Source: Macrostomum lignano (Eukaryota). Taken from it: a DNA stretch of 64,000 bases. This document shows, piece after piece, positions 1 to 64,000 of the stretch. Under the pieces are notes generated by a model. That model searched no databases and was not told the origin of the DNA. It was given only the letters and a program-made list of their open reading frames with translations. The stretch spans positions 62,001 through 126,000 of the forward strand of contig NIVC01001075.1 of NCBI GenBank assembly GCA_002269645.1. The letters are read 5' to 3'. Every line of letters starts with the position of its first letter. Within the stretch, counting starts at the first letter, position 1. The position numbers and the translations under genes are program-made.

Positions 1-39
1 TTTTATTCTGTTTTTGCCAGTTTAACTTTTGTTATTAGC

Positions 40-1000
40 AGCAGTAGACGGGGTAGAGATGGATAGATAGGCAGACAGGATAGAGATGGATAGATAGGCA
101 GGATAGAGATGGATAGAGAGGCAGGATAGAGATGGATAGAGAGGCAGGATAGAGATGGATAGAGAGGCAGACAGGATAGAGATGGATAGAGAGGCAGACA
201 GGATAGAGATGGATAGAGAGGCAGATAGGATAGAGATGGATAGATAGGCAGGATAGAGATGGATAGAGAGGCAGACAGGATAGAGATGGATAGAGAGGCA
301 GACAGGATAGAGATGGATAGAGAGGCAGATAGGATAGAGATGGATAGATAGGCAGGATAGAAATAGATAGAGAGGCAGACAGGATAGAGATGGATAGAGA
401 GGCAGACAGGATAGAGATGGATAGAGAGGCAGGATAGAGATGGATAGATAGGCAGACAGGATAGAGATGGATAGATAGGCAGGATAGAGATGGATAGAGA
501 GGCAGGATAGAGATGGATAGAGAGGCAGGATAGAGATGGATAGAGAGGCAGACAGGATAGAGATGGATAGAGAGGCAGACAGGATAGAGATGGATAGAGA
601 GGCAGATAGGATAGAGATATATAGATAGGCAGGATAGAGATGGATAGAGAGGCAGACAGGATAGAGATGGATAGAGAGGCAGACAGGATAGAGATGGATA
701 GAGAGGCAGATAGGATAGAGATGGATAGATAGGCAGGATAGAAATAGATAGAGAGGCAGACAGGATAGAGATGGATAGAGAGGCAGACAGGATAGAGATG
801 GATAGAGAGGCAGACAGGATAGAGATGGATAGAGAGGCAGATAGGATAGAGATGGATAGAGAGGCAGACAGGATAGAGATGGATAGAGAGGCAGACAGGA
901 TAGAGATGGATAGAGAGGCAGATAGGATAGAGATGGATAGATAGGCAGGATAGAAATAGATAGAGAGGCAGACAGGATAGAGATGGATAGAGAGGCAGAC
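40..1000. repeat. Purine-rich minisatellite, 23/27-bp unit GATAGAGATGGATAGAGAGGCAG(ACAG), intronic
   Basis: Unit repeats from near the window start to ~1000 and stops ~40 nt before the acceptor at 1039. ORFs 3..1076 and 22..1437 (-) are translations of this repeat. Confidence 0.95.
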
Positions 1001-1039
1001 GGGATGTTTTCAAAGAAACTCGCACCCCCTCCATTGCAG

Positions 1040-1305
1040 CCGGTTCGGGCATGACGGCCATGCAGCTTCCCGCCATCTCGGAGGCGGCCGGATTTCCCGG
1101 CGCGTTTCTTTACGCGCCCGGCGCCGCTGCGGGCGCGGCTCCTGTCAGCGCCGCCGACCCTGGCGCCGCGTATTTCGCCGCGGCCGCAGCCGCCGCAGCC
1201 GCCGCCGCAGCCGCCATGCCGCCGCCCCAGCTGCCGCCGCCTCCTCCGCCAGGTGCTCAATACGTTGCCGCCTCCTGCGGTGATGGCGGAGCCAACGGCA
1301 ACATT

Positions 1306-1366
<61 letters not shown>

Positions 1367-1407
1367 CAGGCGGTGGCGCGGATATGTACACCGGTTACTC
1401 CAACTGA
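1040..1407 (+). CDS. Terminal coding exon of an unidentified protein with poly-Ala, poly-Pro and poly-Gln tracts (transcription-regulator-like)
   Basis: Acceptor CCCCCTCCATTGCAG ends at 1039. One open GC-rich frame ends ...GGGADMYTGYSN-TGA; the other two frames stop early. Upstream exons lie outside the window. Confidence 0.7.
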
Positions 1408-1562
1408 CTCAATGATGTAAGGAATCGCTGACCTCACTCAACGAGTGCCTTGCCCTTTACCTTCTTCTATATTCCTCGTAAGTATGAACGAATTGGCTCT
1501 TAGATAGGTGCATGTGGATCCTAGTGGTGATGCCGCTTCTCCATCATATACTTACTGCATCC

Positions 1563-2000
1563 CACAGATGCTAAAATAACTTGATTGGCCACTCAGGCAT
1601 ATATACTTAGTAAAGCAGCTTTCTACTTTCAGTTCAGTAGCAAAGAAGAATGCATAAGCTATTTTATAAAAATAAAGGCAGCTGAAATGACTTTGATAAG
1701 TTTAGAAGCCCAAGCTTGCAGGCGTAAATAAGTTGCTAATTGGTTCAGCAGTAATGTACATTGGCCAGTCCACTGAAATGTACATGGCTAGAAGTCCGAG
1801 AAAGGCAATAAAAATTGGGGCGGGGTGGGGTAGTGTGGAAAGGCGCGGTTGGAGGGTTTAAGCTGGGGGCGGGGTAAAAGCCAATATACATTGGCTTTAA
1901 TAAAAATACACTACAATGCTCTGTTTAACTTACTACTGAACTGAAAGTAGCTTACACGCATATGCGCTGAGTGGCCCATCTAGTTATTCTAGCAGCTGTG
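1563..2000. mobile_element. MITE, copy 1 (long imperfect TIRs, CACAG/CATAG termini)
   Basis: 5' CACAGATGCTAAAATAACTTGATTGGCCACTCAG versus 3' CTGAGTGGCCCATCTAGTTATTCTAGCAGCTGTG. The internal sequence recurs at 63077-63568. Confidence 0.85.
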
Positions 2001-2799
2001 CTCAACCCTAACCTCCTTTTAGTCATTAATCTTTCCCAATTACCCATATTCTCAGCCTTGAACGTTATCTGCCTGTCCGAACTTGTCAAGTTTCTATGCG
2101 TACTGTTATAATATAATTATAATAATTGTATTACTTAGCCCTCTACTCTCTCTCTCGCTGCCAACCCTATTTGAATTAGGGTCTAAAACACCAAATAGAA
2201 AATTCATAGTTATATAGATAAGAGAGAGCATTTTCCAGTTTCTTATTAAGTAGCAACTAATTCGCGCAATTTAGACTCGGCTTAGAAGTTTATGAGAATT
2301 TTCTTCCTTCAACTTGGCTATCTCATTTCATTTATTATAATTTGTATAATTGTCTATCTTTCTATTTTGTAATGACAGACTGACAAACAAACAGCAGCAC
2401 CTATTTATTATTAGCTGCAGTGTGCAATCAATCCCTCCATATCCCCAGTTAAAACTGCTACTTAATGCTACTAATAGTAATATAAAAAGATTTGTCAATT
2501 TTCTTGTTTTTTATACTAAAAATGCAAGGTTTCATTTGCTCAGATAATCAACAGCAAGATACTAAATATTAATACTATATAATTGCTGCCGCTGCTATAT
2601 AAGGTCACTTTGTGAATGAATGCCCCTAACCCCCTACAGAGAATAAATTACATAATGACGAAATGCCAAAAGCCTATCTATTCGAAATGTCTACTTTGCA
2701 CACATTCACATATTTTCGGAGAATTCCAACTTTTATTTGAATTTCTTGCTATTATATTGACTTACTAACATGGTTAGGGCGGTTTTAAAAGACAGATGC

Positions 2800-3365
2800 T
2801 GAGAGAATAGATGGTGCGATGAAAGCTGGAGGGAAAGGAGATAAGACGTGGGGAGAAGAGATGAGGAGAGAAGAGAAGGAGATGAGAGGTGAAGGAGAGG
2901 GAAGATAGGGGTAGAGGGAGGGGAGGGGAGATGAGAGATGGGGACAGGGGAGATGAGAGGTGGGGAGGGGAGATGAGAGGTGGGGGAGGGGAGATGAGAG
3001 ATGGGGACAGGGGAGATGAGATGTGGGGAGAGATAAGATGAGAGGTAAGGGAGAGGGGAGATGAGAGATGTGAAGAGGTGGGATATGAGAGGTGGGAGAG
3101 GGGAGATGAGAGATGTGAAGAGGTGGGATATGAGAGGTGGGGGGAGATGAGAGATGGGGAGAAAGGAGATGAGAGGTGGGGAGAGGGGAAATGAGATATG
3201 GGGAGAGGTAAGATGAGGGGTGGGGGAGAGGAGAGATGAGAGTTGGAGGAGAGGGGAGATGAGAAATGAGGAGAGGGGAGATGAGATATGGGAAGAGATA
3301 AGATGAGAGGTAAGGGAGAGGGGAGATAAGAGATGTGAAGAGGTGAGATCTGAGAGGTGGGAGAG
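2800..3365. repeat. GA-rich low-complexity repeat (GAGATGAGAGGTGGG-like)
   Basis: Degenerate purine-rich units; ORFs 2733..3455 and 2774..3382 are artefacts. Confidence 0.9.
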
Positions 3366-4170
3366 GGGCGCATATTCCGCATAAGTTATGTATAAGATAA
3401 TAGCTTTATAATGCACTATAATAACTTCACTTACGCCAAACTGCATGGATTTCAATGAGCAGGACGATTAGCAAAATTCCAAATGCCATAAACAAACGTA
3501 TACATGTACAGTACTGGAAAACTACTTAAGGCACACACAAGCTGACTAGCTCGAGCAGGCTTTAACCACTTTTCCACTCGTGCTATACGTCGATCTTGAC
3601 GAAATCGATTTGTCGTTCGACCAATTATTTATGGATATGGAGCCAGCTCAAGATGCTTGATAATAATACTGACGGCTGAAGATTTACAACGACACCTGGA
3701 TGACATATAAAGGCATCTCGTTCCCAGGCTCGACTTATGGCTGAGACTCCTCAGTGATGGCACTATCCCTAGTTTTGTCTCTGGTTGTCTCCAGCTCTCA
3801 ACAGATTGACGTTCGCGTTGAACCCTTTTGGATCGACAGGTCCAGGATACCGTACCACCTGCTGAGAAAAACAAACGTTCTGTCGACAAGGTGGGGATTG
3901 TCGGTGAGAGGGTTGTGGTGTTGTTCAAGTGATTGTATTAAAAAATTCGATGAACCTTGGTTGAAGCGAATTGATCAAACTGTTATTTGCTATTATCTTG
4001 ATTATTTGCTATTTTGTACGAGCTATTAAATATATGTTTGCCTTCCTGAAGACACTTTTGCTTTACGTTTCTTACGGACCATTGTGCCTAGTTTCGTTTG
4101 GGCCACAAACGATTGCGTCGACGATTGCATCAGATGTGCCAGCAAGCCCATTATCTATATAATGGTCCTG

Positions 4171-5000
4171 ACAGCAAGCCCATTTTCTAGATAATGGTCC
4201 AGTGATACTTGAGTGCGGCCATAGACAAGCCCATTTTCTAGATAATGGTCCAGTGATACTTGAGTGCGGCCATAGACAAGCCCATTTTCTAGATAATGGT
4301 CCAGTGATACTTGAGTGCGGCCATAGACAAGCCCATTTTCTAGATAATGGTCCAGTGATACTTGAGTGCGGCCATAGACAAGCCCATTTTCTAGATAATG
4401 GTCCAGTGATACTTGAGTGCGGCCATAGACAAGCCCATTTTCTAGATAATGGTCCAGTGATACTTGAGTGCGGCCATAGACAAGCCCATTTTCTAGATAA
4501 TGGTCCAGTGATACTTGAGTGCGGCCATAGACAAGCCCATTTTCTAGATAATGGTCCAGTGATACTTGAGTGCGGCCATAGACAAGCCCATTTTCTAGAT
4601 AATGGTCCAGTGATACTTGAGTGCGGCCATAGACAAGCCCATTTTCTAGATAATGGTCCAGTGATACTTGAGTGCGGCCATAGACAAGCCCATTTTCTAG
4701 ATAATGGTCCAGTGATACTTGAGTGCGGCCATAGACAAGCCCATTTTCTAGATAATGGTCCAGTGATACTTGAGTGCGGCCATAGACAAGCCCATTTTCT
4801 AGATAATGGTCCAGTGATACTTGAGTGCGGCCATAGACAAGCCCATTTTCTAGATAATGGTCCAGTGATACTTGAGTGCGGCCATAGACAAGCCCATTTT
4901 CTAGATAATGGTCCAGTGATACTTGAGTGCGGCCATAGACAAGCCCATTTTCTAGATAATGGTCCAGTGATACTTGAGTGCGGCCATAGACAAGCCCATT
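4171..5000. repeat. Homogeneous 51-bp tandem array, ~16 copies
   Basis: Unit GACAAGCCCATTTTCTAGATAATGGTCCAGTGATACTTGAGTGCGGCCATA; translates as a 17-aa repeat. Confidence 0.97.
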
Positions 5001-5872
5001 CCCGAAAAATAACGGACCATTATACGAGCTTTTTTTGGCGTAAGTGGAGTTTACTTACTCAAAAAACTGCACACAGAGAAAAGCCATAGACAAAATGGGG
5101 CATTGAGTTTTGGATAATCTGGTTGTGATAGTCGATAAAGCAAATCTAATATATTTTCACTCAGAAACTCAAAAGATTATCCTGTGTAAAAAATCGATTC
5201 ATTTAAATTGAGGCTGTCACATTGGACGATGGCAATGGACGATATAATGAGATTAATCTGTCAAAAAGTCAATTAATTGATAAGACAATTAGGTCAGATT
5301 AGCACAGTCATTAGCTTATCAGTAGAGACAATAAAATAAGAAGTGTACAGAACACATCACTGATTTTAAAAAAGCAATATATCAATCTAAATGAAGTGAG
5401 AACAGAAGCATACATTCGAGGGTATGTACAGAGTAAAAAGGTAAAAAAGTTGAAAGTAATAATTAAAAAACAGACAATATACCAAATAAAATATCCATCA
5501 CTCAGTAAGAATCATTCTATCGGATCAATATAAAATCAATAAAAACGGATTATTCATGGAAAATGGTTTTGTTAATCATTTATGATTTGAGCAGCGCAGA
5601 TAGATCTGGATATAAAGGTCGCTTCATTAATGTCTATTGTTTAGGTTATAATATCGCTTTTTTGGCAGCAGTAGGTTTAGTCTGGCCCATAGACATAAAG
5701 CTCCAAAAATGTCTTGAAAACTAAATGAGAGAGAGAGAGTCAAGTGACAGGGGTTGCTTTGTCCTTTGTGCCGAGGTCTATGCCCGAACTATCAACTTGG
5801 TTGCCTTTTTCCGTCTATGTCTATGGGCAAGACCGATTCTACATGTACTTCTGCCAAGTGTGGCCAATAGCA

Positions 5873-6508
5873 CAGGGTTCGGCGAATCCGGCCTTCGGGT
5901 CCGTTGAAATTTCACAATAGCAATCCGGACCGCTCAATATTCATGTTTCTTTTCAGCTGTTTCTTCTCTCTCCCTTCTCCTCTCTTGTTTCCTCTCTCCT
6001 CCCCTCTCTCCTTATCCCCTCTCTTCTCCCCCCTCTCCTCTTACCTCTCCTCACTTCCCCTTCCCCTCTTCTCTCCCCCTTCCCCTCTTCTCCCCCTTCC
6101 CCTCTTCTCTCCCCTTCCCCTCTTCTCTCCCCCTTCCCCTCTTCTCTTCCCCTTCCCCTCTTCTCTCCCCCTTCCCCTCTTCTCCCCCTTCCCCTCTTCT
6201 CTCCCCTTCCCCTCTTCTCTTCCCCTTCCCCTCTTCTCTCCCCCTTCCCCTCTTCTCTCCCCTTCCCCTCTTCTCTCCCCCTTCCCCTCTTCTCTCCCCC
6301 TTCCCCTCTTCTCTCCCCCTTCCCCTCTTCTCTCCCCCTTCCCTCTCTCCTCTCCCTCTTCTCTAAACTTATCTTCTGCCTTATCTTTCATCCTATCTCT
6401 CGTCTCTCCTCCCGAGAGCTCGTAATCCCTCTCCTTTTCTTTTCTTTCTATAAAGCTGATTTCTTTAAATCTGGCCCTCGGGGTAAATTGTAAGTTTGCC
6501 GAACCCTA
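5873..6508. mobile_element. hAT-like MITE with an internal CT-rich microsatellite (~5960-6440)
   Basis: TIRs CAGGGTTCGGCGAA / TTTGCCGAACCCTA. The 8-nt flanks CAATAGCA / TTTTAGCA match only partly. A related copy lies near 54370-54673. Confidence 0.6.
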
Positions 6509-6627
6509 TTTTAGCATCTTACTGCAATATCTGCGTGCATAGACAATAGCAATTAAAAATCACAATGCAGCTGTCTTATGTTAATCTGGTTAATCTAAAA
6601 ATTGATAAAATCTAGAAAACAATCTGA

Positions 6628-7227
6628 TCAAAGCGGCAGCTGCCAGAATCCGCAACAGGCGATGCTGTAAGCGGTGAGGTCTGGGAACAGCGCCGCGGAT
6701 CTGTTAGGATTGTCCGGCGCCATCTGTTGCAATTGGCGCCAATAGCGCCAGAGCGCCAATCGGGACAGGCGCGTCAGACTGGCTGGCTGATTGAGTCCAG
6801 CCTCCCATTCTGCAGCAAATAATAATTTAGCGCAGCGGCGGCCAGCCGGCGCCAGGCTGCTAGTTGGCGCCGCGGCGCCAGGCGCCAGGTGTGTCGGATT
6901 GGCGCCGAATTCCAACAGGACGCGCGCAACTTCGGCGTGATCGCGCCTGAGCGCAATGTGCAGCGCCGTGCAGCCCAGATGGCCGGCATCGACGTTGGCA
7001 CCGCTACGGAGCAGCGCCGCGGCGGCGTCGGGCCGGTTGTACAGCGCCGCCAAATGCAGCGGCGTCATGCGCTGGGCGTTGCGACTGCCGGGCCATTGGC
7101 CGGCCGCCAGCAGCCGGCACACTTCATCCGGACGGTTCGCCTTCACCGCCAAGTGCAGCGGCGTGTCGGAACGAAACGACGCCGGCGCCGGCGGTGCGAG
7201 CGGCGGCGATGCCGGAGCCTGCGGCGC
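6628..7227 (-). CDS. Ankyrin-repeat SOCS-box (ASB family) coding exon lacking its own upstream ATG
   Basis: Acceptor TCAAACTTTCAG, then 200 codons in phase 0: APQAPASPP...DTPLHLAVKAN..MTPLHLAALYN..CTALHIALRRD (3 ankyrin repeats), SOCS BC-box PASLTRLSRLAL, stop at 6628. An in-frame TAA lies just upstream of the acceptor. Confidence 0.8.
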   Translation of the reverse strand, partial: APQAPASPPLAPPAPASFRSDTPLHLAVKANRPDEVCRLLAAGQWPGSRNAQRMTPLHLAALYNRPDAAAALLRSGANVDAGHLGCTALHIALRRDHAEVARVLLEFGANPTHLAPGAAAPTSSLAPAGRRCAKLLFAAEWEAGLNQPASLTRLSRLALWRYWRQLQQMAPDNPNRSAALFPDLTAYSIACCGFWQLPL

Positions 7228-7271
7228 CTGAAAGTTTGAGTTCGATTGGAAAGTCCTCGAAGGTCCTTGTT

Positions 7272-7680
7272 ATCCTTCAGGACACCCGCTGTCGCTTCAG
7301 GGTTAGAGTGGCTAATCCTTCAGGCAGCCCGATTCCGCTTCAGGGGAAGAGTGGCTAATCCTTCAGGCAGCCCGATTCCGCTTCAGGGGAAGAGTGGCTA
7401 ATCCTTCAGGCCAGCCCGTTTCCGCTTCAGGGGAAGAGTGGCTAATCCTTCAGGCAGCCCGCTTCCGCTTCAGGGGGAGAGTGGCTAATCCTTCAAGCAA
7501 CCCGCTTCCGCTTCAGGGGAAGAGTGGCTAATCCTTCAAGCAACTCGCTTCCGCTTCAGGGGAAGAGTGGCTAATCCTTCAGGCAGCCCGCTTCCGCTTC
7601 AGGGGAAAAGTCGCTAATCCTTCAGGCCAGCCCGTTTCCGCTTCAGGATTAGAGTCGCTAGTCCTTCAGGACAGCCCGCT
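7272..7680. repeat. 43-bp minisatellite, ~9 copies
   Basis: Unit CTTCAGGCAGCCCGCTTCCGCTTCAGGGGAAGAGTGGCTAATC. Confidence 0.92.
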
Positions 7681-8039
7681 CCTAACCTCTTAACTTTCAA
7701 TCTTTCAGGCAAGATGCAAATAAAAGTACTTTTGAGTACACATGCCAATCACAGAAAAAGCAAAAAATATGAATGAAATCTTTTATTTGAAGAGCCAGTG
7801 TTCTAAATATGTTACTTGAAGTAGTTTAATGTTATAATGCCAATATCGATTGTAAAAATGCTCGAAATTCTATAGAACTATATGGAGGCTGTACTGATGC
7901 TTAATGACACAAAACAATGTTTCGAAATATGTACAAGAATGAAAATGACTATGAAACAGTTTACAGATATCATATATAGGCGAAAAAGGCAAAAAATCTT
8001 TCATGCCCTATGAGAAATCGAGTTTGAAATCCTACAAGA

Positions 8040-8908
8040 CTCCAAGGAATCTAACAGGATTCCGTATATCCCTATAGAATTCCGTTAATCCCTAGAATAT
8101 TCCGATAATCCTTACATGATTCTGACAATCCCTACAGGATTCTAAAAATCCCTACAGGATTATGTTAATCCCTGCAGGATTCTGTTAATCTCTACAGGAT
8201 TCCGATAATCCTCATCAAGATTCCGATAATCCCTTCAGGATTCCGATAATCCCCTTCAGAATTCCGATAATCCCTTTCAGGATTCCGATAATTCCTTCAG
8301 GATTCCGATAATCCCTACAGGATTCCGTTAATCCCTACAGGATTCCGATAATCCCTACAGGATTCCGATAATCCCTACAGGATTCCGATAATCCCAACAG
8401 GATTCCGATAATCCTCATCAAGATTCCGATAATCCCTTCAGGATTCCGATAATCCCCTTCAGAATTCCGATAATCCCTTTCAGGATTCCGATAATTCCTT
8501 CAGGATTCCGATAATCCCTACAAGATTCTGTTAATCCCTTCATGTTTCCGATAATCCCTACAAGATTCTGTTAATCCCTTCAGGATTCCGAAAATCCCTT
8601 CAGGATTCAGATAATCCTTTTCAGGATCACGATAATCCTTTCAGGATTCCAATAATCCCTACAGAATTCCGATAATCCCTACAGGATTCCGATAATCCCT
8701 ACAGGATTCCGATAATCCCAACAGAATTCCGATAATCCTTACAGGATTCCGATAATCCCTTCAGGATTTAGATTATCCCAACAGAATTCCGATAATCCCT
8801 ACAGGATTCCGATAATCCCTACAGGATTCCGATAATCCCAACAGAATTCCGATAATCCCTTCAGGATTTAGATAATCCCTACAGGATTCCGATAATCCCT
8901 ACAGGATT
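8040..8908. repeat. 20-bp minisatellite CAGGATTCCGATAATCCCTA
   Basis: ~40 degenerate copies, each with a GGATT..AATCC inverted stem. The array ends next to a B-box at 8916-8926. Confidence 0.92.
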
Positions 8909-9013
8909 GTCCATGGGTTCGAATCCGTGCAGGCGGATAAATTTGGGGCTCGGGGAGCGTGTAACTTTAAGATTTCGTATCTCTAAATGAATTGATTCAG
9001 CAAGGCCGACTGG

Positions 9014-10645
9014 TCAGGCTGGCAGCTGGGCGGCGGGCAGTCGGCAGCAGACGTAGTTCAGCAAGCACGCTGGCAGACTCCGCAGCAGGGCTTCGCACAG
9101 CTCCGGCCCGCTGCCGCCGCGCCTCAAATTTTGCCACCGAAGCCACAGCGCCCGCATCGACAGACGTCGAAGACTCGGCACCAAACTGGCGGCCTCCTCG
9201 GCGGCAGCGAGCAGCTCGGCGGCCTCCGAGCCGGGTGCCGCCATCTGCCGGGGCCGCCGGCCGTCGCTGGCCGCTAGGCGGGGGTCGGCGCCGAAGGCCA
9301 GCAGGACGCGAATGACGGACGGTCGGGCCTGCCTGGCGGCCACGTGCAGCGGAGTGGTGTGCCGGCAGGGTGAGTCCAGACGGGCGCCGGAGCGGGCCAG
9401 CACCAGCGCGGCTGCGGGCCGGCCGTGCCAGGCTGCGTAGTGCAGCGGCGCGCCCAGGTGACCATCGAATTTGTCAGGAGCGGCGCCGCGGTCCAGGAGC
9501 AGCTGGCGATGATGAGGAGGCGGAGCGGTGATACTGAGTAGTCACCATTCACCCACCATCATTTACCAATCGCTCACTCATCATTCACTATTCAGTCAAG
9601 ATTCAGTCAAGATTCACCATTCACCCACTCTAATTCACTTTTCACCAACTCAACTTCACCATTCACCGACTCTAATCTACTATTCACCCACCCAACTTCA
9701 CCACTCTAATTCACTATTCACCCACCCAACTTCACCACTCTAATTCACTATTCACCCACCCAACTTCACCACTCTAATTCACTATTCACACACTCAACTT
9801 CACCACTCTAATTCACTATTCACACACTCAACTTCACCACTCTAATTCACTCTTCACCAACTCAACTTCACCATTCACCGACTTCTAATTTACTATTCAC
9901 CCACCCAACTTCACCACTTGAATTCGCTATTCACACACTCAATTTCACCATTCACACACTCAACTTTACCATTCACCCTCTCTAATTCACTATTCATCCA
10001 CCCAACTTCACCATTCACCCACACTAATTCACCATTCACCCACTCAACTTCACCATTCACCCACTCAATTACCCAGTCGAATTCAACCTTCACACACTCT
10101 AATTCACCATTCACCCACCATCATTCACCATTCACTCACCATCATTCACCATTCACCCACCATCATTCACCATTCACTCACCATCATTCACCATTCACCC
10201 ACCATCATTCACCATTCACCTATCATTCACCATTCACCCACCCGCTCACCTGCAGAGCGGCAGCATGCCCAGCGGCGGCAGCCTCATGCGCCGGGCCAGT
10301 CAGGGCGAATCGCGGTGAAATCCAGGCGCCCCGATCGAGCAGCAGGCGGACCAACGCCGAGCATCCGCTGGCAGCGGCATCGCACAGCGGTGTCGCGCCG
10401 TCGATGTTCTCCCGGTTGACGCCGGCCCCGTTGGCCAGCAGGTAGCGAGCGGCCTCAAGGTTGCCGGCCTGGCAGGCCAGGTGCAGCGCCGTGTTGCCGT
10501 CGGCGTCGCAATCGTCGATGTGCCGGTCGCCGTCGATCAGTGGCAGCAGCCGGGAGCGGTCGGCTGCGTCGGTGGCCATCGCGTGGTCAAGCAGGACTCC
10601 GGCGGTGGACTCCCGGCCGTAGAGGGCCGGCACGCAGCCAGACAT
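9014..10645 (-). CDS. ASB13: ASB13-like ankyrin repeat and SOCS box protein, 2 exons (10250-10645, 9014-9502), ~294 aa
   Basis: GNTALHLACQAG, GATPLCDAAASG, GPAHEAAAAG, GAPLHYAAWHG, TTPLHVAARQ ankyrin repeats; SOCS box VPSLRRLSMRAL...LRSLPACLLNYV. Phase-0 GT-AG intron joins AALQ|LLLDRGA. The subfamily call is from recalled similarity to ASB5/9/11/13. Confidence 0.85.
9530..10245. repeat. Intronic CATTCACC-rich minisatellite in the ASB13-like intron
   Basis: Degenerate CCATCATTCACCATTCAC / CTCTAATTCACTATTCAC units fill the intron. Confidence 0.9.
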
Positions 10646-10714
10646 TGAGGACTCCGACTGAGACGAGGCTGAGACTATTGACTACTGCTGAAGCTGTGAT
10701 AAGAGGCTTGGTTT

Positions 10715-11245
10715 AGGCTCAAGATACTGGATCTCACCATGAGACTAAGCTCTAGATACTGGATCTCACCATGAGACTAAGCTCTAGATACTGGATCTCA
10801 CCCCTGAGACTAAGCTCCAGATACTGGATCTCACCCCTGAGACTAAGCTCAAGATAATGGATCTCACGCCTGAGACTAAGCTCTAGATACTGGATCTCAC
10901 CCCCGAGACTAAGCTCCAGATACTGGATCTCACCCCTGAGACTAAGCTCAAGATACTGGATCTCACGCCTGAGACTAAACTGAAGATATTGGATATCATC
11001 CCTAAGACTAAGCTCTAGATACTGGATCTCACCCCCGAAACTAAGCTCTAGATACTGGATCTCACTTTAAGACTAAGCTCTTAATACTGATCTCACCCCT
11101 GAGACTAAGCTCTAGATACTGATCTCACCCCTGAGACTAAGCTCTAGATACTGATCTCACCCCTGAGACTAAGCTCTAGATACTGGATCTCACTTTGAGA
11201 CTAAGCTCCAGATACTGGATCTCACCCCTGAGACTAAGCTCAAGA
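10715..11245. repeat. 33-bp minisatellite, ~16 copies
   Basis: Unit GAGACTAAGCTCTAGATACTGGATCTCACCCCT. Confidence 0.93.
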
Positions 11246-11721
11246 ATTTGAATCTGACTATGAAACAAATAAAAATGTAATAGATCCTCCCCATTGACAT
11301 GAACTTAGAGACAAACAGATCATTCTAGTCAGCAATTTTAAACAATAGGTTGCCAAATTTAGCAGCACAATTATTTTTTATGTTACATATATAATTATAC
11401 AGTTTGTTAAGATTGCTAGACTGGTCATTAAAAACTATGATAAGAAGATTAAGCGACAAAGAATAATTATTCTGACAAAGGGACTAGGAAGGGCTAAGTG
11501 TGGCTTCAGACCGCAAAAAGTCACTTCCAAAATGAGAAAAAATTGACACTGTCACCAAAGAAGAGATTTCCTTAAAAGTATAAAAAATATAATTATCCCA
11601 TCACTCAGAAAACTTTTAGCAATTTTCGGAAAAATCACCCACTTTTTGAATACTCACTCGTTCACTAAGGTATTTGTTCAATGTTCAACCACTATTGTTC
11701 ACCCAACTATCCTTCAACTGA

Positions 11722-12760
11722 CCCACTATCATTCACCTGACCCACTATCATTCACCTGACCCACTATCATTCACCTGACCCACTATCATTCACCTGACAC
11801 ACTATCATTCACCTGACCCACTATCATTCACCTGACCCACTATCATTCACCTGATCCACTATCATTCACCTGACCCACTATCATTCACCTGACCCACTAT
11901 CATCCACCTGACCCACTATCATTCACCTGACCCACTATCATCCACCTGACCCACTATCATTCACCTGACCCACTATCATTCACCTGACCCACTATCATTC
12001 ACCTGACCCACTATCATTCACCTGACCCACTATCATTCACCTGACCCACTATCATTCACCTGACCCACTATCATTCACCTGACCCACTATCATTCACCTG
12101 ACCCACTATCATTCACCTGACCCACTATCATTCACCTGACCCACTATCATTCACCTGACCCACTATCATTCACCTGACCCACTATCATTCACCTGACCCA
12201 CTATCATTCACCTGACCCACTATCATTCACCTGACCCACTATCATTCCCCTGACCCACTATCATTCACCTGACCCACTATCATTCACCTGACCCACTATC
12301 ATTCACCTGACCCACTATCATTCACCTGACACACTATCATTCACCTGACCCACTATCATTCACCTGATCCACTATCATTCACCTGACCCACTATCATTCA
12401 CCTGACCCACTATCATTCACCTGACACACTATCATTCACCTGACACACTATCATTCACCTGACCCACTATCATTCACCTGACCCACTATCATTCACCTGA
12501 CACACTATCATTCACCTGACCCACTATCATTCCCCTGACCCACTATCATTCACCTGACCCACTATCATTCACCTGACCCACTATCATTCACCTGACCCAC
12601 TATCATTCACCTGACACACTATCATTCACCTGACACACTATCATTCACCTGACCCACTATCATTCACCTGACCCACTATCATTCACCTGACACACTATCA
12701 TTCACCTGACCCACTATCATTCACCTGACCCACTATCATTCACCTGACACACTATCATTC
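11722..12760. repeat. 19-bp minisatellite, ~55 copies
   Basis: Unit CCCACTATCATTCACCTGA. Confidence 0.96.
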
Positions 12761-13061
12761 AACCGTCCACCTCGCCTGATAACATAAAAGCAGATTGACA
12801 GACAAATAAAAAATGGAACAGCAATTTTAAGGAGGGGTCATTTAACAAAAAATACCTTACTTTTTGAAATTCTTAACACGAGAGTTTTAATACAAAAAGG
12901 CTAGATTTCGAGTATCCACAAAGATGTCACACGCGAAAAAAAGATCAGAATAACAACTTCAATAAAAGTATGATTTTAAAAAATAAACATAGAGCACTGA
13001 GCTAAGTTACTTACATGGACACCTTCAAGTAAAGATAAAAGGGTATTTTAAACGGATATCG

Positions 13062-13322
13062 GGACAGACAGACCCTTGTTAGAACTTCAGGCTTGGGACA
13101 GACAGACCCTAGATAGGACTTCAGGCTTGGGACAGACAGACCCTAGATAGGACTTCAGGCTTGGGACAGACAGACCCTAGATAGGACTTCAGGCTTGGGA
13201 CAGACAGACCCTAGATAGGACTTCAGGCTTGGGACAGACAGACCCTAGATAGGACTTCAGGCTTGGGACAGACAGACCCTAGATAGGACTTCAGGCTTGG
13301 GACAGACAGACCCTAGGACTTC
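13062..13322. repeat. 34-bp minisatellite, ~7 copies, ~70 nt downstream of the SETDB1 stop
   Basis: Unit GGGACAGACAGACCCTAGATAGGACTTCAGGCTT. Confidence 0.93.
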
Positions 13323-13390
13323 TGGAAGCACAACTTGAAACACGAGCTTATCCCCAAAACGATCCCCAGCACAGGGTCTCCGTTACGCAA

Positions 13391-16300
13391 TCAGAGCAGC
13401 CTAACCCTACAGCTGGGTGTTGAGCAATAGCAGATGAGCTCTTTGCCTGGCACACTGCCAACCTCGTAGCTATAGTCCCAGCACAGCTCCTCGCCAGCTG
13501 AGATTCTTCTAAGAGCAAAGAAAGCCGTCTCAGGAAATCTGGGATCGTGAGTTTTAACGAATACGCTCTGCACTCGACAATTGGGCTCGCAGGAATGGTT
13601 CATGTAGCGGCCGAGATTGCCGCGCTGCTTGGCGTCCATGACGTACGGGTGCGACTCGCCGAACCAGCTGGTGCGAAGGTCCACCGGGCCCGAGGCGGAG
13701 CTGGAGTTGAAGCGAACCTGGGAAAAAGAGAGGGGAGTTGGGGTTAGACTGTCTACTTCTCACTCTCGGTAGATAAGGTGAAATCTAGATTGCAGTCTGT
13801 CCACTGTCCACTTCTCACTCTCGGTAGATAAGGTGAGATCTAGATTGCAGTCTATCTACTAGGATCTACTTCTCACTCTCGGTAGATAAGGTGAAATCTA
13901 GATTGCAGTCTGTCCACTGTCTACTTCTCACTCTCGGTAGATAAGGTGAGATCTAGATTGCAGTCTGTCCACTGTCCACTTCTCACTCTCGGTAGATAAG
14001 GTGAGATCTAGATTGCAGTCTATCTACTAGGATCTACTTCTCACTCTCGGTAGATAAGGTGAGATCTAGATTGCAGTCTATCTACTATTCACTTCTCACT
14101 CTCGGTAGATAAGGTGAGATCTAGATTGCAGTCTATCTACTATCTACTTCTCACTCTCGGTAGATAAGGTGAGATCTAGATTGCAGTCTATCTACTAGGA
14201 TCTACTTCTCACTCTCGGTAGATAAGGTGAGATCTAGATTGCAGTCTATCTACTATTCACTTCTCACTCTCGGTAGATAAGGTGAGATCTAGATTGCAGT
14301 CTATCTACTATCTACTTCTCACTCTCGGTAGATAAGGTGAGATCTAGATTGCAGTCTATCTACTTTCTACTTCTCACTCTCGGTAGATAGGTGAGATCTA
14401 CTTTAGATTGCAGTCTATCTACTATCTACTCCTCACTCTCGGTAGATAGGTGAGATCTAGATTGCAGTCTATCTACTATCTACTCCTCACTCTCGGTAGA
14501 TAAGGTGAGATCTAGATTGCAGTCTATCCACTGTCCACTTCTCACTCTCGGTAGATAAGGTGAGATCTAGATTGCAGTCTATCCACTGTCCACTTCTCAC
14601 TCTCGGTAGATAAGGTGAGATCTAGATTGCAGTCTATCTACTAGGATCTACTTCTCACTCTCGGTAGATAAGGTGAGATCTAGATTGCAGTCTATCCACT
14701 GTCCACTTCTCACTCTCGGTAGATAAGGTGAGATCTAGATTGCAGTCTATCTACTATTCACTTCTCACTCTCGGTAGATAAGGTGAGATCTAGATTGCAG
14801 TCTATCTACTATCTACTTCTCACTCTCGGTAGATAGGTGAGATCTAGATTGCAGTCTATCTACTATCTACTTCTCACTCTCGGTAGATAAGGTGAGATCT
14901 AGATTGCAGTCTATCCACTGTCCACTTCTCACTCTCGGTAGATAAGGTGAGATCTAGATTGCAGTCTATCTACTAGGATCTACTTCTCACTCTCGGTAGA
15001 TAAGGTGAGATCTAGATTGCAGTCTATCTACTATTCACTTCTCACTCTCGGTAGATAAGGTGAGATCTAGATTGCAGTCTATCTACTATCTACTTCTCAC
15101 TCTCGGTAGATAAGGTGAGATCTAGATTGCAGTCTATCTACTATCTACTTCTCACTCTCGGTAGATAGGTGAGATCTACTTTAGATTGCAGTCTATCTAC
15201 TATCTACTCCTCACTCTCGGTAGATAGGTGAGATCTAGATTGCAGTCTATCTACTATCTACTCCTCACTCTCGGTAGATAAGGTGAGATCTAGATTGCAG
15301 TCTATCTACTATTCACTTCTCACTCTCGGTAGATAAGTTGAGATCTAGATTGCAGTCTATCTACTATCTACTTCTCACTCTCGGTAGATAAGGTGAGATC
15401 TAGATTGCAGTCTATCTACTATCTACTCCTCACTCTCGGTAGATAAGGTGAGATCTAGATTGCAGTCTGTCCACTGTCCACTTCTCACTCTCGGTAGATA
15501 AGTTGAGATCTAGATTGCAGTCTATCTACTATTCACTTCTCACTCTCGGTAGATAAGGTGAGATCTAGATTGCAGTCTATCTACTATCTACTTCTCACTC
15601 TCGGTAGATAAGGTGAGATCTAGATTGCAGTCTATCTACTATCTACTTCTCACTCTCGGTAGATAAGGTGAGATCTAGATTGCAGTCTATCCACTGTCCA
15701 CTTCTCACTCTCGGTAGATAAGGTGAGATCTAGATTGCAGTCTATCTACTAGGATCTACTTCTCACTCTCGGTAGATAAGGTGAGATCTAGATTGCAGTC
15801 TGTCCACTGTCCACTTCTCACTCTCGGTAGATAAGGTGAGATCTAGATTGCAGTCTGTCTACTTTTCTTATAGGATAGCTATACTATCCTACTGCCAGTA
15901 GCAAGCAGGCACAAGACACCACACTTACCCGATCCTCCGGTTCTCGGGCGAATCGCTCGAAGCCCTCCTTCTCCATCTGCATGATCTCGATGAGGTCCAG
16001 CTCGGCCTGTTATTCGTCCCCCAGTTCGGTGCCGTAGCGCACGGCCGTCTCCTCGTTGTAGACTTCGCCAGCGTAAATGCAAATGAAAGCGCCTTTGGGA
16101 ATGTCGTGCAGAGTGCGGATGCCCCAGCCTTTGCGGGCGGTGCGAAATACCTGAGGCGAAATAAATTCATATTGTTTGCAAACAATACTTATTATTATAA
16201 AGCATGAATAAGATCGGAACGTTTCTAGGTAATTAATCAAATAAACCTCGGATAGCAACGGGGAATTGACCTCGAGTAGCATAGCAACGGGACAATAAAT

Positions 16301-19300
16301 CTCAAGTATCATAGCAACGGGACAATAAATCTCAAGTATCATAGCAACGGGACAAAAAATCTCAGGTAGCATAGCAACGGGACAAAAAATCTCAGGTAGC
16401 ATAGCAACGGGACAAAAAATCTCAGGTAGCATAGCAACGGGACAAAAAAGCTCAGGTAGCATAGCAACGGCACAATAAATCTCAGGTAGCATAGCAACGG
16501 GACAATAAATCTCAGGTAGCATAGCAACGGGACAAAAAGCTCAGGTAGCATAGCAACGGGACAATAAATCTCAAGTATCATAGCAACGGGACAAAAAATT
16601 TCAGGTAGCATAGCAACTGGACAATAAATCTCGGGTAGTATAGCAACGGGACAAAAAAGCTCAGGTAGCATAGCAACGGGACAAAAAAGCTCAGGTAGCA
16701 TAGCAACGGGACAATAAATCTCAGGTAGCATAGCAATGGGACAATAAAACTCAGGTAGCATAGCAATGGGACAATAAAGCTTAGGTAGCATAGCAATGGG
16801 ACAATAAAACTCAGGTAGCATAGCAATGGGACAATAAAGCTTAGGTAGCATAGCAACGGGACAATAAAACTCAGGTAGCATAGCAATGGGACAATAAAGC
16901 TTAGGTAGCATAGCAACGGGGAAATCTGTTTTCATAGCTCGAAGAAATCTCAGTCTCCATAGAAACGGGGAATATGTCTCCATAGCAACGGAAGAATCTG
17001 TCGCCATAGCAACAAGGAAATCTTATTCTCCATAGAAATGCGGAAATCACTGCCAGCATAGCAGCAGGGAAATCTCAGTCTCCAAAGCGACAAGAAGATC
17101 TCAGTCTCCATAGCGACAAGAAGATCTTAGTCTCCATAGCGACAAGAAGATCTCATTCTCTACAGCAACAGGGAAATCTCAGTCTCCATAGCAACGGGGG
17201 AAGTCATTCCGCATAGCAACAGGGAAATCTAATTCGCCATAGCAACAGGGAAATCTCAGTCTCCATAGCAACGGGGAAGTCATTTCGCATAGCAACAGGG
17301 AAATCTAAGTCTCCATAGCAACAGGGAAATCTGTCTCCATAGCAACGGGGGGGAGTCAGTCCGCATAGCAATGGGGAATCTTTGTTTCCATAGCAACAGT
17401 AAAAAGCCAGCATAGCAACGGAGTCAAGAAGAACAAACCCAAACAGAACTCACCTGCAGCCGATTGCGCAATCCGTGCTGCACAACCCGATTGCGGCAGG
17501 TGGCCGCCCGGCACCGGCACTTGGCATTGCACTCGTAGATGCCGCCAAGCGCCCTGGCCATGTGCCGGCCGTGACGATAAGTGACTCGAATATCAGCTTT
17601 GCCAGTGATCGCCTGCGACGATCGAATAGTGAGCTGCTGACAGGCGCAACGACGCCTATCCGAGCAGTCGTCTGTGCAGTCGCAGCAGACCAGGAAGCCC
17701 GGCTCGGATTCGTTAGTGTTAACGCCCTGAGTAGGGACTCGCTCGGCCGCGTATTCAATGTAGGGCAGGCTGGTGTTGTCCAGGCTGTTCACCGCGCTGA
17801 CTGGCACGGGCTCTTTGCCGTAGCTGATGTCCTTCAGCTGGTAGATTATCTGCAAATTTAAAGGTGAGGCGACTAATTAGGTACCGAGGATACTGTCAAT
17901 TAATGGAGGGCCCTATAAGTAGCTACTTTATTGGCCCTATAAATAGCTAATTAATTGGTCCTATAAATAGCTAATTAATTGGCCCTATAAACAGCTACTA
18001 AATTGGCCCTATAAACAGCAACTTAATTGGTCCTGTAAACGGCTACTTTATTGCCCTATAAACAGCTACTTAATTGGCCCCATAAACAGCTGCTTAATTG
18101 GCACTAAGTAGGCCTTCAGAAGGAACCACAATAGAGTCAACCAACCTTGAGCGGCTGGAATTCGTTGTTAATCCGAACGGCGGCATCGAAGCAGAAGGCG
18201 GACACGTGCAGCCGGCAGCAGGTCTCTCTCAGGTAGGCGTCCAAATCGGCGTGGCTGCGCAAGCTTCGGCCGCAGGGAGCCCGGTACTCCACCACTTCCC
18301 GGCCGCGCCCGGCCGGCCCTCCGCCGCCGCCGCCGCCGCCGCCAACTCCGCCGTCGTCATCGGCGGCCAGCACCAGCAGTCGCCACCAGCCAAGCGCTAC
18401 GGGCGCCTCCAACGGATTCCGACCCCTAGCAGCGGCGTCATCGAAGGCAACAGCGCTGGACAGGCCGCCGGCAGGGTCCGGGCAGCAGCTGGGCGAGCAG
18501 CGATGCGGCCGGTACAGCATCGGCTGCGGGCACGGCGACTCGGGATCGAATGTGGCCACCTGACGGCCTCTGTAGGCCGCGTCCTGGGCTACGCTGTCGT
18601 CGTCGGAGTCGCCGTTTTCGCGTCGACGGCGACGCCGGCCAGTCGAACCGATGTACACAAAATCGTCATCGTCCTCGGCAGCGTTGGCCGTCGATTTTGA
18701 CGAGGCCAATCGACTAGCGGAAGTGGACTTCCTAGCGTGCCCGACTCGAGCTTGCGAGGCCACAACCGCTGCAGACACCTGCACTTGGACTGGCTTCTGC
18801 TTTGGCTGCTGCTGTTGCTGCTTTGGCGGCCCGTACAACCTGTCGTAGAGCGTCTTGAGCCGCGTGCTGCCGCGGTACACCTTCAAGTTAATGGATGATT
18901 GGGCGGGCCTAAGTAAGCTGTAGAGCTGCGTCAGAGAAGAGTAACAAAGGACAGTACGGGGAATTTGAGGAGCGACAAGATGGACAAGAAGGAATCCAAG
19001 GAGCGACAAGGAAGAAACAGGAAGGGGACCTGAGGAGTGACAAGACAGACAGGAAAGGATCTGAGGAGTGACAAGGAAGAGACAGGAAGGGGATCTGAAA
19101 GTGACAAGATAGACAGAAAGGGGATCTGAGGAGTGACAAGACTGACAGGAAGGGACCTAAGGAGTGACAAGATAGACAGGAAGGAGATCCGAGGAGTGAC
19201 AAGACAGGGCGGCAACTCACCCACTCGCACGAGCCGTCGTGCATGAATGTCAGCCGAATGAGGGCGCCGTCGACGGCTTCAACACGAGCGTTGTGCCAGC

Positions 19301-22300
19301 CGCCGCGCAGCTCGGCGACAACGGCCTGCCCGGGCTGCAGACGGAGCAGATCCCGAGTGGGATAGGCGTCCAAGTAGTCGCGAATAAAAAAGCGACTCTC
19401 CGGCCCAGCCAGCCGCCAATTGTTGACGCTCTGAGCCAGGACTCGGTGCACCGCGGCCTGCTCAGAGTACTGACAGTAGCCATCGTCGAAGAATATTAGA
19501 TAACGAAATTTATTAGCCTCGCCGGGCGATTCGGCTACGATGCCGGCGTATCGAGGCGTCTCGTCGCCGTCGGCCTCGGCGTCGGGACCTTCGTCGGCGT
19601 AGTCGGGATCGGCGACGGTCGATACCACGCGAGTGCCGACCGGGCAGCGCTCCTGACGGGTTAGACAGGAGTCGCCGAGGGCCATCTGGACTGGTTGAAC
19701 GGTGCGGCTGAGCTGCGGCTGAGGCTGCGTTGGCTGCTGGTTGGCGGCCAGCGTCGGGGCGCCGAGGAATCGAACAACGTAGGCGTCGCGCGGCAGCTCG
19801 TGGTAACGACGGCGCGGCACCATTCGTCTTGGTCGCGCAGGGCGAACACTGATTCGCCGACGTGAACTTTGCTGCGGAAAATAGGCGGATTGCGGTAGTT
19901 GCTATGGGGAATGGTGACAGTTGCTATGGAGAGTGGTGACAGTTGTTATGGGGTGGTGACAGTTGTTATGGGGAATGGTGACAGTTGCTATGGAGAGTGG
20001 TGACAGTTGCTATGGGAAATGGCGACAGTTGCTATGGGAAATGGCGACAGTTGCTATGGGGAATGGCGACAGTTCCTATGGGGAATGGTGATAGTTGCTT
20101 TGGGGAGTTGTGACAGTTGCTATGGGGAGTTGTGACAGTTGCTTTGGGGAGTTGTGACAGTTGCTATGGGGAGTTGTGACAGTTGCTATGGGAAGTGGTG
20201 ACAGTTGCTATGGGGAGTTGTGACAGTTGCTATGGGGAGTTGTGACAGTTGCTTTGGGGAGTTGTGACAGTTGCTATGGGGAGTTGTGACAGTTGCTTTG
20301 GGGAGTTGTGACAGTTGCTATGGGGAGTTGTGACAGTTGCTATGGGGAGTTGTGACAGTTGCTTTGGGTAGTTGTTACAGTTGCTTTGGGGAGTTGTGAC
20401 AGTTGCTATGGGGAGTTGTGACAGTTGCTATGGGGAGTTGTGACAGTTGCTATGGGAGTTGTGACAGTTGCTATGGGGAGTTGTGACAGTTGCTATGGGG
20501 AGTTGTGACAGTTGCTATGGGAGTTGTGACAGTTGCTATGGGGAGTTGTGACAGTTGCTATGGGGAATGGCGACAGTTGCTATGGGGAATGGCGACAGTT
20601 GCTATGGAGAATGGCGACAGTTGCTATATAACGACTTACTAAGGTTTCTCCAACAGATCTGTAGTAATAAGATTTTTGAGATTTTCCGCGGTCAGCAGTT
20701 TAACCGGCGCCGTTAGCACCACTCGCCGTCCGACACCAGCAGCTCCGCCAGATGCAACCGTCGACGAAGCTGCCTCGCCGTTGTCCAATCGGCGAACTTT
20801 ACTCGCCGGCGGGATGGACACCCCCGCGGCAGTTGGCTCCGCTCTAGTAGTCGCCGAATCATCAGCAACGGATGTCGGCGGAGGCGGAGGCAGAATCGGC
20901 GCCGGCGCCGGCGGCCCGTCGACAATCAAAACGTCGGCGTCGGAATCGTCCGAATCGATGTCGAGAGTCAGCGTGTCGCCAACCAGACCGTCGCCTTGTC
21001 CCTCTCTACGACGCTGATGCGACTTTGTCGGATCGTCGATAATAACGACATCGTCGTCGCTGTCTTTGTCGCTGTCGCTGAGCTCAATGACGGTGACCTG
21101 AGCTCGGAGACTGGGAAAGGGATATACAGATTTCGGGGGTCATTGGTTTTGGGATTTGGAATCATTAACCTTTGAATTTCGGCGTCAGTGTTTTGGGATT
21201 TAGGGATCAGTAATGTTGGGATTTAGGGATCATTAATGTTGGGATTTAGGGATCAGTAATGTTGGGATTTAGGGATCAGTAATGTTGGGATTTAGGGATC
21301 ATTAATGTTGGGATTTAGGGATCATTAATGTTGGGATTTAGGGATCATTAATGTTGGGATTTAGGGATCATTAATGTTGGGATTTAGGGATCAGTAATAT
21401 TGGGATTTAGGGATGATTAATTTTTTGATTAGGAACAGTAATGTTGGGATTTAGGGATGAGTTATGTTGGGATTACGCGATCAGTAATGTTGGGATTTAG
21501 GGATTATTATTACTTTTGGGATTAGGATAAGTAATGTTGGGATTTAGGGGATCCGTAATGTTTGGATTTCGGGATTAGTGGTTTTGGGATTTAGGGATCA
21601 GTAATTTTGTGATTTCGGGATCTAGGGAACATATGTTTCAGGTACAATAAATTCTGGGATCTTGACTTTGGTTGCCATAAACTTTGGATCATGAATATTG
21701 GACAGATAAAAGCAGAACTCACCCAGCCTCCAGCTCGTTAAACTTTATAGTCCTTGCTCGCAGTTCGGCGTCCATGGCCTGAACTGAACTGTTCACTTCG
21801 CCGAATTTTTCTGCGCAAAGTAAAGGCCCAGATTGATTATTAACAGCATAAAATATTAAAGCACAAAAATATTAACTCAGTAAATTAATTTCAACTCACC
21901 CCCAGCGACTTTTAACCGCCTAATGACATCTTGATAAAAGGTGCACTTAGTCAATTCTCTGTTTAGCCCTTCGTCGACTCGAAGATATTGGAATAGAAAT
22001 CTGTTTACAATCGCATCGATGGGGTCGCTGAAACTCGAGTTGTTGTTGCTCTGGGCTGGTCAATTAAAGAATTGGGAGGGGCCACGTTAGCGGTATTGCC
22101 TTACAAAGTTTTTAACAGGAAAGCATACGAGATGAGATGGGATGGGATTAGGTCATTGGTGGGATAGTTGGGATAGAATGGGATTTGGTCATTGGTGGGA
22201 TAGTTGGGATAGAATGGGATTTGGTCATTGGTGGGATAGTTGGGATAAAATGGGATTAGGTCATTGGTGGGATAGTTGGGATAGAATGGGATTTGGTCAT

Positions 22301-25300
22301 TGGTGGGATAGTTGGGATAGAATGGGATTTGGTCATTGGTGGGATAGTTGGGATAGAATGGGATTTGGTCATTGGTGGGATAGTTGGGATAGAATGGGAT
22401 TTGGTCATTGGTGGGATAGTTGGGATAGAATGGGATTAGGTCATTGGTGGGATAGTTGGGATAGAATGGGATTTGGTCATTGGTGGGATAGTTGGGATAG
22501 AATGGGATTTGGTCATTGGTGGGATAGTTGGGATAGAATGGGATTTGGTCATTGGTGGGATAGTTGGGATAGAATGGGATTTGGTCATTGGTGAGAATTG
22601 GATTTGGTCATTGGTGAGATTAAATGGGAGTTGGTCATTGGTGAGATTAAATGGGATTTGGTCATTGGTGAGATTAAATGGGATTTGGTCATTGGTGAGA
22701 TTAAATGGGATTTGGTCATTGGTGAGATTAAATGGGATTTGGTCATTGGTGAGATTAAATGGGATTTGGTCATTGGTGAGATTAAATGGGATTTGGTCAT
22801 TAGTGAGATTAAATGGGATTTGGTCATTGGTGAGATTAAATGGGATTTGGTCATTGGTGAGATTAAATGGGATTTGGTCATTGGTGAGATTAAATGGGAG
22901 TTGTTCATTGGTGAGATTAAATTGGATTTGGTCATTGGTGAGATAAAATGGGAGTTGTTCATTGGTGAGATTAAATTGGATTTGGTCATTGGTGAGATAA
23001 AATGTGATTTTGTCATTGATGGGATAATTGGGATAAAATGGGATTTGCCATTTGTGCTAATGGGATGCAATGAGACTTAGGGATGAAATTGGATTATGTC
23101 ATTGTTGGGATATTAGAGAAATTTCCAGCAAAGATACTTCCCTTCATATTAAATGTGAACGTCAAATAAAAATTTGATGCGATTACTGAGAATTGCATGT
23201 AAAATTCCCATAGTTGAAGCCTAACGAGTGCTAAGATTGACGCAATTCTTCCCTTGTTTTTCTCCCGACAAAAAGCAGACGGATATTAAAAAGGAAGGCA
23301 ACGAAGTTTCTAAGGCTTCAACTCTGTTTTTATCACAAGAGGTTTTAGTCAGAGCGCCAGACTCACGACTGAAAGGTCGGGGTTCAATTCTTGACCTACT
23401 TGGAAAAAGAGGATGTGTCGATTCTTGACCTACTTGGAAAAAGAGGATGTGTCGGTTCTTGACCTACTTGGAAAAAGAGGATGTGTCGATTCTTGACCTA
23501 CTTGGAAAAAGAGGATGTGTCGGTTCTTGACCTACTTGGAAAAAGAGGATGTGTCGGTTCTTGACCTACTTGGAAAAAGAGGATGTGTCGGTTCTTGACC
23601 TACTTGGAAAAAGAGGATGTGTCGGTTCTTGACCTACTTGGAAAAAGAGGATGTGTCGGTTCTTGACCTACTTGGAAAAAGAGGATGTGTCGATTCTTGA
23701 CCTACTTGGAAAAAGAGGATGTGTCGGTTCTTGACCTACTTGGAAAAAGAGGATGTGTCGATTCTTGACCTACTTGGAAAAAGAGGATGTGTCAATTCTT
23801 GACCTACTTGGAAAAAGAGGATGTCGATTCTTGACCTACTTGGAAAAAGAGGATGTCGATTCTTGACCTACTTGGAAAAAGAGGATGCGTCGATTCTTGA
23901 CCTACTTGGAAAAAGAGGATGTGTCGGTTCTTGACCTACTTGGAAAAAGAGGATGTCGGTTCTTGACCTACTTGGAAAAAGAGGATGCGTCGATTCTTGA
24001 CCTACTTGGAAAAAGAGGATGTGTCGGTTCTTGACCTACTTGGAAAAAGAGGATGCGTCGATTCTTGACCTACTTGGAAAAAGAGGATGCGTCGGTTCTT
24101 GACCTACTTGGAAAAAGAGGATGCGTCGATTCTTGACCTACTTGGAAAAAGAGGATGTGTCGGTTCTTGACCTACTTGGAAAAAGAGGATGTGTCGATTC
24201 TTGACCTACTTGGAAAAAGAGGATGTCGGTTCTTGACCTACTTGGAAAAAGAGGATGTGTCGGTTCTTGACCTACTTGGAAAAAGAGGATGTGTCGATTC
24301 TTGACCTACTTGGAAAAAGAGGATGTGTCGGTTCTTGACCTACTTGGAAAAAGAGGATGTGTCGATTCTCGACCTACTTGGAAAAAGAGGATGTGTCGAT
24401 TCTTGACCTACTTGCAAAAAGAGGATGTGTCGATTCTTGACCTACTTGGAAAAAGAGGATGTGTCGGTTCTTGACCTACTTGGAAAAAGAGGATGTGTCG
24501 ATTCTTGACCTACTTGCAAAAAGAGGATGTGTCGATTCTTGACCTACTTGGAAAAAGAGGATGTGTCGGTTCTTGACCTACTTGGAAAAAGAGGATGTGT
24601 CGATTCTTGACCTACTTGGAAAAAGAGGATGTCGGTTCTTGACCTACTTGGAAAAAGAGGATGTGTCGGTTCTTGACCTACTTGGAAAAAGAGGATGTGT
24701 CGATTCTTGACCTACTTGGAAAAAGAGGATGTGTCGGTTTTTGACCTACTTGGAAAAAGAGGATGTGTCGATTCTTGACCTACTTGGAAAAAGAGGATGT
24801 GTCGATTCTTGACCTACTTGCAAAAAGAGGATGTGTCGGTTCTTGACCTACTTGGAAAAAAGAGGATGTGTCGATTCTTGACCTACTTGGAAAAAGAGGA
24901 TGTGTCGGTTCTTCACCTACTTGGAAAAAGAGGATGTGTCGATTCTTGACCTACTTGGAAAAAGAGGATGTGTCGGTTCTTGACCTACTTGCAAAAAGAG
25001 GATGTGTCGATTCTTGACCTACTTGGAAAAAGAGGATGTCGATTCTTGACCTACTTGGAAAAAGAGGATGTGTCAGTTCTTGACCTACTTGGAAAAAGAG
25101 GATGTGTCGGTTCTTGACCTACTTGGAAAAAGAGGATGTGTCGGTTCTTGACCTACTTGGAAAAAGAGGATGTGTCGGTTCTTGACCTACTTGGAAAAAG
25201 AGGATGTGTCGGTTCTTGACCTACTTGGAAAAAGAGGATGTGTCGGTTCTTGACCTACTTGGAAAAAGAGGATGTGTCGATTCTTGACCTACTTGGAAAA

Positions 25301-27069
25301 AGAGGATGCGTCGATTCTTGACCTACTTGGAAAAAGAGGATGTGTCGGTTCTTGACCTACTTGGAAAAAGAGGATGTGTCGGTTCTTGACGTACTTGGAA
25401 AAAGAGGATGTGTCGGTTCTTGATCTACTTGGAAAAAGAGGATGTGTCGGTTCTTGACCTACTTGGAAAAAGAGGATGTGTCGGTTCTTGACCTACTTGG
25501 AAAAAGAGGATGTGTCGATTCTTGACCTACTTGGAAAAAGAGGATGCGTCGATTCTTGACCTACTTGGAAAAAGAGGATGTGTCGGTTCTTGACCTACTT
25601 GGAAAAAGAGGATGTGTCGGTTCTTGACCTACTTGGAAAAAGAGGATGTGTCGGTTCTTGACCTACTTGGAAAAAGAGGATGTGTCGGTTCTTGACCTAC
25701 TTGGAAAAAGAGGATGTGTCGGTTCTTGACCTACTTGGAAAAAGAGGATGCGTCGATTCTTGACCTACTTGGAAAAAGAGGATGTGTCGGTTCTTGACCT
25801 ACTTGGAAAAAGAGGATGTGTCGGTTCTTGACCTATTTGGAAAAAGAGGATGTGTCGATTCTTGACCTACTTGGAAAAAGAGGATGTGTCGGTTCTTGAC
25901 CTACTTGGAAAAAGAGGATGTGTCGGTTCTTGACCTACTTGGAAAAAGAGGATGTGTCGGTTCTTGACCTACTTGGAAAAAGAGGATGCGTCGATTCTTG
26001 ACCTACTTGGAAAAAGAGGATGTGTCGGTTCTTGACCTATTTGGAAAAAGAGGATGTGTCGATTCTTGACCTACTTGGAAAAAGAGGATGTGTCGGTTCT
26101 TGACCTACTTGGAAAAAGAGGATGTGTCGGTTCTTGACCTACTTGGAAAAAGAGGATGTGTCGGTTCTTGACCTACTTGGAAAAAGAGGATGTGTCGGTT
26201 CTTGACCTATTTGGAAAAAGAGGATGCGTCGGTTCTTGACCTACTTGGAAAAAGAGGATGTGAACTTGAGAGTTCCAAATAGCTCCCGCTATGCCTAAAA
26301 CCGACCACTTTAGCATTTGGGGGTGTCTATGGGGAGAAATGGGATAACTGGAGATTTAATGTGCACAGAAACCTTCCTGAGTTTAATATTTTATTGCTTT
26401 TTTCAGGAGCCTCTAGTATGCAGCCATTTATGAAACATTGTACTAAAACTTAACGTAAGAGATAACATAATGGGGCCATAAAATAACATTACTATCGTTA
26501 CTATTTTCATACAAACATAAAAAGAGCGTTTATCAGGGTCATCTCGTCATTTAAGCATTTGAAGCTCCAAATGAAGACATTGGCGTGAAGAAATCGGGAC
26601 CCAATGCTTCGGGCTCCATTTTGACTCTTAAGTTCACATCGTCTTTGTGTCCTTCAGCAAGACACTTAACTCTGCATTGCTTCAGTTCACCCAGCTGTAT
26701 AAAATGGGTGCCAGCATTAGCTGGGGTAGTTAATGGTGACACAAGCAGTTGCTTATTCATTTGATTACTAACCGCGCCAAACTCTGCTTAGCCCTATTCT
26801 ACAAGAGACTCACAATCAGCATCAGAGTCCAACACGTGTTTCCTAGCCATTGACTGCAGCTCGTCTCGAGGCACCACAGCGTAGAATCGAGCCTCAAATG
26901 CCGTCTGGATTTCCGCCTGGGTGCTCAGCGGCAGCGGCTGCTGGCAGTCCTGCTGATTTTGGTCTAACGGGGCTACAGCCTGCCTACAGCAGTGGATGAT
27001 GGCGCTGACCCAAGCGCTTTTCACCTGGGCTAGCCGTTCAGAACAGACATTAGTGGCGCCATTCGACAT
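13391..27069 (-). CDS. SETDB1: Histone H3K9 methyltransferase SETDB1/eggless, 9 exons, ~1100 aa if repaired; this copy has a frameshift and an in-frame stop (pseudogenised allele or assembly error)
   Basis: Exons 26814-27069, 21900-22055, 21723-21810, 20640-21110, 19221-19871, 18146-18880, 17454-17849, 15929-16150, 13391-13717, all GT-AG. Phases are consistent except exon 5, which is 1 nt short. Domains: Tudor (RYLIFFDDGYCQY; EW|VYRGSTRL), MBD (YRAPCGRSLR), pre-SET (DISYGKE..CDCTDDC..CACQQL..YECNAKCRC), split SET (KGWGIRTLHDIPKGAFICIYAG / GNLGRYMNHSCEPN..ELCWDYSY), post-SET (CYCSTPSCRVRLL). Confidence 0.93.
13752..15862. repeat. ~55-bp minisatellite (~37 copies) filling SETDB1 intron 8
   Basis: Unit TCTACTTCTCACTCTCGGTAGATAAGGTGAGATCTAGATTGCAGTCTATCTACTA with variants. 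Confidence 0.95.
16250..17420. repeat. SETDB1 intron 7 arrays: 30-bp CATAGCAACGGGACAATAAATCTCAGGTAG, then degenerate ~26-bp GTCTCCATAGCAAC-containing units
   Basis: Tandem periodicity visible directly; the several repetitive ORFs here are artefacts. Confidence 0.93.
17905..18105. repeat. ~24-bp minisatellite GGCCCTATAAATAGCTAATTAATT in SETDB1 intron 6
   Basis: ~8 degenerate copies. Confidence 0.85.
18950..19205. repeat. ~29-bp degenerate minisatellite in SETDB1 intron 5
   Basis: GAGTGACAAGACAGACAGGAAAGGATCTGA-like units. Confidence 0.8.
19900..20630. repeat. 22-bp minisatellite GACAGTTGCTATGGGGAGTTGT (~33 copies) filling SETDB1 intron 4
   Basis: Tandem periodicity visible directly. Confidence 0.95.
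21170..21620. repeat. 23-bp minisatellite GGGATTTAGGGATCATTAATGTT in SETDB1 intron 3
   Basis: Tandem periodicity, degenerating at the edges. Confidence 0.9.
22140..23050. repeat. Adjacent 36-bp and 27-bp minisatellites sharing ATGGGATTTGGTCATTGGT, SETDB1 intron 1
   Basis: 36-bp unit at 22140-22585; 27-bp unit at 22585-23010. Confidence 0.93.
23387..26262. repeat. 34-bp minisatellite, ~85 copies, SETDB1 intron 1
   Basis: Unit TTCTTGACCTACTTGGAAAAAGAGGATGTGTCG(G/A); begins within a tRNA-like SINE head at 23345-23391. Confidence 0.97.
26640..26765 (+). mobile_element. 5'-truncated copy of the tRNA-derived, CORE-like SINE
   Basis: GTGTCCTTCAGCAAGACACTTAACTC...GCTTCAGTTCACCCAGCTGTATAAAATGGGTGCCAGCATTAGCTGGGGTA matches the copy at 27526-27835. 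Confidence 0.75.
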
Positions 27070-27525
27070 GCTGGCGACAATGGGGCTGAGAAATAGAGCT
27101 GATACTGGAAGTCCACGGCGGACTGCTGCAAAAAAGTGTTTTTGCAGTTTTTATGTTTTCTTTTGCAAATTGAAAATCTGCTTCAGCTGGACTTCATATG
27201 TGAAGCCCCTGTTGTTTCATTAGATTCAAAAAGGCAAAAATTGTCACGAATTCTCTCTTCTGCATACAGAATCTAAGTTGGATACTTGGTTAACAAAAAA
27301 CATTTCTTGGCCCTGACTTTCTCATTGTACACACTTTATGCCTTGGGATTTGATCATCTTAGAAGTGAGAAGGTACTGACTAATCTTTAGACCTTATTAA
27401 CCCAGTACTTACTCACTTACGTACTTACTCTATGAGGTCCCTGAGCTAAGTATACGCGCGGTCGTAGAGATGCTTGATAATTGGAGTTTTAAAAGCTAAC
27501 ACTATATGTTGATCCTGACATTATC

Positions 27526-27835
27526 AACATAGCTTAGTGGTTAGACCGTCGAACTCACGACTTGAAGGTCAGGGGTTTGATTCTCGATCCCGCTGGAACA
27601 ATTTGTGTCCTAGAGCAATACACTTAACTCTATTGTACATTGCTTCAGTTCACCCAGCTGTAAAATGGGTGCCAGCATTAGCTGGGGTAATTGAGGGACT
27701 GAGGGTGTGGCAACCTCATACCCCAGTCCTTGGACTGAACAGCCGTACGCAGCCTTCAGATGCGCCGGGCAGTAGATGTCGGCTGCACAACTGGCCCAAT
27801 TGGGGCAGGTGTAATCAATTATATCATTATTATTA
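27526..27835 (+). mobile_element. Near full-length tRNA-derived SINE with a CORE-like central domain and (ATT)n tail
   Basis: A-box TAGCTTAGTGG, B-box-like GGTTTGATTC, MIR/CORE-like GTGTCCTAGAGCAATACACTTAAC...CTGTAAAATGGG, tail ATTATTATTA. Confidence 0.8.
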
Positions 27836-29814
27836 AGCAGAATAAATCACGGTTACAAATACGGACCCTTTCAGTTCTGTTTCTGTCAACCGTGTGCTTT
27901 CAGTTTAGCAAGCGTTCGTCTCACCCCCTTTTTCCAGTCCTCTCCGCTCTTCCTGCGTTTCCACGAGCTTCTGATTAAGTTCCCGCTTGAACCTCTGACA
28001 TATCAGAGTCTGCTCAGAAGCTAACACCACCCTCTAACCTCCCCGTTGGATCTGCTGACTCGGTCGTTTTTTTGTTGCTTCTGACTGAAGCCTGAAGGAA
28101 CTACAACCTAAGATTTTAGATTGGAGCCACCTCACCTACCGGACGTTAAGTTAGCCGGCGTACGAGAAGTACAGTAATAAAAATAATGTTGATGGCAAGA
28201 CAGGTTCGCAAAACTTCGGATCATCTAAGCCAGTTAATCCCTTTACGCCCCAGCACACATACAACCCAAGCTACGGCTGTTACACAGCTTGCAGAGCATT
28301 AAAGAAACCATCAAATCGACATATCGGGAATCATAATTGAGCGCGTAAAACTGGAAGTTCGTCGATTCTTTTTTTCTAATTCTTTGGAATTCGAAGCACA
28401 GCAGATTAACGCTAAACTGTGCTGGCCCAGTCAACTAGGCACTTTGCGTAACACTGTACTACGATAAGAAATTCGAGGCCCACAAACACTCCTGTGCGTA
28501 GGTTTATGCTCGGGATTCGGCAAAATGACCATTCTTAATTGCCTCCTCGATGGCTGCGCGCCGACAGTCGCCTTGATTTGCCGCAGTTCTCAAACCACCA
28601 CTCCATGACTAATAAGGTCTATTATGCGATACGTCGTAGAATATATTAAAGTAAAAGTCCAAATGGAATGAAATACCGGGTGAATGAAGCTGATTTACGA
28701 TCTGATTCTACAATCGTTTCTTTCGCGACATATAAGCTCGTAAGCAATCTCAGTCAAGCATCAATAGGTCAGATTCCTCAACTGCTAGTTAGCTTCATCA
28801 TTTATCTAGCAACCGGAAATGACGCACTGTCTCCCTTCCATACGATAATGACAAGTAGAAAGTATGCAGAAAAATATTACGGTTCTCAGTCACGAAAATC
28901 TCCAATATTCACAAGAAAGCCCATTCCAGATTTTGCAATCAGGCACGCTCTTAGCTGTGCGCAAGAGCTCTCTGATAGAGTAATAATTCTACGCAAAGCC
29001 TTGTAAGTCCAGCAATTAACAGATTGACATCTCTTTCACTGCAGAGTCAGATCTGGCCGAACACAAGATAACTAGATGTGGTTGCACTCAACTACAAATA
29101 GATAAGCCTTCAAAGTGCGAGTCTGCACCAGACTCTACTACATCGTCTAGCTGTACCCACAGTCAACAGCTAATATAAATCACAATTGCAAAATTTATTA
29201 ATTAGCAATAAAAGCTTAACTAAATAGAGGGAGCTGAAAAAATGCTGAATAACAAAATTCTAGATAGCCAAGTGCACGTGATCAGCCCATTCTTTATTAG
29301 CTCGTACTAAGCGGACCTAACTAAAAATAGCATTTGAATAGAAAGGACCTTCCTTTTTCACGGTCAGCTTTTTGGATGAGTTCAGCAGGTGCAAGCACGA
29401 AGATGCTTGGACATAGAGAAAAGAGACAGTCTTATTCTAAAAATTCTTAGTCTAACTTCTACTTTTTCAAGTCGACAGAATAGGAAAAAATGTCAAACAT
29501 CAAAAGACAGACGACGCCGAACGACTGTACTTGCGAGATAAAGATGAAGGAGAAAGATTTCCTGCTATCAATGGGGCTTCTGATCTGAGGGCTCACCGAC
29601 CGGACAGGCCTAGCTATATGCGGATGGTAAAATGGAAAATAGAATGACAGAAGAAGGATGTGAGAGAAAAGCCAGGGGGGAAGACCTATAAGCGACCAGA
29701 CGCCAGATTCCAATAGGGATTACTGGGCGCCAAGCTAAGCTGGCAGGGGGTGCGGGCGATATGAGGAGATGGGAAAGGACTGGGGCGAAACCCGGTCAGC
29801 CAATAGACGTGTGT

Positions 29815-29845
29815 GGGAGACCAGTAAGCCCAAGAGTATAAAATA
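29815..29845 (+). promoter_or_regulatory. Candidate TATA box (TATAAAA near 29838), with a CCAAT near 29800, upstream of the GPCR
   Basis: GCCAATAG and GAGTATAAAATA lie ~120-160 nt upstream of the ATG; motif match only. Confidence 0.35.
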
Positions 29846-29957
29846 TGCAACATAAGCGGCTGCTATCGCGAAATCAAACACTAAAATGTGATTGGAAAAA
29901 GTCCAATATCAAGAACTAGGAATTCTAGACTTGACTACATATTTTTATTCAACAGAA

Positions 29958-31487
29958 ATGAACAACGATAGTAATAATAATAGCCAATGGACAAGGCCTC
30001 GGGACATGATAGTGGACACGGCCGCGTTAACGGGCATCGCACTAATCGGCGTATTCGGCAACGCATTAATCATCATGTGCGTCATCGTTCACAAGAAGCT
30101 AAAGAATGTCACATCGCTATTCGTAGCCAATTTGGCCGGAGCGGACCTGTTATTAGCTGGCTTAGTAACGCCCGGCTCAATGCGCCTGCTGTGGCGTCAG
30201 CGCGGCCTGCCATTTAGCCCGCTGTGCCAGCTATTCGGCGCGGCGCTCTACTTCAGCTGCGCCGCTGTGGTAAATTTTAGCGCACTGATAGTGCTAACTC
30301 GCTATATAGTAATCTGCAAGCCGCACCTCGTTGTTGGCCTATTTAGGCACAAACGAGCCGCTTGCTGGTGCATCGCATTATGGAGCTACACTGTACTGCA
30401 GGTAGTAGCGCCTTCGGCTGGTCAGTTATTCCAGTACGCCTACAATCCGGCTATCGAGGTGTGCCATTTGAACTATACGAAACACCCGGTGGCAATAGCC
30501 ATATACATCAACTGTTTCTGCTTTCTGCCCTGTTTGACTGCCTGCATTGTTTGCTACGCGCTAATATTCTACGCTTTGCGTCGGAACAGGCGAAAGCTGA
30601 CTAGGCACATGTCGTCAACAATGAGCGCAAAATTTCTTGCCAAGAAGTTGACTAGAGAGCGTCGAGCAACTCTGCCACTTTTTGTATCGTTATTGTCATT
30701 CTTTGTACACTGGCTACCCGTGATGATCATGTTTGGTTTGGATCCAAACTTTGAAAAATACAATCCGCAGATCTACCGCTATTTAGGCGTGTTTAGCATA
30801 GCCAGCGCCTGCGACAATTGGATAATCTACGGCCTGTTGAATAAGAACTTTGCCAACGGCTATAAATCTGTATTAAGCTACTGCTGCTGCTGTCAGTCTA
30901 GCAACGATGGCGGCCCAACAGCGCCGCAAGAGTCGATCAAAATGCGCCGAGCACCTGGTAGAGGCGGCGGACGTCGGCAGTCTAGTAGCGGACGGGTGCA
31001 CTGTCAGCACCTGTCGGCTGGCAGTTTGCTGCGCAACAGTCAGCGATTGCAGCAGCATCGCTACAGGCAGAGCAACATTGCTACCGTAGCTGTGGCAAAC
31101 GCCGCTCCGCTAGTAAGCGAATTAGAAGACTACAGCGACTTGGAGAGCTGGAACAGCGGCGGCAGGCGGTTTCCAGTTCAACTGCTGGAAGCCTGCCACG
31201 CCTGTAACCGAGAAGACAACTATGGAAATCAAGTGTCAATTAATGAGAACATGGCGAATCACGATTACAAGGACGACGAGGACGACTACGAAAGCGAAAC
31301 GGACGATATTGATCGGATCAATGAGAAGTGCTGCGGCGCAAGGCACCGAGCTGAGGCTCTGCAGCAGCAGCAGCAACAAAGACCATCATCTGGCGACCAG
31401 ACGAATACACCAACGCGTCAATCGCTTGTTGTTGTCCTGGCGGTGCGAGACGGCTGCGAGAATGACGGGAAAATTGCCCAGCTGTGA
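29958..31487 (+). CDS. Intronless class A (rhodopsin-like) GPCR, melatonin/Tre1/Moody-like orphan, 509 aa
   Basis: ATG follows the acceptor-like TTTTATTCAACAG. Seven hydrophobic segments; GN in TM1, NLAGADL in TM2, TRY, CY, HWLP, NWIIY; long C-terminal tail. Confidence 0.9.
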   Translation: MNNDSNNNSQWTRPRDMIVDTAALTGIALIGVFGNALIIMCVIVHKKLKNVTSLFVANLAGADLLLAGLVTPGSMRLLWRQRGLPFSPLCQLFGAALYFSCAAVVNFSALIVLTRYIVICKPHLVVGLFRHKRAACWCIALWSYTVLQVVAPSAGQLFQYAYNPAIEVCHLNYTKHPVAIAIYINCFCFLPCLTACIVCYALIFYALRRNRRKLTRHMSSTMSAKFLAKKLTRERRATLPLFVSLLSFFVHWLPVMIMFGLDPNFEKYNPQIYRYLGVFSIASACDNWIIYGLLNKNFANGYKSVLSYCCCCQSSNDGGPTAPQESIKMRRAPGRGGGRRQSSSGRVHCQHLSAGSLLRNSQRLQQHRYRQSNIATVAVANAAPLVSELEDYSDLESWNSGGRRFPVQLLEACHACNREDNYGNQVSINENMANHDYKDDEDDYESETDDIDRINEKCCGARHRAEALQQQQQQRPSSGDQTNTPTRQSLVVVLAVRDGCENDGKIAQL

Positions 31488-33389
31488 CGCTTTTTACCAT
31501 TCCATTCATATATAGCTTCTTAAGTCGATGATTAATCTTTCTCCTCGATTGAAAAGGCTTCTGTCCCCATCAATATCAAAACATGAAAAGCAATAAGTAA
31601 ACGCGCGTTGCCGATTCCATTTTTATGCTTAAGCCAACAGGCTTAACAGGCGACCCATTCCTCCAGTCTAGACCGATTCCACTCGTCTTCACCAGCTAAG
31701 AACTATGCTGCTGGTCCTGCAGTGCGGCACTTTGCACCGTTACCTCGGAATGCGTGCAGACAGTGGCGGTCAGAACACTTTAAAAAGGACAGGACAGACC
31801 GGGAACGGCGGTTCTAGGCAAAGAAGATCGGTTCAAGAAAGCCAGCGAGCCAGCCAGACTGAGATTCGAGCCTACACACTGAAAGGGACCGCGAGGAACA
31901 GGCGCTACGCTGCAGCGTTCAGCTTCATCAACCCCTCTTTCTTTCTCGCTGCCCCCTCACGCCTGTCTCCTACAGATACGGCGTCATTCGAACCCAAGCC
32001 TCAGAACACAGTTCCCCTCCTAGAAGCAGATACAGAACGCCCTAATCAATTCAGCGAAATGTGTTATCCTCCCACTCTACCGCGAGTGCCCAATTTTAGC
32101 TTAACTGAACTGGACCTACCTGTGAGTCAAGCAGTTATGCACCTTCGGCTACAATAAGATTGTAAAACCTTTACCAAATTTTGTTTCTCTTCTGCACTCC
32201 GATTTGCAATATTGATTTCTTTATATTGCTTTACAATCATTTGTCATAATGAAATATATGAAATTTACCTCAGTGCACTCAGTCAATATTACAAAGCAAT
32301 CATACCATACAGCTTTTTTTAAATGTCAATTACCTGTAAATACTAGAAGAAAGGATTAATGGGAATAGAATAAAGCATGACAGTTGGCATACTACAATAA
32401 AAACATGCACACTTTCATACTTACTATTAGAATTTAAACATAACATAAATAGCCAGGCCCAACATTCTAAGAACTATTTATCTCAACAATGCTACTAAAA
32501 GTAGCAATAGAAGCTAGTAAGACATACTTTTGCTTAAATATGAATGCAATTTAGACATAAGAAAGCAGTAAGATGCAGTGTCATATTGAAAGTAAGTATA
32601 TTAAACTTGCCTTTTCAAATTACTAAGATCTTTTAATAATAAGATAATGCAAAGTAGCAACAATGTTTCTGCTAGTTGCAGTATATAGACAAAATGACAA
32701 TAAAGTTATTGTAAGGTAAATGACAAACCATATTAGATTGAAAGGCATTAGCAACATTGGTGACACTATCAGCAGCAAGTCAATGATGTTTAAACACTTG
32801 CATATAACCAATAGCATGAACATAAAATACAAGGTACACCTCATTAAAGGTCTGCATTGCTATTTTGCTAGATATTTCTTATATCTTATATATAGGAACT
32901 ATATTAGACATAGGAACTAGATATAGGCTTAAGATGCCTATTGGCAATTTTCCTTTTTTGTTTGTTAAGTTATTTTTTTCATTTGAAATGAAATACTTGC
33001 AAAATAAAATATTGGAAAATGATAAAAGTAAGTCTTTAAATTATAACTGTGTATTTTCAAACTATGCATGGGGCTCAAAGGGGGTGATAACAGTAAATAG
33101 CTTCTATACCTATGGCTTTTAACTGTTTTAAGTCAATTCAGTTGAGATTTTTAATTGTATTAAAGTTAAGTATTCTAACATGCAACTACTTAATGACTAG
33201 TCACCTAGCAACACTAGCTATGTAACCTTCATTTTACTACTAGGTTGCATTAGATAACAGGGAACAAAATTATTTCATGTTGTTAATTATCTAACAAAAC
33301 CAAATCAATAATTCAGACACCTCAGGTGTTTAGAATTTTGTACTCTTTTCATTGAAGTATATATTTTTTCATTGCCAATCATATGTATT

Positions 33390-34300
33390 TCAAAATTCTT
33401 TAATGGAAAATAAGCATTCGGCAATCATTGAGCTACTGGATTGTGGCAACATGCCAATAGAAATTTCTAAAGTCCTAGGAATCACTAGAAAGACCCTTTA
33501 TGCAACAAAAAAGCTGTGGGTGTCCACTGATAATGTCAAGGTCACTCCCTCACTAGATATTGCCAAAAAGTAGTGAGGACCTAGCAGCTAATCATTGCTA
33601 TCAAGAACAAGGTCAAAATGAATCCTAAGTGTTCAATTTGAGGATTAGTGCATAAAAGTAGGATTTTGGATGCATTAATGAGGCACCTAGTCCATGAGGA
33701 TCTGGTATTAAAATCCTACAAGTGGAAAGTATATCATTACCTGCCAGAGCACGCAAATGCTGTACATGTCAAACAAATTGAAAGCTTTGCTATCATGACT
33801 TTAAGTCCAAGCCTCTTGAAACAGTCATCCTATTTAATGATAAGCATATAGACAAGTTTTGGTTGCCTTGCCAGAGACAGCAAGGATGTCAATCACAAAG
33901 CCAGGTCAGTTGAGAAAATCAAATTCTGTGATAGACTTCAAATGCTTGGTGTTGTAGCAAGTGATGGCCCAGTTGCTCCACTAGTTTTCCTAGAGTGCAA
34001 TAAGAGACTCAATGGAACAAAGTATATTGAGCTGCTCTGAGAGAGGATCTTTCCTTGAGCTTGTGTTGCATTTGGAGAGGCTTGGATCTGGCAGCAAGAT
34101 AGTATACTAGCACACATAGCTTGATAGACACAGGATTTTTTATGAATTGAAGCTCTTGATTTCTGGCCAAAGGAGCTCTGGCCACTTTATTCTTCTGATC
34201 TCTCACCTCTGGACTATAGCATCTGGCTACATTTGAAGGTCAAGGTTAGGCAACATATAAATGCTAAAGCTTTGTGATATTCTATTGTTGCACAATAGGG
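33390..34300 (+). mobile_element. Decayed Tc1/mariner-superfamily transposase remnant (maT/Bmmar-like)
   Basis: Fragments across stops and frameshifts: HTH-like IIELLDCGNMPIEISKVLGITRKTLY, MLGVVASDG, WQQDS.LAH, WP.YSSDLSPLDYSIW. TIRs not identified. Confidence 0.75.
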
Positions 34301-34559
34301 AAAATTGTCCCAATCCTTTGTAAAAAAGACTTGTGCTGCTTTTAGATTGTGACTGCTGCAGAAAGTTCTTACCTAAAATGAATAAACTATACTCAACAAC
34401 ATTAAAAAGTTGTCAACCTTTACCCTAGAAAGCAGTATCTTTTGACTAGCATCTATCACTTGGCCAACCATTTTGATATTTAAAAATGCTTGAAAAAAAA
34501 CAATGAAAACCGAGCAAAAGCTTTAATCAATCTAAATTCTCTGCTCTTTCCAATCCCTC

Positions 34560-35870
34560 ATTACTCAGCCTAGATCTGCTTTGCATGGTGCAAGTTGTAT
34601 CATTGAAATTCAATATTGAGTTAAAATTTACTGTATACTCTTGTTGGATTTCCATCCTCCAAATATTTGTACTTTCTGTTTTGCAATATAGCCTCACACT
34701 TTTCAGTTAGCCAACTCCCTTTGTCTACCATACTTTTCCCATACACTATCATAACCATTAATTTGCCATAGACATTTTAGCTACCCTGTTCTCTATATTA
34801 GTATAAATACAAGTTCAACATGCAGCTTTGGCCCTTCACCTCTTTTTTGCCCCACTAATCAATTACAATAAACTTGCTTCTATTAGATAATTTTCAACTT
34901 CAACAAATTGGTAACAAAGAATTAGCATTACCATGGTCATTATACAATCAACAAATGACCTATCTGGTGACCAGATCTAGTAGTCCCAGAATGACCACAG
35001 CACAGACTCTGCTGAAATAGCCATTGCCACAGAGTAGTTGCATATTGAAGCCAGTGACCCACCACTAGCTGCTTTAGCAACTACAATATCTGCTCTTTTT
35101 CTGCTTATTCCACAAATACAATCCCTGCAGCAGCTCCCACTACCTCTGTTGACATCAATGCCCTCCTAACCACAATGACTGCCATGATACAACAAAACCA
35201 ACTGCTTATACAATAGCTTGATGCTAATGCCCATCTTGCCCCAACATCAACATCATTGTCTGTTACCAGCAACTGCAATCTAATTGCTCTCATCTGCTTT
35301 ATTGTTCTTTCAAAGGTTTATTTTCCAACATTCAATGGTATAGACCTAGCTACATTCCCTAGATTCTAGGAGACATTCTTTCACCATGTCAACAGCATTG
35401 CAGTCAATAACATTGATAAGTTTGAGGCATTCCACAGTCTTCTCTCTGGCTTGGCACTCTAGAAGCTTGGCACCCTTGATGCTTGCTAGCCCAATGCCTA
35501 TGCAGAAGCCTGCTGCATCCTCCTGGCCAAATATACCGATGCCCAAGAGCAGAAAAAATTCCATTCTAGTGCATTTTTGCTCTCCATTGCAGCTCCACTC
35601 CAACCTAGATAAGCTCAATAATTTCACCAACACCATTTGTCTCATTACCAGCTAGCTATTCCGCCTAAGTAAGCTTGTTTGCACCATGGATAGCCATGTC
35701 TATGCACTCTAAAACTGCCTCCTGCTCAAGTACTACACCAAAATCTGGAATATTCATATTGCCAATGGGCTGCCCCTTGTGTTTACCATGGCCCAGCTCC
35801 AAGGCCACCTCGACTGCAAGCTGAAGATGCCCAAAGCCACTTTTTTTAAACTGATTTAAACTGAACTGCA
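34560..35870 (-). mobile_element. Highly decayed LINE remnant (CR1/L2-like ORF1 and APE region)
   Basis: Minus-strand KKRGEGPKLHV resembles the APE motif xRGGGVALYV, preceded by ORF1-like fragments; many stops. Confidence 0.35.
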
Positions 35871-37646
35871 CAAGATAAATTGAACTATGAAATTGAAACT
35901 TTGAAATTGTTTAATTCTGTCACTCTTTTGAGCCTTAGTTTGACAATATATAGTTTTCTAAGTTCTAAGTTATTTTTTAATATTAAAAAAGTATAAAAAA
36001 CCTACTTTAATCATTTTATAATATAATATCATATTATAACTATTTTATTTCAAATGAAAAAATAATTTAGCAAACAAAAGAGGAAAATTACTTGCCTATT
36101 TGACTAGCAAAAGAATTAGATATAAGCTAGCTAATTACTAGAGCTAGAGTACAACCAGTGGTGGGACTGAGGCGCGAATTCGCGCCTGGCGCAAATTTCA
36201 GTAAAGATGGTGCGAATACACGATTTTTCAGGTGTGGCGCAGATTTTGAGGCGTGAATGGCGCGGATTTATATTTAGTGTGTGCGGTTTATGCTGCAACT
36301 TCATTTTCTTTCAAGTGTGGCTCTGGGCTTGTATCGAGCAAGATGTATGAACGGTTGCATTCTTAGCTTCCCTACAGAACATAAATATAACTCCACTAGC
36401 TCTGTTTTTTTGCACAAAATATAGTGTGGAGACTCGCTAGGAGGTAACTACAAGGTAGGTAGGTATGTAGGCATATGTAGAGACAGGAAGAAGGCTTCTA
36501 GCATAGATCTTAGAGCTTTGTTGAATCCTTTCAGCGGCGCTCTGCGCCAAGTTAGACGCTATTGCTTGCTAACAGGCCGGCCATGTCAATGGCCCGCCGC
36601 GCTGTGGTACTACATCCGGTCCCGCTCGAGGTGCCAGCATCCAGCTGAAGATCCCGATTGTCGCTGACATCGGACATCTGAAGGTCATCTGTAGTTCACC
36701 TGAACTTGTAGCCTGAAGAACCTGAAGAGTCTGAAGATCACTTGAAGGGCCTGAAGTATGCCTGAAGATCACTTGAAGGGCCTGAAATATGCCTGAAGTT
36801 CACCTGAAGATTGCCTGACTAATTCGGAATCTATGGACTTAGGGACCTTCAATCTACGACGTTAGAATAATTGACCGGAGTATTAATGACGGAATTGCAA
36901 CATGTCTATGACACCTAAACTCTCTCTGCATTGTCTCTAGAGGTTATTCATTTATTAACTTTTATTAGGATTGTGACAGAGCAGCTCTTGAAGAATTGTG
37001 TCTAGCAATCTTAATTGGTGGCAGCTACTACCGCTCTTTGATTGATAGCAGTGATCAGTAAGTGAGACCTAGTGGGTAAGTTTGGACACCAGTGAGCCTT
37101 AGACATTAGCCATGTACCACTGCTCAGAATAGGGCAACAGTCAGAGAGACCATCTCGGGGAACAGTAGAGTGGGAATTAATAAGCCCTACGGAGCAGAGC
37201 ATCTCATTGGAGACAGTCGGTTGGATTGAAGCCGACCAGACCAGAGTCATAACAATAGTATCAAGTAGTATGCACCATAGTCAATAGTAATAATCCAAAA
37301 CCATAGCTATCTTGGTCAATGACTAGACTACATTCCCGAAGATGTTCTAGGACTGTGGTAGTGGCACAGTAGTTTGACGCTTTAAGCAACCTCTACGGAC
37401 CATCTGTATTGTACACAAGTTTATAGCCTATAGGGATGCGGGCTATGTGGCTCATTAGTATCAGGAGTCGTACTGTGGATTCTAACAGTAATTCCTAGAT
37501 TGTAGAGCGTAGGCACAGACAGGCTTTAATATCGCTTTACGATCTTTTGGACTATTTAGTTATTTTTCTGTGTTTATCAACTCCCCCATATTGTTTTTCA
37601 GCTGCAAAAAAGCAATCAAGGTGCGGTTTTAAACAAACAATACGCA

Positions 37647-39300
37647 ATGGCAAAGAATGTTCGGTGGAATGATGCATGGTTGCTGGAAAAAGATGAAAAC
37701 GGAGATTCTATCGGCCAATGGGCTCGTAAGAAAGGCGATTTAAAAGCTGCCTGCACATGGTGCAAAACTGATTTCTTTTTCTACAGTGGTGTTACGAATT
37801 TCAAGAGTCATTCTATGTCCGGAAAGCATCGGGCAGTGTCCATGGCACATAAAAGCAGCAGCTTGCTGAGAGAGTTGCTAGTAGGTGCAAGGCCAAGTGG
37901 ACTCAGTGGAGATAAGCCAAACAACCTGGATCTTGGACATGGAGGTGGCGGTGACTCGGCAAGGACGGCTGAAATTAGATGTGTTGCCAGAATTGTGCTG
38001 AAAAACCGGAGTTTCGAGTTGGAGGACGACATAGTAGAGGATCTGTGTGCTATTTGTCCAGACTCCAAGGTTCCTCCTGCAATGCAGCTGCACTGATCCA
38101 AGATTTCGTATCTTGTGACGCATGGCTTATTTCCCTATTTGAAGGACGTAGTGCTGGACGATATCAAGACATCCGGCTACTTCTCTCTGCAACTTGACGA
38201 GGCAAACAAGAAAGGAAAGTATCTTGGCATAGTACTGCGCTACGTGTCTAACCAGTGTGAAAACCAGCAGCAGCTTAAGGTGGAGACCGTCTGCATCGAC
38301 TTGCCTTCACTTTCCTCAACCACTGCAGAGGACATCGCATCTGCTGTAACGGACACGATTGCCAAATGTGGCCTGGACAAGTCAAACTGTGTGGGACTGA
38401 TGACCGACAGCTGCAACACCATGCATGGAGCCAAAAGCGGTATGGTAGTGCGTCTGCACAAGGTGCTACCCAACATAATCGACATAGGCGGATACAGCTT
38501 GCATCATATTCATAATGCAGCTAGTTACGCTTGCGACGCTTCTGAGTTGGGTATCCGCGTGGAAACATTGGTCCGCAATGTTTACTGCCATTTCAATTCT
38601 CCACCACAGACTGTGATAAGCTGCATGCTATCGCCACTGAGTTTGACAAAATTAAAAAGCTTGTCTTCCTTTGGCCTATTGAAACTAGATGGCTTCAGCT
38701 CCTGTCTGTTGTGCAGCGCGTGCTACGACTTCTTCTGGAGCAAAGTTGCCACTGCTGGCAACCGCCCTCTACTGATGCGCATAGCACGAGTGTTAGCTGT
38801 CTTGCCTCATGGCAATGCTGAAGTTGAGCGTATTTTTAGTAACTTAAACAATGTTGTGACGAAAAAACGCTCCAGCCTGGGACCGCAGACCATCAAGGCA
38901 CTCGTTGTTTCGCGGTCCTGCCTACAGACAAACATTGGTCAGCTGCTACACTGCCAGTCTCCTTGAGGCTGAAGAATTTGTGCGCCAGTGCTGCTGCTGC
39001 ATATCGGCGACGACTGGAAGAGGAGAAGGCTGCGGACGAACAGGGGAAGCAAGAGGAGCTCGAGAAGCGAGTTTTGATGGAGCTGCAAAATGAGAAGAGT
39101 GCCAGCAAGGTGTATGGTGACTTGGAAAAGTCTATCAATGCGACAGCAGATGCGATCAAGCAGAAGCAGAAACAGCGAGATGATGCTCAGCGGCTGTTGT
39201 CAGAGTCTTCAAAGGTCAAGGAAGCAAGTGACCAGGAGCTCAAAGAACTACGGCAGCAATAAGAGAAGCTGCAACGAAAGAAGATGAAGGAGTCTGAGAA
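37647..39300 (+). pseudogene. Defective hAT transposase
   Basis: BED finger (CTWC..HSMSGKH), FSLQLDE, LMTDSCNTM, HHIHNA, ETRWL (shifted frame), dimerisation motif LPHGNAEVERIFS. In-frame TGA at 38094, frameshifts, and an apparent internal deletion near 38725. Confidence 0.88.
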
Positions 39301-40105
39301 ACTGGTGCAAAGCATTCTCAAGTGACGGGCTGTTGAGCAGTTGGTGTCAACTCCTCTGCCTGCAGGTATTATGCAGAAAAAGTTTAGACAATTGATGTGC
39401 ACTTCATGCAATCATGCTCCATGTGACTCCATGCTACTGTGTTTAGAACTGGTTATCACAGTGAATTTAATGCGCATATAAGTAGGAAAAAAATTTCTTA
39501 TCATCTTATTCGGTGGTATGTAAAAGATGGAGCGGATCGAATCTACATTGGATCTAGGGATAAGCGAAATTTAGTGTTAAAGTCGATTTTTTTCTCAAAA
39601 GTCAAATAAGCAAGAAAGCAGATGCCATTTTATGTAAAGAACTGTTAAGTGCCAATACGAAGAATGTTTTTAAATATTTGTTATTATACCAGGGTACTTT
39701 TGACTGATCTGTGGTCCCATTACTTTCAATGTACGGATGGATCCGTATTCTATACCAATCTGATCTGCTTTGTCTTTTACATACAACCTCTTATTCTGCT
39801 TCTTTTGCTACGAGCCTGAACCACGAATACTGAAACTTCTGAAAGTGAGTGAGAGGACTTGTGTTTCACGAAAAAAGTATATCTACTTTGCAACAATGAC
39901 AAATAAACGTGATACTCTGTCAAAACTTCATTAAAAGTGTCCACTTCATTCATTAGAGTAAATTCGTAAGATTGTAATTTACGATATTAAAAAATATTTA
40001 TAATAGACCATTAATTAACTATACGCTCGTAACAAGGGACCCCAAGGCTGCATAAAAGGAAATTTAGTAGTGCGGGGCACTGGGCAGAAAATTTCGGATG
40101 GCATG

Positions 40106-40672
40106 TGTAGTAGGGCATTATTTTTAGGAACGGGAAATTTTGTGGGTTTAAATATGCTTTTACCCTACTATCAGTAGTTTCAACCCGGGGAAATAATTAG
40201 CGCGGGGGTAAGTGGATAAAATCGGGGTTCCTTTAGAAATACAGAGCAGTTGGGCTCTTGGGAAAGAAAGCCTTTCGTTGGAGTGTCTTCTCCTGTTTAA
40301 CTCAGAGAGTTCACGCAGAAGTGGTAAGAAAGGGAAATATAAGGGTTAGGCTTGCACAGAGGAGTCTTGCCTCTAAAATACTGGGAGTCTTGCCCAAAGC
40401 ACTATAGCGGGAATAAGGAGTTAATGTAAAACAAAACTAACTTTTGTACCGTAATTTACTTTTATTAAATATTTTTTTGTGTTAACTAAGTCTAAATTGG
40501 TGTCCTGACTCAGTTCTTTAAAACTACAGCTAGAATTAGGGAACAGCAGGAACCTGGTGGCAGCGAAACTACCAAATCTCAAATCAGTGCAGCAGACAAT
40601 AATCCACTAGTAAAATCCTTAGCAGCAAATAGAAAACCAGTAGCCGAAACCGCAGGTACCACGACTTGTCCA
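40106..40672 (+). repeat. 5' LTR (567 bp)
   Basis: TGTAGTAGGG...CTTGTCCA, duplicated at 49865-50432. Confidence 0.97.
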
Positions 40673-40674
40673 AT

Positions 40675-40693
40675 TGGTGGCAGCGGTGGGATT
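40675..40693 (+). promoter_or_regulatory. Primer-binding site complementary to the 3' end of tRNA-Leu
   Basis: TGGTGGCAGCGGTGGGATT, 2 nt after the LTR. Confidence 0.9.
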
Positions 40694-41128
40694 AGAATAC
40701 CCGAGAAGCGCAAATACATTAGACTGGAGCTTAGGATTAGTAAGGGATTAACGGATTAACTCCTATGTGCTGAAATTAGAACTAAAACTAACACAAAATT
40801 ATTAATTAGGTTCTAAATTAGAGATTAATGTACATAGTCAGTTGGTCTAAGATTGTCTAATCACAGATTAACGGATTAACGGATTAGGAACGGATTAACG
40901 CTCCTGAAAGGAATTCTAACTTAGTTTCTTCGCTAGAAGATTAGTAAGGTCTCAATTAAGACCAGAAGTAAGGCGGAAGTAATAAAACTAGAGTCACTGC
41001 TGTTTTATTAACTAAAGTCTTACCATTAGGCAATTTAGCAGCTAAATTCGGAGTCTTGCCAATTTAACTGACCAAAATTATTAAACCAGAAGCGTTAATT
41101 CTAGAATCCAACCTAAACTTAAACTAAT

Positions 41129-44100
41129 ATGGAAGCTAATGACGTAGTAGAAGCACTGGCTGAAGGCATTAGAGACAGGCTAGACATTAGGAAACATATT
41201 AGGATCCAAAAGTACACGCCTAATCAGGATATAGACGTGTGGATTCAAGCTTTTGAGCAGAGGTGTATCGCAGATGAGATACTAGCAGCTGAGTGGATGA
41301 ATGAGCTACTGTCTAACTTAGATGTTCAGTCAGCGTTCGCTATCGTGACAAGGCTAAATTTAGATCCTAATCTAGAATATGCAGAATTTAAGGATAGGCT
41401 AATCGAGCAGTTTACGCATGTAGGTAGTGCTCAAGAAGCTAGGGAAGAGTTCCGTAGTAGGTTCCAGTGCAAAACTGAAAGCACTGATGACTACGCTGAG
41501 AAGCTAACAGAGCTACCTTGGTAGCATGCAGGGCGTTTCCCCATCTAACTGCTGGAACTGCTGAGACAGGAAGGTGGTGGAACAATTTATTAGAGGTGTT
41601 AGGGTTGCTCCAGAGACTAGAGAGAAGCTACTGCTAGCTCAGGTAAACTCGCTTCAAGAGACACGTCGAGTCTTGCGACGTATCGAAATGGCGTACGCTA
41701 TGTCTCGCCGAGGTAGAGACCCGCAGCAGTGTAAGGCAACTGGAGGAGACGAGGCTGAGAACGGCTTGAAGGAATTAGTCCGCAAACAGGGTGAGGCGCT
41801 AGAGAATCAGCAGAAGGTGCTTCAGGAGTTACTCCGACACCATCAGAATGTTGAGCAAAAGGTCAAGCAGCAGCAGCAACCGTCAGGTCAGCAGCAGCAA
41901 GGCCAGAATCAGCAGAGGCGTCCACCAGTGACGTGCAACAGATGTGGCAAGCTAGGTCACTTAGCTAAGAATTGTAAACAGCCACATCCGCAGAACCAGC
42001 ATAGGTACCCGGCTCAGCAGCAGATGCATAGCAGAAGGATGCATAGCAGCAGCAGAAGGCTAAGATCCACCGAGGACCAGCTGCTGAGGCTGACGCAAGC
42101 GATGGAAGACGCATTCCAGATGGGGGAGAAAGGAGTGCTGGCCCTTTTTGACTTTGAGAGGGCCTTCGATAAAGTGTGGAGACATGGGCTGCTTTGGAAG
42201 ATGCTTGAGCAAGGCCTGAGCACGAAGTTGGTGAAGTGGGTTAGAAGTTAGCTGGAAAACCGGATGGCCAGAGTGAGGTATCAGGACAGAGATAGCGCAG
42301 GCGTGGTTATGAGGCAGGGGCTGCCGCAGGGATCGGTGCTGTCGCCGATCTTGTTTATCATCTTTATTAACGATCTGCTGCAGAGGATTGAGGGAATGCC
42401 GAACATGGAGGTGAGTGGCTTCGCGGATGACCTACGCATGCTGGTCGTGTAGCAAAGACGAGGCGGAAGCAGCCAGCAGCATCAAACAGGCGGTCGGTGT
42501 GGTGCAGGAGTGGAGTGCGCAATGGAGGCTACCAATAGCGGCCAAGAAATGTACGCTTACCTTGTTTGTGCTGAGTAGCAAGTGCAAAGAGCCGAAGCAG
42601 ATCAGCATCAGAATCAACGGAGAAGAAATGGAGTGGGTGTCTCACCCCATGTTCCTAGGAGTGACCTACGATAGGAGGCTGAGTTTTGCAAAGCACGTGC
42701 AAGAGGTGGCTAAAGCTTGTAAAAGCAGATTACAGATAATGAGACGGCTGGCCGGAAGTGACTGGGGATGGAGAAGTGGGTTCCTCAGGCAGACGTACGT
42801 GGCCCTCATCGAGAGTAAAATTATGTATGGGGCCACGGCATGGATGCCATGGATCAGCAGAGCGTGCTGGCACAAGCTTGAGGTGACGCAGCGCAGAGCA
42901 ACCAGAATAATCGGTGGGCTGCTCGCCACGACCCCCATCGACGGAGTCAGGGAAGAGTCGGGAACGGATGAGCTGGAGGCGCTGGCAAGATGGCGGGTTG
43001 TGAGGAAGATGGATAGGCTGATGAGAGCGAAAGAGGGTTCGATTAGATGGAGGCTTGCAACCGAAGGACCGGTCAGTAGGCTCAGAAGGGACAGCTGGAT
43101 GACCTGGGCGCGCAGATACCTGCCAGAATGGGAAGTCGACCTGCCGAGGCTGTCGGAGGCGGAAAAGGAACCACCATGGATCAAGCTACGACACGTGGTA
43201 TTCGATGACGAGGGAGGAAGGCCAGACACGAAGGAGGAATGCAGGAGGATGGGAGAGAGCAGGATAAGAGCGGCTTGCGACGGAGCGGACATATTGATTT
43301 TCACGGATGGTTCGGTTGATAAGTGAGGCAAAGGAGGGGGAAGCGTGGTGGTGACGAAGTACGATAACGGCGCGGTGGTCGAGAGGCAAATGGTGGCCGG
43401 CGGACAGCTCGCGTCCTCGATGCAGGCGGAGCTGTACGCGTTGAAGGAGGCAATCAGATGGCTGGCGATTAAAAACAACTGGCACAAAGCTGTGATTGCG
43501 ACAGACAGCAAAAGCGGGATCCAATCTATAAAAAAGACCAGCAAGAACTCGATCGTCTGCAGCATTAGAAAAGCGCTGAGCGAGATGGAAGGGCGGGAGA
43601 TGGTGATGCTGTGGATACCGAGCCACTGCGGGATCGTAGGGAACGAAGTGGCGGACGAATGGGCTAATCGAGCGGTCAGGGAAGTGAGCAATGAAGGAAT
43701 TGGAGTCATGGCGAGCACGATGGCGAGGATGGCGAGGAGGCGGAGTAGAAGGAAGGTGTGGAGGCACGAGAGGATGAGGGCAACGTACGGCGGCTCGGAG
43801 GGACCAAGGAAAGAACCGGAGTTCACGAGCAGGAAGGAGGAGGTTAGTTTTAGAAGATGGCGTACGGGACACTCGCTGGAGCTGGCAGCGTTTAGAAAGA
43901 GAATCGGGCTGCAGCAGGATGGAAATTGCAGGCAGTGTGGCATGGAGGAGGAGACCATCGAGCACGTGGTGGCCTGCCCGGTTCTGGACAGCTGCTGGAG
44001 GGGATGGAGTGGTGGAAGAGGAAACCACCGGAAAGCAGCTAGACATCTACAACAACAACAACAATAACGCAGCAGATGCAGCCGCAGTATCCGCAGCCAC

Positions 44101-44172
44101 ATTACCCTCAGAAGCAGAATTCGGGAAACGGAGTAGACGGAAGCGTCGGAGGCAACGCTTTCCAGCAGTAGA
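41129..44172 (+). pseudogene. gag: Gypsy gag with a CCHC knuckle, broken by two frameshifts and a LINE insertion
   Basis: Capsid-like helices and CNRCGKLGHLAKNC. Removing 42029-44080 restores the frame QQQMQPQYPQ...NSGNG. Confidence 0.88.
42029..44068 (+). mobile_element. 5'-truncated I-group (Ingi/Nimb-like) LINE with RT and RNase H, inserted in gag
   Basis: RSTEDQ, FDFERAFD, GLPQGSVLSP, FADD, LAGSDWG; RNase H IFTDGS..AELYAL..TDS..WIPSHCGIVGNEVAD; CxxC..H..C; (ACA)n tail; 12-bp TSD GCAGCAGATGCA at 42017-42028 and 44069-44080. Confidence 0.93.
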
Positions 44173-47100
44173 TCCCTCACAGTCTGTAGCCTCACAACCT
44201 GTAAATAGCAGCGATACTTTTTCTGTAACTAGTGAATTGAATTCTTCAGTGTATAACAGTACTCATGCGTAAACATTTAATCAATCATTTAATCAGCCAA
44301 ACATTTATTCTCAGCACTTTTCAAACGCACCACAGCAACAACCTTATTCTAGCAAGCAGCAGCTAAAACAACCAAAAATAATTGAACAAACTAAAAAGCA
44401 AAGTTACGATCCGTACATCACTGGCAGCATTTTAAATAAGGAAATAGTTTATCTATTAGACACTGGCAGTAAAAGAAATATCTTAGGACGCGAAACCTGG
44501 AAGCATCTTTTCACTGGCAAGAATAGGCATCTAATTAAGCATTGGGACAATAGAATTGTTTCCTTTATGGAAGACCCTATTCCAATTAAAGGTTTCGTAG
44601 TTATTAAGGCAACATTTGGCGATTTCGAGGAAGAATTTGAGTTTCTCTTATGTGACGCAGATGTAGACAATGTAATAGGTGTGACGTTTGTCCAAAAATA
44701 TTGTACTACTATTGACTTCGATGCAGGAATGCTGACCATGAAACAAGGAACTAGAATTCCGCTTCGATCAACCAGAGCTAAGCCTCAGGTTAGGAGAATC
44801 TATGTCGCAGAAAAGACGACAGTTCCAGCCAATAGTTCAGGATTAGTCAAAGTCAGATTAGCAGCAGGTAGTGAAACTAATTTTGGAGTGCCATCAGTTG
44901 TTGAGCCACTCAGATCAGGATTGAAGACTAGAGCAGAGAAAGTAACCGTAGTGCCAAGTTTAGTAACTCTAAGACAAGGGGAAGCTTATTTAGAAGTAAT
45001 TAACACCAGTTCACAGGAAGCTAGAGTACCAGCATCAGCATTAGTTGGGATGGCTAAACCACTCTTAGCTAGCGAGCTTAACTATCTGAAGGAACAGCCA
45101 GAAGAAGAGCAGAATAAGAGCATGCAGTCTTGCGGAAGCAGAGAAAAGATCAGTCAGGTACAGGAGAAGTCAGAAGACTGGATTAGTGAAATCAACATAG
45201 GAACTGAACTGACTCAGGAACAGAGACAGAAGGTGATCGAGGTCGTCAAGGAACATTCAGCAGCTTTCTCGCAGCACGAGTTAGACTTAGGCAGAACGCA
45301 TTTAGTCACACATGAAATTATCTTGAAGGATAACAACCCAGTTCAGATACCAGCTAGGAAGATTCCACCTCATTGGATTAAGGAGGTAGATGAGCAGTTA
45401 GATCTCATGTTGGCTAGAGGCATCATTAGGCCTAGTTACTCGCAGTACTCGACTCCATTAGTCATAGTACCTAAGAAAGACGGTTCGCTGAGATTAGTTA
45501 ACGTTCGACTATCGAGCACTAAACAATAAATCGGAGTACTTTCCGTATCCAATAACTAATATCAATGAAACATTTTCATGTCTCCATGGAGCCAGTCAAT
45601 TTTCTACGTTAGATTTATTTTCGGGATATTATCAGATAGCTCTTAGGGAAGAAGATAAGTGCAAGACTAGCTTTCCAACTTTACATCGAGGCTCGTTTGA
45701 GTACGAAGTATTGCCAATGGGATTGCAAGGAGCCCCAGGAACTTTTCAAAGGTGCATGAACTTAGTTCTTAAGGACATTGCACAGAAGTTCGCCATAGCT
45801 TACTTAGACATTGTAATAGTTTATAGTGCAGACTTTGAATCGCATTTAGAACACCTAAAAGAAGTGCTCAAGAGACTAATACAAGCTAACATGAAACTAA
45901 AGGCTAAGAAATGTCACCTTTTCAAATCAGAATTACAATATCTAGGACACGTCATAGGCAAATCAGGAATTAAGAGAGATGCGTCGAAATTAGAATCAAT
46001 TAGGAACTGGCCGAAACCTAAATCTGTGACAGAGCTTCGAAGTTTTCTCGGACTCTGTAATTACTATAGAAAATTCGTTAGAGATTTTGCCGAGGTAGCA
46101 GCACCACTCTGTGAGTTAACTAAGAAGAACATCAAATGTATCCAGGACAAATGGACCAGGATTCATGATGAATGCTTCGAATTGTTGAAGGAACGGATGT
46201 GTTCCGAAGAAGTGCTTGCTTACCCAGAGTTCAATACAGACCCCCAAGTTTATTTTGTGTTAGACACTGATGCATCAGATGTCAGAATTGGGGCGGTCTT
46301 GGGTCAAGTTCAGAGCGACGGCATGGAAGGACCGATCGCGTATTATAGTCGGAGGATGAGGCAGTCAGAAACTGGATGTCCGATTACGAGGAAGGAGCTT
46401 CTAGCGATTGTTGACTCGCTGAAGTACTTTAGATTTTGCCTCGTAGGAAAACATTTTAAGGTGCGCACTGATCACAATGCCCTAACCTGGTTGCTTCGCC
46501 AAACCGAACAGACAGGCATTTTGGGTCGTTGGATCGAAAGACTTTCCGGATTTGATTTTGAGATGGAGCATGGGAGTGGCCCTGAACATGTGAGTGCTGA
46601 CGCTCTGTCCGGGATCCCTGGTCCTCAGCCGGAAGAGATGTCCCCACATGCCAGGTCGCTAAGCTGTAGGGCAACTGTGAATACAGACCCAGCATCAGCT
46701 TGTACTGTCAGCTCAGGCAATTCCGCGTTCGCTGAAACCTGTAGCTCGAGCAATGGAGTTCCGTCATGCTGTTCGTCACAAGACACTGTCACGAACCGAC
46801 ACAATACTCCGATCTTTAGTAGCAGTAGGCTAGACAATAGACAGGGACAGGAGCCTAAAACCGGAAATCCGCCTGCATGCAATGCCCTGCTCAGTGACTA
46901 TCTCCGTAGCCCAGTTCGCCGTGACCAATTGATCGCAGCACAGCTAGCCGATCCGGCGGTAGGCTTTGTTAGAAAATTAATTGAGAATGACTCGCCTAAA
47001 CCGACATTTCAAGAACGACTAGAGTTAACCCACGACTGTAGGAACCTCTTAGGTTACTACGAGTTGCTCAGAATTGAGGACGGTGTACTCAAAGTGGACT

Positions 47101-48689
47101 TATCTATGGGGCAGACTGATCCAAAGGTAGTGTTGCCCAAGTCTCTGGATAGTGAAGTCTTTCACCAATTCCATGATTCACCGTTAGCGGGACACCTAGG
47201 TCGAGATAAAACTTATCAGAGAATTAAAATTCGATTTTGGAGGCCAGGATTAGCAACAGCAGTTGAACGCTACGTAGCCAAATGTAAATCATGCCTAGAA
47301 AGCAAAACTAGACGAAGAATTAAGGCACCAATTCAGAACTATCCTGTAGTCGAACTGTTCGGTAGATTGCACATAGATCTAATAGGACCTATTGGCCAAA
47401 CTAGCAAATCAGGAAACAAGTATGTGCTTTCAGTCATAGACAGCACTAGCAAATTTCCATTCGCATTCGCAATTAGGAATCAGAAGGCTAAAACAGTTAT
47501 CAAAATTCTACAAGAACGAGTTTTCGCTGATTTTGGGATTCCACAATGGATTCACACAGACCAGGGAACACAGTTCACTGGTAGGGCCTTTAAGAAATTT
47601 TTAGACCTCTATGGCATTAGACACACTCGAACAACTAGTTATCATCCGCAGAGCAATGGCTTAGTAGAAAACCTTAATAAGCAGATTAAATCAATTCTCA
47701 CCTGTTTACTGGAGAAGGAGCATTCCAACTGGGACGTTCTGTTGCCAGGTTGCATAACAGCTCTGAGAACCAGCACGCACACTGCCACAGGATTTAGTCC
47801 GCACTATTTAGTCTTTGGACGAGAGGCCAGAATGCCCTGTGACAATGAGTTGAACGAGCCAAAGCAGTTTCAGGACCTGCCATCTTATGTCCAGGAACAT
47901 CAGCAGAATCTGCAGGAAGGCCAAGAACTAGCAAGAAAGAGATTAAAATTAGTGCAACAAAACCGTGAGCAGGAGTACTCTAATAAGCCTAAGCCGAAAA
48001 CATTGCCTGTAGGAAGCTTAGTATTTATCAATAATCCAGTAATTGCTAACACAGAAGCTAACAAATTTTACAGAAAACAAAATGCAGTTTACGAAATTGT
48101 AGAACAATTATCAGAAGTAGTCTTTAAGATCAGACCAGTCACCAAAAATAAGAAGGCTAGAAAGGAAGAACTTATTATGCATAGGGATAATTTACTGAAA
48201 GTACCGCAAGCAGATTATCAGGAAGAAGAAGCTAGTACTAAGCCAAAAGAGCAGAGGAAACAATACAATAGGGAACAGTTAGCCAATAGCCAGCCGAATG
48301 TGTACAATGACTCAGAAAGTGAAGACGAGTACGAAGACGCAGTGCAGTTTATGCCAGTGCAACATCAAAATAATGAGCAGTTTATGCCAGTGCAACATCA
48401 AAATAATGAGCAGTTTATGCCAGTGCAAAATCAAAATAATGTGCAGTTAGTGCCAGATCAACAAGTGCAGCATCCGAATAATAATCAAAATAATTTAGTA
48501 GGTGTACAAGGAGTTATGCCAGTGCAATTAAGTAATAACAATAATCTAGGGATTAATTTAGAAGCTAGGCCAGCTAGAGAGCGTCATGCTCCAGATAGAT
48601 TAACTGTCAGGCCAAACCAGAAAAGTTATGTGCAGAGGATAGCGGAGTTGTTTAACCCATTTAACCTCTTGCAGCCAACATCTCAATAA
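44123..48689 (+). pseudogene. pol: Gypsy pol (protease, RT, RNase H, integrase), defective
   Basis: LLDTGS; DGSLRL/DYRALN frameshift near 45505; YLDI in place of YLDD; LDTDAS..ELLAI; integrase H-H-C-C, IDLIGP, TDQG, GLVENLN; TAA at 44270. Confidence 0.93.
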
Positions 48690-48691
48690 CT

Positions 48692-49360
48692 ATGGTCGAC
48701 GCCCCAATCCGCGTCTATCCAAAAAAGCGAATCTATGGCCAACAAGGAAAACAGGCAGCTTCAGAAAATGAACCCCCAAGAATTAGGGCTGTTCAAGAAG
48801 TAAGCGATAGTGTCGCGACAAGCGGTAAAAAGCGGAAATTAGAGCAACCGGAAGAGAGCGGTGAGCCCAAAGGAAGACTGGTCGTGGACATAGACTTGGA
48901 AGAGTTGGAAAGGGAGACGGAAAGAGAGGAAGAAGCGTTCCGAGAGGAGATGACCAGATTCATGGAAGAGGTGCGACAGTATGAGGAGCCAGCCGAGCCG
49001 CAAGTAGACCTAGAGGAGCAAAAGAGGAAGTTTTGACGCTGCCGCCGGGCCCTCAAGAAGTACATACTAAGGACGGGTAAGACCGGTATGTTCGAAACCA
49101 AATTACCCGAAGCCTACGCGCGTTTCTTAACGACAGCGACCAAGAAGGAGGCAATTAAGTGCTACGAAATAGCCTGTACCTATTGCCTCCAGTATGCGGA
49201 AAGTAACGCACGCGGCCCCTTCAGTATGAGCGTCACCATGGAGCAACTAGAGTTCTTGGCGGGAAAATTCGACCCGGAGCGCCAAATGATCCCGGTCAAC
49301 GGCTTATTGTATGCATCGGCGCAAAACACTAATAATCTTCGGCCTGTACACGACATCTAA
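48692..49360 (+). CDS. Third ORF of the Gypsy element (~222 codons, one in-frame TGA at 49034), unknown function, not env-like
   Basis: ORFs 48692..49036 and 49088..49360 share a frame with only one TGA between them. The ATG is 2 nt after the pol TAA, and the ORF is followed by an AT-rich 3' UTR. Confidence 0.65.
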
Positions 49361-49854
49361 CTAGAGTAATCGAACTGCATTTTTCTATATATTGGCTATT
49401 TTTTTTACCATCTCTTGGGACAAATTGCATTAAATCGCTGCCTTGCTTTAATCATAGCACTTCCTTTTTGACATAAGGATCTGTCCACATTTTACGTCGC
49501 GTGCAATTTTCTATTTTTGTTATGTCTACACGTTATTCTTAATAGTACCAACATTACTCAACCCGATGCTAATAAGATACACACCACTTATTCTTATATA
49601 TTGTTGTTGTGTTGCATTTATTTTGTTTTAGCAATATAGCAATATGCAACGTAATATCAATAATTCATTATATATCCTGCATTGTACTCTACTTGTCTAG
49701 GAATTCATGTTTACGCATTACATTTTCATATTCATAATAGTTGTTATATTCAGTACATCGCTGATAAGCGCACTAATACTTATTATGTAACTAAAATTTT
49801 GTTAATAAATATAATTATCAATGTACAAAAGGGGGTTTTGCACATTTGTTTAGC

Positions 49855-49864
49855 GAGGGGGAGG
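49855..49864 (+). other. Polypurine tract
   Basis: GAGGGGGAGG immediately before the 3' LTR. Confidence 0.9.
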
Positions 49865-50432
49865 TGTAGTAGGGCATTATTTTTAGGAATGGGAAATTTT
49901 GTGGGTCTAAATATGCTTTTACCCTACTATCAGTAGTTTCAACCCGGGGAAATAATTAGCGCGGGGGTAAGTGGATAAAATCGGGGTTCCTTTAGAAATA
50001 CAGAGCAGTTGGGCTCTTGGGAAAGAAAGCCTTTCGTTGGAGTGTCTTCTCCTGTTTAACTCAGAGAGTTCACGCAGAAGTGGTAAGAAAGGGAAATATA
50101 AGGGTTAGGCTTGCACAGAGGAGTCTTGCCTCTAAAATACTGGGAGTCTTGCCCAAAGCACTATAGCGGGAATAAGGAGTTAATGTAAAACAAAACTAAC
50201 TTTTGTACCGTAATTTACTTTTATTAAATATTTTTTTTGTGTTAACTAAGTCTAAATTGGTGTCCTGACTCAGTTCTTTAAAACTACAGCTAGAATTAGG
50301 GAACAGCAGGAACCTGGTGGCAGCGAAACTACCAAATCTCAAATCAGTGCAGCAGACAATAATCCACTAGTAAAATCCTTAGCAGCAAATAGAAAACCAG
50401 TAGCCGAAACCGCAGGTACCACGACTTGTCCA
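49865..50432 (+). repeat. 3' LTR (568 bp)
   Basis: Near-identical to the 5' LTR; followed by the TSD CATG. Confidence 0.97.
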
Positions 50433-53400
50433 CATGAATATTTTTTAATGGCGCGAAAAAAATGGTTGCCTCTCAGTCCCACCACTGAGTACAACTAAAC
50501 CAATATTAGCCAAACAAACAAACCTTTAGCTTTAGAATAGACTTAATTAGTATCATATAAATAGACCTTTCAATCAAATTTAACTAAAATTTGACAAACA
50601 ATTAACCTAAAAATTATGGTAATTTGTTAATCTTTAGAAATTTTAAGACATTTAAAATAGAATTTCTAATTGCATTTTGTTCACATTTCTATTGTTAGTA
50701 AGTAAGCTATTTAGATCACTCAATGAGTAACTTTTCCAAACTTTTAAACTATAATAAAGAAGGTAGACTAGGCCTATACCATAGAAAACTCCAATATACA
50801 CTAGGGATTCCTAATGCACTTAGTATATAATCATAGTATAAGTAGATATTGAACAAAGGCCATAGTCTAGAAGAAGGCATATTTACCAAAAATTTCCAAG
50901 GTACACTCAAGAAATTTGGTGTATATATTGGCATACAAAAAGTGATTTTAGGCTTTTGGTATATACATTTAATATTTTGGTATGATATGCACCAAAAATA
51001 AAAAAATAATGTTATTAATAACATTAATAGTCACAATAATCATCTATGCATTATATTTGTAAAATTTGATAACTATATAACACAAAACTGGGCAATTATC
51101 TAGTTTTGCACACTTAATTATTTTTCAAAAAATAGTAACTTTGTTAGTTACTGCAAGTAAATATTTGAACTTTTATGAGTATAAGATGTGGTAGTGATAT
51201 GGCAGACATCAATGGTATGTCTATGGTTACTAGGCCTAGTTTGAGATAGCTAAATGCTATGTCTATGGTGAAAACCTACAATTGCTTCCTGATTTTTTAA
51301 ATGGACTGAGGTGGGAAGGACTGGGATTCTAAGAGATGTCTTGCCTTGCTTGCTTTCCTAAACAATCTTGATTGTCAATCTTGAGCAACAACTCTTCTTG
51401 ATTCTGGCTAGACACCCTGCAGCACACACTAGCATAATTACACAATTGCAATGTTTGACCTGCAGCTCTGTTGCCATTTCTATGATGCCATTGCCACCTA
51501 AGCAATACTTGTGGGAACATACTTTTCTAGGTGGCGCACTACTATACAATGTCTAGTACAACCAAATATGACAAAACAAACTTGCTAACTGTTGTTTTGT
51601 AGCGTAAAGTGTATTCACATTTAGAAAGTACATGTATGCTAGATTTATTTTTAGAATTAGAATCTTCCAGAAAATACTTTTTAGTGCGAAGTTAAAGTAC
51701 ATTCTAGAAATTTCCTTTAATTTAATTAAATGTTAGTTTTACTTCAAAATCTTGAATATAAAAGTTGTACTAGTTGAATTTATTAATGCATTTTTACTGT
51801 AGAATTATGCATTAGTATTGAACACAATTAACTTTGTTTTAATTAATGAAATTTCTAGAATTTTCTGGTTATATACAATACATCACTATAAATAAATATA
51901 GACTCAATACACAACTCCTAAGTTTTCTTTTCTTCCGAAAAGCTCAGAACCATTGCTTTTGCTCTCTCAATCTTTTGTTGACACCAACATAGTTATAGTT
52001 AAACTTTGTTAAAACTTTGTTCAAAATTTGTTAAATTAAAAAAAATAATATAAATGTGTGAAACTAGGCCTAGGGCATTGCCCAAAACTGATTTCTGTTT
52101 TTAAAAGATAACAATTTACAATATAAACAAAAATGCAAAAACTTTGCTTTTTTCTTTATATAGGGGCCTACATCCCATGAAACCTTATACAAATATAATT
52201 TTTATTTTTAGATTTTAACTTCATCTAAGTCTAACTGAAAATTTTTTAATATAAAAATCATTGACATTAATGATTAATACTAAAATAGTAGTACTGTTAC
52301 AAAATTGACAATTTAAAGCTTTGCATAATATAATATATTTGGCATACAGAAAAAATGATCTTTTTGTGGGGTACATATATAGACTACTCTAAACTATGGA
52401 ACAAAGGTCCCTAATACATATGATATATGACTGCAAATTGTTATAGGCCTAAAACAATTTATTCTAAATCAAAACTGTCTTTTTCTAATATTTAATTTCA
52501 ATGGAATATTTCAAAGAATGGGTCACACAATGACCACAGTAGTAGGGTTGGTAGTATAAATCCTATTTTTGCCTTCTTAACATTATTCATGATAACTTAT
52601 ATGATGACTATGAGTATGATGTAGTCATAAAAATACCATATATCTAATAGCTACCATGCACGAGAGAAAAAATAGGGCTTACGTCTTATGAAAGACTAGG
52701 GCTCAAGGCTTGTAAGCCAATGCAAGCCTAAGATTAGGCCTGCACTGCACAACATTATAAAGCATAGGCGAATATGCCTAGCCTACCACTCAGAGACTGA
52801 TCTTGAAAAACAGAAAACTTATGCTTTGCCTTAATACATAATATTAAAAATACTTCGATTTTATAATAATTTTGCCTTCTTTGAACCTTTAATACGCTAG
52901 TAGCTAGCAGTAAATAACAATAAAATCATGAACGTCACATCAATGACCGAGTTCGAATGGTTTTTTAAAAGATCGAGGGTTCCTAGAATATTCTACGAAG
53001 GCCGGTTCTCGTTACACACGCTTTAAGCTCAGCCATTGAAAACGAATAATAGATAAAATTAAAGGTATGGGATGAAATGCCAGCTTACTTGATCTTTCTG
53101 GGCTGAGTTAAGTCTTTTGATGCTGTTTTTGTTGTTTTTGTTGCTGTTGTTTTATGCATGTTGGTGCTGTTGTTGTACATACGATGCTAACGTGTAGCTA
53201 TATACCAAGCCATAGCCATGGCTCTTTACTTTTAGACCATAGACAAGACGAATAATAACTTCGACTAAAAGGTTGACTACAGAAAGGCTAAGGGGATACT
53301 CAACTCGATGTCGTCATTTATATTGCTGCCATTGACTACGGTTAGTCTCTGTACAATCTCAAATATGCTTGCGCTCTAAATCTAACATCAGGTTTGTAAT

Positions 53401-54369
53401 TTTGTTTCCTCTTTCGACTTTTTATAGCTGTTGAATAGATGAAGTTAAATTAATTGCTGCGCAGGTCAAATAGGAAAAGTTTTGATTTGATGTTTTTGAC
53501 AAAGTTTTGACAAAAAGCATGAATCTGAACGCAAAATCAGCGTTGTCAATAGACGGATCGAGTCAGTGTACAGCGATCGCACCATCCTTTCTTAGTTTCG
53601 CAATTGATGCAACTCGAAAAGAAACCGCGAACAGTGGGCATGTTGGGGACAATTATAGTGTCTTCATTCGCTTCCTAGTCACTTTTTGATCTGCCATTTC
53701 ATCATTTGCAGGGGCTTCTATCGCCCCATTATAATTCTGCAGTAACTCTCTGGTCATCTCCACTCTCTGGTAATTTCACCGTCAACAATCATGCCAGTGG
53801 AAGTCGAATTCACTTCGGATTTGGTCACTTCGTCTAAATTTGCGTTAACATTTTTACTCTATATAATGCAGAAACACATGGTCATTCAGCACCAAAGAAC
53901 TGAATTATAATATATATATAATCTAGCTAGATTATTTTTGCCATGACTTGCCCCTCTCGGTTGTTCTGCGAACGCGTCCGCGCAAAGTCTAGCTAGACCA
54001 AAAAACTGATTACTACATTTACGTGAGTTCAAAATCTATCAAACACCCGCATTTAAAGGTACATGTAAAAGTGGAATAGACCACATACATGTACGAGGAG
54101 CGTTTGATGACGAACTATTTAGTTTTTTCAGTTGAATATTGGTCACTTGTCATACAAAGGCATATGAAGCTTCCATCTTCTTGGACAGTTCGTATTTCAA
54201 AATGAAGAACTATAACAGATGACAATCTATCCAGCAACCAATTGTCTTTTAAAAAACGCTGAAAGCCATTTTTAACGCAAAACTTGGCGTCTTTACTGCG
54301 AAGAATGAGTGAAATGATCTTTTTCGCCTCCGGATATCTACCCCAATAAGGCTAAAATCTACATTGCCA

Positions 54370-54673
54370 TAGGTCGGCCGCCATCTCCGGCCCGCTAAGC
54401 CTCTCTATTTGGCCCTTGGGTATTTGAAACTGCAAAATAGCAATCCAGCCCCATCAAGGTTTGTGTCTCTTCTGAGCTCGACTCTTCTATCTTCTTTTAT
54501 CTCTCTCTCTCTCTCTCTCTCGCTCTTCTCTCTCTCTCTCTCCCTCTCTCTCCTCTTCTCTCTTACCTCTCCTCTCTCCTCTCTCCTCTTATCTTCTCTC
54601 TCGTCTCATCTCTCTCTCATCTGGCCCTAAGCTGGATCTGGCCATTTGGGGTAAAAAAAATTGCCGATCCCTG
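54370..54673. mobile_element. Degenerate relative of the 5873-6508 MITE, with internal (CT)n
   Basis: Shares AATAGCAATCC, a CT tract, ATCTGGCC and the right end TTGCCGATCCCTG; the left end is poorly defined. Confidence 0.45.
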
Positions 54674-55317
54674 CCATAGACGGTAATAAATATAGCTTTC
54701 TGATAAACGTGTATAAGTGCATCTAATTATGTCAATGGAGGAATCTAGCACGCTGACGAGTGCGTCAATGGCTGAAACACGAGTGCGCGTAGCGCACGAG
54801 GGTTTTTGCCATAGACGCACAAGTCAAAGTGCTTGATTCCCATTCTTATTTGATCCAACATGTGTGGCTAAAGTAGACAAGGGTGGAGCTGGGGGTGTGG
54901 AGTTAAACTTGAACCATAGACAAATATGCGCGAGCTTGTCTGAACATTCTTGCACGATGGAAAGAAGATTATGCTTGTAGTCTATGGCTGTTATTCTAAA
55001 TATAGAAACATTGCGCATTACATTCTTGCACGATTGACATTCCTGCACGGAGTGCACATGCAAATTCAAGGTGCTTTTACCATAGACACTAGCATTTCTG
55101 CACGCATATGGCGACTTCCAAAGCATTCTTGCACGCTGGATCAAATTAGAATAGACTATGGAACATCAATTTTCATTGTAACACAAATACAGAATGATAA
55201 GACTTCGAATTTGACTATCTACGCTCGTAGAGCTTCAGGCGCGAAGATGTATGTTTGTGGCTGTGCGCTTAGTTAGAAAGAAGTATCTATACTACCTTAA
55301 AATCATCCGTGCTTTTT

Positions 55318-55803
<486 letters not shown>

Positions 55804-57469
55804 ATTTATAAAACTGAAGAAGGAATGGGTTCTTAAGAAAATGTGCATTGTTAACAATTTAATGATAATGGATTTGCGTAAATAATTTCGAGGTGCTGAG
55901 ATGTCATTTATGTCAAAGCTTACTTGGGGAATTGCTGAGATGCCAATAGGATATATATATTTTATTTAAATTTTTTTCCATTCTTTGAACAATTTTATTC
56001 GAATAAGCAGATTTATTAAACTGAAGTAGGTGTGACGTTGTCAGTTTAAGGTGGTCCCGAAAAGGGCCGTTGGACTGCTGTTCTCCATAGTCATTCAACC
56101 CTTCAGTTTCACCGTTTCAACTAAACTTTTCCATTCGTTTATTGCGACGTTTACTTGTAGTAGTGCCCAACGATTTTGTGGCAATTTCTAATTCACTGTA
56201 TATTTTGCTATCCTCTCTCGCGACCGTATAAAATTGGCACGATCGATAATTTTAAGTTCTCTCGCCAGCCAATGAAATCACTCGTGCTCGCGCTACCCCC
56301 TCTGCGCTCTTTTATTAAACCCCCCGCCTGGCGGCGGGCACCCCTCACGCTTTTTCGTCTCTCCCCGCTTGTTCCTTGTTTCCTTCCCTGCGGCCTCTTA
56401 GCTGTCTTATCTGTTTGTCTGGCTGCCTCGAGCCTCCTTATTTCTCACCACGGCCCTTCTGTCTGGGCCAGCCTGCTCACACACTTACTTGACTGTTTCA
56501 CGCCACGACCGACGCCAACTCACCACTACGTTTCACTGCCTTCACTGTGCTCATAGCCACTGCTCACGTCACGTCGCCATTGTGTCATTCGCCTGCCACT
56601 TGACTTCATATCCAAATTATATTCAACCCATTGCTGCAGCCGCCAGTGCCCAGAAAGCTATAGTCTGTTTATTGCCAGTAACAACCAAACTTAATACTGA
56701 TATTAACAATAAAGACAACTACGGCAGTTCCTGCCTTTATCGCCAAGTGCTCCGCTACAAAATCCGCTTTACAAGAATTGACTTCAACTTATTTTGGGAC
56801 TAAAACGGCCCTTTTAAGGGTCACCGCATAGCTGGCCGCTACGCCAATAACGTGACAGTAGGAATGCTTTTAAGAAAATATGCTTTCATTTCAAAGGATT
56901 CTCACAAATAATTTTCGGGGCGCCCCAAAGGGGGGCAATATAGATTGCTAGTCGAATACTCAGAATATTAATCTGTCTATCAGTGACCTTTGCTTGCCTC
57001 TTTGCTGCTTCCCTCCTAAAAAATTGAAAATTCATTAAAAACAGCACGCCCCAACAGATTCTAATCCAATAGGCGGCATACTTTGAATCAGTCTGGCAGT
57101 TCATTAGCTGTCCAACTGTTATTAGCGACCTCACTTTGAGCTCCTCTTCGCCAAGATACACTTGATCAACACTAATGGAAGTAATGATGATTCTGGATAA
57201 TTCTCAGCTTTCATGGAAAGCTTTTTCTAAGCAAGATTAAAAATCTTAAGGCTGCTATTTGCTCGAATAAAATTTTTCAACTACAACTTGACTATAACTA
57301 AGGTCATCTTGTGCAAACTCAAAGATGACTTTTAGTCTAAAGTTTTTACTTGGGTGTCACTCTATCCATTCCTGCGTTACTTTATCCATCTTTTAGGAGT
57401 CCTTTTCTAGACAAAATTCTAAGAATTCATGTTTTCATGCTTTGATAACCAACTGCTTGTAAATCTGCC

Positions 57470-58045
57470 TCACCTCTCTCCCCTCAGTTCTTGAGAACCT
57501 GCCTCTCCCCTCTCCCTCAGTGCCTGAGAATCTGCCTCTCCCTCAGTGCCTGAGAATCTGCCTCTCCCTCAGTGCCTGAGAATCTGCCTCTCCTTCAGTG
57601 CCTGAGAATCTGCCTCTCCCTCAGTGCCTGAGAATCTGCCTCTCCCTCAGTGCCTGAGAATCTGCCTCTCCCTCAGTGCCTGAGAATCTGCCTCTCCCTC
57701 AGTGCCTGAGAATCTGCCTCTCCTCAGTGCCTGAGAATCTGCCTCTCCCTCAGTGCCTGAGAATCTGCCTCTCCCTCAGTGCCTGAGAATCTGCCTCTCC
57801 CTCAGTGCCTGAGAATCTGCCTCTCCGCTCTCCCTCAGTGCCTGAGAATATGCCTCTCCCTCAGTGCCTGAGAATCTGCTTCTCCCGCAGTGCTTGAGAA
57901 TCTGCCTCTCCCGCAGTGCTTGAGAATCTGCCTCTCCGCTCTCCCTCAGTGCCTGAGAATCTGCCTCTCCCACAGTGCCTGAGAATCTGCCTCTCCCTCA
58001 GTGCCTGAGAATCTGCCTCTCCCACAGTGCATGAGAATCTGCCTC
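57470..58045. repeat. 26-bp minisatellite GCCTGAGAATCTGCCTCTCCCTCAGT, ~21 copies
   Basis: Seen directly; lies upstream of the receptor's first coding exon. Confidence 0.95.
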
Positions 58046-58333
58046 TCCGCTCTCCCACAGTGCCTTGACTATATCGATTGACTATCTTAGATAGTTTCGC
58101 AGTTGTTAGTCAATGCACAGGATGCAGATAGTTATTCCCCAGCCCGAATATCCGATTAGATGCAACCTCTAAAGCCCACTCGCTATCAAGAAAAACCCAG
58201 CCAATGCCAGACGGCCCATGAAGCCCTACACTCAGAGGCTTAAAGAGGCTGTCTGTCTGAGCACCTTTCACGCCGCCTCCCTTTGCTCCTTATCCCACAC
58301 TGACCTGCATTCTCGTCTCTGCTCATCTCATCC

Positions 58334-61300
58334 ATGCCACCCAGCGGTTCCGCCCATCAAGTCCAGCTGCTGGAAAATCCGCCACAGAATTTCAGCAGTT
58401 TCCAGCCCTGCTTCAGTGTCTGGTCTGATCTTCTCGATTCCTTTGATGCGGATTTTAACCTGAGCAGCTCCTACCGGTACCAGCCTGAGCACTTGGGCCG
58501 CTTCCTTAGTCTCAGCGTTGAGATCGAGCCGAGCCAGAGTAACAGCAGCGCCAATGCGACTTTCGTTGGAGGCTGTCGGATCTCCGCTCTGCCGTTCAAA
58601 CCGTTTGCCTTTGCTTTTTTGCTGGCTGTGGCGGCAGTGTCTGCGGTGGCTAACAGCGCCGTACTTGTCAAACTGCTGGGCTGCTGCCCCAGTCAAAGGC
58701 GCCGCTTCTGCTGCCGCCGAAGAAGAGCTGCTGCTGCGGCTGGAAGTGCCTCTGCTCGGGGAATCGGCTCAAAGGTATTAGCAGCAGCAGCAGCAGCAGC
58801 AGTAGCAGCAGCAGCAGCAGTAGCAGCAGCAGTAGCAGTAGCAGCAGCAGTAGCAGTAGCAGTAGCAGCAGCAGTAGCAGCAGCAGCAGCAGTAGCAGTA
58901 GCAGTAGCAGTAGCAGCAGCAGCAGCAGCAGCAGTAGCAGCAGCAGTAGCAGCAGTGGCAGTAGCAGTAGCAGTAGCAGTAGCAGCAGCAGCAGCAGTAG
59001 CAGTGGCAGTAGCAGTAGCAGTAGCAGTGGCAGTAGCAGTAGCAGTAGCAGTGGCAGTAGCAGTAGCAGTGGCAGGAGCAGTAGCAGTGGCAGTAGCAGT
59101 AGCAGTAGCAGTGGCAGTAGCAGTGGCAGTAGCAGTAGCAGTAGCAGTAGCAGTAGCAGCAGCAGTAGCAGTAGCAGTAGCAGTGGCAGTAGCAGTGGCA
59201 GTAGCAGTGGCAGTAGCAGTAGCAGTAGCAGTAGCAGTGGCAGTGGCAGTACAGGAAAAATGGGCCAAGTGTGTTTGCATGTCGGAAAACTGACAGTTTT
59301 ACATGTTCTTTTAATATGAGCCACGGGCATAAACTCGATTTACTTTAGACTTGCTGCTATTTTAATTAGCACTCACTGTTGCCCATACATCGCATCCGAC
59401 ATCAGCTCAAGGACTGCTCAACCCGTCTCTCATGCAGATGAGTTTCTTCATCCTACACCTGGCAGCGGCTGACCTAGTGGTCTTGCTCACCCCTGTGGTT
59501 GAGCTCGTTAATATCTGGTCTGGCAGCTGGTACGGCGGCCGGTACCTGTGCAAAATCTACAGGATTCTGTCAACATTCGGCCTCTACCTGTCCTCATTTA
59601 TTGTGGTTGCCATAGCGGCTGACAGGTGCGCGGTGATCACGAGACCGTTCAGCATCGCCACAGCTGGACGGCGGGCGCGGCTTCTTCTGATCGGTTGCGT
59701 GCTGACGGCCGTGGCCTGCAGCCTGCCGCAGGTGCTGGGCAAGGAATTTGAGAGCTGGGAACTCCGGGTGCCAATTGGGTTGCTGGGGTCTACGGAGGCT
59801 GGACTAGGAAGCAAGTAGTCATGCCCATTCCGCTGACCCCACCTCACTCCCTGCCCCTACAGTAATCACCACCTCACTCCCTGTCCCTTCAGTAGCCGCC
59901 ACCTCACTCCCTGCCCTTCCAACAGCCGCAGCCTCACTCCCTGCCCTTCCAGCAGCCGCCACCTCACTCCCTGCCCCTACAGTAACCACCACCTCACTCC
60001 CTGCCCCTTCAGTAGCCGCCACCTCACTCCCTGCCCTTCTAGCAGCCACCACCTCACTCCCTGCCCCTTCAGTAGCCGCCACCTCACTCCCTGCCCTTCC
60101 AGCAGCCGCCACCTCACTCCCTGCCCTTCCAACAGCCGCCACCTCACTCCCCGCCCTTCCAACAGCCGCAGCCTCACTCCCTGCCCTTCCAACAGCCGCA
60201 GCCTCACTCTCTGCCCCTTCAGTAGCCGCCACCTCACTCCCTGCCCCTTCAGTAGCCGCCACCTCACTCCATGTCCCTTCAGTAGCCACCACCTCACTCC
60301 CTGCCTCTCCAGTAGCCGCCACCTCACCCCTTTTCAAAACCATCTAGATACCTCAAAAATTAACAGGCAGCTGTCTTCGACATATTCGAGAGCAGCTTCT
60401 TCCAAAGCCACAATCTGGTGTGCATGGAGACATTCGCCGCCGAGCTGGAAAACTCCTACGAACGCCGACTGTACAACATATTTGCATTCGCTATGATGTA
60501 CGGTCTGCCACTAATTGTCATTACTGTCTGCTACAGTCGGATTTTGTGCGTTCTAACAGCCAAGTCGCGTAAGTGCAGCACGCTTTGAATATTTAACAAT
60601 GCTGAACGATAACTTAACAAATATTTTACTGATAAATGTTGCACAAATTTTAGAGTCTTCCCAGCAACTACAGCAACAGCAGCAGCATCAGCAGCAGCCA
60701 GCAGCCGAGATCAATTACCTACGCGATGACGACAACATATCGCTCCGGCGTAACGACGATGCCAGGGCAATGCGAAGGGCCCGCAGTTCTACACTGAAGA
60801 TGTCGGCTATTATTGGTGAGAGAAAGGCCTTCCAGTCCACCCACCTCACTCCCTGCCCCGATAGGCACACCCACCTCACTCCATTCCCCGATAGACGCAC
60901 CCACCTCACTCCATTGCCCCGATAGACACACCTATCTCACTCCCTGCCCTGATAGACACGGCACACCCATCTCACTCCCTGCCCCGATAGACATAACTAC
61001 CTCACTCCATGCCCCGATAGGCACACCCACCTCACTTCATGCCCCGATAGGCACACCCACCTCACTCTATTCTCTTTTGAGCCCCATTTTTCGCTCGTAA
61101 CCCTTGCATTTCTATGCTAAAATTCTCTCATTCATATACGTCTATGAGATATACCGGTATCCAGGTTATTAAAATCACTTTTCTCGGGTTGAACTTTGCA
61201 GTATTGGCTTTCCTACTCTGCTGGGCCCCTCACTGGTCGGCTACCCTGTGGATCACCTTTACTGGTGGGAGTCATCAGTGAGTTCAAGTTTATCATGCAG

Positions 61301-62044
61301 AAAATATAGTTTATTGGCTGAACGATCTAACATTGATCTGTGTATCCTGAGTTCTTTTATATTTACCTTGGGAAGCCCTCCGTGCCTTCTTTTAGAACAG
61401 CGCAGAGCGACTCGGACATAATTTATATGTGCCTCACATTTGCTTTTTTCAACTCAGCACTTAATCCACTCATTTATGGTGAGTGAAACTTATGCTCCAG
61501 AGAGTGAGGTGGATGTGCCTAACGGGGCAGGGAGTGGAGTGGCTGCCTCAATCGGGACAGGGAGTGAGGTTGGTGTGTCAATCGGGGCAGGGAGTGAAGT
61601 TGGTGTGTCAATCGGGGCAGGGAGTAAGGTGGGTGTATCTATCGAGGCAATGGAGTGAAGTGGGTGTGCCTGGGAGTGAGGTGAGTGTGCTTATCGGGGC
61701 AGGGAGTGAGGTGGGTGTGCCTATCAGGGCAGGGAGTGAGGTGGGTGTCCCTATCGGTTCAGGGAGTGAGGTGGGGGTATGTCTCGGGGCATGGAGTGAG
61801 GTGGTTGAATATCGGAGCATAGAAAGGCAGGAGTGCATCGTACTTTACAATTAGCTCGTAGGCGCGATTTTCCTACTCGTATCTCAAATCAACGTGAAAA
61901 GAGCTAACTGACCAATAAAATTTAGGTGTGTTCACAAACCAGTGTCGCGCCATCTGCGAGCGAGTCTGTCAACGCCGAGATCCGAGTCCTCCTCTGGGAG
62001 ATCACATTCCGATGCGACGGGTGCAAATCAGAGACAGAGAGTGA
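58334..62044 (+). CDS. GnRH/AKH/corazonin receptor-superfamily class A GPCR, 7 exons, ~452 aa
   Basis: Exons 58334-58774, 59438-59731, 60367-60568, 60654-60815, 61202-61264 (or -61277), 61401 (or 61396)-61478, 61926-62044, with consistent phases. Motifs LHLAAADL, YLSSFIVVAIAADRC, RRARSSTLKMS, FLLCWAPHW, NSALNPLIYG; N-glycosylation sequons in the N-terminus. Confidence 0.88.
58778..59250. repeat. (GCA/GTA/GTG)n trinucleotide tract starting at the intron-1 donor
   Basis: Seen directly. Confidence 0.95.
59835..60330. repeat. 30-bp minisatellite CACCTCACTCCCTGCCCTTCCAGCAGCCGC, receptor intron 2
   Basis: ~16 copies. Confidence 0.93.
60836..61070. repeat. 30-bp minisatellite GATAGGCACACCCACCTCACTCCCTGCCCC, receptor intron 4
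   Basis: ~8 degenerate copies. Confidence 0.9.
61500..61805. repeat. 30-bp minisatellite GGGGCAGGGAGTGAGGTGGGTGTGCCTATC, receptor intron 6 (reverse complement of the intron-4 unit)
   Basis: ~10 degenerate copies. Confidence 0.9.
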
Positions 62045-62494
62045 GATGCGCAATCATCAAGTCTCATACATGGAGCTGTACGAGTAATTGACTGATAACA
62101 ATGTGTATGAATTTCTTAGTGATTATTATTTGTTTAATGAAAATAATTTATTTAGATTAATTTTCAGCTTTACAGTCTTGGAATTCATTGTCTTATATTT
62201 TTGGGGATTTGCACTAGTCTTACAATTGTTTTCTCATATCTATCACTGTGTTTGATAATTTTTCAAAATCGAAAATTTTTGTTTCAATGTTGACCCCTGT
62301 CAATCGATCTGCACTTTTTGAGACAGCTTTACAGATTTCATAGCAGCATTTGTGTGTCGTCAGTGGACTGTTGCCCTTACCTTACGCGCCATCTACCGTA
62401 TTGTAATTACATTCTTCTATCGACATGACTGTCTAACGCACCACTTCACCGCAACACGCTTCTTTCGAGTACTTAGATTAAGATTAGTCTGACA

Positions 62495-62690
62495 TTGCTG
62501 TGCACTGTAGCGCCTGAGACTACTGTCTCTCTTTGTCTGACACTTCATTGTAGCGCCTGACACTGCTGTCTCCCATTCTTCTGACACTTCATTGTAGCTT
62601 CTCACACTAGCACTGTCTCGACTATTCTTCTGACACTATCGTCTCCATGCTTCTGACAATTCCCTGCAGCGCCTGACACTACTACAATGC
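62495..62690. repeat. Degenerate CTGACACTTCATTGTAGCGC array, related to the array at 63810-64000
   Basis: Shared TAGCGCCTGACAC / CTGACACTTCA motifs. Confidence 0.75.
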
Positions 62691-63076
62691 AGCACTAATT
62701 TTGCTAAATGCCCGACATCAATTGCAATTATATACGAGATTACATGTTTTTGAGCATTTAATCTTACGAGCGTAGAGTACACCTTCGAATCGCTCGATTC
62801 TTCATCAACAGCAAACTATACGAGTGTACTATTGCATTTTGAAGGAACTGAGAATAATAAAGCTCCTGGCCTCATCAGATGAAAGAGGAAACTACGACAG
62901 ACAAGCTCCCCTGACAAAAATATTTTCTTTTCCTGAAGCTTTACTTTTAGAAAAATGTTCTTCTTCCGAAAAAATGATTTTCGCTCGATGCAATGCAGAA
63001 TGCTGGAAATTTCAAATTGCAAATCCGGTCAAATGTGGATGGGAAAAATTATTGTCGTACCAAGATACATCTACAC

Positions 63077-63568
63077 CATAGATACTAAAATAACTAGATG
63101 GGCCACTCGGGCATTTATCACAGAATTTACATATATTCTGTGGGCACATATAGCTCGTACTTTGTAAAACGTACAGCTTTCTACTTTCAGTTCAGTAGCA
63201 AAGAGGAATACATAAGCTATTTTATAAAAATAAAGGCAGCTGAAATGACTTTGATAAGTTTAGAAGGCTAGAAGCCCAAGCTTGCAGGCGTAAACAACTT
63301 ACTAATTGGTCCAGCAATAATGTACATTAGCCAGTCCACTGAAATGTACATGGCCGCTTTAGGCTGGAAGTCCGAGAAAGGCAATAAAAATTGGGGCGGG
63401 GTGGGGGTAGTGTGGAAAGGCTCCGTTGGGGGTTTAAGCTGGGGTAAGAGCCAAAAAATCATTGGCTTTAACTTTAAAATGCTTCTGTTTAATCTACTAC
63501 TGAACTGTAAGTAGTTTACACGCAAATGTGCTGAGTGGCCTATCTAGTTAGTTATTCTAGTATCTGTG
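63077..63568. mobile_element. MITE, copy 2, with a 7-bp TSD (P-superfamily-like termini)
   Basis: CATAGATACTAAAATAACTAGATGGGCCACTC ... GAGTGGCCTATCTAGTTAGTTATTCTAGTATCTGTG, flanked by TCTACAC on both sides; homologous to 1563-2000. Confidence 0.85.
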
Positions 63569-63809
63569 TCTACACCGAAGTTGCTTAATAAGTTTTCTTC
63601 ATTGGTTTACAGTGAAAAAATGTTAAGTTAATTGCTCATTTAATTTTAAATTTATTAGCACTGAGCACCGTAGAACACATACCGGTAGTTACATGATTAT
63701 ACATATAAAACATACTCACAATTTGGCAAAAGGAACGCAACATACAGACAATGACCAGAAAATATGTTATTGACACATTATTTTAGCACCTGCACCTGCT
63801 ACTCCATTC

Positions 63810-64000
63810 TCAGCATTCTGACACTTCACTTTAGCGCCTGACACAACTGTCTCCCCTTCTTCTGACACTTAACTGTAGTACCTGACACTACTGTCTCCCC
63901 TTCCTCTGACACAAGTGTAGCGTCTGCCTCTGACACTTCACTATAGCGTCTGACACTTTACTGTCCCTTTCTGACACTTCACTGTAGCGTCTGACACTTT
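63810..64000. repeat. Degenerate CTGACACTTCACTGTAGCGT array running off the window end
   Basis: Seen directly. Confidence 0.8.

What the first reader, a model, noticed from the sequence alone, without database searches (positions are those of the whole stretch)
6628..7240. ATG-less ASB cistron completed in frame by a flatworm spliced-leader AUG: candidate SETDB1-ASB13-ASB operon
Seen: a 200-codon ankyrin+SOCS exon starts at a clean acceptor in phase 0 (CAG|GCG CCG CAG). An in-frame TAA lies just upstream, and no start exon is visible between it and the ASB13-like stop (only arrays and AT-rich sequence). Its first internal ATG falls inside the second ankyrin repeat. Established: platyhelminth SL exons end in AUG, which can act as the initiator (shown in Schistosoma mansoni), and SL trans-splicing resolves operons. 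Inference: SL-AUG + GCG gives M-APQAPASPP..., a natural N-terminus. The three co-oriented genes would then form an operon with repeat-inflated spacers, linking an H3K9 methyltransferase to two ElonginBC-Cullin E3 adaptors. The ASB13-like gene also has an in-frame acceptor (10657). Alternative: the exon is an alternative last exon of ASB13-like (phase-compatible), but that join would cut an ankyrin repeat in half.
Basis: partly seen in the sequence, partly recalled or inferred. Interest (0 to 1): 0.78.

Follow-up and report, generated by a model that had tools for sequence, protein, structure and literature searches.

The report
ATG-less flatworm gene needing spliced-leader AUG
This is a real start-codon-less ankyrin-repeat gene of the flatworm Macrostomum lignano that most likely borrows its AUG from the trans-spliced leader, but the gene, its multi-gene transcription unit and the mechanism are already known, so it is a tidy example, not a discovery.

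Summary
Window 7227..6628 (minus strand) is a 199-codon open exon behind a TTTCAG acceptor in phase 0. An in-frame TAA lies 42 nt upstream, and the first internal ATG is at codon 54. The window is identical to Macrostomum lignano contig NIVC01001075.1. This species' 35-nt spliced leader (SL) ends in ATG.

GenBank already annotates the exon as a separate, 5'-partial gene in all three paralogous loci. Two are named BOX15_Mlig012796g3 and Mlig022014g3. That makes it the third gene cut from one RNA-seq "transcriptional unit", behind the ASB13-like gene (g2).

Repeat-adjusted spacers are 522 and 887 bp, under the published 1-kb operon cut-off for this species. Repeat-inflated operon spacers are also already described there.

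An SL-AUG start is the best reading: it would be the first AUG, in frame, and later AUGs are out of frame. I could not see any SL-junction read.

Three caveats apply. No SOCS box is detectable. Public UniProt models instead cis-splice the same acceptor to the upstream gene. This window's SETDB1 copy carries a frameshift and a nonsense codon and is annotated as a separate unit.

Verdict: a new member of a known kind (SL-AUG-dependent ORFs, Schistosoma 2006). Low interest.

The parts
6628..7227 (-). Single coding exon of the downstream ankyrin gene ('g3'). It has 199 sense codons plus TGA and no ATG before codon 54. It encodes a 20-aa Pro/Ala-rich leader, three ankyrin repeats and a C-terminal tail that is ~80 aa, helical in the model and of low confidence. 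The GenBank product of this copy is the 196-aa partial protein P0152.
7228..7233 (-). Acceptor TTTCAG in phase 0 with the ORF. It matches the M. lignano trans-splice acceptor motif [T/C]TNCAG.
   Evidence: identical in all three loci
7219..7221 (-). Second CAG acceptor, 9 nt downstream and also phase 0 (exon start 7218). The GenBank CDS of this copy starts here.
7270..7272 (-). In-frame TAA that closes the frame upstream of the acceptor.
7272..7680 (.). 43-bp tandem array (9.4 copies) in the g2-g3 spacer (outron).
7681..8053 (.). AT-rich unique spacer segment, 92% identical between paralogous loci, with no credible start exon.
8054..8908 (.). 20-bp tandem array (42 copies) in the spacer. In locus L002 one unit supplies the 'RDYRNP' mini-exon and GTAGAG donor of fusion model P0122.
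9014..9502 (-). ASB13-like gene ('g2'), exon 2 including its stop. The cryptic donor TAC|GTCTGC at 9053/9052 is used by fusion model P0153.
10250..10645 (-). g2 exon 1 coding part (ATG at 10645). The 294-aa product is 99% identical to PAA83413.1, BOX15_Mlig012796g2.
10646..10676 (-). g2 5' end. The acceptor ctcag|TCGGAG (exon start 10657) puts the SL AUG in frame. The acceptor aatag|TC (exon start 10674) puts it out of frame.
10717..13316 (.). SETDB1-g2 spacer with three arrays (10717-11245, 11701-12761, 13061-13316).
13391..27125 (-). SETDB1-like gene (Tudor, pre-SET, SET). Its last exon is 13717-13391 and its 5' acceptor is ttttttgcag|CAG at 27125. This copy has a 1-nt deletion at ~19803 and a TAC>TAA change at 16012-16010.
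6400..6627 (-). Presumed g3 3'UTR, 97-99% identical between loci.

Best explanation
The exon is a stand-alone, single-exon gene of Macrostomum lignano. It encodes a ~200-aa protein with a Pro/Ala-rich N-terminus, three ankyrin repeats and a degenerate ASB-like C-terminal tail. It is an old paralogue of the C-terminal half of the ASB13-like gene just upstream.

It has no promoter-proximal start exon and no genomic start codon. It is transcribed as the last cistron of a polycistronic precursor that also carries the ASB13-like gene, and in intact loci probably SETDB1.

The precursor is resolved by SL trans-splicing at TTTCAG|GCG (7227), or at the in-frame CAG|GCT 9 nt downstream. The 3'-terminal AUG of the 35-nt spliced leader then becomes the first AUG of the mRNA. 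It is in frame and serves as initiator, giving M-APQAPASPP... (or M-APASPP...).

**Shown:** exon anatomy, frame, species, SL sequence, the public annotation as a separate 5'-partial gene within a multi-gene transcriptional unit, and purifying selection on the frame.

**Inferred:** the SL junction at this site, use of the SL AUG, and co-transcription with SETDB1.
For: 1. Anatomy: phase-0 acceptor, upstream in-frame TAA, and no usable start exon in the spacer.
2. Species and SL: the window is identical to M. lignano NIVC01001075.1. The SL ends in ATG, and the trans-splice acceptor motif [T/C]TNCAG is matched by TTTCAG.
3. Simulated mature mRNA: the SL AUG is the first AUG, with G at +4, and opens a 200-codon ORF. 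The next two AUGs are out of frame, and the first in-frame one yields 146 aa lacking repeat 1.
4. GenBank annotation comes from RNA-seq units cut at SL and poly(A) peaks (TBONE). It has the exon as a separate 'partial' gene in three loci. The CDS starts 0, 3 and 9 nt after the acceptor, and the 9-nt start falls exactly after the second CAG. Two are named Mlig012796g3 and Mlig022014g3, next to g2, the ASB13-like gene.
5. Operon criterion of PMC8629364 (same strand, adjacent, repeat-adjusted spacer under 1 kb): g2 to g3 is 1786 - 1264 = 522 bp, and SETDB1 to g2 is 2733 - 1846 = 887 bp. The cluster is bounded by a divergent GPCR gene and a convergent gene.
6. The ORF is intact in all three loci, although SETDB1 (this window) or g2 (L002) is broken in one locus each. 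There are 6 synonymous and 3 non-synonymous differences, dN/dS 0.18-0.27, P = 0.013.
7. Precedent: flatworm SL AUGs initiate translation. More than 40 S. mansoni cDNAs need the SL AUG (Cheng et al. 2006, as summarised in PMC9851317 and PMC12582326).
Against: - No SL-junction read, 5' RACE product, ribosome footprint or peptide was accessible. Exact look-ups of the SL-AUG product (MAPQ...) and of internal-start products found nothing in the protein or contig collections.
- Phase 0 at the acceptor is a 1-in-3 coincidence by itself.
- UniProt/ParaSite models P0153 (485 aa) and P0122 (386 aa) use the same acceptor in cis from donors inside or just after g2 exon 2. This gives an ATG-containing route to translate the exon.
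- One annotated 5' end (L001) is 3 nt off the acceptor.
- Paralogous copies are so recent that some non-coding DNA is as conserved as the exon (84-98.5%).
- In this window SETDB1 is annotated in a different transcriptional unit.
- At the SETDB1 acceptor (27125) the SL AUG is out of frame (sequence, read by eye). The SL AUG therefore cannot be an obligatory start everywhere.
Confidence: 0.65

Rival explanations
1. The exon is mainly an alternative 3' exon of the ASB13-like gene. Read-through transcripts cis-splice a cryptic donor near the end of g2 (TAC|GTCTGC at 9053, or an array-unit donor in deletion alleles) to the 7227 acceptor. This makes an in-frame fusion protein that starts at g2's own ATG.
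For: UniProt models A0A1I8JHA1 (P0153, 485 aa...LLNY|APQAP...) and P0122 (386 aa...LDSP-RDYRNP|APQAP...) use exactly this acceptor. The L002 genomic deletion reproduces the LDSP-RDYRNP junction. Both joins are phase-compatible. Flatworm acceptors are reported to be widely shared between cis- and trans-splicing (PMC12582326).
Against: - The transcript-based GenBank annotation separates g2 and g3 in all three loci.
- The donors are weak (GTCTGC, GTAGAG).
- The 485-aa fusion would carry two C-terminal tails in tandem, an odd architecture.
- I could not establish where the ParaSite models came from. In-frame ORF merging is a typical gene-predictor artefact.
- g3 stays intact where g2 is broken (L002).
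Confidence: 0.15
2. The exon is a transcribed but untranslated relic. It would be a partial duplicate of an ASB-like gene that lost its 5' exon and now rides in the 3' part of the transcription unit.
For: No genomic start codon. The C-terminal tail is degenerate and of low model confidence. No close homologue was found outside M. lignano. The copies are recent, so an intact ORF is weak evidence.
Against: A 200-codon ORF is intact in three loci. Synonymous changes are in excess (dN/dS ~0.2, P = 0.013). The ankyrin repeats score strongly (E = 7.6e-20, pLDDT >90). The divergence from g2 is old (36% identity) with no stop accumulated. Neighbouring genes in sister loci have acquired lesions while g3 has not.
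Confidence: 0.1
3. The gene has its own promoter in the spacer. It would be translated from the internal Met-55 or from a non-AUG codon, without any SL contribution.
For: The 1.8-kb spacer is long for an operon. Only about 40% of trans-spliced M. lignano genes are classed as operonic.
Against: The annotated 5' ends sit at the acceptor, not upstream. Two out-of-frame AUGs precede Met-55. A Met-55 product would lack the first ankyrin repeat.
Confidence: 0.07

Closest known systems
SL-AUG-dependent mRNAs of Schistosoma mansoni (Cheng, Cohen, Ndegwa & Davis 2006, J Biol Chem 281:733; 'slORFs' in PMC9851317)
   Same: A flatworm SL ending in AUG is spliced in frame onto an ORF that has no start codon of its own. 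The SL AUG becomes the initiator methionine.
   Different: The species is a free-living macrostomid. I found no paper in the searched library that analyses SL-AUG initiation in M. lignano. Here nothing is shown experimentally.
M. lignano transcriptional units and operons (Wudarski et al. 2017, PMC5730564; Ustyantsev & Berezikov 2021, PMC8629364)
   Same: Co-oriented genes are cut from one assembled precursor at SL and poly(A) signals and named TU.g1/g2/g3. Operon spacers are inflated by tandem repeats, with a repeat-adjusted spacer under 1 kb. This locus is literally in that annotation (Mlig012796g2/g3, Mlig022014g2/g3, Mlig015685g1).
   Different: The modal repeat-adjusted spacer is ~100 bp, whereas here it is 522 and 887 bp, near the cut-off. 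In this window's copy the unit is split and SETDB1 is a separate unit.
ASB5/9/11/13-type ankyrin-repeat and SOCS-box proteins
   Same: The upstream gene (294 aa, six ankyrin repeats plus tail) matches SOCS-box-bearing invertebrate proteins of the same size (P0124, P0130; 33-37% identity). It also matches human ASB9 and ASB11 ankyrin domains (E ~1e-28 to 1e-30). g3 aligns to their last three repeats and tail.
   Different: The SOCS box (PF07525) is not detected in g2 or g3. g3 has only three repeats. Only a BC-box-like S-L-x-x-L-S-x-x-A-L remains, and g3's Cul5-box position is degenerate (FPDLTAYSI).
Caenorhabditis elegans SL2 operons
   Same: Polycistronic precursors are resolved by SL trans-splicing at downstream cistrons.
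   Different: C. elegans has ~100-nt spacers, a dedicated SL2, and an SL that supplies no AUG.

Membership tests
SL trans-spliced gene of M. lignano | [quoted passage not shown] | tested here: met
   TTTCAG|GCG at 7227. There is no phase-0 ATG...GT[AG]AG exon in the spacer. No upstream exon is annotated in three loci. Caveat: fusion models use donors in the upstream gene.
SL trans-spliced gene of M. lignano | Acceptor motif [T/C]TNCAG enriched at trans-splice sites | tested here: met
   TTTCAG
SL trans-spliced gene of M. lignano | RNA-seq reads carrying the 35-nt SL joined at the acceptor | not testable with these tools
   No read data are available. The only support is indirect, through gene boundaries in the TBONE-derived GenBank annotation.
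SL-AUG-dependent ORF (slORF) | The SL of the species ends in AUG | tested here: met
   The SL is ...TTATTGCATG (PMC8629364). The species is identified by 100% identity of the window to NIVC01001075.1.
SL-AUG-dependent ORF (slORF) | SL AUG in frame with the long ORF, no earlier or alternative in-frame AUG near the 5' end, and frame closed upstream in the outron | tested here: met
SL-AUG-dependent ORF (slORF) | Translation actually initiates at the SL AUG | not testable with these tools
   Needs Ribo-seq, N-terminal proteomics or a reporter.
M. lignano operon (Ustyantsev & Berezikov criterion) | Adjacent, same strand, not interrupted by an opposite-strand gene | tested here: met
   The order SETDB1 > g2 > g3 holds in three loci. 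The flanking genes are divergent and convergent.
M. lignano operon (Ustyantsev & Berezikov criterion) | Repeat-adjusted intergenic distance under 1000 bp | tested here: met
   522 bp and 887 bp. These use CDS ends and subtract TRF arrays only, so they are approximate. UTRs would shorten them further.
M. lignano operon (Ustyantsev & Berezikov criterion) | Genes assembled in one transcriptional unit or precursor | tested here: inconclusive
   g2 and g3 share a unit name in L001 and L002. g1 = SETDB1 is inferred from numbering, adjacency and consecutive accessions only; the exact look-up failed. In the window, SETDB1 is Mlig025313g1, a different unit from Mlig015685g1.
ASB (ankyrin repeat and SOCS box) family | Ankyrin repeats | tested here: met
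   Pfam Ank/Ank_2 at E = 7.6e-20 for g3 and 1e-28 for g2. Model pLDDT is above 90 over residues 21-110.
ASB (ankyrin repeat and SOCS box) family | C-terminal SOCS box (PF07525: BC box plus Cul5 box) | tested here: not met
   No Pfam hit at E <= 10 on the tails. No PDB sequence hit. hhalign probability is 0.3%. The fold search returns only generic ankyrin proteins and the tail has low confidence. A BC-box-like motif is present by eye only.

The most novel reading that the evidence does not exclude
One acceptor serves as a cis/trans switch. SL trans-splicing at 7227 would yield a stand-alone three-repeat protein that starts at the SL's AUG. Cis-splicing from cryptic donors at the end of the upstream cistron would yield a nine-repeat fusion protein. 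The locus would then encode two products whose ratio depends on competition between SL and cis donors on the polycistronic precursor. More broadly, the many 'partial' CDSs in the M. lignano annotation may be complete genes that depend on the SL AUG.
Probability: 0.2. Interest if true: 0.45.

Novelty: new member of a known kind. Interest (0 to 1): 0.25.

Why it matters
The practical value is mostly for annotation. In flatworm genomes, 5'-partial CDSs that begin at a trans-splice acceptor in phase 0 should be read as complete, SL-AUG-initiated genes, not as fragments. A genome-wide count of such genes in M. lignano appears not to have been published.

M. lignano is transgenic-tractable, so it is a good system for a clean reporter test of SL-AUG initiation. 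Such a test would extend a result so far shown in Schistosoma.

The suggested functional link between SETDB1 and E3 adaptors has no support here.

Tried and rejected
- **Homologue search with the exon.** It returned only generic ankyrin hits. The near-identical M. lignano entries were missed because they sit in a cluster represented by the upstream gene.
- **Homologue search with a SETDB1 fragment, to get its gene name.** The long M. lignano proteins were not returned.
- **Rebuilding SETDB1 gene models.** The 624-aa model of this window was rebuilt exactly (PAA72603.1, Mlig025313g1). The 1122-aa model of L001 came out at the right length, but the exact look-up failed. That look-up borrowed exon 1 from the window.
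- **Searching for transcript contigs.** Exact products with the SL Met, the internal Met or a TTG start gave nothing.
- **Searching for an SL RNA gene, Rfam families and tRNAs in the window.** None found.
- **SOCS-box tests.** Pfam, PDB phmmer, hhalign and AlphaFold plus Foldseek were all negative or uninformative.
- **Literature search for gene IDs Mlig012796, Mlig015685 and Mlig022014.** Absent from texts and from the supplements checked.
- **Wasik et al. 2015.** The paper, the source of the ParaSite models, is not held.
- **Conservation between paralogous loci as evidence for function.** Rejected as weak, because some non-coding DNA is as conserved as the exons.

Full report
**What is in the sequence**

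On the minus strand, 7227..6628 is an uninterrupted 199-codon frame ending in TGA. It is preceded by aaactttcag|. The frame is closed 14 sense codons upstream by TAA (7272-7270), with no ATG in between. The first in-frame ATG is codon 54.

Pfam finds three ankyrin repeats (E = 7.6e-20), and that ATG sits at the start of repeat 2.

The 1786 bp back to the stop of the upstream ankyrin gene (9014) consist of three pieces:
- a 43-bp array (7272-7680);
- a 373-bp AT-rich unique stretch;
- a 20-bp array (8054-8908).

This spacer holds eight ATG...GT phase-0 combinations. None has a GT[AG]AG donor, and all lie in arrays or AT-rich sequence.

Two refinements apply. A second acceptor, gcgccgcag|GCT, lies 9 nt downstream and is also in phase 0. 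The 'SOCS' half of the description could not be verified (see below).

**Where the window comes from**

The upstream gene has two exons (10645-10250 and 9502-9014) and encodes 294 aa. It is 99% identical to PAA83413.1, 'BOX15_Mlig012796g2 [Macrostomum lignano]'.

Looking up the annotated proteins gave three loci of assembly GCA_002269645.1 (Mlig_3_7):
- L001 = NIVC01000420.1;
- L002 = NIVC01001255.1;
- L003 = NIVC01001075.1.

L003 is base-for-base identical to the window over the 17,218 shared bases. All three loci have the same order: SETDB1-like, then ASB13-like, then this exon, then a convergent ~850-aa gene.

**What is already annotated**

In GenBank the exon is a separate, single-exon, 5'-partial gene in every locus:

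| Locus | Accession / name | Length | CDS start relative to acceptor |
|---|---|---|---|
| L001 | PAA83412.1, BOX15_Mlig012796g3, partial | 198 aa | 3 nt after |
| L002 | PAA70260.1, BOX15_Mlig022014g3, partial | 199 aa | first exon base |
| window | P0152, name masked | 196 aa | exactly after the second CAG |

Wudarski et al. 2017 explain the names. Assembled 'transcriptional units' often are precursors for trans-splicing. Their TBONE pipeline cuts them into genes g1, g2... at SL-read peaks and poly(A) (T-fill) peaks. Their Supplementary Fig. 5 shows such a unit with genes .g1 and .g2.

So g2 (ASB13-like) and g3 (this exon) belong to one assembled precursor in two loci. In the window's own locus the ASB13-like gene is Mlig015685g1.

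**The spliced leader and operon criteria**

Ustyantsev & Berezikov 2021 (PMC8629364) give the following:
- the single 35-nt SL, CGGTCTCTTACTGCGAAGACTCAATTTATTGCATG;
- the trans-splice acceptor motif [T/C]TNCAG;
- an operon rule: adjacent co-oriented genes with a repeat-adjusted spacer under 1 kb;
- an explicit statement that repeats inflate operon spacers.

Here the acceptor is TTTCAG. Subtracting TRF arrays gives 1786 - 1264 = 522 bp for g2 to g3, and 2733 - 1846 = 887 bp for SETDB1 to g2. Both pass, but both are far from the ~100-bp mode.

**Would the SL AUG work?**

I joined the SL to 7227 in silico. The SL AUG (nt 33-35) is then the first AUG, has G at +4, and opens a 200-codon ORF, MAPQAPASPP.... 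The next AUGs (nt 136 and 167) are out of frame, with 20- and 30-codon ORFs. The first in-frame one gives 146 aa without repeat 1.

Flatworm SL AUGs are established initiators. In S. mansoni the SL AUG is in frame in 28% of trans-spliced transcripts, and more than 40 cDNAs need it (Cheng et al. 2006, as summarised in PMC9851317; also PMC12582326 and PMC7653826).

In the held library I found no paper that analyses this for M. lignano.

For comparison:
- At g2's acceptor 10657 the SL AUG is in frame and would add MSESS. UniProt models begin exactly there, with 'SESSM...'.
- At the SETDB1 acceptor 27125 the SL AUG is out of frame. This is read by eye from the sequence. My rebuilt SETDB1 CDS reaches exactly the annotated 1122 aa only if it is 5'-partial from that acceptor.

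**Is the exon functional?**

The ORF is intact in all three loci. Window versus L001 shows 6 synonymous and 3 non-synonymous changes. dN/dS is 0.18-0.27, and the excess of synonymous changes has binomial P = 0.013. For g2, dN/dS is 0.08.

The neighbours have decayed in single loci:
- The window's SETDB1 has a 1-nt deletion in Tudor 1 (~19803) and a TAC>TAA change at 16012-16010. This explains its 624-aa GenBank product, which I rebuilt exactly (PAA72603.1, Mlig025313g1).
- L002 has lost the 3' part of g2 exon 2.

Sequence identity between loci is not informative by itself, because non-coding identity ranges from 84% to 98.5%.

**The cis alternative**

Two UniProt/ParaSite models fuse g2 to this very acceptor:
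- P0153, 485 aa, ...SLPACLLNY|APQAP..., donor TAC|GTCTGC at 9053;
- P0122, 386 aa...LDSP-RDYRNP|APQAP....

The second reproduces the L002-type deletion, which abuts exon 2 to the 20-bp array. One array unit provides RDYRNP and a GTAGAG donor.

These may be real read-through isoforms, which would themselves prove co-transcription. They may equally be predictor artefacts; I could not check their origin. Flatworm acceptors are reported to be shared between cis- and trans-splicing.

No model supports it.

**ASB identity**

g3 aligns to the last three repeats and the tail of g2 (36% identity over 156 aa). g2's best named homologues are invertebrate proteins of 282-287 aa that do carry PF07525, and g2 also matches human ASB9 and ASB11 ankyrin domains.

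Neither g2 nor g3 has a detectable SOCS box:
- Pfam is silent at E <= 10.
- PDB phmmer finds nothing.
- hhalign gives probability 0.3%.
- The AlphaFold model (pLDDT 74.5 overall, 39-78 in the tail) finds only generic ankyrin folds.

A BC-box-like SLxxLSxxAL is visible by eye in both. 'ElonginBC-Cullin adaptor' is therefore unproven.

**Verdict**

But the gene, its partial status, the multi-gene unit and the repeat-inflated spacers are already in the public annotation and literature. The mechanism itself has been known in flatworms since 2006.

Noticed in passing
window ~19803 and 16010-16012 (minus strand); compare L001:2000-2010 and 5870-5880: This window's SETDB1 copy has a 1-nt deletion in a C-run in the first Tudor exon, causing a frameshift. 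It also has a TAC>TAA nonsense codon in the SET exon, relative to L001. Its GenBank product is therefore only 624 aa (PAA72603.1). This is either a decaying homeologue or assembly errors.
   Followed up: yes
L002:5940-5965 and 8030-9260: In the third locus the ASB13-like gene is broken. There is a 7-nt duplication at the exon-1 donor. A deletion fuses exon 2 (after ...LDSP) directly to the 20-bp array. A ~1.1-kb unrelated insertion sits inside that array. The downstream exon is intact.
   Followed up: partly
window 7218-7233 (minus strand): Two tandem acceptors lie 9 nt apart (TTTCAG|GCGCCGCAG|GCT), both in phase 0. The three GenBank copies start their CDS at different ones (+0, +3, +9).
   Followed up: partly
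window 27085-27126 and 10657-10676 (minus strand): SETDB1 and the ASB13-like gene each have two candidate 5' acceptors. At 27125 and 10674 an SL AUG would be out of frame and open a uORF overlapping the real ATG. At 10657 it is in frame.
   Followed up: partly
window 29892-31487 (+) and 59432-59818 (+): A single-exon rhodopsin-family GPCR (531-aa ORF, 7tm_1 E = 3e-31) lies divergent from SETDB1. A second 7tm_1 exon lies next to long GCN/alanine-codon repeats at 58.7-59.3 kb.
   Followed up: no
window 37647-38966 (+), 41129-44067 (+), 44567-48689 (+): Three transposable elements are present. One is a hAT-type transposase remnant (hAT dimerisation domain). One is a fragmented retroelement with zinc knuckle, RT and RNase H. 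One is a Ty3/Gypsy-type pol (RT, RNase H, integrase) with a 992-aa open frame.
   Followed up: no
whole window, e.g. 46-1005, 4175-5000, 11701-12761, 13748-15863, 23388-26262: The window has an extreme load of tandem arrays (periods 19-55 bp, up to 2.9 kb) in introns and spacers, next to GC-rich exons. Array copy numbers differ between the three paralogous loci. For example, the g2-g3 spacer is 1.8 kb here and 3.2 kb in L001.
   Followed up: partly
The near-identical GenBank entries for the exon were invisible to the homologue search. They are clustered under the 294-aa upstream protein, bridged by the 485-aa fusion model. A negative homologue search here did not mean the gene was absent.
   Followed up: yes

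Follow-up and report, generated by a model that had tools for sequence, protein, structure and literature searches.

The stretch of Macrostomum lignano DNA analysed here, called the window, is 64,000 nucleotides long (contig NIVC01001075.1, positions 62,001 to 126,000, forward strand). It contains a complete Gypsy element at 40106-50432 (window positions throughout), which encloses a third open reading frame, ORF3. The Ty3/Gypsy hallmarks are all present (TG...CA LTRs, target duplication, primer-binding site and polypurine tract), and the domain order is gag followed by PR-RT-RNase H-integrase, in which RT, RNase H and integrase are assigned by family and the protease by its DTG motif only. 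The closest named Pol is from Macrostomum lignano, with 97% identity over the RT region. When RT sequences are grouped, the ORF3 family falls together with a set of sister families, described below, against 10 unlabelled database sequences. The features of the window copy are as follows.

40102-40105: target duplication CATG, 4 bp, ahead of the 5′ LTR; a second CATG stands directly after the 3′ LTR
40106-40672, plus strand: 5′ LTR (TG...CA), 566 of 569 aligned bases identical to the 3′ LTR
40675-40692, plus strand: primer-binding site, TGGTGGCAGCGGTGGGAT, with an identical opening in the sister families
41129-44171, plus strand: gag, broken, with a CCHC knuckle (PF03732, weak; PF00098)
42029-44068, plus strand: nested non-LTR retrotransposon fragment (RT, RNase H, zf-RVT), absent from the family's standard form
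44123-44129, plus strand: GGGAAAC slippery heptamer, a likely -1 frameshift site from gag into pol
44199-47701, minus strand: GT-AG intron of an antisense RNA, from contig joints (donor CAG/GTGAGA, acceptor TTTACAG/G)
44273-48689, plus strand: pol, with protease motif, RT, RNase H, integrase and a Q/N-rich tail
48651-48674, plus strand: acceptor-like site in the pol tail (TTTAAC, pyrimidine run, TTGCAG), 17 nt 5′ of the ORF3 ATG; a putative splice acceptor
48692-49360, plus strand: ORF3, 222 codons with an internal TGA at 49034-49036; N-terminal AP.R, basic and ENEPP motifs, acidic helix, linker and helical domain
49007-49357, plus strand: ORF3 C-terminal domain, predicted to have five helices with a basic first helix (modelled on a sibling, pLDDT 91.5, pTM 0.83)
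49361-49851, plus strand: AT-rich 3′ UTR, swapped along with ORF3; AATAAA at 49804-49809
49852-49864, plus strand: polypurine tract
49865-50432, plus strand: 3′ LTR, followed by CATG

The window copy is defective throughout, with gag and pol broken and a LINE fragment within gag. In addition to being split by this fragment, gag carries a stop and a frameshift near 41520-41565, and pol carries one stop (44270-44272) and one frameshift (about 45500). Contigs of sequencing runs bypass the LINE fragment, with joints from 42028 to 44069/44078. The fragment and the identical gag breaks are common to the window copy and the element at locus L094, that is, to at least two elements at different sites, and because the LTRs of the window copy are 99.5% identical, the defective, LINE-bearing form was likely mobilised in trans. 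The slippery heptamer GGGAAAC is found at the corresponding site in 8 of 8 siblings and in 10 of 12 sister elements. The primer-binding site TGGTGGCAGCGGTGGGAT is, we presume, tRNA-Leu-like. Within the pol tail, at about 48340-48530, there are variable-number repeats of TATGCCAGTGCA (MPVQ) in both subfamilies of the element, in a tail that is otherwise poorly conserved; these repeats could be a DNA element upstream of ORF3. Elsewhere in the window, and judged by eye, a 531-codon frame without introns resembles a rhodopsin-type GPCR (29892-31487, plus strand), and broken pieces of a hAT-like transposase lie upstream of the element (37560-39262, plus strand).

The first-pass annotation read positions 48692-49360 as one 222-codon frame interrupted by a single TGA and starting 2 nt after the pol stop. 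Both readings are correct for the window copy: the sole TGA is codon 115 (49034-49036), and the pol stop TAA (48687-48689) and the ORF3 ATG (48692) form the sequence TAActATG. The window ORF3 is a dead allele. Its TGA is private, being seen in no other copy, and its frame is shorter by 20 in-frame codons than those of its closest siblings (222 versus 242 codons).

Beyond the window, searching the genome at the protein level for the C-terminal half of ORF3 gave 78 matches among 86 candidates. An uninterrupted ORF3 frame of 240-285 amino acids is present in 27 of the 40 ten-kb loci fetched, the choice of which partly favoured long frames, and in 19 of 23 two-LTR copies, the window copy counted. 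In a first, less selected set, ORF3 is intact in 11 of the 29 loci having the pol tail, and about half of the older loci are broken. The copies have 21 distinct 3′ flanks and therefore represent independent insertions. Broken copies that share a lesion mostly have common flanks too and are duplicates of one insertion, which indicates that broken ORF3 alleles have not spread. Of the 11 pairs for which dN/dS could be estimated (Nei-Gojobori method), 10 have values of 0.05-0.34, for the most part 0.05-0.2, and the remaining pair, whose members are nearly identical, has 0.52; in seven further pairs the synonymous sites are saturated. The check suggested by the first-pass annotation, namely whether siblings are intact with dN/dS below 1, is thus answered in the affirmative by the two-LTR copies and by the dN/dS values. 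ORF3 is a real, selected, multi-copy gene of a young Gypsy family.

After invariant short motifs at its N-terminus (AP.R.Y..K.IY and ENE.P), the ORF3 protein has basic clusters and then an acidic amphipathic helix, which a variable linker joins to a domain of 110 residues; the basic clusters and acidic helix reported initially are indeed present. Its charge alternates, with a basic N-terminus, an acidic middle (net -15 to -25) and a basic domain. In the AlphaFold model of a sibling, the C-terminal domain is predicted with high confidence as five helices, and the remainder, the acidic helix excepted, is modelled as disordered. The position of ORF3 is that of an env gene, on the sense strand between pol and the 3′ LTR, and this position, together with the broken frames of the window copy and of about half of the older loci, might suggest a decayed env or a neutral remnant. 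That idea is refuted by the strong purifying selection and by hydropathy, and can hardly be correct: the N-terminus is hydrophilic and the highest 19-residue hydropathy is only 0.19-0.65 in 10 of 10 intact sibling proteins, no signal peptide or transmembrane segment is found in any of 10 ORF3 types, there are 0-1 N-glycosylation sites, and the model is that of an all-helical, soluble protein. The initial conclusion that ORF3 is not env therefore holds.

The family was not recognised at first reading, and no sequence or fold match of known function has emerged since. Homologues outside the genome numbered 0 of 435 and 0 of 7996 candidates (near-length proteins only), viral and metagenome contigs gave 0 of 33 and 0 of 8, and the ESM Atlas yielded nothing. 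Seven profile matches among 1.84 billion representatives were rejected, being short pieces of long repeat proteins (WD40, fn3, DUF7507); these large searches used an ORF3 profile built without the sister families. Pfam gave nothing under E 0.02, PDB sequences nothing under E 0.2, and Foldseek no match at E 0.001 in PDB or BFVD. In a wide structural alignment the best row is a cullin repeat (Z 6.3, rmsd 4.5, 110 aligned), with three cullin repeats among the top 8; helical bundles reach such a score as background in this tool, and unrelated rows score equally. The lack of a fold match for a predicted structure does not make the fold new. There is no sign of an alpha/beta catalytic domain of the DEDDy or GDSL type, as ORF3 models as all-helical and has no such Pfam family. 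No description of ORF3 was found among the publications searched. A survey of M. lignano LTR elements does not use the terms ORF, envelope, splicing or antisense in the part of its text and the one supplement that were searched for them (PMC12801592), and the family may already bear a name in the rest of that survey or in the same group's earlier classification. The first-pass description of ORF3 as a nuclear accessory protein stands insofar as the protein is soluble, non-env, of an unrecognised family and plausibly nuclear.

Probable remote relatives of ORF3 are found in sister Gypsy families, whose Pol is about 63% identical in RT to that of the ORF3 family. These elements also have a third ORF after pol (loci L121-L172), of 285-535 amino acids and with at least 150 genomic matches, which encodes an acidic-hydrophobic N-terminus, a P/Q-rich middle and a conserved C-domain of 110 amino acids; 0 of 10 are on record as exact proteins. 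In profile alignment the C-domains of the sisters and of ORF3 align end to end over 99 columns (P 1.2e-4, probability 55%), compared with 15 columns for a reversed control. The sister profile scores 11.6-12.9 bits on type-a ORF3s against a maximum of 8.3 in 2000 shuffles, and falls inside the shuffle range on 21 of 27 ORF3s. The motif [DE]AP[LE]R is also common to both. On the basis of profiles, motif and position, remote homology is probable, although not proven, and ORF3 would then be an old gene of the lineage. The sisters differ in how the gene is placed. Their third ORF starts 200-535 nt past the pol stop, and the upstream spacer contains CCAAT in 13 of 24 cases (1.1 expected) and TATA in 12 of 24 (3.6 expected), so that the sister gene appears to be a separate transcription unit which keeps an internal promoter of its own. 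No acceptor is apparent near the sister ATG (3 of 24 cases, against a background of 29%).

Sequence variation in the ORF3 family is unevenly distributed, ORF3 and the 3′ UTR behaving as a cassette that can be exchanged. There are two subfamilies, A and B, and within each the gag-pol region is 94-100% identical per 300-nt bin. In both subfamilies, identity between types falls to 47-81% only over ORF3 and the 3′ UTR, and rises again at U3. For example, the element at L069 has a Pol 98% identical to those of L062/L063 (pS 0.06-0.07), while their ORF3s are 62-64% identical (pS 0.80-0.85), and L080 combines a subfamily-A pol with a third deep ORF3 type, about 40% identical. At a threshold of 85% there are 9 C-domain types, and at least six are found in elements with LTR pairs 99.3-100% identical, which indicates that at least six types moved recently. 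Old versions of ORF3 therefore appear to ride on one young backbone, and types would have been exchanged through template switching at the pol tail and the polypurine tract. Selection for rare types would explain such a pattern, and so, equally well, would gag-pol and U3 sweeping across older copies.

ORF3 segments recombine internally (the N-terminus against the rest), and in subfamily B a given C-domain type does not always go with the same 3′ UTR type. The deep ORF3 clade agrees with the U3 type in 51 of 53 loci, as simple linkage also predicts, and a single U3 is common to ORF3 types that are only 62-70% identical. The UTR types are otherwise unalignable, and most have an AATAAA about 50-60 nt 5′ of the polypurine tract; an RNA terminating there would be without R and hence uncopiable.

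Several rearranged loci were noted in the course of this comparison. Comparison of L069 with L076 over pol codons 300-800, for subfamilies A and B, gives 96-99% identity in RT/RNase H, where pS is about 0.2, but saturated synonymous sites in integrase (pS 0.7-0.8), which argues that the RT region was recently swapped between the subfamilies. At L082 the gag-pol is degraded, only 40-58% identical to the family, and has a subfamily-B ORF3 directly after it, an arrangement produced either by nested insertion or by transfer between distant families. At L077 and L078 no more than 61 nt of pol tail precede an intact ORF3, UTR and LTR, and a hAT-like transposase lies ahead on the opposite strand. Finally, an ORF of 169-181 amino acids adjoins pieces of a Polinton-type DNA polymerase (L099:6547-7056, oriented; L025, L026 and L080), and in deleted copies is fused to the pol tail 5′ of ORF3; judged by eye, it may be PC4-like.

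How ORF3 is expressed was addressed at the junction with pol. The first-pass annotation treated the TAActATG coupling as a defining feature and proposed either termination-reinitiation or a spliced RNA. The coupling is not conserved: young copies have 2, 3 or 4 nt between the pol stop and the ATG, the full range in the family is 1-7 nt, and the sisters have their 200-535 nt. The gap occurs in all three frames, which rules out a read-through fusion of ORF3 to Pol. By the standards of TURBS-type signals, the start codon is near the upstream stop (1-7 nt), but the motif 1 core UGGGA of viral reinitiation signals (PMC5972666, in part) is lacking, occurring in 0 of 34 junction variants within 60 nt upstream and nowhere in the last 100 nt of five sequences. 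The unconserved gap, the distant sister starts and the lack of UGGGA together disfavour reinitiation. Moreover, because Pol depends on a -1 frameshift at GGGAAAC, few ribosomes should reach the pol stop. We consider reinitiation unlikely, if still worth keeping in view.

The spliced-RNA option fits the junction better. A CAG lies 13-18 nt upstream of the ORF3 ATG, behind TTTAAC and a pyrimidine run, in 33 of 34 junction variants (from a script that pre-selected starts having an AAYCC word upstream). The site fits the trans-splice acceptor motif of the host, [T/C]TNCAG, and trans-splicing in this host involves 30% of genes and 85% of stem-cell genes (PMC8629364, in part). Against splicing, the same CAG doubles as a Gln codon in a pol tail conserved as protein, and the sisters have no comparable site. 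ORF3 is likely to be translated from its own mRNA, and we give about even odds that this mRNA would be formed by cis-splicing or spliced-leader trans-splicing at the CAG. Contigs of runs X5 and X10, which are RNA by guess, cross the pol/ORF3 junction unspliced, on an unknown strand. Neither a sense joint nor a 5′ loose end was seen at the candidate acceptor among those listed for seven runs (the best 15 of 17 joints; 24 of 232 and 8 of 10 loose ends), and contigs cannot prove absence. A joint from 40568 to 48547 in run X2 was rejected because it is likely to be an alignment error caused by PBS-like words, and a strong conserved donor was not found in the 5′ leader of subfamily A. An internal promoter inside the pol tail seems a rather unlikely source of the mRNA: CCAAT/TATA pairs are not conserved upstream of ORF3 in its own family, in which the spacer of the sisters is missing. 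A hairpin ahead of the polypurine tract, spotted by eye, was not recovered by consensus folding.

The sole splice seen in contigs of the family is antisense. Two runs guessed to be RNA and taken from separate studies, X1 and X5, have contigs with the joint of the 44199-47701 intron, and X2 has a loose end there; the skip is not in the DNA-like run X15, and no such deletion exists in 40 genomic loci (L061-L100). The family thus produces an antisense RNA that is spliced and covers gag and the end of pol. There is no long frame across the joint (at most about 100 codons from a Met), and the RNA is possibly a piRNA source. Given this RNA, coverage of ORF3 by RNA sequences is no evidence of sense transcription.

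What, then, might ORF3 do? Our main reading, to which we give a probability of roughly 0.45, is that ORF3 is an accessory gene encoding a nuclear regulator that promotes the element's own expression, either as a transactivator or as an anti-silencing factor. We infer this from the anatomy of the protein: basic clusters, an acidic-hydrophobic segment (internal in ORF3, N-terminal in the sisters), P/Q-rich linkers and a basic folded domain. The basic clusters would carry the protein into the nucleus, the five-helix domain would bind nucleic acid or chromatin, and the acidic amphipathic helix and short N-terminal motifs would recruit host factors. The agreement between ORF3 clade and U3 type is what one would expect of a transactivator and its promoter, and is equally predicted by linkage. 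A published rule for 39-residue activation tiles (PMC10550315, in part; equation 1), which is reported to find only one subclass of activators, was matched by 0 of 10 ORF3s, 4 of 24 sister proteins and none of 4 controls from gag/pol. With looser thresholds, 6 of 12 ORF3s and 12 of 24 sisters matched, and so did pol. A cognate target in the 3′ UTR is argued against by the unpaired C-domain and UTR types of subfamily B. Of the two roles proposed in the first-pass annotation, anti-silencing may still apply, while integration targeting has become less likely because ORF3 types 62% identical share one integrase.

There are several other scenarios, two of which concern RNA and translation. Like CERV or Rev, ORF3 could bind the full-length RNA of the element and enable its export despite the splice acceptor. 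The acceptor-like site in the genomic RNA, the arginine-rich N-terminus and the basic first helix of ORF3 are compatible with this, and there is a precedent in Cer1, in which CERV, the product of a spliced mRNA, is needed for export (PMC10309623, in part). However, the sisters appear to use an internal promoter and would have no intron to retain, no Cys-rich motif is conserved across the wider family, and an RNA element common to near-identical gag-pol regions would leave the many ORF3 types without a reason; we regard an export role as improbable. A second scenario is that ORF3 is made by reinitiation after Pol and works with Gag or integrase as a particle or targeting factor. The gap of 1-7 nt is kept in every variant, the low-complexity pol tail is open up to the junction, and contigs span it unspliced. 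Set against these points are the 0 of 34 count for UGGGA and the absence of stop-start overlap, the few ribosomes expected at the stop of a frameshift-dependent Pol, and the uncoupled sisters. Because ORF3 swaps freely while Gag and integrase remain unchanged, a particle or targeting partner is argued against, and this combination is decidedly improbable.

The remaining alternatives invoke conflict with the host or among the elements themselves. As an antagonist of host defence, ORF3 might be a decoy or a ubiquitin-ligase adaptor that diversified to escape or cover host alleles, in keeping with a disordered region in which short motifs (AP.R.Y, ENE.P) are strictly kept, and with the three cullin repeats among the top structural rows. 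The cullin score is nevertheless helical-bundle background, and dN/dS indicates purifying rather than positive selection, and we regard this role as improbable. ORF3 could alternatively define self-recognition groups, through copy-number control, interference or a poison-antidote system, in which elements of one type would be restricted by, or immune to, that type, so that rare types spread. The co-mobility of numerous old types on a single backbone, within each subfamily, is what negative frequency-dependent selection would leave behind. Yet a recent sweep of gag-pol and U3 by recombination yields the same picture without selection on type, and the internal recombination of ORF3 also counts against the scenario; the odds against it are long. 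Returning to the nuclear regulator, its most elaborate form would be a type-specific transactivator or anti-silencing protein whose ancient versions are kept by frequency-dependent selection, exchanged in env-like fashion and expressed via the spliced-leader trans-splicing of the host, which would release a second mRNA from the genomic RNA. We regard this form as improbable.

In animals, hardly any accessory genes are known by which retrotransposons act on themselves or on the host, and CERV of C. elegans Cer1 is the one worked-out case we found. CERV is an orphan nuclear accessory protein of an invertebrate Gypsy element, made from a sub-genomic mRNA, and in these respects resembles our model for ORF3; it differs in being large, with G-like and Cys-loop domains and a demonstrated role in export (PMC10309623, in part). 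No likeness between the proteins was found in the fold and PDB sequence searches. Foamy virus Tas and other retroviral transactivators are encoded by a downstream ORF with an internal promoter, have an acidic segment and act on the element's own promoters, and are like our working model of ORF3 in layout only. VANC of the Arabidopsis VANDAL transposons is also an accessory protein that diverges between related elements, and it raises the possibility of action on the element's own non-coding DNA. However, VANC belongs to a plant DNA transposon and acts on DNA methylation, with cognate tandem targets that are demonstrated (PMC5735166, in part). For ORF3 no cognate target of this type was found, and C-domain and UTR types are unpaired in subfamily B.

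Third ORFs in the same position have been described in other hosts. In Oikopleura, related families differ in how the third ORF of Tor3b/4b is transcribed, either by splicing from the LTR or from an internal promoter that lies in pol or after it. The separate transcription unit of this ORF resembles the promoter arrangement of our sister families; unlike ORF3, it encodes a membrane glycoprotein (PMC4402516, in part). Plant LTR retrotransposons have sense additional ORFs that, like ORF3, are conserved, lie between pol and the 3′ LTR and have no assigned role, but most contain transmembrane segments, and the hosts and lineages are different (PMC7264820, in part). Bdelloid LTR retrotransposons have non-env third ORFs of DEDDy exonuclease, GDSL esterase and coiled-coil types, usually as separate, spliced transcription units, and these are similarly family-specific, modular, located between pol and the 3′ LTR and swapped between elements. 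The bdelloid ORFs are captured enzymes or membrane proteins, in contrast to the orphan helical domain of ORF3, and the variation of ORF3 is among old versions of one gene on one backbone (PMC5408684, in part).

Finally, we note that non-env third ORFs are, as a kind, already known from bdelloids, plants and Cer1 (PMC5408684, PMC7264820 and PMC10309623, each in part). New with respect to the literature searched, as far as the consulted parts of these sources extend, are the ORF3 protein family, its spread over several families of one genome, and the pattern of many types on one backbone. ORF3 represents a new protein family with a compact domain, found in hundreds of elements of several families in one genetically tractable flatworm, and the contrast of a uniform gag-pol with third genes that are so deeply divided suggests an arms race at ORF3. 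A trans-spliced retrotransposon mRNA, if true, would add to the arrangements known from these systems a new way of expressing a downstream ORF.
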